IMG/VR virus record: IMGVR_UViG_3300025715_000014
Span: 1 to 64,000 of that record
DNA length: 64,000 bases
Strand: one strand, 5' to 3'
Origin: a virus
Lineage: Duplodnaviria; Caudoviricetes
In this document: one piece after another, positions 1 through 64,000 of the stretch
Layout: every line of letters starts with the position of its first letter
Position numbering within the stretch: position 1 is the stretch's first letter
Made by a program: the position numbers and the translations under genes
Notes under the pieces: model-generated
Told to the model about the DNA's origin: nothing
The model's input: only the letters and a program-made list of their open reading frames with translations
Database searches by the model: none

Positions 1-1
1 A

Positions 2-1393
2 GCTGGAGTTGATGGGACTAGTGGAACTTCAGGTATTTCAGGAACTTCTGGTTCATCTGGTACTTCAGGTGCACAAGGTACTTCTGGAACTAGTGGAACT
101 TCAGGTACATCTGGAAAACAGGGTACTTCAGGAACATCCGGCATTTCTGGCACTTCCGGCACATCAGGCGCAACAGGAACATCTGGCACATCAGGCGCAA
201 CAGGAACATCTGGCACATCAGGCGCAACAGGAACATCAGGATCCAGTGGTTCAAGTGGTGTATCAGGTGCCCCACTAACAGAAGTCACAATAACAGGAAC
301 TCAAGACTCATCCAATAAAACATTTACATTAAGCTCTCCTTTAACCGATGGCACTCAACATCAATTCTTTATTAATGGTGTATTACAGACATACACAAAC
401 GACTATACTATATCTGGAACTACTTTGACTATAAGCGCTGAAAGGCCAGCACCATCTAGCTCGGATATACTAAGATTATTTGGTAATATTGGGGAGTCAG
501 TTATGGGCACGTCTGGAACATCAGGTGTTGGACCATCAGGCGATTCTGGAACATCAGGTACATCTGGAACCACAGGTACAAGTGGAACATCAGGAAAAAC
601 AGGAACATCTGGAACATCTGGCGTTCAAGGCACTTCTGGAACATCGGGCGTAGGCACAGCTGGAACAGCCGGAACATCTGGATTAACAGGAACAAGTGGG
701 ACATCAGGTCAAACAGGCGCAACAGGAACATCTGGAACATCAGGTGTTCAAGGCACATCTGGAACATCAGGTGTTCAAGGCACATCTGGAACATCAGGTG
801 TTCAAGGCACATCCGGTACATCAGGTGTTCAAGGCACATCTGGAACATCAGGTGTTCAAGGCACATCTGGAACATCAGGTGTTCAAGGCACATCCGGTAC
901 ATCAGGCACATCTGGGACAACAGGCACAAGTGGTGTGTCAGGTGATGGAACTGGTGGTACAAGTGGTACAAGTGGTACAAGTGGATCATCTGTTACATTT
1001 GCTACTCAATCTGATCAAGAAACTGGAACAAGTACAACTGTAGCTGTTAATCCTGCTGTTCAACAATATCATAATTCAGCAGCAAAATTCTGGATTAAAG
1101 CAACAGCAAATTCAACAACAGTAAATGCCTCTTATAACGTAACAAGTGTTTCTGACACAGCCACTGGAAGAATGACAGTTAATATAGGTACAGATTTTTC
1201 ATCAGCCAGTTGGTGTGGAATAGTAACAATTCAAGTAACCCAAGCAAACGGAGCTGTTTTAGTTTCATCTATCGCTAACGCTGTTACACCAACGGCTGGG
1301 ACAGTTGAAATGCAATCGTGGTTAGTTGGTACAACAACAGAGTCTTTAACTGATCCGGCTTTTTGGAATTGTGCTGGTTATGGTGATCAATAA
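2..1393 (+). CDS. Gly/Thr/Ser-repeat (GTSGTS) tail fibre/appendage-like protein, 5'-truncated by the window edge
   Basis: Frame is open from position 2 through the track ORF 425..1393; long GTSGTSGxx repeat blocks separated by globular segments. Confidence 0.7.
725..900 (+). repeat. 27-nt tandem repeat encoding GTSGTSGVQ (about 6 copies)
   Basis: ggcacatctggaacatcaggtgttcaa repeated near-perfectly. Confidence 0.9.
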
Positions 1394-1408
1394 AATAAAT
1401 AAAAGATA

Positions 1409-1876
1409 ATGGTAGAACAAGTTAAAATATTAATTACTTTACAAGATGATTCATTAATAGTTATGAGTTTTATAACAAATGATCACAATGGGTTGATAAG
1501 AGAAGCAACTAATGATAATATAAATGATGAAATAAAAAAGAGTGGTTTTAATTCAAAATCTTGGAGAATTATCAACGATTCCGATTTAATTCCAGATCGT
1601 ACATTTCGTAATGCATGGAAAGACGTAAATAATAAAATTGAAGTTGATATGCCAAAAGCAAGAGAAATTCATAGAAATAATTTAAGAATCGCTAGAATAG
1701 AAATGTTGAATACGTTAGATGTCGAATATATAAGAGCTGATGAACAAAATAATATTACAAGAAAAAATGAAATAATTTCTCAAAAACAATTATTAAGAGA
1801 TATAACGAAACATCCATCTATTGAAAATGCAAAAACTCCAGAAGAACTAAAAAATATTTGGTTTGATACAATTTAA
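1409..1876 (+). CDS. Tail fibre assembly/chaperone-like protein
   Basis: DRTFRNAW...VDMPKAREIHR...LDVEYIRADE...KQLLRDIT pattern typical of genes that follow phage fibres. Confidence 0.55.
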   Translation: MVEQVKILITLQDDSLIVMSFITNDHNGLIREATNDNINDEIKKSGFNSKSWRIINDSDLIPDRTFRNAWKDVNNKIEVDMPKAREIHRNNLRIARIEMLNTLDVEYIRADEQNNITRKNEIISQKQLLRDITKHPSIENAKTPEELKNIWFDTI

Positions 1877-1887
1877 TATATTAACAT

Positions 1888-2598
1888 ATGAGTATAACAA
1901 GAATAGGAACATATTCACAAATAAAAGGTAGTAGTTTTAAATTACCATGTAAAGTAGCTACCACTGGAAATATAACTCTAAGTGGTGAACAGACTATTGA
2001 TGGTATAAGTATAGTAACTGGTGATAGGGTATTGGTTTATAATCAATCAACAGGGTCACAGAATGGTATTTATGTTGCATCAGGTAGTACATGGTCAAGA
2101 TCTATTGATATGTCATTAAATGATGATGTTTTTTGTGGATTGGAAGTTTATATTAATTCTGGAACAGCTAACGGTGGAAAAACATTTGTTTTAAGTACTT
2201 CAGACCCTATAACTTTAAATACTACATCATTAACATTTACAGTAATCAGTTCTGGAAATTCTGGATCATCAGTTGTAGAGGTTCAAAACACAGGACATAC
2301 TATAACAACAACAGATCAAGGTAAGACTTTTACGTGTGATTCATCAACTGGTGTTACTCGTTATTTTTACTTACCGAGTGTAGGCACAACAGAAATAGGT
2401 TATGAATATACTATTGTAAAATTGGGAAGTGATACAATTAGTATAATTGCTGCTGATAACGATAAAATTGAAGATAGTGGTGAGGGCATGTCAATCTATT
2501 GTTCGGATGATGGATTGGCGAATATAACATTAAAATTAGTAACAAGTACTCAATGGATTATGAAATTTGCTAATGGTACTTGGGTAACTACAATATAA
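1888..2598 (+). CDS. Tail fibre-related structural protein
   Basis: KVATTGNITLSGEQTIDG..GDRVLV.NQ..NGIY motif seen in phage fibre/baseplate-attachment domains. Confidence 0.6.
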   Translation: MSITRIGTYSQIKGSSFKLPCKVATTGNITLSGEQTIDGISIVTGDRVLVYNQSTGSQNGIYVASGSTWSRSIDMSLNDDVFCGLEVYINSGTANGGKTFVLSTSDPITLNTTSLTFTVISSGNSGSSVVEVQNTGHTITTTDQGKTFTCDSSTGVTRYFYLPSVGTTEIGYEYTIVKLGSDTISIIAADNDKIEDSGEGMSIYCSDDGLANITLKLVTSTQWIMKFANGTWVTTI

Positions 2599-2610
2599 GA
2601 AAAATAAAAA

Positions 2611-4365
2611 ATGGATTTAACTGGACTTTTAGCATATTGGAAGATGGATGAACCATCTGGTAATTTAATAGATTCTCACGGTATATTTTCGGGTTCAACT
2701 GTTGATATAACTTATGGGGTTCAGGGTAAAATTAATACTGCATTTTCTTTTAATGGTAACTCATCTTATTGCGATATAGATTATCATTCGTCTTTAGATT
2801 TAACAACACTATCTTTATCAGCTTGGGTGAAAACAACAAGCGATGCGGCAATGACAATACTTGAAAAAAAATTTTCAGGTGTGACACCATATGTATTTAG
2901 AGTTTGGGCTTATACTCCATATTTTAGATTCTATGACGGTGATTCATATAAAAATTATTTAGCTACAGTTCGGGTTAATAAAGGTTTATGGTCGTATGTT
3001 GTTTTTAATGTTCAAACTATTGGATCAGATGTTAAATGTGAATTTTATATAAATGGAAAATTAAATTATTCTGAAACAAAAACATCTGTTACAATTCCAA
3101 CAAATACAAGAGGGTTATATATTGGTTGTGATAAAGATGACAATGGTGAATATTGGAATGGTCAATTAGATGAAATATCTCTTTGGAGTCGTTTGTTAAA
3201 TCCAAGTGAAATATCATATTTATACAATAGAGAAATGGGTAGGAAATATCCATTTGATGAAAATAAAAAATTTGTTTTTGGAAAGCTTGCTGATTACGGT
3301 AAATTACCATCAAGTGATGAAATAAATATTCATTCTTTTGAAAGATTTAAAACTTTGATGAAAAGAAGATCTGATGCTGGATCTTTACTCAATCATCCAA
3401 TCGTAACAACATACTCTATAGCTTGGAATGCAGCAAATGGTAATTTTGGTGCTGTTTTAAGTCCAAATAATGAAGTTCATGTTGTACCATATAATATGGA
3501 TATTGGAATAAGAACGAATGTAAATGGATGGATTCAAACAACTTATTCTCTTGTTTATACAACTGATGCGGCTTATTTTGGGGGAATTTTAGCACCAAAT
3601 GGTGAAATTCACTTTGTTCCTCATAGTGCAACAGTGGGTCAAAAAGTAAATTCATCAAATGTTGTTTCTACTTACACTTTAGCTTATACAACAACAAACG
3701 CTTATGCTGGTGGTGTTGTTTCACCAAATGGAAACGTTTATTTTATACCCTATAACGCAACTGTTGGTCAAAAAATGGATTCAGGCGGAACATTCACTAC
3801 GTTTTCTTTAACATACACAACAACATCAGCTTATGTTGGTGGTGTTTTATCGCCAACAGGAGACATTCATTTTATTCCCTATAGTGCAACAGTGGGTCAA
3901 AAAATTAGTTCTTCTGGTGTAGTATCAACTTATTCTTTGGCATATACAACAACTACATCTTATTGGGGTGGAGTTTTAAATCCAAATGGTGATATTCACT
4001 TTGTTCCTCATAGTGCAGAGGTTGGTCAAAAAATAGATATAAATGGAACACTTTCAACATATTCATTAATATATACTACAGCAGATGGTGCATATTGTGG
4101 GGGTGTTTTATCTTCAAATGGTGACGTTCATTTTATAACATATCTAGCTGACACACCTTACCAAAGAGTGAGTGTATATGGAATAGTTTCAACATATTCA
4201 AGTGATTTTAAAGGTTATTGCAGAGGTGGTGTTTTATTAACAGATGGTAGTATTTATCTTGTTTCTAATTTAACAGTTGGACAAACAGGGGGAAGAATAA
4301 TAACATTGGATGCTGAACCTTTTGGTATTGGTGTTTGTTGTTCACCATTTTTAAATAAATTATAA
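2611..4365 (+). CDS. LamG-like jellyroll plus beta-propeller repeat protein (putative receptor-binding/appendage)
   Basis: LAYWKMDE, LSAWVK, GQLDEISLW LamG motifs; GGVLxPNGDIHFIP repeats; C-terminus CCSPFLNKL. Confidence 0.75.
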   Translation: MDLTGLLAYWKMDEPSGNLIDSHGIFSGSTVDITYGVQGKINTAFSFNGNSSYCDIDYHSSLDLTTLSLSAWVKTTSDAAMTILEKKFSGVTPYVFRVWAYTPYFRFYDGDSYKNYLATVRVNKGLWSYVVFNVQTIGSDVKCEFYINGKLNYSETKTSVTIPTNTRGLYIGCDKDDNGEYWNGQLDEISLWSRLLNPSEISYLYNREMGRKYPFDENKKFVFGKLADYGKLPSSDEINIHSFERFKTLMKRRSDAGSLLNHPIVTTYSIAWNAANGNFGAVLSPNNEVHVVPYNMDIGIRTNVNGWIQTTYSLVYTTDAAYFGGILAPNGEIHFVPHSATVGQKVNSSNVVSTYTLAYTTTNAYAGGVVSPNGNVYFIPYNATVGQKMDSGGTFTTFSLTYTTTSAYVGGVLSPTGDIHFIPYSATVGQKISSSGVVSTYSLAYTTTTSYWGGVLNPNGDIHFVPHSAEVGQKIDINGTLSTYSLIYTTADGAYCGGVLSSNGDVHFITYLADTPYQRVSVYGIVSTYSSDFKGYCRGGVLLTDGSIYLVSNLTVGQTGGRIITLDAEPFGIGVCCSPFLNKL

Positions 4366-4379
4366 AAATATATAAAATT

Positions 4380-6824
4380 ATGAGTTTACTTGATGGATTG
4401 AAGTTATATTTTATGTTAGATGAAACATCTGGAAGTTGTGCATCATCTTATGGAACATCTTTAACTGGTTCTTGCAGCAATATAACTTATAGCGAAACGG
4501 GTAAAGTTGGAAATTGTTATACATTTGATAGAAATAATTCGTATGTTGATTTCGATGAAATTAATTTTACAAACTATTTTACTATTAGTTTATGGGTAAA
4601 AACATCATATACAACTTCTAATTGGATATCACTATTTAGACACTCGTCATTTGTGAGTTATTTTCAAGGTGTAAATTTATGGGCACATGGTAGTGATGGA
4701 TTATTTGAATGTCACTTAGGTGACGGATTGGGAACTGAAACATATATTTATTCAAAAACTCCAGTAAATGATGGATTATGGCATTTAATTACAGCTTCAT
4801 TTGATGGAATTTATTTTAAAATTTATTTTGACGGAATTGTTGATAATTATTATGAAATAACATCAACACCAATGACTATTGGATATAATAGTGGCAGACA
4901 AATCATAGGTTCAGATGCTGGGGCTAGTTGGGATGGTCAAATAGACGAAGTTGCTATTTGGGATAGATCCTTAACTCAAGAAGAAATAACAGAAGTTTAT
5001 AATAAAGGATTAGCTGGAAAAAATATTTATGAAAATCTTTTCAATGGTTTAACAGCATATTATAAATTAGATGAATTAAGTGGGCAGATAAAAGATTCGA
5101 GCGGTAAAGGTCATCATACTAATCTTTTATCAGGTGTTACTTTAGGAGTAGATGGAAAAATAAACAAATGTGCAACATTTGCAGCCGGTAATACAGCTGA
5201 AGTATCAAATCACTCAGATTTCAGTTTTGAACAAGATAGTTTTTCAATTTGTGCTTGGTGTAAAATAAATAATTTTGATGATTATTTAAAAGATAATGTT
5301 ATTTTTGCTCATAAGAGTTGGTGGGACGGTCAACTTGGAGTTGGGTTTGCCCCTTATTCTTTTGAGATATCTTGGGGCTATACTCAAATTAGATACTCAA
5401 GCGGTCAAACCAGTTCTACTCAAATTGGAGATCCAAATCAACACATTGTCACAGGTGAATGGCATCATTTTGCTGTAACTTATTATTCACCACACTCAAT
5501 GAATTTTTATTATGATGGTCAATTGTCTGCATCTAACACAGGAACATACAATCTCGTAACGGGGAGCACAAACTTATATATTGGTTCAGTTGGATATGGT
5601 GTATCGGATACCTCATTATCTGGTGAAATAGATGAATTATTGATTTATAATAGGCCCTTATTCCCCTCTGAAATCGAACATATTTATAATCTTGGTTTGT
5701 CTGGACAAACTTTAATAAAAGATAAAACAAAATATGTTTCAGGAAAAAATTCTGGTCCGGGAGAAATATCATCTTTTACTAATTTAAGTTCCGATAATTT
5801 AATTAATTGGAAAAAATTTCAAATTTTAATGAAAAAAAGTGTTGATGCTGGAAGTATTTTTGAAAATCCAATTATTTCAACATATCCTTTAGCATATACT
5901 GGTGATACAGCTTATATTGGATGTGTTCTTTCTCCAAATGGTGATATTCATTTCATTCCTTATAACGCATCGGTTGGTCAAAAAGTGAATTGTTATACTG
6001 GTGTAGTTTCTACTTATTCACTGATTCATACAGTGGGTGGTTATTTATATACAGGTGGTGTTCTTGCACCAAATGGAGATATTCATTTTTGCTCAGAAGG
6101 AGGTGGATATACAGGTCAAAAAGTGGATATTAATGGAATTGTTTCTACTTATTCATTATTAACAAATGGTATATTTAGTGGTGGAGTTGTTGATAATAAT
6201 GATGATATTCATTTAGTTCCGGGATGGACATCGATTGGACAAAAAATAGATATTAATGGCAATGTTTCAACATATTCATTGGTTTATACTACATCATATG
6301 CTTATGCCGGTGGAGTTTTAGCTCCAAATGGAGATATACACTTTATTCCTTCAAATGCAATTGTAGGTCAAAAAGTATCTCCTTCTGGTGTTGTATCAAC
6401 ATACTCATTAGCTTATACTACTGCTTCTGCTTATTTGGGTGGTGTTCTTTCATTGAATGGAGATATACACTTCATTCCAATGTTAGCTGAAGTTGGTCAA
6501 AAAATAGATATTAATGGTGCTGTATCGACATATTCTTTAGTTTATACACAATCATACGGATTCAATAGTGGAGTTTTAGCTCCAAATGGAGATATTCACT
6601 TTATACCAAGAAATGCTACGATGGGACAAAAAATAGATAAAAATGGTGTTGTTTCAACATATAATATACCCTCTCAATTATATTGTAGAGGTGGTGTTTT
6701 AGCTCCAACTGGTGATATTTATTTATGTCATGCTGGAAATAGTTATGGAATTAAAATTTCAACAACATCTACAAAGCCTTTTAGCACAGCAGTTTGTTGT
6801 TCACCGTATTTTAATAAATTTTAA
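4380..6824 (+). CDS. Two LamG domains plus beta-propeller repeat protein
   Basis: Two LamG motif sets, GGVLAPNGDIHF repeats, C-terminus CCSPYFNKF. Confidence 0.75.
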   Translation: MSLLDGLKLYFMLDETSGSCASSYGTSLTGSCSNITYSETGKVGNCYTFDRNNSYVDFDEINFTNYFTISLWVKTSYTTSNWISLFRHSSFVSYFQGVNLWAHGSDGLFECHLGDGLGTETYIYSKTPVNDGLWHLITASFDGIYFKIYFDGIVDNYYEITSTPMTIGYNSGRQIIGSDAGASWDGQIDEVAIWDRSLTQEEITEVYNKGLAGKNIYENLFNGLTAYYKLDELSGQIKDSSGKGHHTNLLSGVTLGVDGKINKCATFAAGNTAEVSNHSDFSFEQDSFSICAWCKINNFDDYLKDNVIFAHKSWWDGQLGVGFAPYSFEISWGYTQIRYSSGQTSSTQIGDPNQHIVTGEWHHFAVTYYSPHSMNFYYDGQLSASNTGTYNLVTGSTNLYIGSVGYGVSDTSLSGEIDELLIYNRPLFPSEIEHIYNLGLSGQTLIKDKTKYVSGKNSGPGEISSFTNLSSDNLINWKKFQILMKKSVDAGSIFENPIISTYPLAYTGDTAYIGCVLSPNGDIHFIPYNASVGQKVNCYTGVVSTYSLIHTVGGYLYTGGVLAPNGDIHFCSEGGGYTGQKVDINGIVSTYSLLTNGIFSGGVVDNNDDIHLVPGWTSIGQKIDINGNVSTYSLVYTTSYAYAGGVLAPNGDIHFIPSNAIVGQKVSPSGVVSTYSLAYTTASAYLGGVLSLNGDIHFIPMLAEVGQKIDINGAVSTYSLVYTQSYGFNSGVLAPNGDIHFIPRNATMGQKIDKNGVVSTYNIPSQLYCRGGVLAPTGDIYLCHAGNSYGIKISTTSTKPFSTAVCCSPYFNKF

Positions 6825-6842
6825 AATATATATAAAATAATT

Positions 6843-7436
6843 ATGAGTATTTTAAATGGATTAGTTGGTTATTGGAAGTTAGATGAATTAAGTGGACAAA
6901 TAAAAGATTCAAGTGGTAAAGGTCATCATACTAATCTTTTATCAGGTGTTACTTTAGGAGTAGATGGAAAAATAAACAAATGTGCAACATTTGCAAGTGC
7001 TAATTTAGCTAGAATTCCTTTTCACACTGATTTTAACTATTCAACTTTTTCAATTTGTGCTTGGTATAAAATAGATAATGGTGATGTTTATGTTGGTGAT
7101 AGGGTCATTTTTGCACAAAAAGATTGGTATGATGGTCAGACACAAATGCCATACTCTTTTGAAATTTCTTATGGATTTACACAGATAAGATATAACAAAA
7201 ATGGTGGAAGTTCTGAACAAGTTGGTGATGGTTCGGCACAAAGAACACCAGTTGGTGAATGGCATCATGTTGCTGTTACTTTTTCTCCAACTCAAGTAAT
7301 TTTTTATTATGATGGTGCATTAACAGCTAACAATACTGGAACAACTTATCCAGTTTATGGTCAGAAAATTTCCCCAATGTCGGCTGATCCATTTGGGATA
7401 GGTGTTTGTTGTTCACCATTTTTTAATAAATTTTAA
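6843..7436 (+). CDS. Short LamG paralogue (internal deletion derivative)
   Basis: N-terminal DNA near-identical to ~5068-5183; jumps from a partial LamG directly to the conserved C-terminus CCSPFFNKF. Confidence 0.7.
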   Translation: MSILNGLVGYWKLDELSGQIKDSSGKGHHTNLLSGVTLGVDGKINKCATFASANLARIPFHTDFNYSTFSICAWYKIDNGDVYVGDRVIFAQKDWYDGQTQMPYSFEISYGFTQIRYNKNGGSSEQVGDGSAQRTPVGEWHHVAVTFSPTQVIFYYDGALTANNTGTTYPVYGQKISPMSADPFGIGVCCSPFFNKF

Positions 7437-7452
7437 AAATATATAAAACATT

Positions 7453-9225
7453 ATGAGCTTACTTAACGGATTGCAGTTATATTTTACATTAGATGAAACA
7501 GCTGGAAATTGTGCATCATCTTATGGTACAGCTTTAACCGGTTCTTGTACTAATATAACTTATGGAACAACTGGTCAAGTAGGAACATGTTATACATTTG
7601 ATTCTGGATCAACATCTAACGTTAATTTTGGTAATGCTGGAAGATATAATGAGTTTACAGTTTCTGCTTGGATTAAAACATTGATAGGTGGTATGGTTAT
7701 TTCTAATTATTATAGTTTTCAACCTCAAGGGTGGGGATTAACTGTTGGTAATAGTTCTTGGGATCTTACGGTAAGGAATGGAGGATCGACGTGGGGTGCA
7801 TCAACAACTGATGTAAGTGATGGTGAATGGCATCATATATTAGGTACTTTTAAAATCGGTGAACCACTTCAATATTATACAGATGGTCAATATGATGTTA
7901 GCTGGGTTTTAGACCCGCTCACAGGTGAAATGGTATATAATAGTAGTGACGAATTAATAGTTGGATATTCAAATGGAGGAAATTATGGAAATTATTTTGA
8001 TGGTGACATAGATGAAATTTGTATATGGGATAGAGTTCTATCACAAGAAGAAATAACAGAAGTTTATAATAAAGGATTAGCTGGTCAAACTTTAATTAAA
8101 GATAAATCAAGATATATAAATGGTATAGACGGTTATTCTGGTGAACATCCAACCGCAGATAATAATTCAATTGACGATACTTTAATTGGCTGGAAAAATT
8201 TACAAGTATTAATGAAAAAAAGTGTTAATGCTGGAACTACTTTTTCAAATCCAATTGTTTCAACTTTTAGTGTTCTTTCACCAGCATGGGAAAATTATTA
8301 TTTTGGTACAGTTTTAGCTTTAAACGGTGATATTCATTGTGTCCCTAATAGTGCAGAATATGGACAAAAAATTAATTGTTATACTGGTGTAGTTTCTACA
8401 TACTCATTAGTTTATACAACATCTAATGCATATATGGGTGGTGTATTGGATTCAAATGGATATATTCATTTTGTTCCAGCAAAAGCTTCTGTTGGTCAAA
8501 AAATTTCACCTTCTGGTGTTGTTTCAACTTATTCTTTGGCTTTTACATATGGCGATAACGAAGGTTATAATGGTGGTGTTTTAGCTCCAAATGGAGATAT
8601 TCATTTTATAAAGTATGCAGCTATTGATAGTGGTGTTGGAATAGGACAAAAAATTAGTAAAGCTGGTGTCGCTTCCACTTACGCTTATCCAGACACAAAT
8701 ATTCATATAGGTGGAGTTTTAGATCCAAAGGGTTTTATTCATTTAACACCTTATGGTGCAAGTGATAGAGGATATAAAATAAATACAAAAGATAATTCTT
8801 TTTCTACATATTCATTATTATACACTACAAGTGATGCATATCAAGGTGCTGTCTTGGATTCATATGGAAATGTTCATTTTGTACCATGTAGTGCAGAAGT
8901 TGGTCAAAAAGTAAATATAAATGGAATTGTTTCCACTTATTCTTTGGCTTATACTACTTCAAATGCATCAGCACATGGTGTTTTAGCACCAAACGGTGAT
9001 ATTATTTTTGTTTCAAGCAATGGCTCAAATTATCAAAGAATAGATATTAATGGTATTGTTTCAACATTCACTGCCCCTTACGGATATAATATTGGTGCAA
9101 CTTTAACACCAAATGGAGATATTTATTGTTTTTCATATTCAAGTTTTTGTGAAAAAATTTCAACATTACCAGCTATTCCATTTGATATGAGTATTTGTCT
9201 TTCACCTTTTTTCAACAAACGTTAA
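7453..9225 (+). CDS. LamG plus beta-propeller repeat protein
   Basis: Same architecture as 2611 and 4380; C-terminus CLSPFFNKR. Confidence 0.75.
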   Translation: MSLLNGLQLYFTLDETAGNCASSYGTALTGSCTNITYGTTGQVGTCYTFDSGSTSNVNFGNAGRYNEFTVSAWIKTLIGGMVISNYYSFQPQGWGLTVGNSSWDLTVRNGGSTWGASTTDVSDGEWHHILGTFKIGEPLQYYTDGQYDVSWVLDPLTGEMVYNSSDELIVGYSNGGNYGNYFDGDIDEICIWDRVLSQEEITEVYNKGLAGQTLIKDKSRYINGIDGYSGEHPTADNNSIDDTLIGWKNLQVLMKKSVNAGTTFSNPIVSTFSVLSPAWENYYFGTVLALNGDIHCVPNSAEYGQKINCYTGVVSTYSLVYTTSNAYMGGVLDSNGYIHFVPAKASVGQKISPSGVVSTYSLAFTYGDNEGYNGGVLAPNGDIHFIKYAAIDSGVGIGQKISKAGVASTYAYPDTNIHIGGVLDPKGFIHLTPYGASDRGYKINTKDNSFSTYSLLYTTSDAYQGAVLDSYGNVHFVPCSAEVGQKVNINGIVSTYSLAYTTSNASAHGVLAPNGDIIFVSSNGSNYQRIDINGIVSTFTAPYGYNIGATLTPNGDIYCFSYSSFCEKISTLPAIPFDMSICLSPFFNKR

Positions 9226-9245
9226 TTTTCAAAATATAAAAAGTT

Positions 9246-10082
9246 ATGTACGATAAAGAAACAATTTACAAAACTCTCAGAGAGATTCATGAAGAATCAA
9301 AATCAATTAAGCCTTATATAGTTATATGTCAACCGAGGCGTGATTTAAACGAAAAACCAGCTCAAAATTTTGATGGTTATCAAGGTCTTCATATTGACTT
9401 ATGTGGATTTTCACATGGATTTGCTAACATTGGTGGTGAAGCAGTTGATGTGGCAAGAAACTATTTGATAGAACAAGCTTTACAAAGTGGAGCTAAATAT
9501 CTTTTATTTGTCGGTGAAGATACAGTTTTACCTTATGATGGTTTTATGAAATTACATGAAACAGCCGAAAAAAATCCAGATTCTATGGTTGTTGGTGTTT
9601 ATTATATAAAGCTATCAGTTCCAATGATTATGATTAGAAAAGATGATTATGTAATTCCTGCAAATGTTGATCCCGGTCAAGTTTATGAAGCTTGGCAGAC
9701 AGGATTAGATGCAGCTCTTATACCAATAAAATTATTACAAAATATATATGAAAGTGATCCAGAAAATCCATTTTGTTGTATTGCAAATAATATAGAAGAT
9801 ATTCCTTTTATTGGTGAAGATAATTATTTTGTTCATCGTTGGAGAAAAATGGGTTATAAATTATTAGTTAATACAGATGTTCAATGTTTGCACATGGATT
9901 TACAAACTGGAAAATATACTGCTCATCCAAATATAAATCTTAATAATTATTTTACTCAGATTCCAATAACTGAAAGACTTACAATGGAAGATAAAAAATA
10001 TATTGATCAACGTTGGACATCAAGACTTCCACATCTAAATAAAGATGATGATAATTTAGTGCAAGAAATTAATAATATATAG
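9246..10082 (+). CDS. Glycosyltransferase-like (GT-A fold) protein
   Basis: VARNYL, YLLFVGED, GEDNYF, VNTDVQCLHMD motifs; ends in TAG. Confidence 0.6.
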   Translation: MYDKETIYKTLREIHEESKSIKPYIVICQPRRDLNEKPAQNFDGYQGLHIDLCGFSHGFANIGGEAVDVARNYLIEQALQSGAKYLLFVGEDTVLPYDGFMKLHETAEKNPDSMVVGVYYIKLSVPMIMIRKDDYVIPANVDPGQVYEAWQTGLDAALIPIKLLQNIYESDPENPFCCIANNIEDIPFIGEDNYFVHRWRKMGYKLLVNTDVQCLHMDLQTGKYTAHPNINLNNYFTQIPITERLTMEDKKYIDQRWTSRLPHLNKDDDNLVQEINNI

Positions 10083-10101
10083 ATTAAAAATCTCTTATTA
10101 T

Positions 10102-11067
10102 ATGATCGAATTTTTTGATTTAAAAATGTTGAACTCCCCAACAAAAACAAACAGACAACTTGTTGGTTTATCTATATTTAGTGGAATAACGTATAGTGGT
10201 GAAACTGAAAATTATATTTATGAAACTAAATCACGTTATTATAGCATAAATACATCAGATGGAAATGGTTATTCGTACACAGATAATATAAAGTATTCAA
10301 GTGGTATAACATTTACCGGGAAAGAATATGTTGGATTTGAAACAGGTATAACTTATAATACAGGCACAACTTTTACTACAGGATACACTTTTAATGGGAT
10401 GAAAGATGTAACAGGTGTGACACACACAACTGGTTATACCCACAAATTATTTTTCAATTATAGTGGTGAAACTTATAATTGGATGATATATAAACCATTA
10501 ATAAATCAACAAAGTTTGAATGATTACATAACAGAAAATATGTCATCTTATTTGAGTGATATAATGAGAAAAGAGGCTTTGTGGGTTTTGACTCCAGAAG
10601 CAGAAAAAAATACCATAGTAAAACCAACCATACCCGATTATATTGAACAAATGGCTGATGAAGGTATTGATATTCAATCTATTAAGAGATTATTAAAACT
10701 TCTAACTAACACTATACTTACCAGTTCTGGTATAACTCAACAACAAATAGATGATTTATCAAGAATCCACGATTATTATCAAGTTAATAAACCATATGTC
10801 ACTGGTGAAATTTTTTCATTTGAAGGAAAATTATATGAAGTTATACAATCACATACATCGCAATTAGATTGGTTGCCATCAGAACTTCCAGCTTTATATA
10901 AAGTAAAAACACCAGCTGGAACTATATCAGAATGGGTTCAACCTCTTGGTTCGGAAGACTCTTATCATATAGGAGATAAAGTGACACACAATGGACACAC
11001 TTGGGAAAGTACGGTAGATAATAATGTTTGGGAGCCGGGAGTTTATGGTTGGGACCAATTGGATTGA
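10102..11067 (+). CDS. Protein with C-terminal carbohydrate-binding (CBM5/12-like) modules
   Basis: LYEVIQSHTSQ.DW.P and Y.IGDKVTHNG.TWES..DNNVWEPGVYGW. Confidence 0.7.
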   Translation: MIEFFDLKMLNSPTKTNRQLVGLSIFSGITYSGETENYIYETKSRYYSINTSDGNGYSYTDNIKYSSGITFTGKEYVGFETGITYNTGTTFTTGYTFNGMKDVTGVTHTTGYTHKLFFNYSGETYNWMIYKPLINQQSLNDYITENMSSYLSDIMRKEALWVLTPEAEKNTIVKPTIPDYIEQMADEGIDIQSIKRLLKLLTNTILTSSGITQQQIDDLSRIHDYYQVNKPYVTGEIFSFEGKLYEVIQSHTSQLDWLPSELPALYKVKTPAGTISEWVQPLGSEDSYHIGDKVTHNGHTWESTVDNNVWEPGVYGWDQLD

Positions 11068-11074
11068 AATGGCA

Positions 11075-11929
11075 TCATTTAAAATAAACCAAATAATTTA
11101 TATTATTCTTTGTCATATAATATCCATCTTCATTCTCTTTTATGGTAAATTTATCTGGAACGATTTTCCATTCTTTTAATTTTTCAACAAATAACTCATC
11201 ATTCTTCTTATTGTTATCCTTGTTGTGTAATCGATTTCCGCCATCTGAATGCAAATGCCACATTATACCATTTGGATTAACTGAGAGTGTATATCCTTTT
11301 CTATATATTTCATAAGAAAAAACTGTATCCTCTCTATGACTGGCTGGTGAAAATTCTAACGGATAACTATTTACAATTTCTTTTCTAAAAATATAATTGC
11401 TATATAAGTGCTCAACTTTTTTGATTTTATTATCCTGTGCTCCACACATTTGTATATTGTAAGTAGCATAAATGTCTTCCATTTTATTATAAACATCATC
11501 TAAAACATTCTGTTGAATCGGCCTATTTAAAAATTCTTCATTTTCCAATATAAGACAAGATGTTGCTCCCACGTTATCATCAGATATAATATCTTTATAT
11601 AAAGTCTCTAATACTTTGTTATCCAATATATTATCATCATCAACTTTAAATACAAACTCTGTTTTTGTATTTTCAAGTGCTATTTGTATAGCATGAACCA
11701 ATCCCAATGATTTTCCAAAAAAATATGAAAATCTTATATTTTTCAATTTCAGTAGTTTCAGTATATTCTTATATATTGGAATATCGTAAAACTCTTTTTT
11801 TTCATTATCATCAACTAAAATAATCTCCTCGGGTAAGTATGTTTGATTTATAATAGACATTATACATAATGGTAATGTCGTGAGATGTCTCCCACGTGTG
11901 GCCAAGTTTATCGTCACTGGAACAATCAT
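11075..11929 (-). CDS. Glycosyltransferase family 2
   Basis: SIINQT.LPEEIILVDD, VFKVDDD (DxD), REDT. Confidence 0.8.
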   Translation of the reverse strand: MIVPVTINLATRGRHLTTLPLCIMSIINQTYLPEEIILVDDNEKKEFYDIPIYKNILKLLKLKNIRFSYFFGKSLGLVHAIQIALENTKTEFVFKVDDDNILDNKVLETLYKDIISDDNVGATSCLILENEEFLNRPIQQNVLDDVYNKMEDIYATYNIQMCGAQDNKIKKVEHLYSNYIFRKEIVNSYPLEFSPASHREDTVFSYEIYRKGYTLSVNPNGIMWHLHSDGGNRLHNKDNNKKNDELFVEKLKEWKIVPDKFTIKENEDGYYMTKNNINYLVYFK

Positions 11930-12472
11930 TTAATATTCTCCATTTTCACTTTTTTCTATTATATCTTTTCTCTTCAAAGCAACTATACCTTGACCACTTG
12001 ATATAACATCCACCTTATCATAATATTTTAAAACTTTTTGATAATCTTCTCTATTAAAATCGTGAATGAAAACTACGCAATTCTGGTTAATATAATCCGC
12101 AATAGAGCGAGCACAATATTTTCTGGCTCTACCATCAATCAAAACTTTTGTAAATTGTAAATTATTTTGTTTCGGAAATTCAATATAATCTTTAAATTGA
12201 GCATATCTACATGGGACTGGATTTGGAGTGTGAGCTGGTATGTGATATTGTTCAATATTTTTTATATCGAATAACTCAATGACTTTTTTTATCATATTAT
12301 ACCAATCAATATCATGCTCTATAGATATAACTTTTTTAACTAGTCCAGAGAAATAAAGTGTTCCATTTCCAGATCCCCATTCTAATAAAATATCATTCGG
12401 ATTTAAATATTTTTCTAAAAATGTATATTCATCTTTGTGCATCAAAGGTGTAAAAAATTCTAGACTATTCAT
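11930..12472 (-). CDS. Class I SAM-dependent methyltransferase-like protein
   Basis: LLEWGSGNGT, ISIEHD..W, VLIDGRAR, VFIHDF. Confidence 0.75.
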   Translation of the reverse strand: MNSLEFFTPLMHKDEYTFLEKYLNPNDILLEWGSGNGTLYFSGLVKKVISIEHDIDWYNMIKKVIELFDIKNIEQYHIPAHTPNPVPCRYAQFKDYIEFPKQNNLQFTKVLIDGRARKYCARSIADYINQNCVVFIHDFNREDYQKVLKYYDKVDVISSGQGIVALKRKDIIEKSENGEY

Positions 12473-14067
12473 ATTTTTTCGTAAATTTCTTTTATTTCAT
12501 TTACGACATCAACTGGATCAGGCAAATATTCCAGTATATCGTGACCTGTTGGAACAGTGTCTATTGTATCAGCTTGAAATTCAGTGTGTCTAATTTCTAA
12601 ATCATCTAACAACAATTTTTTATATAACGCTTTTGTTTTATAGTATTGAGAGCCTTTTCTATAAGGTAATATATGATCAGGATGTTTACAAGTTGGTATA
12701 GCCACTATCCAATTATCGAACGCCCCGGCTATATGTATGGGGGATGAATCATTTGTCAATAATATACTTCCCATAGATATCAAAGCTATCATCTCACCTA
12801 AAGATGTCAGATCTCTAAAATCAAATCCATTTTTAGGACATTCTATGTCGACATATCCTTGTTTTTCATCAATTGTTTTTCCTATTAAACAAACGAAATA
12901 TTTTTCAGATAATTTATCTACTACTTCTTGCCACCAAGACTTTGGAAATGTTTTACTTGACCACCACTTACCAGGATGAACCAATATCATCTTTCTATCT
13001 TCGCCCATTTTATCTTTTATCATATTATAGACATTATAAACATCTTCGACATCAACCTTTAATTTTATTGTTTTATCCATATGAGGTATCGTTCTTTTTA
13101 TCATAGACATAGAAGCAAAATCAGTTGGATGAAACAAAACATGTGATAATTTATGCTCAGAATGTTCGTCGTCTGGGCAAGTATATAATGTCAAAACAGC
13201 ATCTGGCAAACCTTTCCATTCTTCATAATCAAAGATTGGTATATCTAAATGCTCAAATAATCGTTTGAAATGTGTAACCAAATAAAAATTGGCATCTGGA
13301 TATATTTTTTGTGTATATCGAATAGCAGGCTCCGAACACAACTGATCTCCCATACCAGCACTTACAGATATTAAAATATTTCTTTTATATTTATAATCAG
13401 GATAATCGGTTATCCATTGTTGAATATCATTTTTTAAAACATTAAAGATTTGATCTCTTGGGGCGCCAGCATAATGAACTATATATGAATCCAAACGAGA
13501 TATTCCACAAAAATTATCTAAAATGTCCATGCGATTAAATTTCCAATCCAAATCAAACATATCAATTTTATCATTAACTATACGAAGATTGATATAAGGC
13601 TGATCGGTTTCAACATAATCTATGCCCCGTGGCATTTTAAACATTTGTTTGTGTCGGCGAGACAAAACCATAACTCCAGAATTATAAAATTTACCATTCC
13701 ATTTTTTCAACGGTTCTTTATAATATTTAGATGCTTGTTCTAAATATTCAGCTCTTGGAGTATAACGTCCTTCATTGAACATTCCCAATTTGCTTTCTGG
13801 TACAACATCAAAAAGATTTGGGCAATCTTCACGAATAATCAAATCAATGTCGAAGTATATTATTCTATGATATTTGTTCAATAAATCATGTATTAGAAAT
13901 TTATTCCATTTTTGAGTTATGAATTCTTTTTTATGCTCGGTTATATTTAAAAAATCTGATCCAATTTTGTTGGCATATTTTTTTAAAAAAGGTAGAGTAT
14001 AATTTGATATATCTTTATAATAATCACCTATACTTATAGTAAGGATCAAAGTATCTTTTTCTGACAT
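12469..14067 (-). CDS. Fused glycosyltransferase (GT8-like N-terminal, GT9-like C-terminal)
   Basis: YFDID, YNSGV, DQ, HYAG; then GMGD, HPG..W.SK, TNDSSPIHIAGAF. Confidence 0.8.
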   Translation of the reverse strand: MSEKDTLILTISIGDYYKDISNYTLPFLKKYANKIGSDFLNITEHKKEFITQKWNKFLIHDLLNKYHRIIYFDIDLIIREDCPNLFDVVPESKLGMFNEGRYTPRAEYLEQASKYYKEPLKKWNGKFYNSGVMVLSRRHKQMFKMPRGIDYVETDQPYINLRIVNDKIDMFDLDWKFNRMDILDNFCGISRLDSYIVHYAGAPRDQIFNVLKNDIQQWITDYPDYKYKRNILISVSAGMGDQLCSEPAIRYTQKIYPDANFYLVTHFKRLFEHLDIPIFDYEEWKGLPDAVLTLYTCPDDEHSEHKLSHVLFHPTDFASMSMIKRTIPHMDKTIKLKVDVEDVYNVYNMIKDKMGEDRKMILVHPGKWWSSKTFPKSWWQEVVDKLSEKYFVCLIGKTIDEKQGYVDIECPKNGFDFRDLTSLGEMIALISMGSILLTNDSSPIHIAGAFDNWIVAIPTCKHPDHILPYRKGSQYYKTKALYKKLLLDDLEIRHTEFQADTIDTVPTGHDILEYLPDPVDVVNEIKEIYEKI

Positions 14068-14132
14068 AGAAATTATTTTTTTTTTGAATTTATAAATTAA
14101 AAAAGAATAAAAGTTTTTTTATAATGAACTTC

Positions 14133-14483
14133 CAAAAAAAAAAAACTACGACATCTTTAGTATAGTTTGATGAATTTGACCGAAATTGACTTAAATTATT
14201 TAATATATACATTTAATTAAAATTAGTTTTTTAGTTCTTTGAAATATTGGTTCAATTGGTTCTACAACAGAGCCTTGAGTTGTAGGTAAAATCAATAAAG
14301 CATTTCGTCATTTTACTGACCCAATCCAGTTTCGATTAGGAACTTGCTGACGAACAAGTTTTTAGGTAGTTTAAATATGTTTTTAAAACATCTACTTTTG
14401 CTTCTATGAACGAGCCTCCTTAACTGGAGTTTTTGTAATCATTTACAAAGAAACTACGACATCTTTAGTGTCGTAGTAGTTCA
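14133..14483 (+). mobile_element. Non-coding miniature IS200/IS605-family element carrying an omega-RNA-like structured RNA
   Basis: Left end ctacgacatctttag..gatgaatttgac and right-end hairpin gaaactacgacatctttagtgtcgtagtagttca match the TnpB elements at 28787-30111 and 48575-49882; no ORF inside. Confidence 0.8.
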
Positions 14484-14589
14484 TTACGATCTTTATTTTT
14501 ATTTTCGCGTGTAAATATGGAAATTGACTTAGCTGGCCAAAAAACAAAAGAAGATTGCATTAATTGGATGAAAAGATTGGGATTTGAAG

Positions 14590-15138
14590 TTATTTAATTA
14601 AGAATTCGTTCACTTCATTTCTAGACAATATTCTGGAAAATTGTTTTGGTGGAATATCTTGCGTGTATAAAAGCTGACCACATATATACAAAGAATGTCT
14701 ATAATCTAAACTATTATAAATATATTTTATATTATTGTATATTTCTTCTTTATCATCAATTCCAATGCTATCCAATAATTCTTCGTAATCTAAATATTCT
14801 TCATATAATAAATCAATCATTTCATAATCATCTGGTTTCATATAATTGACATTTAGATTTCGAAAAGGTGTTTCAATAATATAATAGTTTTCTCTTTTTA
14901 CATCTAAAAAAGAATAATTACTCGCAGTATAAATTGAATTTGCTAAATATATACCCATTTCAAATTTATGTTGTTTTGAATATTTTGTCTCTAACCCATT
15001 CAACATAATTTCTTCTATAGTATCATCGCCAGTTAAATGATATAAATAATCAGGATTCTTATTGAATTTACTATCGATCCAGTTTTCATTCAAAAACTCT
15101 TTCATTGTAGTTTTAATATTATTTTTCAAACTCTTCAT
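14590..15138 (-). CDS. Putative ADP-ribosyltransferase/Tpt1-like fold protein
   Basis: YLYHLT...IM.NGL, GIYLANS, Y.QDIPP pattern; MKEFLNE leader-like segment near the N-terminus. Confidence 0.45.
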   Translation of the reverse strand: MKSLKNNIKTTMKEFLNENWIDSKFNKNPDYLYHLTGDDTIEEIMLNGLETKYSKQHKFEMGIYLANSIYTASNYSFLDVKRENYYIIETPFRNLNVNYMKPDDYEMIDLLYEEYLDYEELLDSIGIDDKEEIYNNIKYIYNSLDYRHSLYICGQLLYTQDIPPKQFSRILSRNEVNEFLIK

Positions 15139-15153
15139 ATATCTTTAAATATT

Positions 15154-15477
15154 TCATAATATCATATTTTTTATTTCATTTGGCAAATTTTCAAAAAGAT
15201 ACAATCTCCATCCAGATTTTTCGTCATGAATTTCAAATGTAGTGTTGCTGTTTATGATGGGATTTACACTCTCTATATATAATTCCTTTGCTAAGTATTC
15301 AGATACCCAATCAAAATTATTATATAAAATAATCTTACCTCTTTCATCTATTCTTTCTATTATATAACAAAGATCGGAACCACGTAATTTTATAACATCA
15401 TGTTTATGTTCACCAAAAAGCTCTTCGTCCGAAAGATCTTCGAAATTATATTGCTCGTATATCTTCAAATGTTTCAT
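15154..15477 (-). CDS. Leader-family small protein (paralogue of 18014 and 18346)
   Basis: MKHLKIYEQYNFEDLSDEELFG leader; YIIE..ILY.NF.W; LPNEIK end. Confidence 0.7.
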   Translation of the reverse strand: MKHLKIYEQYNFEDLSDEELFGEHKHDVIKLRGSDLCYIIERIDERGKIILYNNFDWVSEYLAKELYIESVNPIINSNTTFEIHDEKSGWRLYLFENLPNEIKNMIL

Positions 15478-16076
15478 TAAACCTCATTTATTTTCACTTT
15501 TCTTGTTCTCGCTATACTCTTTATTTCATCATCAGATAATATATTTTTGTATATATCTGTTTTGCTATCTATATTTTGTAACGTCCAGTCCTTTCCGGCA
15601 TTGGATGTGAGATAAATATAATTTTCACCATTATCAATAATTTCGATTGTTTTATTTGTGAGCATATCATAAAAATTTTTTATATTTTTATTTAGCTCAT
15701 ACATTTTTATCGAATTCCATTTATAATATTTTGATGGTTTACTTTGAATAACCATATATCTTGGCTCGGATATCTCAGGTACATCTTTATCAAAAATTAA
15801 GAAGAATTTCAGATCCAAATTATCTTCCAAAAAAGTTTCACATTCTCGAGTATATTCTATGTTTCCTTTTTTTAGATTTTTTTTATCTAATTTATGTAAA
15901 AATTCTTGGCTCCTAATCAAATCCTCGATATTATTGAATTTTTCAGAATTCACACCTATTTCATCCCCCATATAAACTCTTTTAGCCTTGACCTTATCCA
16001 ATATAGTATCCACTCTCGTTATATCTTTATCGAGAACATCACTCACAAATTGTTCGTATAATTTTAAATGTTTCAT
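15477..16076 (-). CDS. Leader-family hypothetical protein
   Basis: MKHLKLYEQF start; 199 aa ORF. Confidence 0.7.
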   Translation of the reverse strand: MKHLKLYEQFVSDVLDKDITRVDTILDKVKAKRVYMGDEIGVNSEKFNNIEDLIRSQEFLHKLDKKNLKKGNIEYTRECETFLEDNLDLKFFLIFDKDVPEISEPRYMVIQSKPSKYYKWNSIKMYELNKNIKNFYDMLTNKTIEIIDNGENYIYLTSNAGKDWTLQNIDSKTDIYKNILSDDEIKSIARTRKVKINEV

Positions 16077-16082
16077 ATTCCT

Positions 16083-16376
16083 TCAAATTATTTCAAAACA
16101 ATCTCTATAGACATAAAAATTATGACCAGGATAATCCAGGAAATATCTCGTTTCTCTATCAACATATGTGTCATCATCGATCCCTTTAATATAAAGTTCT
16201 CTTCCTATCATTTCTAACATACTGGAGCTCCAATGATTTTCATTCACATGTGCCCTTAATTCTGGTAAAACTAAGACCTTATCTCCCACTTTCGGCTCTT
16301 CTGGCTCTTCTCCAAAAAGCTCTTCGTCCGAAAAATCCTCGAAATCAAATTGCTCGTATAGTTTCAAGTGGTTCAT
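16083..16376 (-). CDS. Leader-family protein with KOW/SH3-like domain
   Basis: MNHLKLYEQFDFEDFSDEELFG then KVGDKVLV. Confidence 0.65.
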   Translation of the reverse strand: MNHLKLYEQFDFEDFSDEELFGEEPEEPKVGDKVLVLPELRAHVNENHWSSSMLEMIGRELYIKGIDDDTYVDRETRYFLDYPGHNFYVYRDCFEII

Positions 16377-17059
16377 ATATTCGAAATTATATTTCTTTTT
16401 TTACAATAATTCCTCAAATAATCTCTATATTCATTAGAAAATGAATTATTATAACAAGATAACCCTTTAAGATTTTTCAAGTTCTCTATTCCCTCAAGAC
16501 TGATGAGAGAATTATTAAAGCAATATAACTCTTCAAGATTTTCCAGGTTCTCTACTCCCTCAAGACTGGTCAGAGAATTATTAGAACAAGATAACACTTT
16601 AAGATTTATTAAGTTTTCTATTCCCTCGAGACTGGTGAGAGAATTATTATAACAATATAACACTTTAAGATTTATTAAGTTCTCTATTCCCTTGAGACTG
16701 ATGAGAGAATTATTATAACAATATAACTCTTCAAGATTTTCCAGGTTCTCTACTCCCTCAAGACTGGTCAGAGAATTATTAGAACAAGATAACACTTTAA
16801 GATTTATCAAGTTCTCTATTCCCTCGAAACTTGTTATATAATTCCTAGAACAATATAACTCTTTAAGATTTATCAGGTTCTCTATTCCATCAAGACTAAC
16901 GAGAGAATTATTATAACAATCAATTATCTTTATTGTCAGTGGATCTTTATTTCCATATTTATTATAGAACCAATCCACAAATGTATATTTTCTCGAAGTA
17001 TCTTCTCCCCAAGGATCATCCTCGAGTTCAAACTGCTCATATAATTTCACGTGTTTCAT
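16373..17059 (-). CDS. Leader-family leucine-rich repeat protein
   Basis: 22-aa LRR units (SLEGIENLINLKxLxCxNN); MKHVKLYEQF...DDPWGED leader. Confidence 0.85.
   Translation of the reverse strand: MKHVKLYEQFELEDDPWGEDTSRKYTFVDWFYNKYGNKDPLTIKIIDCYNNSLVSLDGIENLINLKELYCSRNYITSFEGIENLINLKVLSCSNNSLTSLEGVENLENLEELYCYNNSLISLKGIENLINLKVLYCYNNSLTSLEGIENLINLKVLSCSNNSLTSLEGVENLENLEELYCFNNSLISLEGIENLKNLKGLSCYNNSFSNEYRDYLRNYCKKRNIISNI
16480..16920 (-). repeat. 66-nt LRR-coding tandem repeat with a near-identical 198-nt duplication
   Basis: Segment near 16485 recurs near 16683. Confidence 0.8.
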
Positions 17060-17820
17060 ATCTCCTCTTCTTTTTTATCCGCTGATTCAAATCTCCATTT
17101 AAAATAAAAATAGTCATTTCCAGTTATAACATATCTCTTTTCTCCAATTTTCAAAGATATATAAGGATCGTTATTTTCATCCAAATTATAACCAAGAACT
17201 TCAACTATTTTATTTTCTTTCAAATAAAACCAACTCCCCATATTATCGTCTTTAATCTTATTGTTGTTTTTCAGATTTTTATAAAGTCCTGGTTCTGGAA
17301 TAAAAAAGTTATATAATTTCTTATAGAAGTATTGATTTAATTTCAAATAGTATTCCTTATCCATATAAGATGCCTCAGGATTAGAAAATAACTCAGATTC
17401 TAGTTTTGGTTTATTATAAGAAGAATTAAAATTGCGATAAACCCCAAAATATTCTTTTTCTAAAAATTCAAAGGATATATAAACATTTAGCTTCAAATTT
17501 TCATTCGGAAATATTCTCAAAATTTTCAAGTTCTTATATTCATCCAAGTCGAGTAAGAATCTGTCATTTTTTCTTGTAAATATATGATCATCCATCTCAC
17601 CGAAAACTTGTTTCGTTATTTGCATTAAACGATTCGTAGTCCCTGCATTGCGAGCATACATATCTAAAAAAGGATTAGTATCAGGCGAATATATGGATAA
17701 ACTCGGGTCATTGGCAAAACCATAGCCCGCTCCCAGCGTGGAAAAGGCATAATCCAACCCGAGTTGAAATTGATTGAACTCTGAACTTTCTAAGATATAT
17801 TCGTCAAATTTTATTATCAT
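17056..17820 (-). CDS. Hypothetical protein with leader MIIKFDEYILE
   Basis: 254 aa ORF, coupled with neighbours. Confidence 0.65.
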   Translation of the reverse strand: MIIKFDEYILESSEFNQFQLGLDYAFSTLGAGYGFANDPSLSIYSPDTNPFLDMYARNAGTTNRLMQITKQVFGEMDDHIFTRKNDRFLLDLDEYKNLKILRIFPNENLKLNVYISFEFLEKEYFGVYRNFNSSYNKPKLESELFSNPEASYMDKEYYLKLNQYFYKKLYNFFIPEPGLYKNLKNNNKIKDDNMGSWFYLKENKIVEVLGYNLDENNDPYISLKIGEKRYVITGNDYFYFKWRFESADKKEEEI

Positions 17821-18017
17821 TTAATATCTCATTTAATTTATTTTCTACATAATCAAATTCTTTATAACTGATCCTAAACAATTTTATGTTGTTTTCTTGA
17901 CAGTATATATCTTTTATTTGATCTCGCTTTTTAATGTTTTCCAATCCGTTTACCAAAAAGTTCTTCATCCGAGAGGTCTTCAAAATCATATTGCTCATAT
18001 AGTCTTAAATGTTTCAT
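17804..18017 (-). pseudogene. Leader module joined out of frame to a C-terminal remnant of a Vsr/DUF559-like endonuclease
   Basis: ATG at 18017 reads MKHLRLYEQYDFEDLSDEELFGKRIGKH*; another frame reads KKRDQIKDIYCQENNIKLFRISYKE. Confidence 0.6.
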
Positions 18018-18349
18018 TTTAATCTTTTTTTTATTTCTTCTGGTAAATCAATTTTCTTAAATTCTATCCATCTGCCATTATTATAAACATTGATGATTCC
18101 GTCATCTGGAACATCATTTATAGATGGAGAGTTTTCTCTATTCATAATTTCATTTAAATAATTTATATGACACCAGTTAAAATCTTTATATAGATACACC
18201 CTATTAATATCATATAATATTTTTTCAACTATATAATAATCATTGTCATTATAGAAAATTCCCATAGGATGTTCTTCCTCTTTTCCAAAAAGCTCCTCGT
18301 CCGATAGATCTTCAAAATCGTATTGTTCGTATAGTTTCAAACGCTTCAT
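18014..18349 (-). CDS. Leader-family small protein
   Basis: MKRLKLYEQYDFEDLSDEELFG; ends LPEEIKKRLK. Confidence 0.75.
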   Translation of the reverse strand: MKRLKLYEQYDFEDLSDEELFGKEEEHPMGIFYNDNDYYIVEKILYDINRVYLYKDFNWCHINYLNEIMNRENSPSINDVPDDGIINVYNNGRWIEFKKIDLPEEIKKRLK

Positions 18350-18690
18350 TTTAATCTTTTTTTTATTTCTTCTGGTAAATTTTCTTTTCTAACTTCGACC
18401 CAAGGATCACCATCTATTTTTCTTTCCTTGTCATAAATATTTATCAGCGAGTTTATTGGCACATCTTTTAATGAAATTAATCTATTTTTAAAATAATCAT
18501 ATTCCTCTATATCTATCCATTCATAATTATTATAAAGATATATCTTTCCATCTTCATGTGACATTTTTTCAACAATATAAAAATTACTCATTTTAATAAT
18601 ACACATGATTTCAGTTTCTTCTTTACCAAAAAGCTCCTCGTTCGAGAGATCCTCGAAATCATATTGTTCGTATATTTTCAAGTGTTTCAT
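18346..18690 (-). CDS. Leader-family small protein, tandem paralogue of 18014
   Basis: MKHLKIYEQYDFEDLSNEELFG; ends LPEEIKKRLK. Confidence 0.75.
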   Translation of the reverse strand: MKHLKIYEQYDFEDLSNEELFGKEETEIMCIIKMSNFYIVEKMSHEDGKIYLYNNYEWIDIEEYDYFKNRLISLKDVPINSLINIYDKERKIDGDPWVEVRKENLPEEIKKRLK

Positions 18691-19607
18691 ACTTTCTCAA
18701 AATTGTCTAATTTATAAATATTTGCACTCCAACCAGGTTCACTCACTGCTATACATTTCACATCTTCATTATTCACTCTAATAGTCATAATATTAGCGAC
18801 CGTAAAAATGCCACCTCTCCGCATATTTGTCTTCTCAAAAGCGTCCTTTGAATATCTAAAAAGAGCATCTTCTCTATTTACGAGTCTAACTTTATCTCCT
18901 ACTTTTATTTCTTCTTTGCCAAAGATCTCTTCTTCTGAGAGATCTTCAAAATCATATTGCTCGTAAACGTCATCTTCTTCCTCTATATCATTATCATCTT
19001 TTCTAGCCTCGCGCTCGATAAGTTGAATCTTTATTTTCTTAACAAGATCGTTTATCTTAACTGTTTCCTTTATTTCTCTAACTAAAACTGGTTCTTGATC
19101 CTCACCCATTTTTTTTCTATGAAAGTAGATATTTGCCACCCATAATATTACCGCATACTCATCTTTTGTCTTTAAAGTGGTCATTTTAACGTCTATTCTC
19201 AAAGATGAATTAACTGGATTATTAACTTTAATATGAGTTCTATAATAATTCTTTTTATCTGAATAAGGCTTCACCCAAAATAAAGTATCGTTCTCTGTAT
19301 CTTTTATCATCTTATTTAAGATCTCATCGTTTGTTAAAGTTTTTTTATCATTAATTTCTTTTCTTTTTTTATATTCTTCTTCTGATATAAAATATTTACT
19401 TTCTCGAGCATATCCATTGTTGTTAATACTCAATCTCCCTCCGACCACCCATATGTCGTATAAAGCATCAGCTGGAGGATAAGAAGAAACAACTTTATAT
19501 GGAACATCTTTATCCATCATACAATTTATACCGATTTGATCTCCAATAAAATATATCGTATCTCCAACTTCAAATTTTTTATTATTCCTAGATGGTATTG
19601 TTCCCAT
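18687..19607 (-). CDS. Hypothetical protein with an internal leader copy and KOW-like domains
   Basis: Internal YEQYDFEDLSEEEIFGKEE followed by KVGDKVRLV. Confidence 0.65.
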   Translation of the reverse strand: MGTIPSRNNKKFEVGDTIYFIGDQIGINCMMDKDVPYKVVSSYPPADALYDIWVVGGRLSINNNGYARESKYFISEEEYKKRKEINDKKTLTNDEILNKMIKDTENDTLFWVKPYSDKKNYYRTHIKVNNPVNSSLRIDVKMTTLKTKDEYAVILWVANIYFHRKKMGEDQEPVLVREIKETVKINDLVKKIKIQLIEREARKDDNDIEEEDDVYEQYDFEDLSEEEIFGKEEIKVGDKVRLVNREDALFRYSKDAFEKTNMRRGGIFTVANIMTIRVNNEDVKCIAVSEPGWSANIYKLDNFEKV

Positions 19608-19672
19608 TATTCTTTTGTGTTTTTATATTATATATTTAAAAATTCAAATCATTTTTTTAAATATATAGTATC

Positions 19673-20380
19673 ATGATTAAAAATTATGATGAATTTATTT
19701 TATGTGAAAAATTTACTTCAAGTAATTATGATTTGATATATGAAAAAAATGTATATTCTCAGTTTAGAGAATTGATCAAAAAAGTTTTGAAAGATTATGG
19801 GACACAACTCTATTTTGTTTTCACCTTTAATGCTGCCATAATAGCCTTATTGCCAATTATTAACGAAGTAATTTATAAATCCAACCACAATATACATGTC
19901 ACTAATCTTCAAATTGTTATGATTACTATATTCGCTATTGCTGAAATATTACATGTCAATAATGATGCGATTAGAGATATATTTTCAAAATTAAAAGACG
20001 AAGGTGTAGCTGAAATTATCAAAGATGTTAAAAATATTATTATAAATCTTGAGAATATCGTTAAAATCATATCAAGGACAATGGGAAAAACCATATCCTT
20101 TTTTACAGATATGGTAGGCTATGTCACTATGTTAATTCCAATAAATAATGCGATAACAGAAATAATAAATAGTGGACAATTAGAGCCAGATACTCTATCA
20201 AAAAAAATAGGAGGGCTTGGAATAGGATTGGGTATATTTGCTATAAAACATATTATCATAAGAATTTTTGATAAATTGGGTATAAATATTAAAAAAATAG
20301 AAAAAAAATTAGATGATTCGATAAAAAAAGAAATGAACATTTATCATAATATGAGAACTAAGGAAAAAATTCAAAAATAA
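19673..20380 (+). CDS. Hypothetical membrane-associated protein
   Basis: MIKNYDEFILCE start; several hydrophobic segments; AATATATA upstream. Confidence 0.6.
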   Translation: MIKNYDEFILCEKFTSSNYDLIYEKNVYSQFRELIKKVLKDYGTQLYFVFTFNAAIIALLPIINEVIYKSNHNIHVTNLQIVMITIFAIAEILHVNNDAIRDIFSKLKDEGVAEIIKDVKNIIINLENIVKIISRTMGKTISFFTDMVGYVTMLIPINNAITEIINSGQLEPDTLSKKIGGLGIGLGIFAIKHIIIRIFDKLGINIKKIEKKLDDSIKKEMNIYHNMRTKEKIQK

Positions 20381-20413
20381 TTTTTAATATATAGAATATT
20401 AATTACATTTGTA

Positions 20414-21154
20414 ATGAAAAAAAAAATAATAAAAATGATAAAAAAACTTATAATTACTCTATTTTTAATTGTAACTAGCATTTTTGGTTATGGTCAGGTG
20501 GTTTATCCTGGCGGGCAACCTTGTGCGACACATGTGCCAGAGTTTACATTCTACTATAGTAAACCTGTCACAAACAGTCAAGTATTGGGATCTCTGAACG
20601 CTTGTGACCCAGATATTAATCAAACATTAACATGGAGCATACCAGTTGGAAATTCTGGCAACTTATGGGGCATAACAAACGCAATACCAGGAAACATAAT
20701 AGTTAATGACGCAACAGCCATTAATGGGGGCACACAAACTACATATAACATCACAGTCAGAATAACGGACAATGGTTCAAATCCAGGTCCATTATACGCT
20801 GAATCAATAGTTCATTTAATTGAAACAAATGGAGCACCTGTTATTAACAATCAAACATTTATGGTAAATGAAAATTCGCCAAACGGAACAACAGTTGGCA
20901 CAGTTGTCGCAACAGATCCAAACAACCAACCATTAACATACAGTATTATATCAGGTAATAGTAATAATACATTTAGTATTAATCCAACAACTGGTGTAAT
21001 TTCAGTCCAAAATACATCAGCTTTAAATTATGAAGCTCAACCAGCTTATGCTTTAATAGTTCAAGTTATAGACACTGGAACTGCCCCGTTGAGTGCACAA
21101 GCAACAATCACAGTTACAGTTATAGATGTTAACGAACCACCAGTTATATACTAA
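20414..21154 (+). CDS. Secreted cadherin-domain protein
   Basis: Signal peptide; VNENSPNGT.VGTV.ATD, LNYE, V.VIDVNEPP cadherin motifs. Confidence 0.8.
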   Translation: MKKKIIKMIKKLIITLFLIVTSIFGYGQVVYPGGQPCATHVPEFTFYYSKPVTNSQVLGSLNACDPDINQTLTWSIPVGNSGNLWGITNAIPGNIIVNDATAINGGTQTTYNITVRITDNGSNPGPLYAESIVHLIETNGAPVINNQTFMVNENSPNGTTVGTVVATDPNNQPLTYSIISGNSNNTFSINPTTGVISVQNTSALNYEAQPAYALIVQVIDTGTAPLSAQATITVTVIDVNEPPVIY

Positions 21155-21168
21155 TCAAACCAATAAAG

Positions 21169-21199
21169 AAAAAAGGATCTGAAAACCAGATCCTTTTTT
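21169..21199. terminator. Bidirectional intrinsic terminator
   Basis: aaaaaaggatctg-aaaac-cagatcctttttt between convergent genes. Confidence 0.8.
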
Positions 21200-21836
21200 A
21201 TTGATTCATTTTTACAATTTTGTTTTTATATCCAAAATTATTTTCGTTGCCAATTATAACCCAATAAAAATATATTCCAGTTGGCATTATTCGCTTGAAT
21301 GATTCTGTATGCTCACCTGGATATTGATATTCATCGACAACATTTTCAATTAGACGACATTGATCATCATAAATCGATATTTTAACATGTTGATAATCAA
21401 TGAGAACGTATTTAAAAAATATTTCATTTGTAAATGGATTTGGATACGCCACAACATTTAATATTTTTTGTGGAGTAATTATAACTCTGGCATCATCACT
21501 TAATGGGCCAAGAAAAAAGCCATCATCTGTTACTTTCACTGTTATTATATATGATGTATAACTTAAATTCGAGTTAACTTTATAAGGATCTTTAACTTTT
21601 ATTATTCCATTTTCTATGCTCCAAATATCTTCGTCATTACCAATTATTATATCCCAAAAATGCATTTGGTCAAAGTCTGGATCGCAAACATTTAATTTGC
21701 CTATCAATTGATCCTGAAAAACAGGCAAACTTATATAAAATCGAAATTCATCGACCGGTTCAGGGCAATCAACTTGTTGGCTCACTCCTAAAATAGTTGA
21801 TATAGTTAATAATATAGTTAAAATTAATCTTTTCAA
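21198..21836 (-). CDS. Secreted cadherin-like protein with T9SS type A C-terminal sorting domain
   Basis: Signal peptide; AYPNPF...VKISIYD..GIYFY..KIV CTD motif; N-terminal domain similar to 20414. Confidence 0.75.
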   Translation of the reverse strand: MKRLILTILLTISTILGVSQQVDCPEPVDEFRFYISLPVFQDQLIGKLNVCDPDFDQMHFWDIIIGNDEDIWSIENGIIKVKDPYKVNSNLSYTSYIITVKVTDDGFFLGPLSDDARVIITPQKILNVVAYPNPFTNEIFFKYVLIDYQHVKISIYDDQCRLIENVVDEYQYPGEHTESFKRIMPTGIYFYWVIIGNENNFGYKNKIVKMNQ

Positions 21837-21928
21837 TTATCCTTTTAAATTCTATATATTCAAATTTTAAAAAGAATTTTTGTAAAAAAAATTAAACTTT
21901 ATTGATTTTCAAGTATATAATAAAATCT

Positions 21929-21977
21929 TGAAATTAAAAAAAGAGGAATAAAAAATTCCTCTCTTTTTTTAATTTCA
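21929..21977. terminator. Intrinsic terminator hairpin downstream of phoH
   Basis: tgaaattaaaaaaagaggaat-aaaa-attcctctctttttttaatttca. Confidence 0.7.
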
Positions 21978-21985
21978 TCAAATAT

Positions 21986-22876
21986 TTATTTCATCAATCT
22001 ATCTAATATAATCCCAATTAAAGGATTTCTAACTATATCTTCTTTTCCGAATTCCACAAGACCGATGTTATCAATGCTATTCAGATTTTCATAAACATAT
22101 TTTAATCCAGAATCTTCTGGATTTTTAAATCTATCAATTTGGTTTAGATCCCCGCTTATTATAAATTTAGAATTGTAACCGATTCTAGTTAGTAGTGTAA
22201 TGATTCCCTTTTTAGTAATGTTCTGACTCTCATCTGCCACCACGACACAATTATCTAGATTTGTGCCTCGAAGAAATGACAAACATATTGGTTCTATAAT
22301 TTTATTTTCAACTAACTTTTTTCTATAATCCTCGCCTATTATTTTATCTACCAGATAATATATTGAAAATAAATATGGATCTATTTTTTCTGATAAAGAA
22401 CCTTTCAAAAAACCTATATTTTCACCTTCTGTCTCAACTATTGGAGTTATAATATAAATTTTACTATATTTATTATCTACATTTGTTAATAATTCCAAAG
22501 CTTTAGCTATAGACAAAAACGATTTCCCAACTCCAGAGTCCCCTATACATATTGTAATTTCATTTTTATCTATTGATTCTAAAAATTTTTTTTGTTTTTC
22601 ATTTTTACATTTGATGTTGATTTTTATATTTGTTAAATTTCTTTTAGCCTCATCCGCTACAATACTTAAATTCAATTGTTTTTTTGTTAATAACCGTTCT
22701 TCCTTGTTGTGAAAAGCTTCCTCTAATAATTTACTGTCAAAAGAGTCGTACATGATGTTTGTTTTTCTTTTAGCCATAATAAAATTCTTATTTTTTGTCG
22801 CAATAAAAAATGCCAACTCGTTCTTTTTGAAGAAATTGGCATTTTTTATATTGAAATAACATTTTGTATTCGTCAT
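21986..22876 (-). CDS. phoH: PhoH-family ATPase
   Basis: GDSGVGKS Walker A, IGFLKG, FLRG, DESQN, LTRIG, GDLNQID, DIVRNPL; true start may be MAKRK near 22777. Confidence 0.9.
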   Translation of the reverse strand: MTNTKCYFNIKNANFFKKNELAFFIATKNKNFIMAKRKTNIMYDSFDSKLLEEAFHNKEERLLTKKQLNLSIVADEAKRNLTNIKINIKCKNEKQKKFLESIDKNEITICIGDSGVGKSFLSIAKALELLTNVDNKYSKIYIITPIVETEGENIGFLKGSLSEKIDPYLFSIYYLVDKIIGEDYRKKLVENKIIEPICLSFLRGTNLDNCVVVADESQNITKKGIITLLTRIGYNSKFIISGDLNQIDRFKNPEDSGLKYVYENLNSIDNIGLVEFGKEDIVRNPLIGIILDRLMK

Positions 22877-22977
22877 ACTGAATTATATATTAAAAGAATT
22901 TTTCATTTTTTATAGATTTTTAAATTTAATATTGAGAATTAAATATATAGAATAAATATAAATTAAAAAAAAATTAT

Positions 22978-23580
22978 ATGAAAAAGATATTAATATCTAT
23001 ATTGTTGATAATAAGTAGTTTGTGTGTTTTCGCTCTGAGTCCAGCTGATTCAACAGTGCTAAAAAAATATCCAGATAATTTTAATAAATTAATGGAAACC
23101 GTATTGATTTTCGAAGGAAAATATTTCGCAGAAGAAAAGACCAATTTTGGTATTATGCAAACTACCTATGACACATATCGAACAAAAAATCATTTGAAAA
23201 AAAGAGATGTGTTAAAAATCACAGATGGTGAGGTTTATGACATATATTATACAATGTATTATTTACCAGCGAAATGTGATTTATTAACTCCAGCTGTGGC
23301 TTTTGTTCATTTTGACGCGTCTATAAATTTTGGAGTTGGTGGAGCATATAAACTCATAAAACGCACACTAGGACTTAGTTATAAATATGCGACATGGGAT
23401 GATGATATATTATGGCTTTTAGATGATTCTATTGATAAAGAAGTGGCTTTAGAATATATTGATGTCAGAAAAGAAAAACGTTATGAAATAGTTGCCAATA
23501 ATAAAGCTAAGAAAAAATTCTTAAAAGGATGGCTAAATAGAGATAATCAACTCAAGGAGATAATAGAAGAATATTATTAA
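22978..23580 (+). CDS. Glycoside hydrolase 108-like endolysin with signal peptide
   Basis: FEG, TNFGI, IYY.MYY, HFDASINFG, FLKGWLNR. Confidence 0.75.
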   Translation: MKKILISILLIISSLCVFALSPADSTVLKKYPDNFNKLMETVLIFEGKYFAEEKTNFGIMQTTYDTYRTKNHLKKRDVLKITDGEVYDIYYTMYYLPAKCDLLTPAVAFVHFDASINFGVGGAYKLIKRTLGLSYKYATWDDDILWLLDDSIDKEVALEYIDVRKEKRYEIVANNKAKKKFLKGWLNRDNQLKEIIEEYY

Positions 23581-24386
23581 AAAGCCAATACGGAAGCTAA
23601 TATGGTAACTACATAGACTAAAAATCCAAGTATGGATAATATCAATATAACATTTGTCTTTTTAAATGGGCTTATTTTTTCGGTTTCTTCTTTTTTCTTT
23701 AAATCAATTTTATTTAAAATATTATTGTTATTTTCTTCTATTGTTTTCATTATATCACTCGATGAAAATGAATTGATCTCTGATATTTTTTTCATCACTT
23801 CATCTTTGAAATCTTTAACTGCTTCTATTTTAACATATTCTTTTACAATTTTTTTCTTTCTTTGCATAAAATATACTAATATCATAGCCATTAATAATAT
23901 AAAAGCTCCAATATAAATTGTCGTGTCATTTTTCGCCTGATATGGCAAATCATCCATAACGAATTCTTTTGACAGGCTTTTATCATTATTATCTACTATG
24001 CTATCACTCGTCTTTATAGATAATGAAATTTCGCTCGTGTATCCATCATAACAAGTTAAAGAAAATACCCATCTCTCCTTATCTTCTTTGCCAGAAGATG
24101 GCAGAGACATTATTGTATTGAAATTCTTATTGTCTATTAATGAATCGATTAGAGTTTCAGAATAGTTGTCATGATATCTAATAACTTTAAATTTCCATAT
24201 ATTGTAATCACTTAAAGAATAGGAGTTTATACCAACTTTAAATATTTGGTTTGGTTTTAAAGTAGTGCTTTCAGACACTAAATCTCTGCCACCAATAAAA
24301 TTCACATTTGGGTAATCACTTTTTCTATTACAAGATGACACCAATAATATTAATGTCATCAATATTGTTAGAAGATTATATTTCAT
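23577..24386 (-). CDS. Lipoprotein with two TM segments
   Basis: LLVSSC lipobox; hydrophobic helices. Confidence 0.6.
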   Translation of the reverse strand: MKYNLLTILMTLILLVSSCNRKSDYPNVNFIGGRDLVSESTTLKPNQIFKVGINSYSLSDYNIWKFKVIRYHDNYSETLIDSLIDNKNFNTIMSLPSSGKEDKERWVFSLTCYDGYTSEISLSIKTSDSIVDNNDKSLSKEFVMDDLPYQAKNDTTIYIGAFILLMAMILVYFMQRKKKIVKEYVKIEAVKDFKDEVMKKISEINSFSSSDIMKTIEENNNNILNKIDLKKKEETEKISPFKKTNVILILSILGFLVYVVTILASVLAF

Positions 24387-24411
24387 TTTTTAAATGTAGA
24401 AAATAAAGTTA

Positions 24412-25599
24412 TTATTCCTTTGGTTTTTTAATGTAGTTAAATTGAGCCCATCTTGGAGTCCAGTTCAATCCAACAGATATCTCGGGTCCGTGTTTTAATT
24501 CAAAAACTCCAGTTGTCTTATTTCTGTATATAAATCCACCATATCCAAGATTTAATCCAAGACCGAATTCCTGTCTCATATCACGAGCTACTTTTCTGGA
24601 TGTTTTATCTGATAATATGTCAGCACCAACAATGTTATTAAATGATAATCCAGGATAATCTGTTTTAACACTTATCATCGGACGACCAGTTTTTGTATCA
24701 TTGTATAATCCAGTATAAATATTCATTCCTTGTGAGAAATTTATTGATGCTTTTGATGTGAAAAGTTTGGCATAAGTATCAATGTCAGTATCTTGAACCA
24801 TTGGCTCTAGATTTTGGAAAGGTACGATATTTCCAATATAATATCTATATGTGTCTTCTGAAAAACTCATAACCAATAATTTTTCATCAACTTTATATCT
24901 ATCAGAAACTTGTTTCAAAGACAATTTTTCCGTTGTTTCTAAAATTCTTACTCTATAAATAATGCCCTTTGGATCTTTTTCTTTCAATGCTTCTTTTATT
25001 GATATTTTCTTATTGTCTTTGAAAGCAACAACCTCTGGATTTTGGCACCCATTTTCTTCGAGAACATAAGCATAATAAAGAGCTTGTTGAAAAGCGAATT
25101 TGTTAACCATATCTTTCTTTATATGATATGTTAATTTATAAGGTATTTTACCTGATATCGTTCTATAATTTCCGTTTGTATATTTAACACTATCCAAAAA
25201 AGTTATGGCCGTATCACTAACCAATGTTGATATATTTGTTATCTTTTCGTCCAATTGAGTTCTGTATTCAACTATGTATATTGGTTGTTTATTCTTTTCT
25301 TTCAAATATAGATTGAAAAGATTTTTATATTTGTCATTTAGCTCGCTCACTTTCACTTTATAAGCCTGAACTTCAGCTGTCAAATTACCATTTTGATCTC
25401 TAAAAACTTTTATAGTATCGTTTGCCGCTTCTATATTATTTTGAAATCTTAATTTTTCTTCTTTTTCTACAGCCGCTTGATTTTTCCATTTTATAACATT
25501 GCTCCTCATAATGAAGAACGATATAACGGCGAGAGCTATTAGAACAAAGATAGCTAATGCCCCGTACTTAGCCAAATATTCTTTTAATTTTTCTAACAT
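24412..25599 (-). CDS. Membrane-anchored coiled-coil protein, possible spanin
   Basis: N-terminal TM, coiled coil, C-terminal amphipathic beta strands FGLGLNLGYG..GPEISVGLNW; near the endolysin. Confidence 0.45.
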   Translation of the reverse strand: MLEKLKEYLAKYGALAIFVLIALAVISFFIMRSNVIKWKNQAAVEKEEKLRFQNNIEAANDTIKVFRDQNGNLTAEVQAYKVKVSELNDKYKNLFNLYLKEKNKQPIYIVEYRTQLDEKITNISTLVSDTAITFLDSVKYTNGNYRTISGKIPYKLTYHIKKDMVNKFAFQQALYYAYVLEENGCQNPEVVAFKDNKKISIKEALKEKDPKGIIYRVRILETTEKLSLKQVSDRYKVDEKLLVMSFSEDTYRYYIGNIVPFQNLEPMVQDTDIDTYAKLFTSKASINFSQGMNIYTGLYNDTKTGRPMISVKTDYPGLSFNNIVGADILSDKTSRKVARDMRQEFGLGLNLGYGGFIYRNKTTGVFELKHGPEISVGLNWTPRWAQFNYIKKPKE

Positions 25600-25651
25600 A
25601 ATAGTATGATTTTTTTGTCATATATATAAAATATATAATTATCCAATATTA

Positions 25652-26755
25652 TTATATCTCTATGTTTTCTATTTGTTTTTCAAAAATTTCATAAAAACCA
25701 TTATTATTGTTTTCAATTTTAATTATTTTTAGCAAATCTAACATATCTTTTTGTATCTTTAAACCGCCACCAGATTTATAACCACTCGAATAAGAATTAT
25801 CTTCTTTTTCTTTCTCATAAAATTCTTCTATGTTGTTTAATAAACTATCATAAGAATCATATATTTTTGGAGACATATCTGGTCCTTTATTGCATTCCAA
25901 CAAATATGGTTCTAAATTTTCATCAACGATAAAATCACATCCAAATATCTGCGCACAAAGATTGTCTTCCAGCTCTTTCGAGCCAATTTTATTAGATGAA
26001 GCTTCACACAACATTCGCATTTTTTCATTTATTTTTTCAAATAAAGTATCTGCTTTCTCCCCGAATCCATTTTGCTTCAAGAAAGAATTCAATTGATGAA
26101 ATGTCTGTGGATTTCTTTCATAAATATCCAAATTCAAATTATAACTGGTTATATTACTCTCAAAATCCATAGAATCTGGATTATATTCTTTATTGTTATA
26201 AATGCAACTGCCATATCTACTTAAATAAGCTTTTATTTTATTGTTTTTTATTGTTAACAGAAAATATATTCTCAAATTTAATTTTCTCTTATTAATCAAA
26301 AGAACATTTTTTATATAATCTTGAACAACTAAATATTTTTCATCTTTAGCTTTTAAAATTTCGCTGTAATCTTTTGTCAAACACAATCCTTGTTTTCTCT
26401 GATTAACTTTTTTTAAAATATAGATATGATCTTTTTCATAAAAATTTTCAAATAATTTCATATGTTCGTCATTCGATAAAACAAATGTCTCTGGCATTAT
26501 AGTCTTGGCGACTTCTCTACCATATTTTTTCTCCAACATATTCCAAATAATTCTCTTACTGACCAAATTATCGCATCCTGGTATACCCAATACGATTTGA
26601 TCTTTTTCTGGTGTAATTTCTTTTAAAATATTTTCAATATTACCATAACCGCTTGGTACATATACATTATTTATTATTTCAACTTCTTTTAAAGCGCGAA
26701 AAACACCCAAAAAACCACTATAAAATAGTTCTTTTTTTATACCCGCAATGTTCAT
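25652..26755 (-). CDS. Tubulin-tyrosine-ligase (TTL/TTLL)-like ATP-grasp protein
   Basis: VVQDYI..LLINKRK.NLRIYFL, NIT, FGCDFIVD..L.PYLLECNKGP. Confidence 0.8.
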   Translation of the reverse strand: MNIAGIKKELFYSGFLGVFRALKEVEIINNVYVPSGYGNIENILKEITPEKDQIVLGIPGCDNLVSKRIIWNMLEKKYGREVAKTIMPETFVLSNDEHMKLFENFYEKDHIYILKKVNQRKQGLCLTKDYSEILKAKDEKYLVVQDYIKNVLLINKRKLNLRIYFLLTIKNNKIKAYLSRYGSCIYNNKEYNPDSMDFESNITSYNLNLDIYERNPQTFHQLNSFLKQNGFGEKADTLFEKINEKMRMLCEASSNKIGSKELEDNLCAQIFGCDFIVDENLEPYLLECNKGPDMSPKIYDSYDSLLNNIEEFYEKEKEDNSYSSGYKSGGGLKIQKDMLDLLKIIKIENNNNGFYEIFEKQIENIEI

Positions 26756-26797
26756 ATTAAATCTTTTTTTAAATATAGATAAAAGTAATGATAAAGA

Positions 26798-27256
26798 TTA
26801 TTTAATTTTGTTTAATTCATAAACTATCATATCCAAATTTTTTAAAACCGGCGAAATTAATTTAACAATATTATATTCTTCTTTGTGTTTTTCAACCATA
26901 CCTTTTGTTTTCTTTAATGCTTCATTATAAGTCGATATTAAATCTTTTATGTCATTTGTCAATGATGCATCTTTTGGTCGTTCTCTGTTAATTTTGTTTT
27001 TATCAACGCCCATAAATTCTAAATCATTCTCCGTATATGTGTTTCCATCGCTTCCCAAATAAAGAGCCACATCCTTTTTAGACATTCTTTTCATAAAATC
27101 TTTTTCTTCTTGTGTCCAACTTGATGGATTTTTTTCCAATATTTTGTTCATTCTATTGCTGTCAGCCGTGCTCATATAATCTACATATTTTTTGAATATG
27201 AGATCTTTTGTGTCTGTTAAAGATTCTTTAATTGGAAAAGATTTGAGATGTTTCAT
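26798..27256 (-). CDS. Leader-family hypothetical protein
   Basis: MKHLKSFPIKE start; AATATATA upstream. Confidence 0.65.
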   Translation of the reverse strand: MKHLKSFPIKESLTDTKDLIFKKYVDYMSTADSNRMNKILEKNPSSWTQEEKDFMKRMSKKDVALYLGSDGNTYTENDLEFMGVDKNKINRERPKDASLTNDIKDLISTYNEALKKTKGMVEKHKEEYNIVKLISPVLKNLDMIVYELNKIK

Positions 27257-27322
27257 GTGAAAAAAATATTTTTTATTTTATATATTAAAATTTTCTTTTT
27301 ATTTTTTTATATATAGGCCATA

Positions 27323-28789
27323 ATGGAACTATTAGATTTTGAAAAATTTTTAGAAAAAAAATTAGAAATAAGGGATCTTAAAAATGATCAAAGAATAGAA
27401 TCTTTCGTCAATAGAATATTGAGAGGTAGCGTTGTATTAAATAATGACACTGAAGTCAGAATAGACGAAATAAAATTGAATGGCAATTGGATATCTGTGC
27501 AGGATGTCAACGCAGAAGAATTAAAAAATTTCATAAAAAACGATGCTCCTCTTTTCTTCAAGGGAGGAAGAAGATTGTATCAAGCAATATTTAAAAATGA
27601 TAATGTTTTTTATAAACTCACTGATTTTAAAAAAACAAAAGATTTAGGTCAAAGAGGACCAGGGGCCAACACAAATGAGAAAGAAGAAATCACATCTTTG
27701 TATATTGACATGTTTCAGTTAATAAGAACACCAGACTTATCCAAAGTTAAATTCGATGAATATATGGCTCTGAACAGAATACCAGATCATTTACATATAA
27801 AAAACACTATAACTTGGGAGAAAATAAATAGTTATACTGATTGGACAATATCTTTCATAAATGCCCCCAGAGGATTTTGGCGTAAATTTGGTGAATCTAA
27901 CATAGTATATGATATTTATCATATCGGTTTTGATAGCAACGAATCTCCATCAAAAATTTTGAAAAAAAAATATTATGAGTTATTAGAAAATAGAAAAATT
28001 GATTTCAATAAATTTTGCCCAGCTGATGTGTATTTAGTTGATAATAAATATATTAAAGATATATTATATGCCATAACATCGACAAAAACCATAGAAGATT
28101 TAGTTGATCTTATGAATGAAATGTTTGATAAAAAGATTTTAATACCAATTTCTTTAAAAAAATCTAATATTGTGGGAGATAAATTCATCATAAATAATTT
28201 TAATGGACTACCATCAATGAATTTTAGTAGAATATCATTTGATGTGTCGACATTAGCAACCAATGGCATATCATCTAAAATAAAAACGACATCGAGATGG
28301 TTAAATGAGTTGGATAGTTATGAATCCAGAAATATTGAAATGACTATAGATTCATCCAATACATCAAAAAATGTTGATGTTGATGGCGAGGTCAAAGTAA
28401 TTTCTTCGTCTAGTCGAACTGGAAAAATATCATTAAATAATATTAATGACATTCTATCAACAAGAGATATTATACCTGAGGGAATAAAAAACTATAAGTT
28501 TTACAGAAACATGTCAACAGAGCAACTACTTGATATATTGAATGATAATTATAATAATTTAATAGGAAATTGTAATATAGTTAATCGAGTTTTAACAGGA
28601 AGAGATATATCAAATGATAAAAATTCTCTAATATCAAAAATTCAATCCCTGGAAATACTCACCGCATTGAACTATATTAGAAGAGAAAATATGGAATCTT
28701 TCAATGTTGTTATAGAACAAATGTTTAAACACGCTTTGTCCATTCAGACAATACAATATGTTTCTCCAAAATATTATAGATTAATATGA
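27323..28789 (+). CDS. Putative PD-(D/E)xK restriction-endonuclease-like protein
   Basis: KFCPADVYLV...LIPISLKK motif; stop codon overlaps the IS right end. Confidence 0.5.
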   Translation: MELLDFEKFLEKKLEIRDLKNDQRIESFVNRILRGSVVLNNDTEVRIDEIKLNGNWISVQDVNAEELKNFIKNDAPLFFKGGRRLYQAIFKNDNVFYKLTDFKKTKDLGQRGPGANTNEKEEITSLYIDMFQLIRTPDLSKVKFDEYMALNRIPDHLHIKNTITWEKINSYTDWTISFINAPRGFWRKFGESNIVYDIYHIGFDSNESPSKILKKKYYELLENRKIDFNKFCPADVYLVDNKYIKDILYAITSTKTIEDLVDLMNEMFDKKILIPISLKKSNIVGDKFIINNFNGLPSMNFSRISFDVSTLATNGISSKIKTTSRWLNELDSYESRNIEMTIDSSNTSKNVDVDGEVKVISSSSRTGKISLNNINDILSTRDIIPEGIKNYKFYRNMSTEQLLDILNDNYNNLIGNCNIVNRVLTGRDISNDKNSLISKIQSLEILTALNYIRRENMESFNVVIEQMFKHALSIQTIQYVSPKYYRLI

Positions 28790-30111
28790 ACTACCACTAC
28801 ACTAAAGATGTGGTGGTTTCCTTGAAAAGATTAAACTTCGCAAGAACTCCTGAAATATGAAGAGGCTCGTTCATAGAAGCAATATGATATCCAAACCATC
28901 GTTTAAGAATATTTATGGCTGAATTTAAGTCACGGTCAATAGTAATTGTGTCTGTAAGTTTAACTTGTCGGTCTTTAAGTTCAATCTTTTCTTTAAAAAC
29001 CTTCCCAGTTAAACAATTTAATTGAGTAGTCCAACTCTCATCGATTTTGGTTAAATTGATATTTTTTGATTGACATTTATAACCAAGAAATCGAAGGAAC
29101 ATATTGATATTAGATTTGTGAAATGATTTTCTAATACCTTTTTTATTTTTATTCACTCCTTCACTATTCATTAAATTTTTAACACTCAAATCACCAACTA
29201 CAATAGTATTGTAGTTCATATTCACTAATTTTTTGCTCTGAATATGTAGAGTTTGCTTTATCTGCTCGTTTTTTTTTATGGTAACATTTATTTAATGATT
29301 TCTTTAATTTTTTATTTCTTTTTGAACCTTTTGTGGTTTTACTTCTTTTGTTTTGTATGTTAGCAATACATTTTTGATAATAATCATTAATATTTTTTGA
29401 TTTATTATTCAACACAACCATCATCCCTTTATTATCAACACCAACAGCTAATTTTTCTAATCCTAAATCAATCGCCAAAACTTTTGTTTTAATTCTTAAA
29501 TCATCGACATATTTCACTGGATCTTCAACAACCAAATCACACAACCATTTATTTCTTAAATGTTTAATTCTAATTTCTTTTATATCTAATTTTGATATAT
29601 CATTTTTTGACTTATATTCAAATGGTATTTTATTGATAGTTATTATATTGTCTTTGATTATCCAGCCAGATTGATTCCAAACAATAGTATGATAATAATC
29701 ATTATCTATTTTTCTTGGTGGCCTTGCTGTTTTATCCTTCTTAATCAAATTAAAAAATGAACGATATGAACCAAACAATTCTGTTGCTATTGTTTGAACA
29801 GATTTAGCGTTTAATTTTTTCCAATTTGAATATTGTTTTTTTAATTCTGGAAGTAAATTATTTAAATCAAATTTATTTAATATTGTTTTTTTCGTTTCAT
29901 ATTCATTTTGTTCTATATCTAAAAGTTTATTCCATATATCTTTTCTTATATCAGATAACTCTTTTAATTGATTTATCTGTTCTTTCGTTGGGAACAATCT
30001 TATAGAATAACTTTTTTTCATTTATACAAGTTTGATTGTATTTAATTGAAAGAAAAAAGTCATTTTTTTCCAAATTCATCCACTAAACTAAAGATTCAAT
30101 GATTTACTTTG
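28787..30111 (-). mobile_element. IS200/IS605-family TnpB-only element
   Basis: Left end caaagtaaatc..atctttagtttagtggatgaatttg; right end gaaaccaccacatctttagtgtagtggtagttca. Confidence 0.85.
28797..30021 (-). pseudogene. tnpB: TnpB split by a frameshift in an A9 run (29269-29277)
   Basis: YSIRLFPT, LAIDLG, IDRDLNSAINI; removing one A joins the two ORFs (HKKNEQIKQTLHIQSKKLVNMNYN). Confidence 0.85.
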
Positions 30112-30196
30112 GAAGATTTCTATATAATTTGTTAAAGTGGCATTTTTTATTTATTTTTGTTTTTTAATATATAGCTTAAAATTGAATGACATTTAA

Positions 30197-31216
30197 ATGA
30201 TTGAAAAATTCGAAAATTTTGAATCCGATAGTTTATATGATAAAATCATAATTGGATATCCAAGTGGTAATGTTATCTATGTTTCAAATGATAATTTAAA
30301 TAATCTATTGAATGCCAATCTTGTAATAAAAAATGATGATAAAGATTCACTACAAGTTAATGCTCCAAATCTTTATTTTTATTTTGATTTCGATACCAAT
30401 AAAATAAACGATTTCATAGGTAAGCATAAAAGATATAATTTGATATATAATTTTTTATTTGGCATATTTAGAAATGAAAAATATTTTAACATAAAGAGAG
30501 ATGGCTCGATAGATATTATAGGCTCTTCTATAAGTTTGATGAATAAGGGATATAGCGAAATTCCATACAAATTCGCATCAATAGGTGGAAGTTTTTATTG
30601 TAGTGAAAATTATTTAATAAACTTAAAAAACGCCCCTGATTATGTTGAAAAAAATTTTGATTGCTCCGAAAATAAGATATATTCATTAAAAGGAAGCCCA
30701 TATGTTGAAAAACTTTATAATTGTAGTAGTAACAATATTCAAAATTTGGAAGGAATTATTAATGGAATGACAGATCTAAAAGTCGATTGGAATAAAATAT
30801 CAAAAATAGATTATGAGAGTATAAAATCTGTTGAAACTCTAAGCTTCACTGGAAATATGGTTAATAATTTAGATGGAATATCTCTTATTGAAAATTTAAA
30901 GTCATTAAAATGTGATGAAAATTTTCTAAAAGATTGTTCTGAAATAACTCATTTAAAGAATTTGAAAGAGCTCTATATAGGAGGCAATAATATAAAAAAA
31001 TTACCGCCTTTACCAACATCGCTCGAAGTATTATCTTGTCGTAATTGCGAGCTGAGATTTATAAATGATATTGAAGAGCTAAGTAATTTGAAATCTTTAT
31101 ATTGCGGAGATAATTTTTTTGATGATGAATACGCAATTTATTTAAAAGATTACTGTTTAAAAAATAAAATTTATTTTAATAATGATAAGTCTACAAGATT
31201 TCGAGGTAAAATATAA
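30197..31216 (+). CDS. Leucine-rich repeat protein
   Basis: FxCSEN.L..LK..P and LxxLxCxxN repeats. Confidence 0.8.
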   Translation: MIEKFENFESDSLYDKIIIGYPSGNVIYVSNDNLNNLLNANLVIKNDDKDSLQVNAPNLYFYFDFDTNKINDFIGKHKRYNLIYNFLFGIFRNEKYFNIKRDGSIDIIGSSISLMNKGYSEIPYKFASIGGSFYCSENYLINLKNAPDYVEKNFDCSENKIYSLKGSPYVEKLYNCSSNNIQNLEGIINGMTDLKVDWNKISKIDYESIKSVETLSFTGNMVNNLDGISLIENLKSLKCDENFLKDCSEITHLKNLKELYIGGNNIKKLPPLPTSLEVLSCRNCELRFINDIEELSNLKSLYCGDNFFDDEYAIYLKDYCLKNKIYFNNDKSTRFRGKI

Positions 31217-31853
31217 AGGTAAAAATTATATAGTGTTTTTACCAAGTGGTGAGGTCATTTATACCTCTTTATCAAATATTTATGATATGTTAAGTCAAGA
31301 TCTTGTTGAAACTTCTCAAATGATGACTTATCCAGACATCTTTTTTGCTTACGACGCTGATAGAAAAACTATAGTAAAATTTATAGATAAATCTAAAATC
31401 CAAAAAAATGAAATAGTCGGTTTCTTGCTTCACTGCGGTCTAAAGCACGATAATTTTCTAATATATGATGATATGAGTATTGATATCTATGGCTCGATCA
31501 ATATGGCATATTTGGATTTGATAAAGATACCATATAAGTTTAATAGATGCTCGGGTGATTTTATTTGCTCATATAATAAATTATTAACTATAAAAAATTC
31601 ACCAAAATATGTTGGTGGAAAATTCGATTGCAGTTATAATTATATACAAACACTGGTTGGGGGGCCAGATCAAGTAACTACCTATTTATGTAACAATAAT
31701 AAATTGAAAAATTTGGAAGGTTCGCCAAAATACGTCAAGTTTTTTAATTGTAGCTCGAATAATATAATTTCTTACGATGATGCGCCTGTCGTGTCAAGTG
31801 GCGGAAAAATTATATCTACTAATAATCCAGTTAAATATGTTGAAAAAATTTGA
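31182..31853 (+). CDS. Leucine-rich repeat protein, paralogue of 30197
   Basis: PSGxVIY N-terminal motif; FxCSYNxL..L.GSP repeats. Confidence 0.75.
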   Translation: MISLQDFEVKYKGKNYIVFLPSGEVIYTSLSNIYDMLSQDLVETSQMMTYPDIFFAYDADRKTIVKFIDKSKIQKNEIVGFLLHCGLKHDNFLIYDDMSIDIYGSINMAYLDLIKIPYKFNRCSGDFICSYNKLLTIKNSPKYVGGKFDCSYNYIQTLVGGPDQVTTYLCNNNKLKNLEGSPKYVKFFNCSSNNIISYDDAPVVSSGGKIISTNNPVKYVEKI

Positions 31854-32241
31854 ATCTTGGGAAAGTTTAGAACCGTCCGAACCAGAATATAATTTCAAAA
31901 AAGGGGATATTGTGATCGTGACATCAAAATCGTCCTATCACTATAATAGGGTTCTTATAATTGATGAAATTATAAGTAAACAAGTTGTTGTTCTCGTTTT
32001 CCATTATGATAATGTAAAAAATAAATATTTAATGAATAAAAGAGATATACAAAAAGTAAAGTTTATTATTGGTGAAAGAACTGGTGAAGTTTTAGTATTA
32101 AAAGAATCGAATTTTGATAGTTTGTTTGAAATGGGATTCATAGACTATGATATTGAAAGTAGAATATATACATTTGATGAAAGCAATCGTTGGCGAATAG
32201 ATAAATATATTTTAAAAGACGCTAAAATTGGCAAAATGTAA
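31837..32241 (+). CDS. Leader-family KOW-like protein
   Basis: Likely start MLKKFESWE; FKKGDIVIV. Confidence 0.55.
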   Translation: MLKKFESWESLEPSEPEYNFKKGDIVIVTSKSSYHYNRVLIIDEIISKQVVVLVFHYDNVKNKYLMNKRDIQKVKFIIGERTGEVLVLKESNFDSLFEMGFIDYDIESRIYTFDESNRWRIDKYILKDAKIGKM

Positions 32242-32257
32242 AAGAAATTGTGAAAAG

Positions 32258-32638
32258 ATGAAAACATTTGAATCATATAATAACGTTGTGAAAGATAAAT
32301 TGGGAGTCAAGCTAAATCGAGGAGATTTGGTAATAAACATCTATAAACATGGCAAATATTATTTAGAAACAGGTCATATCATCGAAATGGATACAAAATT
32401 TGAAGGAGATTGTATAGTTGAATTAGAAATAAACGGGCCGCATGTTCGTTTATATGAAACAAATTTAATAAAAGTTGAAAGAATAGTTTGTTTAGACACT
32501 GGCGAGGTCCACTATACACCATTTAATAGCTTGTTGGATCTATTATCAATTGGAATAGCAAAATTTAATCCCAGTGGTAGTTTTTATTTTTATGAAAATA
32601 AAAACTCAAAAGGTATAAATGACTATTTTATCAAATAA
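32258..32638 (+). CDS. Leader-family KOW-like protein
   Basis: Likely start MKTFESY; LNRGDLVI; TGEV motif shared with 31837. Confidence 0.55.
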   Translation: MKTFESYNNVVKDKLGVKLNRGDLVINIYKHGKYYLETGHIIEMDTKFEGDCIVELEINGPHVRLYETNLIKVERIVCLDTGEVHYTPFNSLLDLLSIGIAKFNPSGSFYFYENKNSKGINDYFIK

Positions 32639-32675
32639 AAAAATTAATATATAAAGAAAAAATAATTTTTATAAA

Positions 32676-33311
32676 ATGAAATTAAAAAATTATACAGATT
32701 TCATCAAAGAAGGTAAAAGAGAGGAAGATGAGATAAACAGATTACTCGATTTAATGGATAAGAGACAACTGACCGACGAAGAAAAAAAACTTTTATCTGA
32801 TTTAAGTAGTGGAAAAAAATTAGAAGAGGAAAAACCTACTTTAGCCAAACATAAAACTGGCGGATTATTATTTGATGAAGAAGGAGATGTCATTACACAT
32901 GGCGAAGAACCAAAAGCTGGAGAGGAATTTGTCACTAAAAAGGGTAAACAAAGTTCTTTAGAGGTAGAGCACGACGATCGAACCAACGCTAGGGTTTATA
33001 GAGCAAATGGTAGCGATGAGAGATTTTATTTTGTAAGTAGCTCGGATGGGTGGATCGTATATAGAACTGGTGGAAAATATGAATTTGGAATGTTCTTGAG
33101 CAAGGACTCGAAATATTATGGTGAAATAGCAAGTATGAATGTTGATGAATTGTGGGATGATTTAAATTGGAAATTTGATATAGGAATGGAATTGGATAAA
33201 AAAACTCTAGATGATTTTAAATATTTTATGGAGCTATATTATGAAAAAGATCAAAAGAAATATAAAGAATACTTGAAAGTTTTATATAAAAAATTATCAA
33301 CTCTAATCTAA
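32676..33311 (+). CDS. Leader-family hypothetical protein, paralogue of 33330
   Basis: MKLKNYTDFIKE; LLD..LT..E and K.TG.LL.D..G shared with the next gene. Confidence 0.65.
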   Translation: MKLKNYTDFIKEGKREEDEINRLLDLMDKRQLTDEEKKLLSDLSSGKKLEEEKPTLAKHKTGGLLFDEEGDVITHGEEPKAGEEFVTKKGKQSSLEVEHDDRTNARVYRANGSDERFYFVSSSDGWIVYRTGGKYEFGMFLSKDSKYYGEIASMNVDELWDDLNWKFDIGMELDKKTLDDFKYFMELYYEKDQKKYKEYLKVLYKKLSTLI

Positions 33312-33329
33312 AAAAATAAAATACATAAC

Positions 33330-34022
33330 ATGAAGAAAAAATATGGCACATTAAACGAAGGTATGTATGATTTCTATGAGAAACAAGGAAAAGAAGAAGA
33401 TGAATTAACAGATAAGATCGTTGATTATTATTTAGATAAAATGAGAAAATATGGAAAAGATTCTTTAACCGAGATCGAAGCTCGTATTTTTAAAGATGCT
33501 CAAGATGGTCGTTTAACTATGGGAAAGCCTGTGTATGCCAAAGATAAAGTAACGGGAGATATACTATTAGATGATTTTGGTAATCCAGTGGTCATTGACG
33601 AGCCAAATAAAGTATATCCAGGAATTCCATTTTTGACTTCACGCGGTATGGGTGAAGTTAAAAAAGAAGCTCCGATTGCCGGACGTTGTTATTGGAATAA
33701 TGGTTCAACTGCTAGAAGTTATTATGTTTTTGATAAAAAAGCAATAAATAGTGAAAATCCTTATGGTATTATAATATACAAAACGGAGTCGAAGACTGGT
33801 AAAGCTTTTGGCTCTTTTATGGTGCCAAAAAATAAAGAATTGACACCGCCAGCTGACTTATGGTTAAAATGTGAAGATGATTTCGATTTCGGAGCCGTTT
33901 TAACAAAAGAAATATATGAAACATTTATAAATTTTTATAATTTGTATCATACTTCAAAAAAGGAAAATCTCGAAGAAATAACAAAATTATACGATATGTT
34001 AAAAAAATTTCCCCAGAAATAA
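33330..34022 (+). CDS. Hypothetical protein
   Basis: LDKM.K.G.DSLT..E motif; paralogue of 32676. Confidence 0.65.
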   Translation: MKKKYGTLNEGMYDFYEKQGKEEDELTDKIVDYYLDKMRKYGKDSLTEIEARIFKDAQDGRLTMGKPVYAKDKVTGDILLDDFGNPVVIDEPNKVYPGIPFLTSRGMGEVKKEAPIAGRCYWNNGSTARSYYVFDKKAINSENPYGIIIYKTESKTGKAFGSFMVPKNKELTPPADLWLKCEDDFDFGAVLTKEIYETFINFYNLYHTSKKENLEEITKLYDMLKKFPQK

Positions 34023-34400
34023 ATGTCAGAACAAGAATATAATGCGAATGAAAAATTAAGAAAAGCTGTTTATGATATTTTAATGTCATCTTCGAGCGAG
34101 AATATAAAATTTCCAGAGTTATCTCTAATATTGAAAGATAAATATAAAGTTGATATATCCCCCGAAATATTAGAGCATATATTTGAAGAATGGGATCGTC
34201 GCAAAGATTATACTTATTTTAAGAAACAAGATGAAAAATGGTTGGATGTTTGGTTATACATGAAATACATAAAAAGAAAAGCTAGATATAAACAAAATTT
34301 TGGTAAGCATAGATGGAAAAATTGGGATTGGAGAGAAAACAGTGGTACCACAACTTACTGGAGAGGCGGATATAATTATAATGATAGATATTATGATTAA
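34023..34400 (+). CDS. Hypothetical protein
   Basis: 125 aa ORF abutting the previous gene. Confidence 0.55.
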   Translation: MSEQEYNANEKLRKAVYDILMSSSSENIKFPELSLILKDKYKVDISPEILEHIFEEWDRRKDYTYFKKQDEKWLDVWLYMKYIKRKARYKQNFGKHRWKNWDWRENSGTTTYWRGGYNYNDRYYD

Positions 34401-34687
34401 TTTTTTCTAAGCCCTATTTTATCGTCAAATATATCAACAATTCGTTGAGCAAATTCTTTCAATGACTCTAGGTTTGGCGATTTCACATTTACAAAAACTG
34501 CTCTTGATGTTGTCCAATAGTCAGTATATCTTAACACGTAAGCATTATCTTCTCTTTCTATTGAAAATTCATATCTATCATCAGAGAAATAAATATTATC
34601 TTTATTTATTCAATTTATAGGCTCATTGATTAAAGAATCTTGTCATTTATATTCTTTCAATTTTTCATCAAATCTTCTAATTTTCAT
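34397..34687 (-). pseudogene. 97-codon leader-type gene with two in-frame TGA codons
   Basis: MKIRRFDEKLKEYK*QDSLINEPIN*INKDN...GLRKN*; not in the ORF track. Confidence 0.5.
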
Positions 34688-34769
34688 GTCAATTTTTTTT
34701 ATTTAAATATTGATATTTTTTTTTGATTTTTTAATTTAAATATATAAAAATAAAAACTCGTAGAACAAA

Positions 34770-35381
34770 ATGAACATAATAAAATTCTCGGAATATATTA
34801 AAGAATCAAATGATAGAATTAAAGATTTGAACAACAATGATGGAATATTATTTGTCGTTGATGTTCAAAGCGAATTTCAAGATTTCATACCTCAAAATTT
34901 TGAAGAAAACATAATGAAATATTGTGAGGACTTCCCAATAAATGAAGATGGCGGCGGAGTTTATCAGATTTGGGATGCTAATAAAGCTCAGAATTATTCT
35001 TTCGATTTTCCGAATACAGTGCTTACAGTAAAGAAGAATTATGGATTAAATTTTGACAAAAAAATAAAGAAACTGGCTAAAAAATTGACAAAAAAATATG
35101 GAGAGATAGAAGAAGGTAAAAGATTTAAATTGAAGGATATAAATACTTACATGATCAAAGTAAATAATAACCATAAATGGTTTTATGTTAATGAAGATTT
35201 AACGGATCTTTTTGAAAAAATGGCAGGTAAAACCGTTGTAGTTGTCGGCGGAGCAGATTCTGAGTGTTTGAGTGATGTTTATGTTTCCATGAAATCTTTT
35301 GGAATAAATCCCATATATAATCACGACTATATTTATAGTGCTAAAACAAGTGATGATCAAGTGGCGGCACCAAAATCTTGA
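34770..35381 (+). CDS. Isochorismatase/cysteine hydrolase-like protein
   Basis: LFVVDVQ, VVVGGADSECL.D; leader MNIIKFSEYIKE. Confidence 0.6.
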   Translation: MNIIKFSEYIKESNDRIKDLNNNDGILFVVDVQSEFQDFIPQNFEENIMKYCEDFPINEDGGGVYQIWDANKAQNYSFDFPNTVLTVKKNYGLNFDKKIKKLAKKLTKKYGEIEEGKRFKLKDINTYMIKVNNNHKWFYVNEDLTDLFEKMAGKTVVVVGGADSECLSDVYVSMKSFGINPIYNHDYIYSAKTSDDQVAAPKS

Positions 35382-36916
35382 ACATATTTCAAATTCCCAG
35401 AATCATAAATTCTATAAATCTTTCTCTCAAGCATTATTTCATGTTCAGTCTTTAAAGGATCAAATCCCTGTTTGATTAGTTCATCTTTTCTAAAACCAAA
35501 CCTATGTTTTCTCATGCCATCAATAACATAATAATAATTGGGCTCAGTTTTTCTGATAAGTTCGAATCCAAGATTTTTATATAAATTTCCTTGGCTCCAA
35601 GACCTGTCAGCATAACTGGTCACTTCTTTTGGCTCAAAATTTTTAACAAAAAATTTGAACAGTCTTGAAGCTCCTCCAATAACATTGGTGTTCAGTTTGT
35701 TACAGAATCTCAACATCTCGTAGGTTCCATCCTCACTTTTTTGTCCCATAGATCTTCTCAGGCTTCCAAAGGTCATCAAAGAAACAAGTTCTCCCGAATA
35801 AAACAGACCAATCTTGATCCTAGATCCAACAAATCCTTGAATATGATTGTTCTCAAGAAAATCTCTAACAAGTTTATTATCAGACACTTCTTTGATTTCA
35901 CACTTCCTGGCATAAATCTTGTTTGGAGTTTTATTTAACAAGTTTAATATTCTGGACTTAACAATTTCTTGTTTATATATCCAGTCGTCCTCGTAAATAT
36001 GAATGAGTCTGATACCTTGTTTTTCTGCTAGTTCAGTTTTTTCCAAATGATAATTTAAAGAAAAATTTATTTCACTGTGCCAGTAAAGACCATTGAATTC
36101 AAATGCTAATTTTAAATCTGGTAAATAAATATCAATTTCCTTTGGATGAATTATTTTTCTATTATTTGAAACCGTATCCAAATCATAATTTTCCATAATG
36201 AAATTTTTTAACTGTGTCTCGTATCCACTGCTTGTATAAGAATTAATTGGATTGCAAATGGTGCATAAAATCGTTTTATATAAAAATCTTTTTCTTAGGA
36301 CATCAATATCTATTAAAAAATTATGCGGATCGTTGTTATCGCAGGCCATTGTGACCATGTTTTTATTTATATTTAAAATATCGAATTTTTCTAATGATTT
36401 TTTCCTAAAATCATCAGATTCTCTAAAATAATTTGCTCCATATTTTTTTTGACACGTTTCAATGGATGATTCTCTGAATTTTTTTGTTTTATAAAAACAT
36501 TCGTCCCCATATAAAAAATTCATTGTTTCTTTTCTCTTATTTTTGAATTCTTGAATTTGAGACGGATTATCTTTTCCATATCTTTCAATCATGGTTTTCT
36601 TTTTTTTGTCCAACATATTTTCAATCTCGATATTTGTTTTTGACGAATAAGATATTTTCAATTTTTTAGAACAACATTTTTGACAAGAATAAAAATTATA
36701 TCTTTTAATATTTTTAACATAATACCTATATAACAAATCCTTTTCTTCCCCACAAATATCACACTTAACTTTAATGATAGAATGACTACCATCTGTTAAA
36801 TGTTCGACCGGAACAACTATTTTATTTCCGTTTTTTAAATCATTGTATCCAAGTTTTTTAAAATGATTCATATTTGCTGAATTCAAAATTACATCAACTT
36901 CTTTGCTTAATATCAT
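35357..36916 (-). CDS. Free-standing endonuclease (Vsr/DUF559-like) with GNAT/Mom-like C-terminal domain
   Basis: CDICG Zn site, ERYG/KKYG repeats, EIDIYLP..AFEFNGLYWH, RFCN...GGASRL...SYADR..G.LY..LGF. Confidence 0.7.
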   Translation of the reverse strand: MILSKEVDVILNSANMNHFKKLGYNDLKNGNKIVVPVEHLTDGSHSIIKVKCDICGEEKDLLYRYYVKNIKRYNFYSCQKCCSKKLKISYSSKTNIEIENMLDKKKKTMIERYGKDNPSQIQEFKNKRKETMNFLYGDECFYKTKKFRESSIETCQKKYGANYFRESDDFRKKSLEKFDILNINKNMVTMACDNNDPHNFLIDIDVLRKRFLYKTILCTICNPINSYTSSGYETQLKNFIMENYDLDTVSNNRKIIHPKEIDIYLPDLKLAFEFNGLYWHSEINFSLNYHLEKTELAEKQGIRLIHIYEDDWIYKQEIVKSRILNLLNKTPNKIYARKCEIKEVSDNKLVRDFLENNHIQGFVGSRIKIGLFYSGELVSLMTFGSLRRSMGQKSEDGTYEMLRFCNKLNTNVIGGASRLFKFFVKNFEPKEVTSYADRSWSQGNLYKNLGFELIRKTEPNYYYVIDGMRKHRFGFRKDELIKQGFDPLKTEHEIMLERKIYRIYDSGNLKYVQDFGAAT

Positions 36917-37055
36917 TTTTATTTTTATTATTTTTTATCCAAGTTTTGATACAATTCTCAACGAAAAGTGATTTGTTTAATGATTTTTGTTTGGCTATTT
37001 TATCAAATTCTTCTAAAAGATATTCTTCTATAGTGAAAGTTCTTGTTTTCTTCAT
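36894..37055 (-). CDS. Small ribbon-helix-helix-like DNA-binding protein (53 aa)
   Basis: MKKTRTFTIEEYLLEEFDKIAKQKSLNKSLFVENCIK; AATATA motif upstream; below the ORF-track cutoff. Confidence 0.55.
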   Translation of the reverse strand: MKKTRTFTIEEYLLEEFDKIAKQKSLNKSLFVENCIKTWIKNNKNKNDIKQRS

Positions 37056-37136
37056 ATCAATTATTGTTATTTATTGTTATATATTAAAAAATAATTTCAA
37101 TTTTTTTAAATAAATGAAAATAAATAACAATCTAAA

Positions 37137-37874
37137 TTATATCTTTTTATAAATTACAGTAAAATAATAATCAAATTTATATTGTGTATAATCTTTGGTT
37201 TGATTGAAAATCATTTTAACTGGATCCAAATTACTCAAATAATCTGGCGTTATTATATTTATATTTGTGTTGAGATTTTCTAAAAAGAAAACCCCCTTGT
37301 TGAAATTTGGATTTTTTATTAATTTGTTTTTATCATATAAATTTGATACTTCTGACACATTAAAATACTCGACAAAAAAATCAATTCTATATAAATTATA
37401 TCTATCTAAAAGATTGTTTGTTATATAGTTATATATAAAGTCATTAATATTTCTTTCTATTAGATCAGTGCTTTTAATACATTTGAAAACTCTGCTTTCT
37501 TTTAAACGCAAAAATAAATATTCTTTTAATATGTTTCGAGTGTCTATAACAAAAGACCATTCAAAATTTGTATTTCTACTTTCAACTTGGCTATAAATGT
37601 CGACAGAATGGTTTGCTAATTTTATATCATCCAAACTTTTTAAAATTTGAGTTTCGGGTATAATGGCATTGTTTATGCTATAGTTTTGATAATGATCGTT
37701 TTGTAAATTTACTTTATCGACAACTTCTGAATATTGTATAGAAATATTATTGATGATAATTTCATCTTCTATATCAATAAGTTTGCCACCAAAAAAGCTT
37801 TTACATTCTATCGGAGTCTTTGTGCCGACAACTGTTTCGGTATCAAATTTTCTTATTATGAGATCACTTTTCAT
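37137..37874 (-). CDS. Hypothetical protein
   Basis: 245 aa ORF with AATATATA upstream. Confidence 0.6.
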   Translation of the reverse strand: MKSDLIIRKFDTETVVGTKTPIECKSFFGGKLIDIEDEIIINNISIQYSEVVDKVNLQNDHYQNYSINNAIIPETQILKSLDDIKLANHSVDIYSQVESRNTNFEWSFVIDTRNILKEYLFLRLKESRVFKCIKSTDLIERNINDFIYNYITNNLLDRYNLYRIDFFVEYFNVSEVSNLYDKNKLIKNPNFNKGVFFLENLNTNINIITPDYLSNLDPVKMIFNQTKDYTQYKFDYYFTVIYKKI

Positions 37875-38364
37875 ATATGAAATTATTATTTGTTTTATAT
37901 ATTAAAAAAGATGTGTACAAATTTTTTTATTTGAATAAATTATTTATATTTGCTAGTAAAATAAATAAAAATGGAAATTTTATTCGCTGTGCCTCAAATA
38001 GAAGTATTTACATTTTCGTTGTTCAGATAAATATAAATCATACCTGAATAAACATAAAACTAATATTCGTTCAGCGACACTAACCAGAACAAAGTCTGGT
38101 AAGAAGAAAAACTTTTACAGTCTGGTAAGATTGTATAAGATTTTTTTAACGGTATTTTATAATAGTGGAGTGGTCTTTCAGGTCCATAATAACCACCATT
38201 ATAATTTCCATTTTCGGATTTTTGTTTTGTATCTTTGATCAACACATTTACTGAAACCATTCCAAAGTGGATTGATAAATTAGAGTTTAAATCTGATATA
38301 ATTTATATCAAAAATTCAAAAGAAACATAAACTAATGTAACGGCTTCATATATAATATAAAATC

Positions 38365-38682
38365 ATGAAACAGATTGAATTTGAAACATCGTTAGGTATA
38401 GTTCGCGGTAAAATTACAAGCGAAACGAAGGTGTATGATGATTACGGTGAAAAATTTATAGTGGACATCGATGAATCAACAGCCGATAGACTTGACATGT
38501 TTCAATGGAAAAGTGTCTTCATTTATAATGAAAGATTTTGTAAAATAGAATTGGTTGATAATAAATATGGATATCCCGAGTATAAATATACAAGATTGAG
38601 ACTCGGCGATTATGTTCTAGAAGAAATGGAATCTGCGTGGGCTGGATGTGGTGATTGTCTGATGGAGTTCAAAACAAATTAA
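38365..38682 (+). CDS. Hypothetical protein
   Basis: 105 aa ORF. Confidence 0.55.
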   Translation: MKQIEFETSLGIVRGKITSETKVYDDYGEKFIVDIDESTADRLDMFQWKSVFIYNERFCKIELVDNKYGYPEYKYTRLRLGDYVLEEMESAWAGCGDCLMEFKTN

Positions 38683-38718
38683 AAAAATATTTTATATTAT
38701 TTTTTAATATATAGGTAC

Positions 38719-39246
38719 ATGAAAATGTACGAGGAATGGCTCTTTAGAAAGAAAAAAAGAGAAGAAGATATTATAACTGATGTTTTGCCAGAGGAAGAAA
38801 TACCTTCTCATATCAATAATTTTTATAAATTGCGTAAATTGTTGAGATTTAAAAAAGAACTCAGTAATTCTACTGTTGACATTTTACAAAAAGACAAAAT
38901 TTGGGATGATATATTAGACATTCAACTTAAATTTTTAAAGGAATTGGTCATTCTTCATTCTGTTAAAGATAATGGTGATGTGGCTAAGCTGGATCTTAGA
39001 AAAAATTTAAATGATATCGCTTTGTATACATCTCGTTGGTATTTTGGCAAGAATTGCGAAAGTATACCAATTTTCTCTGAAATCGTAGCTTATATTAATT
39101 ATTTATACCATGAATATTACGATGATGATGTTGTTCTTTATTTCTATGATAATGGCGAAGAATATGAAATAAGAGATAAAGTTGAAGATAAGAAAAAAAG
39201 CGAAAAACATAAAGAAGACGATCCTTTTCAAGAGGAGAAGTGGTAA
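38719..39246 (+). CDS. Leader-family hypothetical protein
   Basis: MKMYEEWL start; C-terminal EDDPFQEEKW; AATATATA 5 nt before ATG. Confidence 0.6.
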   Translation: MKMYEEWLFRKKKREEDIITDVLPEEEIPSHINNFYKLRKLLRFKKELSNSTVDILQKDKIWDDILDIQLKFLKELVILHSVKDNGDVAKLDLRKNLNDIALYTSRWYFGKNCESIPIFSEIVAYINYLYHEYYDDDVVLYFYDNGEEYEIRDKVEDKKKSEKHKEDDPFQEEKW

Positions 39247-39300
39247 AAAATAAAACTTTGTCATATAATTAAATATATATTGATTAAATACTAAATATCA

Positions 39301-40863
39301 ATGAAATTTGTTTTAGATGAAACAAGAACCAAACTCATTTTAAAGGAATCTACTCGCGAGGAATATAACCAACTCAAACTAAGTCTTAGCAGATATGTTA
39401 AGAATTATTTTTTCATGGTTAAATATAAAAAAACAAAATGGGATGGTAAGATAGAATTTCTAAAGAACGGTAGAGAAATAAATTTTGGATTATGGTATGA
39501 AGTATATAAAATGTGCAAAGAATATGGTTTTCCATTTGTACTTGAAAATAAAGAAATCTTCCCAAAAGATGAAAGCATAAACAGAGATGAAATATCAGAA
39601 TGGCTGAAAGATTTTTATAAAGATCATAAAGAAAAAGATGACATAACAAAACCATTCACACCATACGATCATCAAGTAGAAGGAATATATAAAATTTTGA
39701 AAAACAAATTCGGTTTAATTGAGGTGGCCACAGCAGGTGGCAAATCCTTGATATTTGGTTCTCTTGTTTTTTATTATCTTAGAAATGTAAATAAAGATGC
39801 TAAATTTTTATTGATAGTCCCCTCATTGGATCTTGTCACTCAGTTTTATAATGATATAATGGATTATAACTTGGGTTATCATCAAGAAAATAAAAATCCT
39901 GTTGATATACGAATTGATGAAATAATGAGCGATAAACCAAGAAAACATTTTGGAGGAGACCCAAATATCTATATAGGGACTTATCAAAGTTTGGTTAAAT
40001 GGCCAGATGAGTTTTTCAAACAATTTGATGTTGTTTGTTGCGACGAATCACATTTAGCCAAAGCTTTATCGCTTATAACAATAATGGAAAAAACTTTTGG
40101 AACATCAAAAATTCGTTTTGGTATGAGCGGAACTTATCCAATGGAAGGAACTGCCGAACTATTTACAATAGAAAGTTTAATGGGTCCTAAATTATTGAAT
40201 ATCAAAGCATCCAAGTTAATGGATGATGGTATCATATCCCGTTTAAAAATAAAAGCATTATTATTAAACCATAATGAAAAACAATTTGCTGAAAATATTT
40301 ATTCTATAAAAAAAGCTGGTAACGGAAAAAAAGCATATGAACTTGAAAAAGAATATTCTCAGAATTCATTACCAAGAAAAATATTTTTAGCCAAACTAGT
40401 AGCAAAATTTAAACAAAATTCTCTTCTTCTGTTTCATAATCTAGATTACGGAACAGAGCTTTACAATTATTTTAGAGATAATATACCAGGTAAAGATTTC
40501 TATTATATTGATGGTGAAACACCAAAATTAAAAAGAAACGCCATTAAAAAAGAAATGGAAAAAACAGATGGTAATGTGAAGATATTGGTGGCCAGTTTTG
40601 GAACAACTTCAACTGGTATCAATATCAAAGCAATTGTAAATTTGGTTTTCTGCGATAGCTTTAAATCAGATCGAGTTGTTAGACAATCAATTGGTCGTGT
40701 TTTGCGTTTACATGCTGATAAAGAAAAAGCCGTCATATTTGACCTCGTGGATATATTTGACTACAGCAAAAGAGGAGTTTTACACAATCACTATTTATCT
40801 AGAAAACACGAGATATATGACAAGCAATCATATCCTTATGAAGAAATGAAAATAAATCTTTAA
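39301..40863 (+). CDS. uvsW: UvsW-like SF2 DNA helicase
   Basis: WDGKI, ATAGGKSLI, DESH, GMSGT, STGINIK, QSIGRVLR. Confidence 0.9.
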   Translation: MKFVLDETRTKLILKESTREEYNQLKLSLSRYVKNYFFMVKYKKTKWDGKIEFLKNGREINFGLWYEVYKMCKEYGFPFVLENKEIFPKDESINRDEISEWLKDFYKDHKEKDDITKPFTPYDHQVEGIYKILKNKFGLIEVATAGGKSLIFGSLVFYYLRNVNKDAKFLLIVPSLDLVTQFYNDIMDYNLGYHQENKNPVDIRIDEIMSDKPRKHFGGDPNIYIGTYQSLVKWPDEFFKQFDVVCCDESHLAKALSLITIMEKTFGTSKIRFGMSGTYPMEGTAELFTIESLMGPKLLNIKASKLMDDGIISRLKIKALLLNHNEKQFAENIYSIKKAGNGKKAYELEKEYSQNSLPRKIFLAKLVAKFKQNSLLLFHNLDYGTELYNYFRDNIPGKDFYYIDGETPKLKRNAIKKEMEKTDGNVKILVASFGTTSTGINIKAIVNLVFCDSFKSDRVVRQSIGRVLRLHADKEKAVIFDLVDIFDYSKRGVLHNHYLSRKHEIYDKQSYPYEEMKINL

Positions 40864-42548
40864 ATTGGTTTCCAAATGAACTTTAAATTCCCCGAGTCAT
40901 AAATTCTATAGATTTTTCTTTCGAGCATTATTTCGTGTTCTGTCTTATTAGGATCAAATCCTTGTTTGATTAGTTCATCTTTTCTAAAACCAAATCTATG
41001 TTTTCTCATGCCGTCAATAACATAATAATAGTTGGGATCAGTTTTACTAACAAGCTTGAAACCAAGATTTTTATATAAATTTCCTTGGCTCCAAGACCTG
41101 TCAGCATAACTAGTCACTTCTTTTGGCTCGAAATTTTTAACAAAAAACATGAACAGTCTTGAAGCTCCTCCAATAACATTGGTGTTCAGTTTGTTACAGA
41201 ACCTCAACATCTCATAAGAGCCTTCTTCGCCTTTTTGACCCATTGCTTTTCTCAAGCTTCCGAAAGTCATTAAAGAAACAAGTTCTCCTGAATAAAAAAG
41301 ACCGATCTTGATTCTCGAACCAACAAAACCTTGAATATGATTTGTTTCTAGGAAATTTCTAACGAGCTTGTTATCAGACACTTCTTTCACATCACATTTC
41401 CTGGCATAGATCTTGTTTGGAGTCTTGTTTAACAAATTTAATATTCTTGATTTGACAATTTCTTGTTTGAATATCCAGTCATCTTGATATATTTGAACAA
41501 GCCGAATTCCTTGTTTTTCAGCCATTTCGGTTTTTTCCATGTGATATTTATTTGATTTGTTCAACTCGTTATGCCAATAAACCCCATTAAATTCAATTCC
41601 AATATTTAGTATTGGTATAAATATATCTATTTCTTTTGGTGATAAAATATTCCTATCTTTCAATATTATATCTCCATCAAAATTTTTTAAAACAAAATCT
41701 TTTAATTCATTCTCAGAAAAAGATGATTGATCGCCAATTGGTTTACAATTTGTGCAATAATCAATTTTATAATAATATCTTTGTATTAAATTGCTAATTG
41801 ATATGTCATAATTTTTTCCACATTTATCACAATATATTGTATATACTCCTCCATTAAAATCAATGATATTACAATCATATTTTATGGACGATTCACTCAT
41901 TTTTGAATTTTTATAATCTTGTGATTTCATATAATTTTCAACGCCATATTTTTTTAAACACGTTTTTTGATATTTATCATTATTTACATAATTTTCATCG
42001 CCGTATTTATCCAGCTTAGTTTTTTTCATCTTATTTTTTGTCGATTGAAGCGATGATGTATTTATTGTTCCATATTTATTTAATTTTGTTTTTTCAGATT
42101 TTATTTTAAAATCATCACTTCTTATATAATCTTCTTTTCCGTATTTTTCTAAACATGTCTTTTTATTTTTTTCTACATTTACATAATTTTTGTTCCCATA
42201 TTTACTGGTTTTTGTTTTAGAACTTTTATTTTTTATTTTTTCATTTTGAAAAACATTTTCGCATCCATATTTTTCAACATTTGTTATTTTTCTTTTTTCA
42301 TTCGCACATTTTTTAGAACAAGCATAAAAACCGCCTTTTTCTATATTTTGATTATATGAGTAGTATATAGTTTCTACGATATTTTCACAAACATCACACT
42401 TAACCGAAACTTTAGAATGGGATCCTTTTAATAAATCTTCTATTCTTATATCATGATAATCACCAATTTGCACATCATATCCAATATTCTTGTAGTAAGA
42501 ATATTCTTTTGGTGTAATTTTTACTTTTACATTTTTTGTTATAATCAT
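40860..42548 (-). CDS. Free-standing endonuclease, paralogue of 35357
   Basis: Same architecture with more KYG repeats; C-terminal ~210 aa nearly identical. Confidence 0.7.
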   Translation of the reverse strand: MIITKNVKVKITPKEYSYYKNIGYDVQIGDYHDIRIEDLLKGSHSKVSVKCDVCENIVETIYYSYNQNIEKGGFYACSKKCANEKRKITNVEKYGCENVFQNEKIKNKSSKTKTSKYGNKNYVNVEKNKKTCLEKYGKEDYIRSDDFKIKSEKTKLNKYGTINTSSLQSTKNKMKKTKLDKYGDENYVNNDKYQKTCLKKYGVENYMKSQDYKNSKMSESSIKYDCNIIDFNGGVYTIYCDKCGKNYDISISNLIQRYYYKIDYCTNCKPIGDQSSFSENELKDFVLKNFDGDIILKDRNILSPKEIDIFIPILNIGIEFNGVYWHNELNKSNKYHMEKTEMAEKQGIRLVQIYQDDWIFKQEIVKSRILNLLNKTPNKIYARKCDVKEVSDNKLVRNFLETNHIQGFVGSRIKIGLFYSGELVSLMTFGSLRKAMGQKGEEGSYEMLRFCNKLNTNVIGGASRLFMFFVKNFEPKEVTSYADRSWSQGNLYKNLGFKLVSKTDPNYYYVIDGMRKHRFGFRKDELIKQGFDPNKTEHEIMLERKIYRIYDSGNLKFIWKPI

Positions 42549-42585
42549 AATATGAAACTTTTTTTATCCTATATATAAAAAAGTT

Positions 42586-42795
42586 TCATTTACTTTTTTC
42601 TATTTTTGGATATATTTTATTGAATAATTCATACAAATCTGAACATTTTTCCCTCACTAAAAATTCGTTCAATCTATTTTTTGGAAAATGATAATTTCTC
42701 CATTTGGATGAAACGGATTTATTTACTAAAAAATATTCTTCTAGCTTTTGATTGTAAATCTTTTTAATATAAAATTCTATGAATAAAATGTCCAT
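42586..42795 (-). CDS. Hypothetical protein
   Basis: 69 aa ORF; TAATTTTG upstream. Confidence 0.45.
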   Translation of the reverse strand: MDILFIEFYIKKIYNQKLEEYFLVNKSVSSKWRNYHFPKNRLNEFLVREKCSDLYELFNKIYPKIEKSK

Positions 42796-42834
42796 TCTTA
42801 TTTTTAATATAATTTTTTCAATATGTTTGCAAAA

Positions 42835-43566
42835 TTATAACTTTTCTTTTGCTATATTGTACCACTTTTCATCCAATTCTATTCCAATAAATCTTCTGTT
42901 AGTGTTTCTGGCAGCCAAGCAAGTGGTCCCAATGCCACAAGCATTATCCAGAACTATTTCATTTTCATTAGTATATGTCTTTATCAACCACTCACATAAT
43001 TTGACTGGTTTCTGTGTTGGGTGTATAGAAGGAAATGGTTTTTCAAAATTCAAAACACTTTTTGGATATTTTTGAGTCGAACCTTTTCGAGTGTCAGGTA
43101 ATTTCGTATCAAAAACTCCATAATTATTATTCTTTCCATCTTTCTGCTTATAAGACACTCCCTTACCGTGTAATGGCGCCCCTTCTGTAAATTGTGGATT
43201 ATATGTTGGCTGTTTATTATAGAATATGAGGATTTGCTCGTGATTTCTCAATGGCTGTCTGTTAGCATTTAAAAATCCACTTATTCGTTCTCCTTTTTTC
43301 CAAATCAAATCATATTTGAACATTTTTTCGTTACTCAATATAAGTTTTGCGGCAAATGATCCTTGAGCGAAAAGAGCTATACAACCATTTTTCTTTATTA
43401 TTCTTTTATATTGCCGCCAAAGCTCGTCAATGGGTATTATTTTATCTTTATCATTGTTTGTCACGCCATAAGGTAAATCACAACATATCATATCCACAGA
43501 ATGATCATTAATATCATTCATAATATCCAAACAATCCCCTAAATAGATTTCATCAAGAGTTAGCAT
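42835..43566 (-). CDS. DNA N4/N6 methyltransferase (beta class)
   Basis: GDCL, DLPYG, HPTQKP, VLDNACGIGTT, FIGIE. Confidence 0.9.
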   Translation of the reverse strand: MLTLDEIYLGDCLDIMNDINDHSVDMICCDLPYGVTNNDKDKIIPIDELWRQYKRIIKKNGCIALFAQGSFAAKLILSNEKMFKYDLIWKKGERISGFLNANRQPLRNHEQILIFYNKQPTYNPQFTEGAPLHGKGVSYKQKDGKNNNYGVFDTKLPDTRKGSTQKYPKSVLNFEKPFPSIHPTQKPVKLCEWLIKTYTNENEIVLDNACGIGTTCLAARNTNRRFIGIELDEKWYNIAKEKL

Positions 43567-43618
43567 ATTGATAATATAAAAATAAAAAGTGTGGGAGTTT
43601 AATATTTATCTGTTTTAT

Positions 43619-43816
43619 TTATTTCCCAAAAATATAATCATCAATAGCTTTTTGTAATTCTTTATATGTATAATTTTTTGGAAATATCTTTTCGAATTTA
43701 TCGACGACATCCACCATGAAATCATCATAAGATACTCCGATTTTAGATTTTAAACGGCTAGATATTTCATCATCTATAACCATCTTCATTTCAATTGATA
43801 ATTTAAATTTTTTCAT
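43619..43816 (-). CDS. Hypothetical protein
   Basis: 65 aa ORF coupled to the upstream gene. Confidence 0.45.
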   Translation of the reverse strand: MKKFKLSIEMKMVIDDEISSRLKSKIGVSYDDFMVDVVDKFEKIFPKNYTYKELQKAIDDYIFGK

Positions 43817-44643
43817 CTTCTTCTTTTTTTAATTTTGCTATACATATAAACCAATAATGGTATCAAAATCGTCCCAACTATAAATTCCCAGTTATCAGTT
43901 AAAAAATTGATAATTTTACTTATAATAGTTTCATCTGAATAAACATATATAATTCCATCATATACTTTAATATTTTTACTCTTATCATTTACTATCACAT
44001 CAACACTCAAAGACAGCTTGTTGTTACCTTTTGTCAGTGGTGTCACGTTCCAAGTCCATAATGTATAATCATTTTTTTCTAGAAATTGCTCTTCTTCTGT
44101 TGTTGGAATTATTCTGAAATTTACACCCGTTGGATCAACAAGTCTCGCTTTCATTATTGGTGTAATTCTAATATCACTTGTGTATATGTTATGCTCGTTA
44201 AAAGTCGATACTCCATCTATGATAACTTTTTGTTCTACTTCTTTTCCAGATATCGTCATATTAACTTCATTTGTTATACCAATCACCATAGTATCTTGAA
44301 TGACATAATTTATCTTGCCGATATTATCCACTGCATCCTGTAAAGTTTTTGTTTCATCATATTGATCATTTTGTGGATTTATTTGTATAATATCCTCGAC
44401 AACAGATGGTACTGGTGCCGGAGGTGGAGGCGGCGGAGGAGATGGAGATGTTTTTTCGCCCGTCGTTTTTGGATATTCTATTATTTTTACTATTTCCTTT
44501 TTTTCGCTTTCTTTTTGAATAACAGATATTGAATCGTTTTCCTTTATCGCTTTTGGATAATTTTTTGTATCATCCTTTGTCGCAACATATGAGCAACAAG
44601 AAAAAAGGAGCAGAAAAAATAAAAAAATGAATATTCTTTTCAC
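43813..44643 (-). CDS. Lipoprotein with polyproline linker and C-terminal TM
   Basis: LLFSCC lipobox, PSPPPPPPPAP, W.WNVTP. Confidence 0.6.
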   Translation of the reverse strand: MKRIFIFLFFLLLFSCCSYVATKDDTKNYPKAIKENDSISVIQKESEKKEIVKIIEYPKTTGEKTSPSPPPPPPPAPVPSVVEDIIQINPQNDQYDETKTLQDAVDNIGKINYVIQDTMVIGITNEVNMTISGKEVEQKVIIDGVSTFNEHNIYTSDIRITPIMKARLVDPTGVNFRIIPTTEEEQFLEKNDYTLWTWNVTPLTKGNNKLSLSVDVIVNDKSKNIKVYDGIIYVYSDETIISKIINFLTDNWEFIVGTILIPLLVYMYSKIKKRRR

Positions 44644-44813
44644 ACTCCTTATATATAAAAAATTTATTTTAATGATTTTTACGCCATTTGTCGTAAGAAT
44701 CTCCCCTTTTAAAACTTTCTATAATATATTTATTTTCAAGTTCAAATTTGGATGGAAGATCATTTAAAGCGATATACCAATTAACAAACTCATGATAAAA
44801 TAAAAAATTTTAG

Positions 44814-44884
44814 CCGGATAAGATGGAATCGAACCATCAATTTTTGTTTTAGAGACAAAAGTTATACCATTTAACTATTATCCG
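44814..44884 (-). tRNA. Amber suppressor tRNA, anticodon CUA (amino acid probably Gln, inferred)
   Basis: Cloverleaf: acceptor CGGATAA/TTATCCG, D stem GTTA/TAAC, anticodon stem TTTGT/ACAAA with loop CT-CTA-AA, T arm GATGG-TTCGATT-CCATC, discriminator G; CCA not encoded. Confidence 0.9.
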
Positions 44885-44891
44885 ATTTTAA

Positions 44892-44917
44892 AGTGTGCTA
44901 GTTTTATCTAGCACACT
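44892..44917. other. Hairpin immediately 5' of the tRNA (processing or attenuation site?)
   Basis: agtgtgctag-ttttat-ctagcacact. Confidence 0.55.
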
Positions 44918-44927
44918 CCATAGTTGT

Positions 44928-45353
44928 TTATTTAATTTTATAGAAGTCGCCTTTTTCATTTTTATATTCAGCCAAAACCTGCTCATATAAAGTACGCAAA
45001 GCTAACATCTTTTTTCTAGATTTTTGTATGTTTTCTTCTTTTTCAGATACTTTAACATAAATTTTTTCTACACCTGTTATTTTAGATAATAAATGAAAGA
45101 AATAATTGACTTTTCGTAATGTTAATTTTTTATCTAAGGCAAAGATACACTTATTTATTTTCTTATCTTGATTTTTAGATGTTCCATATAAATTTTTGAC
45201 TTCGATTCTATAAATCGGTTTATTTATTCTATAGTTATTTTCTTTTATCCAATTTTCAATTTTTTCCATTGTTTCATTTACTCTGTTGGATAATTCTGAA
45301 CTGTTATAAACATAGTTCATTATTTTTGGTTTTTCTAATGTCATTGTTTCCAT
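44928..45353 (-). CDS. Basic hypothetical protein between pth and the suppressor tRNA
   Basis: 141 aa ORF; C-terminal helix SEKEENIQ..RK...YK.EKGDFYK. Confidence 0.7.
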   Translation of the reverse strand: METMTLEKPKIMNYVYNSSELSNRVNETMEKIENWIKENNYRINKPIYRIEVKNLYGTSKNQDKKINKCIFALDKKLTLRKVNYFFHLLSKITGVEKIYVKVSEKEENIQKSRKKMLALRTLYEQVLAEYKNEKGDFYKIK

Positions 45354-45448
45354 AATTTTTTGAATTTTTTTTAAATTATTTTTTTATTGAAATTTAATAA
45401 TTATTCAGGCACTGCCTGAATTTTTTTCCTATTATAGACACAATTTCA

Positions 45449-45472
45449 TTAAGGCGGCTTTAACTACGACAT
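45449..45472 (-). other. SD-led mini-ORF ATG TCG TAG TTA AAG CCG CCT TAA (putative leader peptide)
   Basis: AAGGAGGAG immediately upstream; amber at codon 3; Pro-Pro-stop ending; hairpin attcaggca/tgcctgaat downstream. Confidence 0.55.
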
Positions 45473-45825
45473 ATCTCCTCCTTTCTTTCATTTTCTTTTA
45501 ACATTAAAGGCAAAGAACTAGTAAGCTTTCTGGTTTTTTCAGAAGGCTCTATACACACAGAAGTTATCTGATCATTGAGATCAGGCTCCTTGAATATAGA
45601 ATGTTTTAAATTGAATTTTTTTAATTTTGAGATGAGTTCTATTAACTCTTTTTCTCCAGGCACAGATAAATAAATCAAATATTTTGATTCATTTAACCAT
45701 TTTTTAGAAATATCTGGATATTGATGTTGAAATTCTACTGCGGAGTGTCCAGCTTGAACGGCTTGCTGACCAGCTTTTATGTCGGAACGTGTGACCACAA
45801 CCAATTTTTCTACAATCTACTTCAT
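45460..45825 (-). CDS. Peptidyl-tRNA hydrolase, Pth2-like, with in-frame TAG at codon 3
   Basis: ATG AAG TAG ATT GTA GAA AAA TTG GTT; VV.R.D...GQQAVQAGH, F.EPDL..QIT motifs; AATATATA-gttat-ATG context. Confidence 0.8.
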
Positions 45826-45830
45826 ATAAC

Positions 45831-45838
45831 TATATATT
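45831..45838 (-). promoter_or_regulatory. Phage late-type promoter motif AATATATA (representative copy)
   Basis: (A/T)ATATATA recurs shortly upstream of many starts on both strands, e.g. before 4380, 7453, 19673, 30197, 32676, 38719, 48682, 51921, 58961, 59951, 61284 (+) and 19607, 27256, 37874, 45825, 50528, 54197 (-). Confidence 0.7.
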
Positions 45839-45943
45839 GAAATTTATTTGTTTTGTTTATACAAAAGTATAAAGTTTTTTAAATAAAAAAAAAATAATTT
45901 AAAAATTTTATATATAGAATAAAAAAAAATAATAATATAAAAA

Positions 45944-46120
45944 ATGAATAAAATTAAAACTTGGTTGAAAAAATTGTTCTTCGGTGAAACTTATAAAAAA
46001 GAAATTAGTCGCAGCGCTGTCACAGGAGAATTTGTCTCCAAAGAATTTGTAGAAGAAAACCCTGGAACAACAACAACAGAAATCAGAGAAGTTAAAAAAA
46101 GAGGTAAGGCTAAGTCGTAG
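45944..46120 (+). CDS. Small protein with RSAxTGxFV...PxTT motif (58 aa)
   Basis: MNKIKTWL...RSAVTGEFVSKEFVEENPGTTTTE; below the ORF-track cutoff. Confidence 0.55.
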   Translation: MNKIKTWLKKLFFGETYKKEISRSAVTGEFVSKEFVEENPGTTTTEIREVKKRGKAKS

Positions 46121-46769
46121 TATTTTGGGGCACTTCATCAATATCATATCTTATTGTTTCCACTATGTTTTGATTTGTTTCACGCCTGGGTCTTTGTGTT
46201 ACTGTTATCCAAGGGTCGAAAGGTGTCTTTTCTTCGCTTTTTCGAATTTTTTTCTTTTTTTCTATGCTCATTTTCTTGAAAATGTCGCCATACATTTTTA
46301 AGAATTCTTCGAAATGATTTTTAAAAACATTGGTATCAATATGATGGCCACCTTCTATTTCAATTATTTTATCACCATATCCAATAGACGATAAAAATTT
46401 TAGATTCGTTTTATTATCCAACATTTCATCTTGTTTTGATAAAACAATAAGTTTATTAGGATACTCCGATCTATCGTGATTAGAAATTAATTTTCCACCA
46501 TTCTTAAAATTAAATGATGGATTAAAAAGAAGGGCTGGTTTTTGTAGAATATTCGACACATAAAAGGCCATATAGGCACCAAGCGAGCTACCAACTATAA
46601 AAACTTCATCATCCCCAACATCGCTGATCTCTCGAGCGATTGTATAAATTATTTCTTTATTTTTTAAATAATTCGGATCATAATAGATGACCTCGCCTCT
46701 TTCTTCCATTATTTTTATCTTATCCTTATTTGGAGTTGAACCAAAACCACTTATATAAGCTATTTTCAT
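46110..46769 (-). CDS. YqiA/YcfP-like alpha/beta hydrolase (esterase)
   Basis: YISGFGS, VGSSLGAY, LLFNP, DE.LD, GGHH. Confidence 0.8.
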   Translation of the reverse strand: MKIAYISGFGSTPNKDKIKIMEERGEVIYYDPNYLKNKEIIYTIAREISDVGDDEVFIVGSSLGAYMAFYVSNILQKPALLFNPSFNFKNGGKLISNHDRSEYPNKLIVLSKQDEMLDNKTNLKFLSSIGYGDKIIEIEGGHHIDTNVFKNHFEEFLKMYGDIFKKMSIEKKKKIRKSEEKTPFDPWITVTQRPRRETNQNIVETIRYDIDEVPQNTTT

Positions 46770-46898
46770 ATTTAGAGTTTTACTTTATTTTAAAAAACAA
46801 AATTAATATATAATATTGAAATTAAAAAATATTTGAATAAAAAATTAAATTAAACATTTTCTTCAAATATTCATAAAAATAAAAAACAAAAATAAAAT

Positions 46899-47177
46899 AT
46901 GAATCCTATCATAGAACTTAGACGCAAACAGATAAATGATTATATTTCATCAATAGAATTGAATGATGAATCCATAAATGTTAATCAAATAAAAAATGAT
47001 CTTTCTACAATATTAAATGAAAAACCTGGTGTCGAATTGAAGTATAAAAAAGATACAATGATTATGGAAGGCGGGGCAAGAAAAATAAACAAAGGAAAAC
47101 TCGAGTCTATAACAATTTTTTATACCTATGAAGGTGAAGATGGACCAAGTTTTGATAGGGTATCATATTTTATTTAA
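46899..47177 (+). CDS. Hypothetical protein
   Basis: 92 aa ORF upstream of rnh. Confidence 0.55.
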   Translation: MNPIIELRRKQINDYISSIELNDESINVNQIKNDLSTILNEKPGVELKYKKDTMIMEGGARKINKGKLESITIFYTYEGEDGPSFDRVSYFI

Positions 47178-47209
47178 TTTTTTTCAAAAAATATTTTAAA
47201 ATTTTTTTA

Positions 47210-48178
47210 ATGATTTCTTTGTATCTAATAATAGATGGTAATTATTTTGTAAATAAACTCGTTCACATACTCCATAAAAACAATATTTTATATTCAGAGC
47301 TCTATAATGTTATGGAACGAGATTATACATTTTTGACAAAATTATATTCCTTTGATAGAATATATTTTGTGTCGGATAGTTTTTATAATTGGAGAAAAGA
47401 ATATTTTACTGATTATAAGGGCACTAGAAAAAAGGACTTGACAATAGATTGGCAATTTGTCTATAAAGAATATGACAAATTCAAAGACTATTTACGTGAA
47501 AATAAGAAAAATTGTGATATATTACAGATAGAAAATTTAGAAGGAGATGACATAGTTTCTTATCTTGTTGATAATCTGAATAATAAAGGAGGCTCGGTTT
47601 TTCTTATGTCCAATGATAGCGATCTTCTTCAACTCATAAGATATGATGTGAATAAAAGATATATGAACTTAATGTACAACTACAAAATGTCAGATGATAA
47701 AGTATTCGTTCCAGAGTATTATAAGTTGTTAATCAATCATATAAGAGAAACTATGACAAATGACATATTTGATGACAACAATGAAATCGATTATATTGAT
47801 TTCATAGAAACTTTTTTATCGGATAAAAAAGTTGATCTTATAAACAGCGAAAAAGAACTGTTTATGAAGATAATGGGTCACAACAAAGATAATATCAAAA
47901 GTGTCTATATGCGCGGAGATAAAGGCATAGGCAAAATTGGTATTTTAAAATTATATGACATATATAAACAAACTTATCCCGAGCCAATAAACTTCTCGTC
48001 AGATGAATTCAAGACCAGACTTATAGATCATATAAAAATGTTTAAACGAGTGCGAGATGATTCGATGAATGAATCGATGGAAGAAAGACTGACAAGAAAT
48101 TTGAAAATCGTAAAGTTGGATGAAGATTCTATACCAAAAACGTTATATGACAAAATGAAAAAGGAGATTAAAATTTAA
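47210..48178 (+). CDS. rnh: T4 RNase H-like 5'-3' exonuclease
   Basis: LIIDGNY, WRKE..DYKGTRK, LEGDD, SNDSDLLQL, KDNI. Confidence 0.85.
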   Translation: MISLYLIIDGNYFVNKLVHILHKNNILYSELYNVMERDYTFLTKLYSFDRIYFVSDSFYNWRKEYFTDYKGTRKKDLTIDWQFVYKEYDKFKDYLRENKKNCDILQIENLEGDDIVSYLVDNLNNKGGSVFLMSNDSDLLQLIRYDVNKRYMNLMYNYKMSDDKVFVPEYYKLLINHIRETMTNDIFDDNNEIDYIDFIETFLSDKKVDLINSEKELFMKIMGHNKDNIKSVYMRGDKGIGKIGILKLYDIYKQTYPEPINFSSDEFKTRLIDHIKMFKRVRDDSMNESMEERLTRNLKIVKLDEDSIPKTLYDKMKKEIKI

Positions 48179-48188
48179 TCTCCTTTTT
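48158..48188. terminator. Intrinsic terminator
   Basis: aaaaaggagatta-aaatt-taatctccttttt. Confidence 0.7.
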
Positions 48189-48234
48189 TAAAAATGTAAA
48201 ATCAAGCGCACTTATTATAGAGTGTAAAGATATT

Positions 48235-48574
48235 TTAAAAACTATCCACTCTTTTTTTAAATGATTCGATTCTTTTGCTCAGATCGTCATAATCAATCTC
48301 AACGTCTTCTTTATCAATATTTTTATTTTCTAATTCATAAATTCTTTTATGAACAAATTGATTTATACTCAGCCATAATTTACCATCCATAAAATCAATA
48401 TATTCTTTCATTTTATCTACGTTATTGCTGTTAATTAATCGTTCTATAATATCTCTGAATAATTCTCTTTCAAGATCATTGATTTTAATTTGCTTCTCCA
48501 CTTCTTCTTCCGTAGGTTCTTTCAAAAATTGCTTCCAATTCTTCACCTTATGAGATTTATTTATAATTACCCAT
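48235..48574 (-). CDS. Hypothetical protein whose 5' end appears separated by the IS
   Basis: Frame stays open upstream of GTG to the IS left end (WVIINKSHKVKNWKQFLKE); ATG and promoter lie beyond the IS at 49898-49920. Confidence 0.5.
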
Positions 48575-49882
48575 CAAAGAAAACTACGACATCTTTAGTG
48601 TCGTAGATGAATTTGACACAATTTTACAAAAAAATTAGAAAAATGTAAAAAAATGACTTTTTTAATTTAATATATAGTTATATGAAAACTATATTTAAAT
48701 CATTTAAGTTTAGAATATACCCAAATGAAGAACAAAAAATCTTGTTGGCTAAGCATTTTGGTGCTTGTAGATTTGTTTTCAATCACTACTTAAACAAAAG
48801 AAAAGAAACTTATCTTGAAGATAAAAAATCATTAAATTACTATGATAATGCTAATGATTTAACTCAATTAAAAAAGGATGATGATTTTAACTGGTTGAAA
48901 GAAATTAATAGCCAATCACTTCAATCTTCTTTGAGAAATCTCGATAATTCATATAATAGATTTTTTAGAAAACAATCGAAGTTTCCAAGATTTAAATCAA
49001 AATACGATAGACAATCATTTAAAATACCACAATCTATATTAGTTGAAGATAATCAATTAATAATACCAAAGTTTAAAAAGGGTGTTAAAATTAATTTACA
49101 TAGAGAAATAGAAGGAAAAATACAATTTGCTACCATATCTAAATCAACATCAGGAAATTATTATGTTTCTTTAACTTGTGAAGTTCAGTATCAACCTTAT
49201 GAAAAAACCAATTCAAAGGTGGGTATAGATACAGGTATCAAAGATTTGGCTATATTAAGTGATGGGACTACATATAAAAACATTAAAACATTAAAAAATA
49301 ATTTAAAGAAATTAAAATATAATCAAAGACAACTATCTAAAAAAGTAAAAGGTGGTTCATCGAGAGATAAACAAAGAAAAAAACTTGCTGTTTTACACGA
49401 AAAAATAACTAATATTAGGACAGATTATTTACATAAAGTATCGACTGAAATTGTTAAAAACCACGACATCATTTCAGTTGAAGATTTAGCAGTAAAGAAT
49501 ATAATGAAAAATCATAATTTAGCACAAACAATGTCTGATGTTAGTTTAGGAACATTCTATTCCATGTTAGAATATAAATGTGAGTGGAATGAAAAACAAT
49601 TTGTTAAAATAGATAGATTTTTTCCTTCAAGTAAAACTTGTTCTAAATGTGGTTGGATAAATCAAGATTTAACATTAGATGTTAGAGAATGGGAATGTTC
49701 TTCGTGTGGAGAAAAACATAACAGAGATTTTAACGCAAGTAAAAATATTTTAAAACAAGGTTTAAAAATATTGTCTGGTTTAGGGACTAATTCGGACATT
49801 AAACAAAAACAAGTGGAGTCGTTTTCGTTAGAAAAGGCTATGAAACTTGAAACTACGACATCTTCAGTGTCGTAGTAGTTCA
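48575..49882 (+). mobile_element. IS200/IS605-family (IS1341-type) TnpB-only element
   Basis: Subterminal hairpins ctacgaca-tctt(t/c)ag-tgtcgtag at both ends; ends in tagttca. Confidence 0.9.
48682..49875 (+). CDS. tnpB: RNA-guided endonuclease TnpB, intact
   Basis: FKFRIYP HTH, GIDTG, VEDL, PSSKTCSKCG..CSSCG, RDFNASKNI. Confidence 0.95.
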   Translation: MKTIFKSFKFRIYPNEEQKILLAKHFGACRFVFNHYLNKRKETYLEDKKSLNYYDNANDLTQLKKDDDFNWLKEINSQSLQSSLRNLDNSYNRFFRKQSKFPRFKSKYDRQSFKIPQSILVEDNQLIIPKFKKGVKINLHREIEGKIQFATISKSTSGNYYVSLTCEVQYQPYEKTNSKVGIDTGIKDLAILSDGTTYKNIKTLKNNLKKLKYNQRQLSKKVKGGSSRDKQRKKLAVLHEKITNIRTDYLHKVSTEIVKNHDIISVEDLAVKNIMKNHNLAQTMSDVSLGTFYSMLEYKCEWNEKQFVKIDRFFPSSKTCSKCGWINQDLTLDVREWECSSCGEKHNRDFNASKNILKQGLKILSGLGTNSDIKQKQVESFSLEKAMKLETTTSSVS

Positions 49883-49934
49883 TCATACCCATGTTCATTA
49901 TTTTTAAATCTATATATAAATATTTGAAATTATA

Positions 49935-50219
49935 TTAAACTATCAAATCATTCTTTAAATTAAAAACATTTTTTTGAATGTATTCGGCCATATCTTCGTC
50001 ATCAAGATGATCTATCAATCCTTTATCATATAGATAAAAATGTATTCTGTTATTTATGTATTTTAGCAGCTCTATATTTTCATTTCTATTTAGATGTTCT
50101 ATTATTTCATTTTTCAACTCTATTGGAGCCACTCTAAGTTTTTTCTTAAATGGAACAACAGGGACATCTCTTACAATGAATTCTTTATCACCTAATGATA
50201 TAGTGTGGTATTTGCTCAT
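49935..50219 (-). CDS. Hypothetical protein
   Basis: 94 aa ORF. Confidence 0.5.
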   Translation of the reverse strand: MSKYHTISLGDKEFIVRDVPVVPFKKKLRVAPIELKNEIIEHLNRNENIELLKYINNRIHFYLYDKGLIDHLDDEDMAEYIQKNVFNLKNDLIV

Positions 50220-50279
50220 TAAAAATTTTTAATTATTTATGGAGAATAGTCTTTGTTTTCATTCTCCGTTTTTATTATA

Positions 50280-50528
50280 TTATTTTTTGCCAGCCAATTT
50301 TTTAAAATGATCTGATATAAAACCATATATTAAATGAAGATTTTCATATTCATCTTGATCACTTCCAAAAATAAAATTGGCTTCTTCTTCAAGCTTATCA
50401 ACTGATGCCAAGAAATCTTTTATTTCATCTTTATAATCATCTCCCATCAAACCATATAGTTCGTCCTCTAAACTGCGAACTGTTTTTATGAAGTTGTTTG
50501 ATTGCTCGTATAGTTTTATGTGTTTCAT
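50280..50528 (-). CDS. Leader-family small protein
   Basis: MKHIKLYEQ start; AATATATA upstream. Confidence 0.65.
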   Translation of the reverse strand: MKHIKLYEQSNNFIKTVRSLEDELYGLMGDDYKDEIKDFLASVDKLEEEANFIFGSDQDEYENLHLIYGFISDHFKKLAGKK

Positions 50529-50564
50529 AACTTAAATAATTTTTTTGATATATATTGATTTTTA

Positions 50565-51224
50565 TTATTGATTTTTTGTCCAAATCACTTCTTTTCTTAA
50601 ATGTTTTTGACCTTTTAAATCCACTAGATTTTCAAAATCTAACCAATCTGCTCCTTCATTTTCACAAACAATAACTTGACCTTTTCTATTTTTACACCAC
50701 TCGCCCAGTTTTTTATAATCAATTTTATTATTCACATAATATTTTCCAGCCAGCTGGTATGGAGGATCGATAAACCAAGTCGCTTCTATATCCGGCGAAT
50801 TTTCATAACTTTCGTTTTTTATTATCCAATGTTTTATTTTATAAAGCTCTTCGGAAAGATCTTTTCGATGTTTTTCATCCCAATCACAAAAATTGCCAGG
50901 GCTTTTCTTTGGAACAGAAGACCCTGGATTTAGAAATAATCCGATGACCCATTTCTCGGGGTCAGTTAAATAATTAAATTTTTCATTATTTAAACTTTCT
51001 CCTTTAACTAATAGGGGAAGTTTTAAAATATCTGATGGAGATGATTGAAAACTTCATTTCCACACAGAAAATATTTTAAAATTGATTTCATATAGAATGA
51101 CATTTTTTTCAAAATATTCTATAGCATAGGACGCTGATCCGGCGAAACTCTCTATAATAGTGTCATATAGAGGTTTAGGATAATATTTAACTATCCTTTT
51201 CTTTCTTCCATAATAATAAAACAT
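50565..51224 (-). pseudogene. Dam-like (D12 class) adenine methyltransferase with one in-frame TGA (codon 57)
   Basis: MFYYYGRK, IIESFAGSASY, WFIDPPY, QVIVCE in one 220-codon frame; TGA at 51054-51056. Confidence 0.85.
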
Positions 51225-51266
51225 AATTAAAATATAATTAGAAAAATGAGAAATGTTTTTAATATT

Positions 51267-51830
51267 TTAATCTTCTTCGTATGCCTTTCTTATTCTTTCT
51301 TCATCGCTCATACCATCACTGACTTCTTCTCCCCAAGGATCTTCTTCCGATGTTTTTCTACTACTATCTCTCATATCGTTATATTTTTTGGCTCCAACTA
51401 AAAATTTGTTCATAACAGAGGCAAATTCGTCTTCGCTGATATTAAGAATTTGAGATGCTTTTTTCAATAGTTCTTTGTTCATTTCATCCAATTCTTCATC
51501 TTTTTGTAAATCAGTTATTCCACTTTCTAATAACTTTTTTGTTCTTTGTAGAATAATTTTATATAATTTAATATAATCGATATTCCTTGTTAATTTTAAA
51601 TTATATAATGTTGATTTAGCCAATGCTTCTGGCATACTAGCCAACTGATGTCTAACAGCATCTAAAAATTCTTCAAATTCATCATCATCCATATCAGCAT
51701 TTAACGTTTCTAGTTGCTCGATCTGTGATAAAGTAGTATTTATGAAATTGATTGATCCTTCAATATCAACTAATGGTGATGAAGCCTGTTCGAATATTCT
51801 ATATTGTTTGAAATTTAACATTTTTTTCAT
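51267..51830 (-). CDS. Leader-family hypothetical protein
   Basis: MKKMLNFKQYRIFE; EEDPWGEE near the C-terminus. Confidence 0.65.
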   Translation of the reverse strand: MKKMLNFKQYRIFEQASSPLVDIEGSINFINTTLSQIEQLETLNADMDDDEFEEFLDAVRHQLASMPEALAKSTLYNLKLTRNIDYIKLYKIILQRTKKLLESGITDLQKDEELDEMNKELLKKASQILNISEDEFASVMNKFLVGAKKYNDMRDSSRKTSEEDPWGEEVSDGMSDEERIRKAYEED

Positions 51831-51920
51831 ATTTCACTATTTTTTTCTATTATATATAAAAAATTAAATTTTAAAATTAATATATAAAAAATAAAAAAAA
51901 AAACTCGTGATCAAATTTTA

Positions 51921-52679
51921 ATGGAAACTCTTATAAATTTTTTACTCGGACTGCCACCATACATTTATATTCCAATTCTTTCTCTTTTAGGTATCGCAGT
52001 TATTCTTCGGATCATAAAAACAGACTTCTATAACAGCAAAGAAAGAGACGAAACTTTTTGGGAATATATGACAGGGACTTTTTGGAGATTGAAAAGAAAG
52101 AAAGATAAGAAAAATATTAAAAAGGATTTTGATGACATCGAAAGAGAAAACAGAAAAAATGAGCTTCTTTCTAATGATTTTTTTGTTTCTTGTAATAAAT
52201 ATATTTCCGTTGATATACCTTCACTTGATTTTGGAGATGAAAAAAGAAATGAAGTTTTGAAGAGACTTTTCACGATATTTATAGAGACCTTTAAAGAGTC
52301 AGCAAAAAACACAATAAAAAACACTGATTTTGATAGGCTGTCAAATGATGATATAATGCTCAAATTTGATGAATCGATATTTATGTTTGATTCTAAACTT
52401 CGAAAAAATTTAATCGATTATTTAGGAGAAAAATTATATGATTTATTATATGACTCACCAAACGGTTTCAGGGAACAAGTAAAGCCAGCAAGAGTTTTTA
52501 TGATGGACGCCATAAACACCTTCCCTTGTCAGAAATCTAAAAAAATAAAAGACAATTACGAAAAAGTAGAAAACGTTTTATCAGCAATGGATTCTTCTTT
52601 ACATGTAGCTTTCATAATTTATGAAAAGGCTTTCAGAAGTTTTAATGGAAAGCTGACAGAGCTTTTAAAATATAGATGA
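51921..52679 (+). CDS. Membrane-anchored hypothetical protein
   Basis: N-terminal TM helix. Confidence 0.6.
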   Translation: METLINFLLGLPPYIYIPILSLLGIAVILRIIKTDFYNSKERDETFWEYMTGTFWRLKRKKDKKNIKKDFDDIERENRKNELLSNDFFVSCNKYISVDIPSLDFGDEKRNEVLKRLFTIFIETFKESAKNTIKNTDFDRLSNDDIMLKFDESIFMFDSKLRKNLIDYLGEKLYDLLYDSPNGFREQVKPARVFMMDAINTFPCQKSKKIKDNYEKVENVLSAMDSSLHVAFIIYEKAFRSFNGKLTELLKYR

Positions 52680-52728
52680 AAAATAAATAATATATAATGA
52701 AAAATAAATAATATATAATGAAAAATAA
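52676..52728 (+). repeat. 21-bp tandem repeat (about 2.5 copies) containing the AATATATA motif
   Basis: atgaaaaataaataatatata twice plus a partial copy. Confidence 0.85.
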
Positions 52729-52739
52729 TAACATTGATT

Positions 52740-53237
52740 ATGAAAACAATGAGGACATTTGAGGAATTCGATTTTAAAAATATTTTTAATCGAAAAGAAG
52801 ATAAAAAGGAAAAAGAAAATTGGGACTTTGATGACGCTCACGTCGCTGAACCTGAACCAGAAGAACCTAAAAAAGATGATGAATATTTTGATAAATTATT
52901 TGATAAAATAAAAAATAGTTTTGATCCCGATAAACTAAATGAATTTGGTATTGGAGATCTTGGATATTCTATTGGGAAATATTTAATCCTTGTTCGTCGG
53001 CATTGGCAACAATCTGGCGCAGCGGTTCTTCGAGGGCGACACATAATACACAACGATAAACAAAACTATGATATTTTTGTAAAAACACATGGTCGAACTT
53101 TTGAAATATCTGTGTCAAAAGAAAAAAAGAAAAAACTCTTTTATTTTCTAAAAGATAAATGTGAATCAAAAAGAATTGATTTTGAAGAAGATATTAAAAG
53201 AAAACTTTTAGAGGAAAGATTAAAGTATAAAAAATAA
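52740..53237 (+). CDS. Leader-family hypothetical protein
   Basis: MKTMRTFEEF start. Confidence 0.6.
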   Translation: MKTMRTFEEFDFKNIFNRKEDKKEKENWDFDDAHVAEPEPEEPKKDDEYFDKLFDKIKNSFDPDKLNEFGIGDLGYSIGKYLILVRRHWQQSGAAVLRGRHIIHNDKQNYDIFVKTHGRTFEISVSKEKKKKLFYFLKDKCESKRIDFEEDIKRKLLEERLKYKK

Positions 53238-53252
53238 TTATGATATAAAAAC

Positions 53253-53309
53253 ATTTAAATAAAATGGGGGGGGGGACGAAATAGTCCCCCCCCCCCATTT
53301 TATTTAAAT
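53253..53309. repeat. Long inverted repeat with G10/C11 core
   Basis: atttaaataaaat-G10-ac-gaaata-gt-C11-attttatttaaat between convergent genes. Confidence 0.9.
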
Positions 53310-53363
53310 ATTTTATCCAATATCAAATTTTCCAATTTTTAATAAAGTTTAAATTATTTTTAT

Positions 53364-54197
53364 TTATTCCTCGACCGGATATAAAGGATCGGGCATCGAA
53401 GTTCTTGGATCAGTTGATTGATAATCAGGTGTGTTTATGTTTTCAGGAACAACGCGTTCTCTTAGTGCTTTCATATCATAAATATAATCCTCCCAATAAA
53501 CACGTTTTATTTTTTCAAAATCCTCATTATAACAATTTATGTTATCTGTATCTACTTTCCATATTGGATAGTATCCACGAACTGTTAAAGGAAATTTTAT
53601 ATTTCGAGTTTTATCAGATGTCAAATCCGCTTCTTGTGGTATAGTTATAGTTTTATCGTCAGGTAGAGTTAAAACAAGATCGATTTTTATACCAAAATAA
53701 TTCATACTGAAAAAATAGTAGTTAAAGAACAAATTCATAATTTTCTCGCTACAAACAAGAACATCTCTGTAACTATCCGCTAATTTTATTTCAACTTCAA
53801 AGTTCATAGACATTGGAACAGCTTTAACTTTTGTGATTATTCTTTTATATTCATTATGTATTTTTGTATCTTTTGGTATATAGATATTTGGGTTGGCATA
53901 TTCGTCTGAAACCGAATTAAATGACGTTAAAGAGATGATCCCTCTGGGTATCATATCTGTATTCAACTCAACTCGAGTGTCTGTTATATCGTCTAAAAAT
54001 GAGTCTAGAAGGAACCTCTCCTGTCCGAACATTTTATATGTTATTGGCACGGTAACGCATCTTTTCTCATCTTTGAAATAATTTATCCATCTAATAGCTT
54101 TGTTCATCGTGCGAGCAAGTGCCACGATAACCATTCTAAAATAAACATCATCAAAATTGAATTGATGTCCGATATCACCTAAAGTCTCACCTTTCAT
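53364..54197 (-). CDS. T4 gp15-like tail completion/sheath stabiliser protein
   Basis: YFR..IVA, VPITY...ERFL, IPRG, AVP..MNFEVEI, F.LTV.GYYP. Confidence 0.6.
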   Translation of the reverse strand: MKGETLGDIGHQFNFDDVYFRMVIVALARTMNKAIRWINYFKDEKRCVTVPITYKMFGQERFLLDSFLDDITDTRVELNTDMIPRGIISLTSFNSVSDEYANPNIYIPKDTKIHNEYKRIITKVKAVPMSMNFEVEIKLADSYRDVLVCSEKIMNLFFNYYFFSMNYFGIKIDLVLTLPDDKTITIPQEADLTSDKTRNIKFPLTVRGYYPIWKVDTDNINCYNEDFEKIKRVYWEDYIYDMKALRERVVPENINTPDYQSTDPRTSMPDPLYPVEE

Positions 54198-54268
54198 TTG
54201 AAAATCTTTTTATTATATATATTGATTATTGGATTGTAAAAAAAATTTTTTTATTCTAACATTTGTTT

Positions 54269-54276
54269 TATCTTTG
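54269..54276 (+). promoter_or_regulatory. Bacteroidota-type housekeeping -7 box (TAnnTTTG)
   Basis: TATCTTTG 21 nt before the 54298 cluster; also at 37945 (+), and 42830, 45862, 46798 (-). Confidence 0.55.
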
Positions 54277-54297
54277 TAACTTAAAAAATAAAAAAAT

Positions 54298-54621
54298 ATG
54301 GGAACAATTACTTTTGTAGTAACATTAATTTTGCTTCTTTCATTTTTCATAATTACTTGGAAAATAATCAAAAAAGAATGGTTTAGAAATCTTAAAAAAG
54401 ATGATGTGGTCTCAGTGACTATCTATTCTGAAAATTGTCAATGTGAAGTTGGGGCTACAGTCGTTAATCCTGTTGACGATGATGACACAATAGAAGTTAG
54501 AATTTCGAAAGAAAATCTCGACAAATGTAGAAATTGTGCTGAAATAAAAGGATATAATGATAAGGGTGAGATGACCTGTTGGTATAATGTTAAATTTTTT
54601 AAATCCTGTGATGTAAGATGA
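54298..54621 (+). CDS. Membrane-anchored Cys-rich small protein
   Basis: N-terminal TM; CxC and CxxC. Confidence 0.55.
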   Translation: MGTITFVVTLILLLSFFIITWKIIKKEWFRNLKKDDVVSVTIYSENCQCEVGATVVNPVDDDDTIEVRISKENLDKCRNCAEIKGYNDKGEMTCWYNVKFFKSCDVR

Positions 54622-55091
54622 AAAAAATAATTTCTTTTTTGATTTTTATGTTTATTGCTGTGCTCGGTCACGGGCAACAAAAAATAGCTTTTTTAGAATC
54701 AAATTGTTACTCAGTGGATTATGGTGGAACGATAGTGGAAAATATTTATAAACCATCTAAAATCACTCTTTATTCTGATAAAATAAAAATAAGTTATTAT
54801 GACAGACTAATTCCAACCATCATAAATCTAAAAGATATGAAGATTTGCGATGATGGAAATTGTGTTGTTATTACCGCTCTAATAGATAAGAAATCGAAGC
54901 ATGATAGATATCTGACATATTGTTTTTTAAAAAAAGGAGGAGGATGTAGTTTTTTAGAAGTAGAATATGAGAAATATTCTAAAATAATAAAAATCGAGTC
55001 TTCAAAGTCACTCATCAATTGTTTCTCAATAATTTTAGACCATTCAAAATTAATGGAATATAATGAGATATTTTTAAATTTTGTAATGTAA
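54618..55091 (+). CDS. Secreted hypothetical protein
   Basis: Signal peptide MKKIISFLIF...GHGQ. Confidence 0.55.
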   Translation: MKKIISFLIFMFIAVLGHGQQKIAFLESNCYSVDYGGTIVENIYKPSKITLYSDKIKISYYDRLIPTIINLKDMKICDDGNCVVITALIDKKSKHDRYLTYCFLKKGGGCSFLEVEYEKYSKIIKIESSKSLINCFSIILDHSKLMEYNEIFLNFVM

Positions 55092-55092
55092 A

Positions 55093-55590
55093 ATGAAGAT
55101 TATTTTCTTGGATATCGATGGCGTTTTAAATGTCATACCACAAGGTTATGATAAATATGGTGGAGAATTTCATGAGCATTTTGTTGAAAATCTTCGTCAT
55201 ATTATTGATGAAACTGACGCTAAAATAGTTATAACCAGCTCGTGGCGATATGAAGGATTGGATACTATGCGTAATATGTGGGCGGACAGAAATTTACCAG
55301 GAGAAATTCTTGACATAACACCCAATGAAGTTTTTTTGGTTAAAAAAGCAAAATTATTCGAACATTATGATGAAATCGATAGAGGACACGAAATAAAATA
55401 TTGGCTTGATAACCACGCTGACGTAGAAAGTTATGTCATATTGGACGATGATTCTGATATGTTAAAGGAACAAATGGATAATTTCGTAAGATGTAGTGGA
55501 AATCGAACCCATCCAGATTCTGTCGATATTGGATATGGTTTAACAAGAATTTGTGCTGAAAAAGCTATTAATATACTTAAAGGAAAATAA
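55093..55590 (+). CDS. HAD-superfamily protein (RNA-repair-associated type)
   Basis: FLDIDGVLN, IVITSSWR, RGHEI, YVILDD, GLT. Confidence 0.8.
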   Translation: MKIIFLDIDGVLNVIPQGYDKYGGEFHEHFVENLRHIIDETDAKIVITSSWRYEGLDTMRNMWADRNLPGEILDITPNEVFLVKKAKLFEHYDEIDRGHEIKYWLDNHADVESYVILDDDSDMLKEQMDNFVRCSGNRTHPDSVDIGYGLTRICAEKAINILKGK

Positions 55591-55594
55591 AATT

Positions 55595-56071
55595 ATGAAA
55601 AAGATATTATTAATTTTAACTTTTTTATTATTAACTTTGTGCTCGTTTTCACAGGTTAGAGTATATTATGAATCATCTAGTAATTATAGTGATATTATTT
55701 GCACTGTGGATGATAATAGGGTATATAGAGGCACATCTGAAAGTTATGGAGACATTTTATGTAATATACAAGGCAATAGGATATATAGGGGGTCTTCATC
55801 AAGTTATTCTGACATATTATTTAATGTTGAAAAACATAGAGTTTATAAAGGAGCAACAAAAGACTATTCAAAGATTTTTATGACAATTACAGATGGTAAA
55901 ATATACAAAGGAGCTGAAGAAACTTATTCTTACATAATAGCCACCATAGTAAATGATTGCGTTTATGAGGGGGCGTCAACAAACTACTTAGATAAAAAAT
56001 TTACTATGAATGGATTTTTAACAATAGAAGAATTTGTCGCTGTTTGGTATGTTGTCAATTATGTTTATTAA
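55595..56071 (+). CDS. Secreted short-repeat beta protein
   Basis: Signal peptide; about 21-aa repeats RVY.G.S..Y.DI. Confidence 0.65.
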   Translation: MKKILLILTFLLLTLCSFSQVRVYYESSSNYSDIICTVDDNRVYRGTSESYGDILCNIQGNRIYRGSSSSYSDILFNVEKHRVYKGATKDYSKIFMTITDGKIYKGAEETYSYIIATIVNDCVYEGASTNYLDKKFTMNGFLTIEEFVAVWYVVNYVY

Positions 56072-56259
56072 AAAGTTATAAATAAAAAGAAAGGAAAAAA
56101 AAAATGATTGATAGAAGTAAATTTTACAAGAAACCAATGAGATTTGGGGCACAAACCTTATATCAAAGCTGGACTTTAGGAAAAATAAGTTTAGATCATT
56201 GGAAAAAATTTGACGAAAATGCTAGTAGCGGCAAAGGATTTATGGTCGGAGAGTTTTAA

Positions 56260-56713
56260 AATGGACATAGGTTCAGGAAACGGTTATCCATCAAGTGCTT
56301 TGAGCAATTTTGCTCCGCATCCATTTGAAATAGATGGTGTTAAATGTAACAGTATGGAAGGATTTTTGCAAAGTTTGAAATTCAAATCCACTGAAATGCA
56401 GGAATATGTATGTACTTTAGTTGGATATGCCGCGAAGAAAAAAGGATCTCAAAAAAATTGGCAATCAGACCAAATTTTATATTGGCAAGGAAAAGAAATA
56501 GATCGTCATTCAAAAGAATATCAAGATTTGCTAGATAAGGCGTATGAAAGATTATATAAGAATGAAAAATTTAGAGCCGCTTTAGAATCATCTGGTAATT
56601 CGGTTTTAACGCATTCAATTGGAAAAAATGATCCATCGAGAACAGTTTTAACTAGAACTGAATTTTGTTCTAGATTAATGAAATTACGAAAATATGGTAC
56701 TTTAAAAAAATGA
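56260..56713 (+). CDS. NADAR/T4 gp30.3-like protein
   Basis: ALSNFAPHPF..DG....SMEGFLQSLK, LYWQG, LTHSIG, TVLT..EF; likely start MDIGS. Confidence 0.7.
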
Positions 56714-56717
56714 TAAA

Positions 56718-57596
56718 ATGAGAAGATTCATAAAAACTTTGAACAAAATCTTATATGATAAAAATGATTATCATTTAGATCCTATTTTAAAATCAGAAGT
56801 TGAGACATCTGAATATCTTATTCAGCAAACCATTGAATATGAGAAAAGGATATTATTTAAGAAAATAAAATATTTCGTGAAATATGATAAATTATTCTTG
56901 CTCAGAGTGTTGGCCAAATATCTATTAAAATTGGTTCTGGGGATAGCTTTTCTCGCGATAATGGTTTATGGATTGGCTGTTATTTTTAATTTGGATGTCA
57001 ATTTTAAAAAGGTTCCAAGATTAGAAAAACTCAGCACTCCAATTTATATTCTATCAACTGGTAATCCAACAAGGGATGAAATGAGATTAAAAGATTATAA
57101 AAGAAATTTTGGTAATAATGCCGTTTATGTTTTTTATTATGATGTAGACTCAACTAAAAATTATAATAAATGGAAAGAGGATCTAGCTGGTATAGAATCG
57201 CAGGGATGGGGAAATCCATATGAAGCTCGAAGGGAAGGCAGTCAATATTGGGGAAAATTTCAATTTGGTGAATCAGCTAGAAAAACAATTGGTTTCGATA
57301 AAATAGAATGGGATGAATGGAAGAGCGTACCAGAGATACAAGAAGCTGGCATGAAACTTTGGACTCGTTATCTTTATAATAATCTGAAGAAAGACATCGA
57401 TAAATTTGATGGAAAATTTTTAAATGGATGGATTGTCACAGAATCAGGTATCATAGCAATGGCTCATAATGTTGGACCAGAATCAACCCGCAAATTTCTT
57501 TATAGCTATGGGAAATTTATACCAAAAGATGGTAGTGGAAAAGATGCAACGAGATTTTTAATTTTAGGAAATTATGATTTAAAAAACTTAAAATAA
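56718..57596 (+). CDS. Membrane-anchored lysozyme-like muramidase
   Basis: TM, then IESQG..Y, YWGKFQFG, PEIQE, TESGIIAMAH. Confidence 0.6.
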   Translation: MRRFIKTLNKILYDKNDYHLDPILKSEVETSEYLIQQTIEYEKRILFKKIKYFVKYDKLFLLRVLAKYLLKLVLGIAFLAIMVYGLAVIFNLDVNFKKVPRLEKLSTPIYILSTGNPTRDEMRLKDYKRNFGNNAVYVFYYDVDSTKNYNKWKEDLAGIESQGWGNPYEARREGSQYWGKFQFGESARKTIGFDKIEWDEWKSVPEIQEAGMKLWTRYLYNNLKKDIDKFDGKFLNGWIVTESGIIAMAHNVGPESTRKFLYSYGKFIPKDGSGKDATRFLILGNYDLKNLK

Positions 57597-57622
57597 TTAA
57601 ACAATATGAAGAAAACTTATTA

Positions 57623-57960
57623 TGAACTACTGCGATATCGTAGTTTCGTTAAAAAGGTTATACTTTTTAACAACCCCTGAAATATCAAGAGGCTTCCATC
57701 CAGATTGATTAAAAGTAATTGAATGGAAATAATCATTTTCAATTTTTTTTGGTGGTCTTGCTGTTTTATCTTTTTTGATAAGCCTGAAAAATGATTGATA
57801 TGAACCATATAATTCAGTTGAAATGGTTTGAGCGGCTTTAGAATTTATAATTTATTTATCTGTTCTTTTGATGGAAACAATCTTATTTGATAACTTTTCA
57901 TTTTTACAACTTTTCTTTACTACAAATATATATAAATAATGAAAAGTCACTTTTTTCTAA
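57623..57960 (-). mobile_element. Internally deleted TnpB element remnant retaining the right end
   Basis: Fragments MKSYQIRLFPSKEQIN / SKAAQTISTELYGSY..KDKTARPP..NQSGW / PLDISGV..NETT match the 28797-30021 TnpB; ends gaaactacgatatcgcagtagttca. Confidence 0.85.
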
Positions 57961-57970
57961 AAATAATTAA

Positions 57971-58486
57971 ATGATAGTTTTATTTAGACACGGGGAATGT
58001 GAACACAACATCGAGAATCGATTTAGTTGTAGTATCAACTCAAAATCTTCTTTGACCAATAATGGTATGAAAATGGTCGAAGAATTTTCAAATAAGTTAA
58101 AACAAGTAATAGATAAAGATAACATAAAGATTTATTCATCACCTTTGCTTCGAGCCGAACAAACAGCATTAATAATATCAGATGTCTTGGACTATTTCAA
58201 GAACATTATTTTTGATGATAGATTGAAAGAAGTTTATATGGGGAATTTCGATGAAAGACCAGTTAACGAATTTAAATATAATATTTATGATCTAAGTCAT
58301 TTTTCAGAATATGGAGGAGAATCTTATGATGATGTCAATAATAGATTAAATTCTTTTTTAAATGAAATAGATAATAGCAAAATCAATATCATTGTTTCAC
58401 ATGCTCTTCCTCTAAGACAAATGAACAAAATTCTAACTGGCAACGAAGATAAAATAAAGGTTTCTAACTATATAATAATCAACTAA
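57971..58486 (+). CDS. Histidine phosphatase family protein
   Basis: RHGE, YSSPLLRA.QTA, RLKE..MG.F, GGES, IVSH. Confidence 0.9.
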   Translation: MIVLFRHGECEHNIENRFSCSINSKSSLTNNGMKMVEEFSNKLKQVIDKDNIKIYSSPLLRAEQTALIISDVLDYFKNIIFDDRLKEVYMGNFDERPVNEFKYNIYDLSHFSEYGGESYDDVNNRLNSFLNEIDNSKINIIVSHALPLRQMNKILTGNEDKIKVSNYIIIN

Positions 58487-58503
58487 AAAAAAAATTAATA
58501 TAA

Positions 58504-58902
58504 ATGGTAAAAAATTTTGACAAGTGGATAAGAGCAGATAAAGTTATAATTAATATCTTTTTATGTTATTATAATGAATCTCAAAAAGACAACAAATGGA
58601 CAAATCGTCTTAAAAAGTTTAAAGAGTTGAAAGGAGTTGATTGGTGGGTAAAACCACAAGCTGGCCACCATCTTGGCTTAGCATATCAATCTATATTAAA
58701 TACCGATAGCATTGATGAAGCTAAAAATATCGCTGAATACATATTCGATGAATTCAATAAAGACATTTTGATAGTTTTATCCAAACAAAATGTAAGGAAC
58801 TTTGAGCCAGTGGGAATGAATAATGATGAGGGTTTCACTGAATGTGGAAGAGCTTTTGACAAACTAGTTAGAGAAAAAGAGAAAGGAATTTTTGTAGTAT
58901 GA
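58504..58902 (+). CDS. Hypothetical protein
   Basis: 132 aa ORF. Confidence 0.55.
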   Translation: MVKNFDKWIRADKVIINIFLCYYNESQKDNKWTNRLKKFKELKGVDWWVKPQAGHHLGLAYQSILNTDSIDEAKNIAEYIFDEFNKDILIVLSKQNVRNFEPVGMNNDEGFTECGRAFDKLVREKEKGIFVV

Positions 58903-58911
58903 TTTGGGATT

Positions 58912-58946
58912 AAAAAAAGTTGAATGAAAAATTCAACTTTTTTTTT
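58912..58946. terminator. Intrinsic terminator
   Basis: aaaaaaagttgaat-gaaaa-attcaacttttttt. Confidence 0.7.
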
Positions 58947-58960
58947 AATATATAGAGAAT

Positions 58961-59170
58961 ATGAAGATTTTTAAATTTGACATATTCGAACAAGCTTTAC
59001 CTAGAGAGTCTAGTGTGAAACAAATGAAGAAGTTGAGAAAATTAGCTGGTAAGGATATTGGTGATAAGACTACAAAGAAAAAAAGGAAAACAGCTAACTT
59101 TATAAAAGCTAATAATCCACTAGACAAAAAAGTAGATACTTATGAAAAGTTTGTAAAAAATAAGAAATAG
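58961..59170 (+). CDS. Small basic leader-family protein
   Basis: MKIFKFDIFE; AATATATA upstream. Confidence 0.55.
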   Translation: MKIFKFDIFEQALPRESSVKQMKKLRKLAGKDIGDKTTKKKRKTANFIKANNPLDKKVDTYEKFVKNKK

Positions 59171-59175
59171 GAAAA

Positions 59176-59790
59176 ATGAAAAAATTATTAAGATTCAACA
59201 AATTTAACGAAAGTCTTATAAACGATAATGGTGATAGCAACTTTAAAAACACCAAAGTCACAGATCTAGTGACGATGTATAACGACGACATAGTGAAAGT
59301 TATAAGCAACACATTTGAGTCTAAAACAATTTCCAATAATCCTGATTGGACCATCGTTGAATCAAAATGGGAAATTTTAGATAAAGAAAGGGAAATGAAC
59401 AAATTGATGTTCAAAGATTTCTTGAACGAAAAATTTAAAGTATATTTTCATATCGCTTATGATGATTTCGTTGTTGTTAGAGGTAATGATAGAGAATTAG
59501 AAAAATATTTAGAAGAAATAAAAATTGAAGATGATAGAATTTATAATAGCAATGAAAGAAACGGGGGGAGTCTTATTCTCAACGGAAAAAATTTCTATTA
59601 TTTATATTACGCGTTTAGGCCATTAGAAAAGAACAGAGATTTTATTAGAGAAAACGGTGAATATTATACTTTAAATAGTATGGGATGCGATGTAGACATA
59701 AGATTAGATAATAGTTGTCTACAATATTTTTCAGATTTATTAATAGGAACCCAAATACAAATCCAGAATAAAGAAAAATTAAGAAAATGA
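59176..59790 (+). CDS. Leader-family hypothetical protein
   Basis: MKKLLRFNKFNE; internal second copy MFKDFLNE. Confidence 0.6.
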   Translation: MKKLLRFNKFNESLINDNGDSNFKNTKVTDLVTMYNDDIVKVISNTFESKTISNNPDWTIVESKWEILDKEREMNKLMFKDFLNEKFKVYFHIAYDDFVVVRGNDRELEKYLEEIKIEDDRIYNSNERNGGSLILNGKNFYYLYYAFRPLEKNRDFIRENGEYYTLNSMGCDVDIRLDNSCLQYFSDLLIGTQIQIQNKEKLRK

Positions 59791-59950
59791 AATATTCAAC
59801 AATGAAGATAAAATTCTTACATTTCATTGGCTTGTTGCTAGTAATGGCAAGTTTACAAATGAGTTATGTATAGATGAATTGTCTTTTAAAAATGTCGATA
59901 TAAATACAGTTAAAGATTTAATATATAGATAAAAAATAATCACTATAAAA

Positions 59951-60535
59951 ATGAAAGTAAAAAATTTTAAAAACTTTTTAAATGAAAACAATATGGGTAA
60001 AGGAGTTGGTGGGGATACAACATTTTTCAATCCGTTACCAACACCCAAACAAACAACAAATCAGCCCAACCAAACATTGGATTTGCTCAGAATAGGTAAG
60101 CAAATAAAAACTGAAAATATAGATGGTTTTATTGATAGTGTTCAAAACGAAAAGGTTTTAATATCTGATAGAATGACCGGAATAATAAAATCCTATTCTT
60201 TGAAAGAATTTTTTAGTGAAATATCTAAAGCTGATAAAAAAAGAGGAAAACTTAATGAAAAAGTTAGTTCGATTGTCACAAACGATGAAGACATTGATGA
60301 TGACGAAAAAACAATTGAAGGTGATGTTTTAGAAGACCAGCCTCTTGATGGCGACACATTGAGTGAATCATTTAATGATGAATTTGATAATTATAGAATC
60401 GAAGACACTACACAACAAGAAGAAGAGGAAGAGGAAGAGGAAGAGGAAGAGGAATTCAATGTATCTGTGCCCGAGCCAAAACGTTTTAGAGGAACAGAAG
60501 ATAATCCTGACGGAAAACCGAGCGAATTATTATAA
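59951..60535 (+). CDS. Acidic leader-family protein with E12 tract
   Basis: MKVKNFKNFLNE; poly-Glu at 60419-60454. Confidence 0.65.
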   Translation: MKVKNFKNFLNENNMGKGVGGDTTFFNPLPTPKQTTNQPNQTLDLLRIGKQIKTENIDGFIDSVQNEKVLISDRMTGIIKSYSLKEFFSEISKADKKRGKLNEKVSSIVTNDEDIDDDEKTIEGDVLEDQPLDGDTLSESFNDEFDNYRIEDTTQQEEEEEEEEEEEEFNVSVPEPKRFRGTEDNPDGKPSELL

Positions 60536-60583
60536 AAGAGTTTCAAAAAATATATTAATATATACAATAAAAAATATCGTAAA

Positions 60584-60796
60584 ATGAAACATTTAAAGAA
60601 ATATGGAGAGATAAACGAAAACATCGTCCCACAATGTAAAATAAAGAAAGTTAGATGTTTAGAATGTGGTGAAAAAGTTTGTGATAATACTGATCAACTT
60701 TTGTGGCACCTTTATAATAAACATTTTAAAAAATCTACTGTGAATGAATGGGAAGAAAAAATATTACTGAAGAAATATTTTGGTAAAATTGGATAA
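60584..60796 (+). CDS. Leader-family C2H2-like zinc finger protein
   Basis: MKHLKKY; CLECG...HLYNKH. Confidence 0.6.
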   Translation: MKHLKKYGEINENIVPQCKIKKVRCLECGEKVCDNTDQLLWHLYNKHFKKSTVNEWEEKILLKKYFGKIG

Positions 60797-60816
60797 TTAA
60801 AAAAAAATTATAAAAA

Positions 60817-61242
60817 ATGAAAAATTTGAAAAACTATGATATTTTTATCAATGAAGGGTTTCTGAGCAGAATGAAAGATGTGTTTAAAAGTCCAAGAAAA
60901 TTAAGAGATGAAGTTAAATCGGAAATGAATATTCAGAAAGAATATGATGAGCTAACAACAGCCGAAAAAATAATTTTATATTCTTTTTTGGAAGTTAAGA
61001 GTTTCTCTAAGAGTATATTATCACCATCAAATGCTGGTTCATCCCATATAACTAGACATTTAACAGCTATTGAAACAGCTTTAATGATAGAGGGGTATGT
61101 GAAAGTTGGGCAAAAATCGGATACTCCTATAATGAAGGATGCTGAAATGTATTTGAAAGATAGGGGTATAATCAAGTGGTTAAAAAAAATTCTATTAGAA
61201 AAATTCAAAAATCGATACCAAGTTATCGATTTTTTTTTTTGA
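60817..61242 (+). CDS. Leader-family hypothetical protein
   Basis: MKNLKNYDIFINE. Confidence 0.6.
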   Translation: MKNLKNYDIFINEGFLSRMKDVFKSPRKLRDEVKSEMNIQKEYDELTTAEKIILYSFLEVKSFSKSILSPSNAGSSHITRHLTAIETALMIEGYVKVGQKSDTPIMKDAEMYLKDRGIIKWLKKILLEKFKNRYQVIDFFF

Positions 61243-61283
61243 ACAAAAATTATTAATATATAAAGAAAAAAATATAAAATATT

Positions 61284-61631
61284 ATGAAATCAAAAATCAA
61301 ATCATTTAAAGAATTGTTCGAAGCATCAAGTAATCTCGAGTATTATGAAGTTGAAATAAATGGTATACCATTTAGAGTTGGTGGATATTATGAAAAAGAA
61401 GAGAAAGAAGTGCTTTATTATCCTGACGGATCGGGACAACCTGGCTATCCATCATCTTTTGATATTATTGAAATATACACCAGAAACGAAAGTGAAAAGG
61501 AAGACAAGGTTGATGATGATTATCTAAGAGAACTTGGAGTCACGAAAGAAGAATTGGAAAGTGCTGTTTTAGAGCAAATTGAAGGCGGGGATGAATGGGA
61601 TTATAAAGAAGATCTTGTTGATGATTTATAA
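61284..61631 (+). CDS. Acidic leader-family protein
   Basis: MKSKIKSFKELFE; YPDGSG.PGYP. Confidence 0.6.
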   Translation: MKSKIKSFKELFEASSNLEYYEVEINGIPFRVGGYYEKEEKEVLYYPDGSGQPGYPSSFDIIEIYTRNESEKEDKVDDDYLRELGVTKEELESAVLEQIEGGDEWDYKEDLVDDL

Positions 61632-61648
61632 AACATGAAAGAAAAATC

Positions 61649-62053
61649 ATGAAACATTTAAAACTATATGAAGAGATCCTTTTTTCTAAAAATAGAAAAT
61701 TGTATAATACAATATTGAATTATATAAAAAGCATAGATCCTGGTTCTATTCAATATGAAGAAGTGCTTAGTTATTCAACATCAGATGATTATATATATTC
61801 TTTCATTATAAAAAATAGAGAAAACATGGATGTGAGTGAAGATGATCCGTGGAGTGAAGAAATAAATAAAAATGACAAGACTGTGGTCATAGCCAAAAGT
61901 GAATCTTATTTACCACCTGGTTTTGAATATTATATTCTTATAAATAATGAAACACAAAATCTATATCAACACGAAATTAAAAATTTATACAACAAGTTAA
62001 GAAAAAAATATTTAGAAGACAAGGAACAGTATGAAGCATTTAAAACTATATGA
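61649..62053 (+). CDS. Leader-family protein, tandem paralogue of 62031
   Basis: MKHLKLYEEILFSKNRKLY; DDPWSEE. Confidence 0.7.
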   Translation: MKHLKLYEEILFSKNRKLYNTILNYIKSIDPGSIQYEEVLSYSTSDDYIYSFIIKNRENMDVSEDDPWSEEINKNDKTVVIAKSESYLPPGFEYYILINNETQNLYQHEIKNLYNKLRKKYLEDKEQYEAFKTI

Positions 62054-62420
62054 AGAGATCCTTTTTTCCAAAAATAGAAAATTGTATAATACAATATTGG
62101 ATTATATAAAAAATATAGATCCAGAATCAATTCGATATGAAGAAAATAACACTTATTCTAATTTAGAAACATCTACTTATTCTATCGTTATAAAAAGTGA
62201 AACCGCAGACGATGATAATGATCCTTGGGGAGAAGAATTAAACAAAAATGATATACCTATAATTATTAGTAAACACACATATTATTCACCACCATTCACC
62301 ACAGAATTCGGTGGTGGAGAAGATTATTTTGTTGTCATAAATAATAAAAAACAAGACCTATATCAACACGAAATCAGAAATTTATATAACAAGTTGGAAA
62401 GAAAATATTTGAAAAAATAA
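62031..62420 (+). CDS. Leader-family protein, tandem paralogue of 61649
   Basis: Near-identical 5' DNA; NDPWGEE. Confidence 0.7.
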   Translation: MKHLKLYEEILFSKNRKLYNTILDYIKNIDPESIRYEENNTYSNLETSTYSIVIKSETADDDNDPWGEELNKNDIPIIISKHTYYSPPFTTEFGGGEDYFVVINNKKQDLYQHEIRNLYNKLERKYLKK

Positions 62421-62433
62421 GAAATAAAAAAAT

Positions 62434-62961
62434 ATGATTAAAACCGAAAAAACCAAAGAAGTATCGTCTTCGAACTTTATGACCACTAAAAAAATAGATG
62501 AGATCATAAATAAGGAGCGTCTTGCGTTACAATTAAAACGCTCGGAGCATATTTGGTTTATGGGAAAAGAGGGTGTCAGAAGAAAAGGCATAAAATTTTC
62601 CATGACACAAGAAGAAGCCGTTGAATACATTAAATGCAAATTATCTGTCTATTATTTTGCCGAGCATTTTTGTAAAATAAAACTCGAAGATGGCACTGTT
62701 GGTCAGATGAAACTTCGCGATTATCAAAAGGATATAATAAAACTTTATACAGAAAATAGATACAGTATATTAATGGCAAGCCGGCAGATTGGAAAATGTA
62801 TCTCATTGACTACCAAGCTTTTATGCAAAAATAATACTGCAGATGAACCATTTTCCATATGTATAGGAGAATTATATTACAAAGAATTAAAGAAAACTCA
62901 CCATTTAAATGTTTTTGAGAAATCAAAATTATTTTTATATAAAATTTTAAAAAAATTATAA
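62434..62961 (+). CDS. Terminase large subunit (T4 gp17-like) N-terminal part fused to a split-intein N-fragment
   Basis: EYIKC...YYFAE.FCKI, LRDYQ, ASRQIGK Walker A, then CISLTT...IGELY intein block A from 62797, stop 54 aa later. Confidence 0.85.
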   Translation: MIKTEKTKEVSSSNFMTTKKIDEIINKERLALQLKRSEHIWFMGKEGVRRKGIKFSMTQEEAVEYIKCKLSVYYFAEHFCKIKLEDGTVGQMKLRDYQKDIIKLYTENRYSILMASRQIGKCISLTTKLLCKNNTADEPFSICIGELYYKELKKTHHLNVFEKSKLFLYKILKKL

Positions 62962-63022
62962 ATAATCTTACTTTTTTGTCTTTATGCCATAAGAACTTTT
63001 ATATATAGAATAAAAAACTCTT

Positions 63023-63991
63023 ATGGAAAAAGAAGATTTAATAACTTGTAAAATTTGTGGCAAACAATCCACTAGAATTTATGGTGCCCATTTAAAATCA
63101 CACGGTCTAACATCCAAAGAATATTTGAATATGTATCCAGGCTCACCTCTTTATACAGAATCGGATAACAAGAAGACTACAAAAAATAGTGGAAAACATA
63201 TGAAACAGGAAAAATATAAAAAAATGTTTTCTGAAATGTTTGGCGGTGACAACAACCCAAATAGTAAATCTAAAACTACAGAAGAGGAAAGAAAACAAAG
63301 AAGCCCATTTTCTAAATCTTTTATAAAATATAAAAATGAAAACGAAGCTTTGGATTTTGCTAGAAAAATTCAGAAAAATATACCAGCTGATAAAAGACCA
63401 ACAAAAATAGAATATTATTTAAACAAAGGATTCAGTAAAGAAGAATCAGAAAAAATGTTATCAGAAAGACAGAAAACATTTACTTTAGAAAAATGTGTAG
63501 AAAAATATGGAGAAGAAAAAGGTAAGGAAGTATTTCAAGCTAGACAAGAAAAATGGCAACATAGTTTAACAAAAAATGGTAATTTGAAATCTGGATTCTC
63601 TAAATCCTCTCAGAAACTATTTTATAAAATCTTAGAAAATTATGATTATAAAGAACATAAATATATATTCTTCGCCACAAAAAACAAGGAAATAAACTTA
63701 CCAAAAGAAAATGGAGGAGTTTGGATTTATGATTTCGCTGACACAAAAAGAATGAAAATCATAGAATATAATGGTGATGAATATCATGCTAATCCAAAAT
63801 ATTTTGAAAAAGATGATATATCACATCCGTTTAGAAAACAATATACAGCAGAACAAATATGGGAAAAAGATAGTAAAAAAATAGAATCGGCCAATAATAA
63901 AGGATTTGAAGTATTGACTATATGGGATTCGGATTATCGTCATAGACCAGATCTCACTCTCCAAAAATGTTTAGATTTTCTTAAAATTTGA
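63023..63991 (+). CDS. Free-standing homing endonuclease (Zn finger, repeats, Vsr/DUF559-like nuclease)
   Basis: CKICG..H..H, KYGEE.G repeat, YDF...IIEYNGDEYH..KD..K..A...GF.VL.IW. Confidence 0.75.
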   Translation: MEKEDLITCKICGKQSTRIYGAHLKSHGLTSKEYLNMYPGSPLYTESDNKKTTKNSGKHMKQEKYKKMFSEMFGGDNNPNSKSKTTEEERKQRSPFSKSFIKYKNENEALDFARKIQKNIPADKRPTKIEYYLNKGFSKEESEKMLSERQKTFTLEKCVEKYGEEKGKEVFQARQEKWQHSLTKNGNLKSGFSKSSQKLFYKILENYDYKEHKYIFFATKNKEINLPKENGGVWIYDFADTKRMKIIEYNGDEYHANPKYFEKDDISHPFRKQYTAEQIWEKDSKKIESANNKGFEVLTIWDSDYRHRPDLTLQKCLDFLKI

Positions 63992-64000
63992 CTAAAAAAA

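Follow-up and report, generated by a model that had tools for sequence, protein, structure and literature searches.

A conserved amber-codon leader ending in Pro-Pro next to a suppressor tRNA gene of huge phages: a candidate sensor of stop-codon suppression

Organization of the locus

The window analysed here, a 64,000-nt stretch to which all coordinates refer, belongs to a 118-kb piece of a huge-phage genome that uses the standard genetic code and whose sole tRNA is an amber suppressor. Its minus strand carries in succession a gene for a PTH2-type peptidyl-tRNA hydrolase, a leader mini-ORF, a gene for a 141-aa protein (family A) and the suppressor tRNA gene (Table 1). The original prediction had pointed to a mini-ORF with an amber codon at position 3 and a strong Shine-Dalgarno (SD) sequence ahead of the 141-aa gene, overlapping the end of the pth gene and followed by a hairpin, and to the same ATG-NNN-TAG layout at the pth start; each of these elements is present on this strand. 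It had also considered strong SD sites to be rare, and GGAGG indeed occurs within positions -18 to -1 of 0 of 148 crude gene calls in the 118-kb contig. The stop codon of the leader is separated from the 141-aa gene by 95 nt, and by 52-155 nt in the relatives described below.

Table 1. Features of the locus, listed 5' to 3' along the minus strand.
Feature	Position	Strand	Remarks
PTH2-type peptidyl-tRNA hydrolase gene	45460..45825	-	frame opens ATG AAG TAG (45825-45817); alternative TTG start at 45804; stop TAA (45462-45460) falls within the mini-ORF, in a different frame
SD-like AAGGAGG	45477..45483	-	4 nt 5' of the leader ATG; doubles as Lys-Glu-Glu of the unconserved PTH2 tail
Leader mini-ORF M-S-amber-L-K-P-P-stop	45449..45472	-	ATG TCG TAG TTA AAG CCG CCT TAA; ATG 45472-45470, TAG 45466-45464, Pro-Pro 45457-45452, TAA 45451-45449
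Long-range helix, 5' strand	45431..45451	-	leader stop codon through +21
Local 8-bp hairpin	45403..45421	-	ATTCAGGCA-G-TGCCTGAAT; within the loop closed by the long-range helix; unique in the window
Long-range helix, 3' strand	45336..45356	-	-3 to +18 of the 141-aa gene, start codon within
141-aa gene (family A)	44928..45353	-	helical protein, ends ..EKGDFYK
tRNA, anticodon CTA (amber suppressor)	44813..44884	-	Rfam tRNA, 68.7 bits; begins 43 nt past the 141-aa gene

The hydrolase matches Pfam PF01981 (E 8.7e-11, 42.5 bits against a cutoff of 23), and its PDB profile matches are solved archaeal Pth2 structures, 2zv3 (5.3e-8) and 1rzw (1.3e-7). An in-frame amber codon close to the start (M-x(0-5)-amber) is found in 64 of 67 distinct PTH2 relatives, while no other gene of the contig starts in this way. 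In 64 of 80 loci a tRNA(CTA) is encoded on the same strand no more than 3 kb from PTH2, and in 18 of 32 loci it lies 25-270 nt past the putatively leader-controlled gene. In one set of relatives, subfamily C, the suppressor tRNA (tRNA-Sup) gene is located upstream of PTH2 and lies past the controlled gene in 0 of 10 loci. Comparison of the suppressor with other tRNA isotypes gave a likeness of 0.50-0.68 for all of them, singling out no isotype. A search of positions 44700-46000 against Rfam (E up to 1) returned the tRNA and no match over the leader; a sub-threshold plastid match was seen on the opposite strand of the tRNA.

The 141-aa protein shares 28-48% identity with 11 relatives, and its AF2 model has a mean pLDDT of 83.1. 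No match was found in Pfam or PHROGs, nor by Foldseek against the PDB at E up to 1e-3; scores in the ESM Atlas were 0.83 or lower, the best E of the PDB profile search was 0.042, and the best VIA wide result (Z 6.1) corresponds to a generic four-helix bundle.

The leader is conserved across dozens of related huge phages

When the 141-aa protein or PTH2 was used singly to scan viral contigs, no relatives were confirmed, and blastn against GenBank phages returned one short match only; relatives were obtained only after an alignment of PTH2 was built. The related loci share 43-61% PTH2 identity and are therefore not assembly copies of one sequence. In 69 distinct PTH2 loci we searched for mini-ORFs consisting of ATG, up to seven codons, TAG, and then a Pro-Pro-stop ending. 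The PTH2 strand contains 37 of them, distributed over 32 of the 69 loci, compared to 0 on the opposite strand and 0 when the internal TAG is replaced by TAA or TGA. Seen from the other end, TAG is present inside 37 of the 41 short ORFs ending in Pro-Pro-stop on the PTH2 strand. About 22 further PTH2 loci have amber leaders with R-G/A/S-P endings (RGPT, RGP, RAPT, RSP), which are similar to arrest motifs of the RAPP type. Ascertaining the loci by the downstream protein instead gave an amber leader at most 260 nt upstream in 33 of 41 distinct loci, 24 of these with a Pro-Pro-stop ending, and a family-A gene lies right downstream in both of the two new loci that were picked from the leader pattern alone. 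The leader is thus conserved across dozens of related huge phages, and the comparison of related loci, which the original prediction proposed as its check, comes out in its favour from either direction of ascertainment.

Within the contig, ATG-NNN-TAG alone is as frequent as expected from base composition (76 seen versus 79 expected on both strands). Of these 76 sites, however, the leader is the only one preceded by an SD-like 4-mer, and the full pattern of an early TAG and a Pro-Pro-stop ending within at most 25 codons occurs once on the two strands. In the subfamily resembling the window, AAAGGAG(G) is positioned 4-6 nt 5' of the leader ATG, including in cases where it is intergenic, which argues against an SD that merely reflects the Lys-Glu-Glu codons of Pth, the explanation named in advance as fatal to the prediction. 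No SD precedes the leaders of subfamilies B and C.

Selection on the leader past the TAG acts at the peptide level. Among 32 distinct leaders, 13 end in KPP, 10 in RPP and 6 in APP, with exact RAPP endings in some relatives (MMqIIRAPP, MKqIIRAPP), and Pro directly precedes the stop codon in the window, in all 32 Pro-Pro leaders and in the RGP and RSP variants. The Lys/Arg codons ahead of Pro vary synonymously (AAG, AAA, AGA, CGA, CGC, AGG), as does the first Pro codon, which is CCG in 13 leaders, CCA in 11, CCT in 5 and CCC in 3. This last point also bears on CCNCCUUAA, which is similar to the 3' end of 16S and might base-pair with the SD as an anti-SD mimic: we rejected this as the main constraint, because the first Pro codon accepts any third base and because subfamilies B and C are without SD and the RGP(T) variants are unlike CCNCCUUAA. 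The leader peptide has 7 residues in the window and 6-14 in relatives, and TAG and stop are separated by 4-9 codons, never fewer. CCNCCN-stop lies in the frame of the TAG in 33 of 33 cases, a frame fixed by the criterion used to select the mini-ORFs. A purine right after TAG favours suppression, and 27 of the 32 leaders have A at this position, 4 have G and one has T; the lone T belongs to the window itself, where the overlapping PTH2 stop codon forces that base.

At one locus, L092, the putative sensor codon and the suppressor anticodon match in another form. The leader of L092 reads ATG-ACG-TAA-...-CCA-CCG-TAG, with TAA as the internal stop, and a tRNA with anticodon TTA lies 59 nt past the family-A gene. 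No other TTA tRNA occurs in the 138 loci, against 116 CTA tRNAs, and L090-L137 contain no other TAA-internal leader. A TGA-internal mini-ORF in L111 sits inside a tRNA array and was set aside as a chance occurrence. The exclusive use of TAG, the in-frame amino-acid conservation beyond it and this pairing of an ochre codon with an ochre tRNA are comparative evidence pointing to dependence on readthrough, as had been proposed from the single sequence.

Pairing of the leader end with the downstream start region

The minimum free energy fold of 45335-45490 has -27.4 kcal/mol (z -3.44), and 0 of 200 shuffled sequences are equally stable. The helix was assessed by duplex, position and named-structure tests in place of consensus folding, since RNAalifold gave 0 pairs for 10 leaders aligned with MAFFT, owing to misalignment of the variable loop. 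When 113-214 windows were scored per locus, the downstream start region paired best with the end of the leader in 28 of 32 and 17 of 21 loci (45/53); the best pairing was elsewhere in 4 of 32 and 4 of 21, including the L046, L103 and L108 types. Duplexes between the leader end and the start region average -10.9 kcal/mol for a locus's own pair, compared to -7.8 for non-own pairs within a family and -5.7 across families, where chance pairing in these AU-rich sequences already gives -4.4 to -5.7 kcal/mol. In a first run on 33 loci, 0 of 10000 permutations reached the own-duplex mean of -10.6 kcal/mol.

The covariation evidence for the helix consists of comparisons between subfamilies of AU-rich sequence: the post-stop sequences of the other subfamilies differ, and they still complement their own start regions. 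A TATAAT -10 promoter box after the leader stop was considered and dropped, being confined to the window subfamily. Within that subfamily, the 11-bp core of the helix is paired in 96.9% of cells (93/96), against 38-57% with a slid partner, and it contains 0 double compensatory changes, because the 3' strand of the helix is the invariant start region. The helix of subfamily C is weak (-7.7 kcal/mol). By eye, the leader of LR756501, a 735-kb phage, appears to have no post-stop box.

Modelling also suggests that a ribosome at the end of the leader would open the helix. The modelled accessibility of the start region is the same in free RNA and when a ribosome stands at the TAG (0.51 in both cases) and rises to 0.71 when it stands at the stop (n=32; Wilcoxon p 1.4e-7), while the opening modelled for the window itself is modest, from 0.57 to 0.67. 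The conserved helix between leader end and start region supports the control of the downstream gene put forward in the original prediction.

Mechanism, alternatives and known systems

The mini-ORF is probably a translated arrest-peptide leader that senses the activity of the amber-suppressor tRNA and unmasks the downstream start codon. Without suppression, translation would start at the ATG behind the strong SD and the ribosomes would be released at the TAG in codon 3, 12 nt before the helix, and the start codon of the 141-aa gene would stay hidden. Decoding of the TAG by tRNA-Sup(CTA) would carry the ribosome through four more codons to Lys-Pro-Pro-stop, a RAPP-like ending that may slow peptide-bond formation or release. 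A ribosome parked there would cover the 5' strand of the helix, freeing the downstream start region for translation of the 141-aa gene. The tRNA-Sup gene begins only 43 nt past this gene and is therefore probably co-transcribed with it; translation of the 141-aa gene could then shield transcription of the tRNA from polarity, closing a positive loop. Computational analysis shows the conservation, the TAG specificity, the selection on the peptide, the helix and the match of sensor codon to suppressor anticodon; we infer that the ribosome stalls, which way the regulation runs and how the tRNA is tied in, and likewise the function of the 141-aa protein and any feedback on the tRNA. Since tRNA-Sup is upstream of PTH2 in subfamily C, such feedback would not be general.

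The same amber sensor could instead have a transcriptional output, as in the tna operon, with the stall at Pro-Pro-stop blocking Rho loading or shifting a terminator/antiterminator, such that RNA polymerase would read on into the 141-aa and tRNA-Sup genes. The position of the tRNA close behind the controlled gene in more than half of the loci (18/32) would suit this arrangement, as a tRNA is not controllable translationally, and so would the A/U-rich tract that follows the hairpin of the window and the case of TnaC, on which the ribosome likewise halts at a stop codon while carrying peptidyl-tRNA(Pro). A synthetic transcriptional switch with an amber codon in its leader is described as working in this manner (PMC6412442). 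We nevertheless regard a transcriptional output as unlikely: the conserved partner of the leader end is the downstream start region and not a terminator, and no tRNA follows the controlled gene in subfamily C. Moreover, the window hairpin was rejected as an intrinsic terminator, a terminator scan flagging it in the plus-strand orientation only, and the hairpins at the same place in relatives are unrelated and, by eye, mostly without U-tracts.

Coupling without arrest, in which the helix would bring the leader stop beside the AUG and readthrough ribosomes would reinitiate there, with Pro-Pro incidental or serving for fine-tuning, is less probable again. In several loci (among them L113, L116 and L135) the AUG itself is the direct pairing partner of the last Pro codon and the stop, and LR756504 has a plain coupling layout, its family-A gene starting 8 nt past an amber-gated PTH2 with no leader. 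However, the K/R-(A/G/S)-P-(P/T) endings are strongly kept as peptide while their codons vary synonymously, and the leader stop and downstream start are 52-155 nt apart. A third reading takes the mini-ORF as a two-codon M-S-stop minigene resembling lambda bar, which would yield dropped-off peptidyl-tRNA as a substrate or sink linked to PTH2. The bar minigenes are toxic in Pth-deficient cells, and the strong SD, the two sense codons and the adjoining hydrolase gene would all fit; this reading is nonetheless very improbable, as it leaves unexplained the in-frame conservation past the TAG, the exclusivity of TAG, the helix and the TAA leader by a TTA tRNA, and an SD is absent from the leaders of subfamilies B and C. 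Finally, an accident of the PTH2-tail Lys-Glu-Glu codons and a random ATG-NNN-TAG would accord with the expected frequency of the latter and with the 15 occurrences of AGGAGG in the contig, mostly within genes, but is hardly credible given the mini-ORF counts (37 versus 0 and 0), the independent ascertainment (33/41), the SD kept where intergenic, the helix and the L092 swap.

Suppressor tRNAs, or a switch of genetic code during infection, are common among phages. The control of this switch is described as an open question (PMC10879173), and the leader, whose only informative codon is a stop read by the neighbouring tRNA, offers a concrete candidate control point. The loci define a conserved four-part module of tRNA-Sup, amber-started PTH2, amber leader and small protein, found in huge phages that are relatives of the 735-kb phage. 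Two of the four parts, amber-started PTH2 and tRNA-Sup, are present in the cultured Tenacibaculum phage pT24, which has neither a family-A gene nor an amber/Pro-Pro leader; the module flags mis-annotated gene starts, for example in this phage. A full-text literature search, covering few subscription journals, found no prior description of such a leader.

Beyond the suppression-sensing arrest leader itself, we tentatively consider that leader, amber-started PTH2 and tRNA-Sup might form a self-reinforcing genetic-code switch, in which a trickle of suppressor would pass the TAG and result in more suppressor. The stalled ribosome would turn on the gene 43 nt before the tRNA, whose translation would guard the co-transcript from premature termination, and PTH2 and the small protein, made only under suppression, would adapt the translation apparatus. 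Were this rather doubtful extension true, it would represent the first sensor of stop-codon suppression from nature, a circuit deciding when a phage reads stop as sense, and L092 would show it to be re-targetable from UAG to UAA.

Among known systems, the RAPP-like arrest peptides (ApdA, ApdP, ApcA, and SecM with RAGP) have a C-terminal core of the Arg/Lys-(Ala/Gly)-Pro-Pro type, to which the endings of the phage leaders may correspond. Sources on these peptides describe them as likewise encoded just 5' of the regulated gene, with an arrest thought to expose the downstream initiation region, and RAPP and RGPP as robust arrest cores refractory to EF-P (PMC10951233; PMC12992588). The leader of the window adjoins its downstream gene and its end pairs with the start region, as a RAPP-type layout requires. 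Its own ending is L-K-P-P and not R-A/G-P-P, exact RAPP, RGPT, RGP and RAPT endings being found elsewhere in the family, and many leaders stop directly after Pro. With 7 residues it is much shorter than the studied arrest peptides, it lacks both an N-terminal segment for secretion or membrane insertion and any force-release logic, and its input would be the decoding of an internal stop codon.

TnaC is a short leader that controls the downstream tna genes through a ribosome arrested at its stop codon with peptidyl-tRNA(Pro). The phage leader is short and has Pro before the stop, where a stall is predicted; TnaC, however, senses free tryptophan and acts via Rho-dependent termination, whereas the phage leader would sense suppressor-tRNA activity and the partner of its putative stall site is the downstream start region. 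In ermC and cat attenuation, RNA pairing hides the start of the next gene and a ribosome stalled in the leader opens it. The phage locus likewise combines a leader with a pairing that sequesters the start region and overlaps the footprint of the leader ribosome, but the inducer of ermC and cat is a ribosome-bound antibiotic, while the phage stall site would be gated by an in-frame amber codon. The autoregulation of prfB (RF2) uses an early in-frame stop codon to sense the balance of termination and alternative decoding, and the phage leader has such a stop as its putative sensor. In prfB, +1 frameshifting at a UGA inside the regulated gene senses release factor, whereas the phage leader is separate from the regulated gene and would sense a suppressor tRNA. 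A minigene of the lambda bar type would show no selection beyond its stop, in contrast to the in-frame peptide conservation found past the TAG.

The code change module described for recoded phages, with suppressor tRNA, synthetase and release factor upstream of lysis genes (10.1101/2021.08.26.457843), similarly clusters a phage suppressor tRNA with translation genes and comes with the idea of suppression as a timer of other genes. The text of that bioRxiv preprint makes no mention of a hydrolase, Pth or leader, whereas the module here comprises tRNA-Sup, amber-started PTH2, amber leader and small protein in a contig otherwise of standard code. The logic proposed for the leader is that of the switch of Liu et al. 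2011, in which, as the source describes it, a TAG stands in a leader peptide and downstream expression needs its suppression (PMC6412442). That switch is described as synthetic, transcriptional (tna/trp based) and driven by an orthogonal tRNA/synthetase pair; the phage leader, natural, phage-borne and apparently translational, would be the natural counterpart of such engineered amber-codon expression switches.

Amber leader between PTH2 and a small downstream gene

All elements of the original prediction for this locus, namely a mini-ORF with an SD that overlaps the 3' end of PTH2 and precedes a hairpin and a small gene, are present on the minus strand. The predicted rarity of strong SD sites also holds, since GGAGG precedes 0 of 148 crudely called genes on the contig, making the leader SD exceptional. 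ATG-NNN-TAG alone is not in excess (76 observed, 79 expected), and the full leader design occurs once in the whole contig, both strands searched. The decisive evidence against chance is comparative. A 9-bp hairpin (GTGTGCTAG..CTAGCACAC) lies in the 43 nt that separate the 141-aa gene from the tRNA and ends 8 nt before the latter; it has no Rfam match and may act in processing or termination.

Coordinates of the features discussed (window numbering unless another locus is named; q, TAG position)
Feature	Position	Strand	Basis or remark
PTH2 start, ATG AAG TAG	45825-45817	minus	ATT next (45825-45804); as predicted
RNA folded	45490-45335	minus	
SD-like AAGGAGG	45483-45477	minus	sequence; AGAT between it and leader ATG
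Leader ATG TCG TAG TTA AAG CCG CCT TAA	45472-45449	minus	sequence; MSqLKPP
PTH2 stop TAA	45462-45460	minus	sequence; within leader, different frame
Helix, 5' strand	45451-45431	minus	leader stop codon and next 21 nt
Hairpin, 8 bp	45421-45403	minus	sequence
Helix, 3' strand	45356-45336	minus	-3 to +18 of 141-aa gene
141-aa gene (family A)	45353-44928	minus	ORF
Spacer with hairpin	44927-44885	minus	
tRNA, anticodon CTA	44884-44813	minus	43 nt 3' of 141-aa gene; sole tRNA of window
Lipoprotein-like gene	43813-44643	minus	
HNH endonuclease genes	35357-36916, 40860-42548	minus	phrog_3339
TnpB-like gene	28797-30021	minus	phrog_506
TnpB-like gene	48682-49875	plus	phrog_506
TnpB ORF	48649-49938		ends in TAG TAG doublet
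tRNA-like gene (G000)	108464-108547		same contig, beyond window
pT24 (L081, LC168164), PTH2 region	2939-3075		ATG AAA TAG ATA, in frame with PTH2 domain
LR756504 (L138), PTH2/family-A region	84-520		
L092, ochre version of the device	1350-2038		TAA leader, family-A gene, TTA tRNA

A single contig of 118,399 bp supplies the window as its first 64 kb; G+C content is about 28%, and there are phage genes for a tail fibre, PhoH, an endolysin, a helicase, TnpB and HNH endonucleases. The helicase shares 67.9% identity with its counterpart in LR756501, an uncultured phage of 735 kb; PMC7162821 places genomes larger than 634 kb in the Mahaphage clade, with Bacteroidetes as predicted hosts. Long ORFs of the contig contain no internal TAG, and the crudely called genes terminate with TAA (94), TGA (42) or TAG (12), so this part of the phage uses the standard code. 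Two paralogous homing-endonuclease genes flank the helicase gene, and one TnpB-like gene is intact while the other is split. The lipoprotein-like gene (signal peptide ending in LFSCC, nine-proline run) starts with GTG, indicating that non-ATG starts are in use. ARAGORN also reports another tRNA-like gene on the contig, to which it assigns no type and for which it calls four anticodon bases (gaag).

Conservation of the leader in related phages

A search with an alignment of PTH2 homologues yielded 312 IMG/VR relatives, of which the best 80, representing 69 distinct loci, were kept. The leader pattern (an ATG separated from TAG by no more than 7 codons, with a Pro-Pro-stop ending and a total length of up to 25 codons) occurs 37 times on the PTH2 strand, in 32 of the 69 loci, and never on the opposite strand; versions with internal TAA or TGA are absent from both strands. 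TAG lies inside 37 of the 41 short ORFs ending in Pro-Pro-stop on the PTH2 strand, and none of the other four resembles a Gln-codon version. Peptides in the relatives include MSqIKPP, MSqVKPP, MFqIKPP, MNqIKAPP, MEHqIIRPP and MKqIIRAPP; in about 22 other loci an amber mini-ORF ends in RGPT, RGP, RAPT or RSP. A second ascertainment through the family-A protein (41 distinct loci out of 48, some on contigs already seen) found an amber leader no more than 260 nt upstream in 33 loci, 24 of them ending in Pro-Pro-stop; the loci that seem to lack one are mostly variant or truncated cases (L102, L118, L119, L136). The conservation that the original prediction proposed as a check is seen in both sets.

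Pro-Pro-stop is in frame with TAG in 33/33 cases, a frame fixed by the selection criteria of the mini-ORFs. The endings are KPP (13), RPP (10) and APP (6; n=32), with CCG (13), CCA (11), CCT (5) or CCC (3) as first Pro codon and six different codons for the preceding Lys/Arg. This synonymous variation argues for selection on the peptide 3' of TAG, for which readthrough of TAG by ribosomes is the sole sensible account. The base after the leader TAG is T in the window only (1/32).

Leaders of the window's subfamily have AAAGGAG(G) 4-6 nt ahead of their ATG. Explaining this run by the Lys-Glu-Glu codons of PTH2 alone is contradicted by its persistence at intergenic leaders; rather, the unconserved PTH2 tail carries these codons because of the SD. 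No SD precedes the leader in subfamilies B and C, and the PTH2 3' end of several relatives has a similar SD serving another overlapping gene. Separately, in many relatives (L016, L027, L028, L037, L049, L059 and others), GGAAAGGAGGT lies 7-8 nt ahead of an ATG overlapping the PTH2 stop (ATGnnTAA), which opens a conserved small protein (MLN..IPMWVIKAKG.TYYV.H) putatively coupled in translation to amber-gated PTH2.

Predicted RNA helix over the downstream start

The window RNA folds at -27.4 kcal/mol (z -3.44), and 0 of 200 shuffles are as stable. The fold contains an interrupted 18-bp helix between the leader end and the start of the 141-aa gene, and the hairpin of the original prediction lies within its loop. 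The paired sequences vary between subfamilies, yet each complements its own partner, with duplex energies of -10.9 kcal/mol for own, -7.8 for within-family non-own and -5.7 for cross-family pairs. In the first 33-locus run, shuffled sequences gave -4.4 kcal/mol, and none of 10000 permutations reached the -10.6 kcal/mol that own pairs averaged there. A 25-nt window was also slid across the leader regions to locate the strongest pairing with the downstream start. This partner began at -14 to +6 of the leader stop codon in 28 of the 32 loci and in 17 of another 21 that were ascertained via family A. In the window's subfamily, 96.9% of the cells of an 11-bp core are paired (93/96), against 38-57% when slid; the core shows no double compensatory change there because its 3' strand is the invariant start region. 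The helix is absent from L046, L072, L103, L108 and, by eye, LR756501.

TAG and stop are separated by 4-9 codons, never fewer than 4. Given a ribosome footprint that extends about 11 nt past the first A-site base, a ribosome at TAG stays short of the helix, and its 5' strand is covered once the ribosome stands at the stop. In constraint folding, the mean unpaired probability of the downstream start over 32 loci is 0.51 for free RNA and for a ribosome at TAG, 0.67 at the second Pro codon and 0.71 at the stop (TAG versus stop, Wilcoxon p 1.4e-7, the sequences being mutually related). The predicted opening in the window itself is modest (0.57, 0.57, 0.58 and 0.67, respectively).

Putative suppression at the neighbouring genes and the proposed control

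PTH2 matches Pfam PF01981 (E 8.7e-11, 42.5 bits, cutoff 23) and, in a profile search, solved archaeal Pth2 structures. Of 67 distinct PTH2 genes from phages (L001-L083, L138), 64 have an in-frame M-x(0-5)-amber start, with TAG at codon 3 (40), 4 (16) or 5 (7), followed by A or G in 63/64. PTH2 would thus be gated by suppression more directly than the 141-aa gene, through its own early amber. The 735-kb phage and pT24, a cultured Tenacibaculum phage, have an amber-started PTH2 as well, and the Q at residue 3 of the database homologues P0003, P0005, P0006 and P0007 is probably TAG translated under code 15. In pT24, which has neither a family-A gene nor an amber/Pro-Pro leader, a tRNA-Sup is annotated 2.6 kb upstream; the start of the GenBank CDS (BPT24_235) was placed at an internal ATG and is probably wrong. 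In the 636-kb phage LR756504, the family-A gene begins 8 nt after the stop of amber-started PTH2, with no leader before it and no tRNA within the next ~500 nt, a layout that would offer an alternative route to dependence on suppression.

A small gene lies 52-155 nt beyond each leader; its product begins MET.. or MKT.. and belongs to one of three unrelated families: A (137-180 aa, ending EKGDFYK, including the 141-aa protein), and B (105-126 aa) and C (122-139 aa), neither of which is obviously similar to A. The 141-aa protein is 28-48% identical to 11 family-A relatives. None of the families matches Pfam or PHROG, and structural comparison of the family-A model (mean pLDDT 83.1) gave no informative neighbour. 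A tRNA(CTA) starts 25-270 nt after the small gene in 8/12 family-A, 10/10 family-B and 0/10 family-C loci, lying mostly just upstream of PTH2 in the last. Between leader and gene, subfamilies B and C (leaders of L004, L010, L039, L052, L054, L070 and L071) carry 2-4 direct copies of (T)GGACA / TAGACA and then an inverted copy, which gives a hairpin. The arrangement may serve to bind a protein or to allow alternative pairing.

We regard a natural swap at L092, found via family A, as the best single piece of evidence that the neighbouring tRNA decodes the internal stop. Its leader reads ATG ACG TAA GTA AAT AAA CCA CCG TAG, with the same post-stop box; no other Pro-Pro leader among L090-L137 has an internal TAA. 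The family-A gene of this locus has TAG as its stop codon and is followed 59 nt later by the sole TTA tRNA of the 138 loci examined (116 CTA tRNAs counted). The sensor codon thus tracks the anticodon of the neighbouring suppressor, and this phage may suppress or reassign UAA.

We propose that the leader is an arrest peptide sensing suppression, of amber in the window. Termination at TAG would leave the downstream start sequestered in the helix; readthrough would bring the ribosome to K-P-P-stop, where it would dwell on the helix and expose the start codon. Ribosome stalling, the direction of control and any effect on the tRNA are inferred. The observation behind the original prediction is confirmed and its interpretation supported: conservation, helix and L092 favour readthrough-dependent control of the downstream gene, while the tRNA feedback is not general. 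The 43-nt spacer leaves scant room for a promoter, which suggests that the 141-aa gene and tRNA are co-transcribed; if so, positive feedback through polarity is possible. The family-C arrangement means that such feedback is not universal.

Full-text searches of freely accessible papers gave no earlier account of such a leader, nor of PTH2 genes with an amber start. RAPP-like arrest cores stop peptide-bond formation and resist EF-P (PMC10951233, PMC12992588); the KPP/RPP/APP endings and the R-G/A-P variants appear to belong to this class. The proposed control logic is that of erm/cat attenuators, of SecM/RAPP monitors and of engineered switches with TAG in the leader (PMC6412442). Unlike in erm/cat and SecM/RAPP, the proposed input is the activity of a phage suppressor tRNA, which is new for a leader of the arrest or attenuator type.
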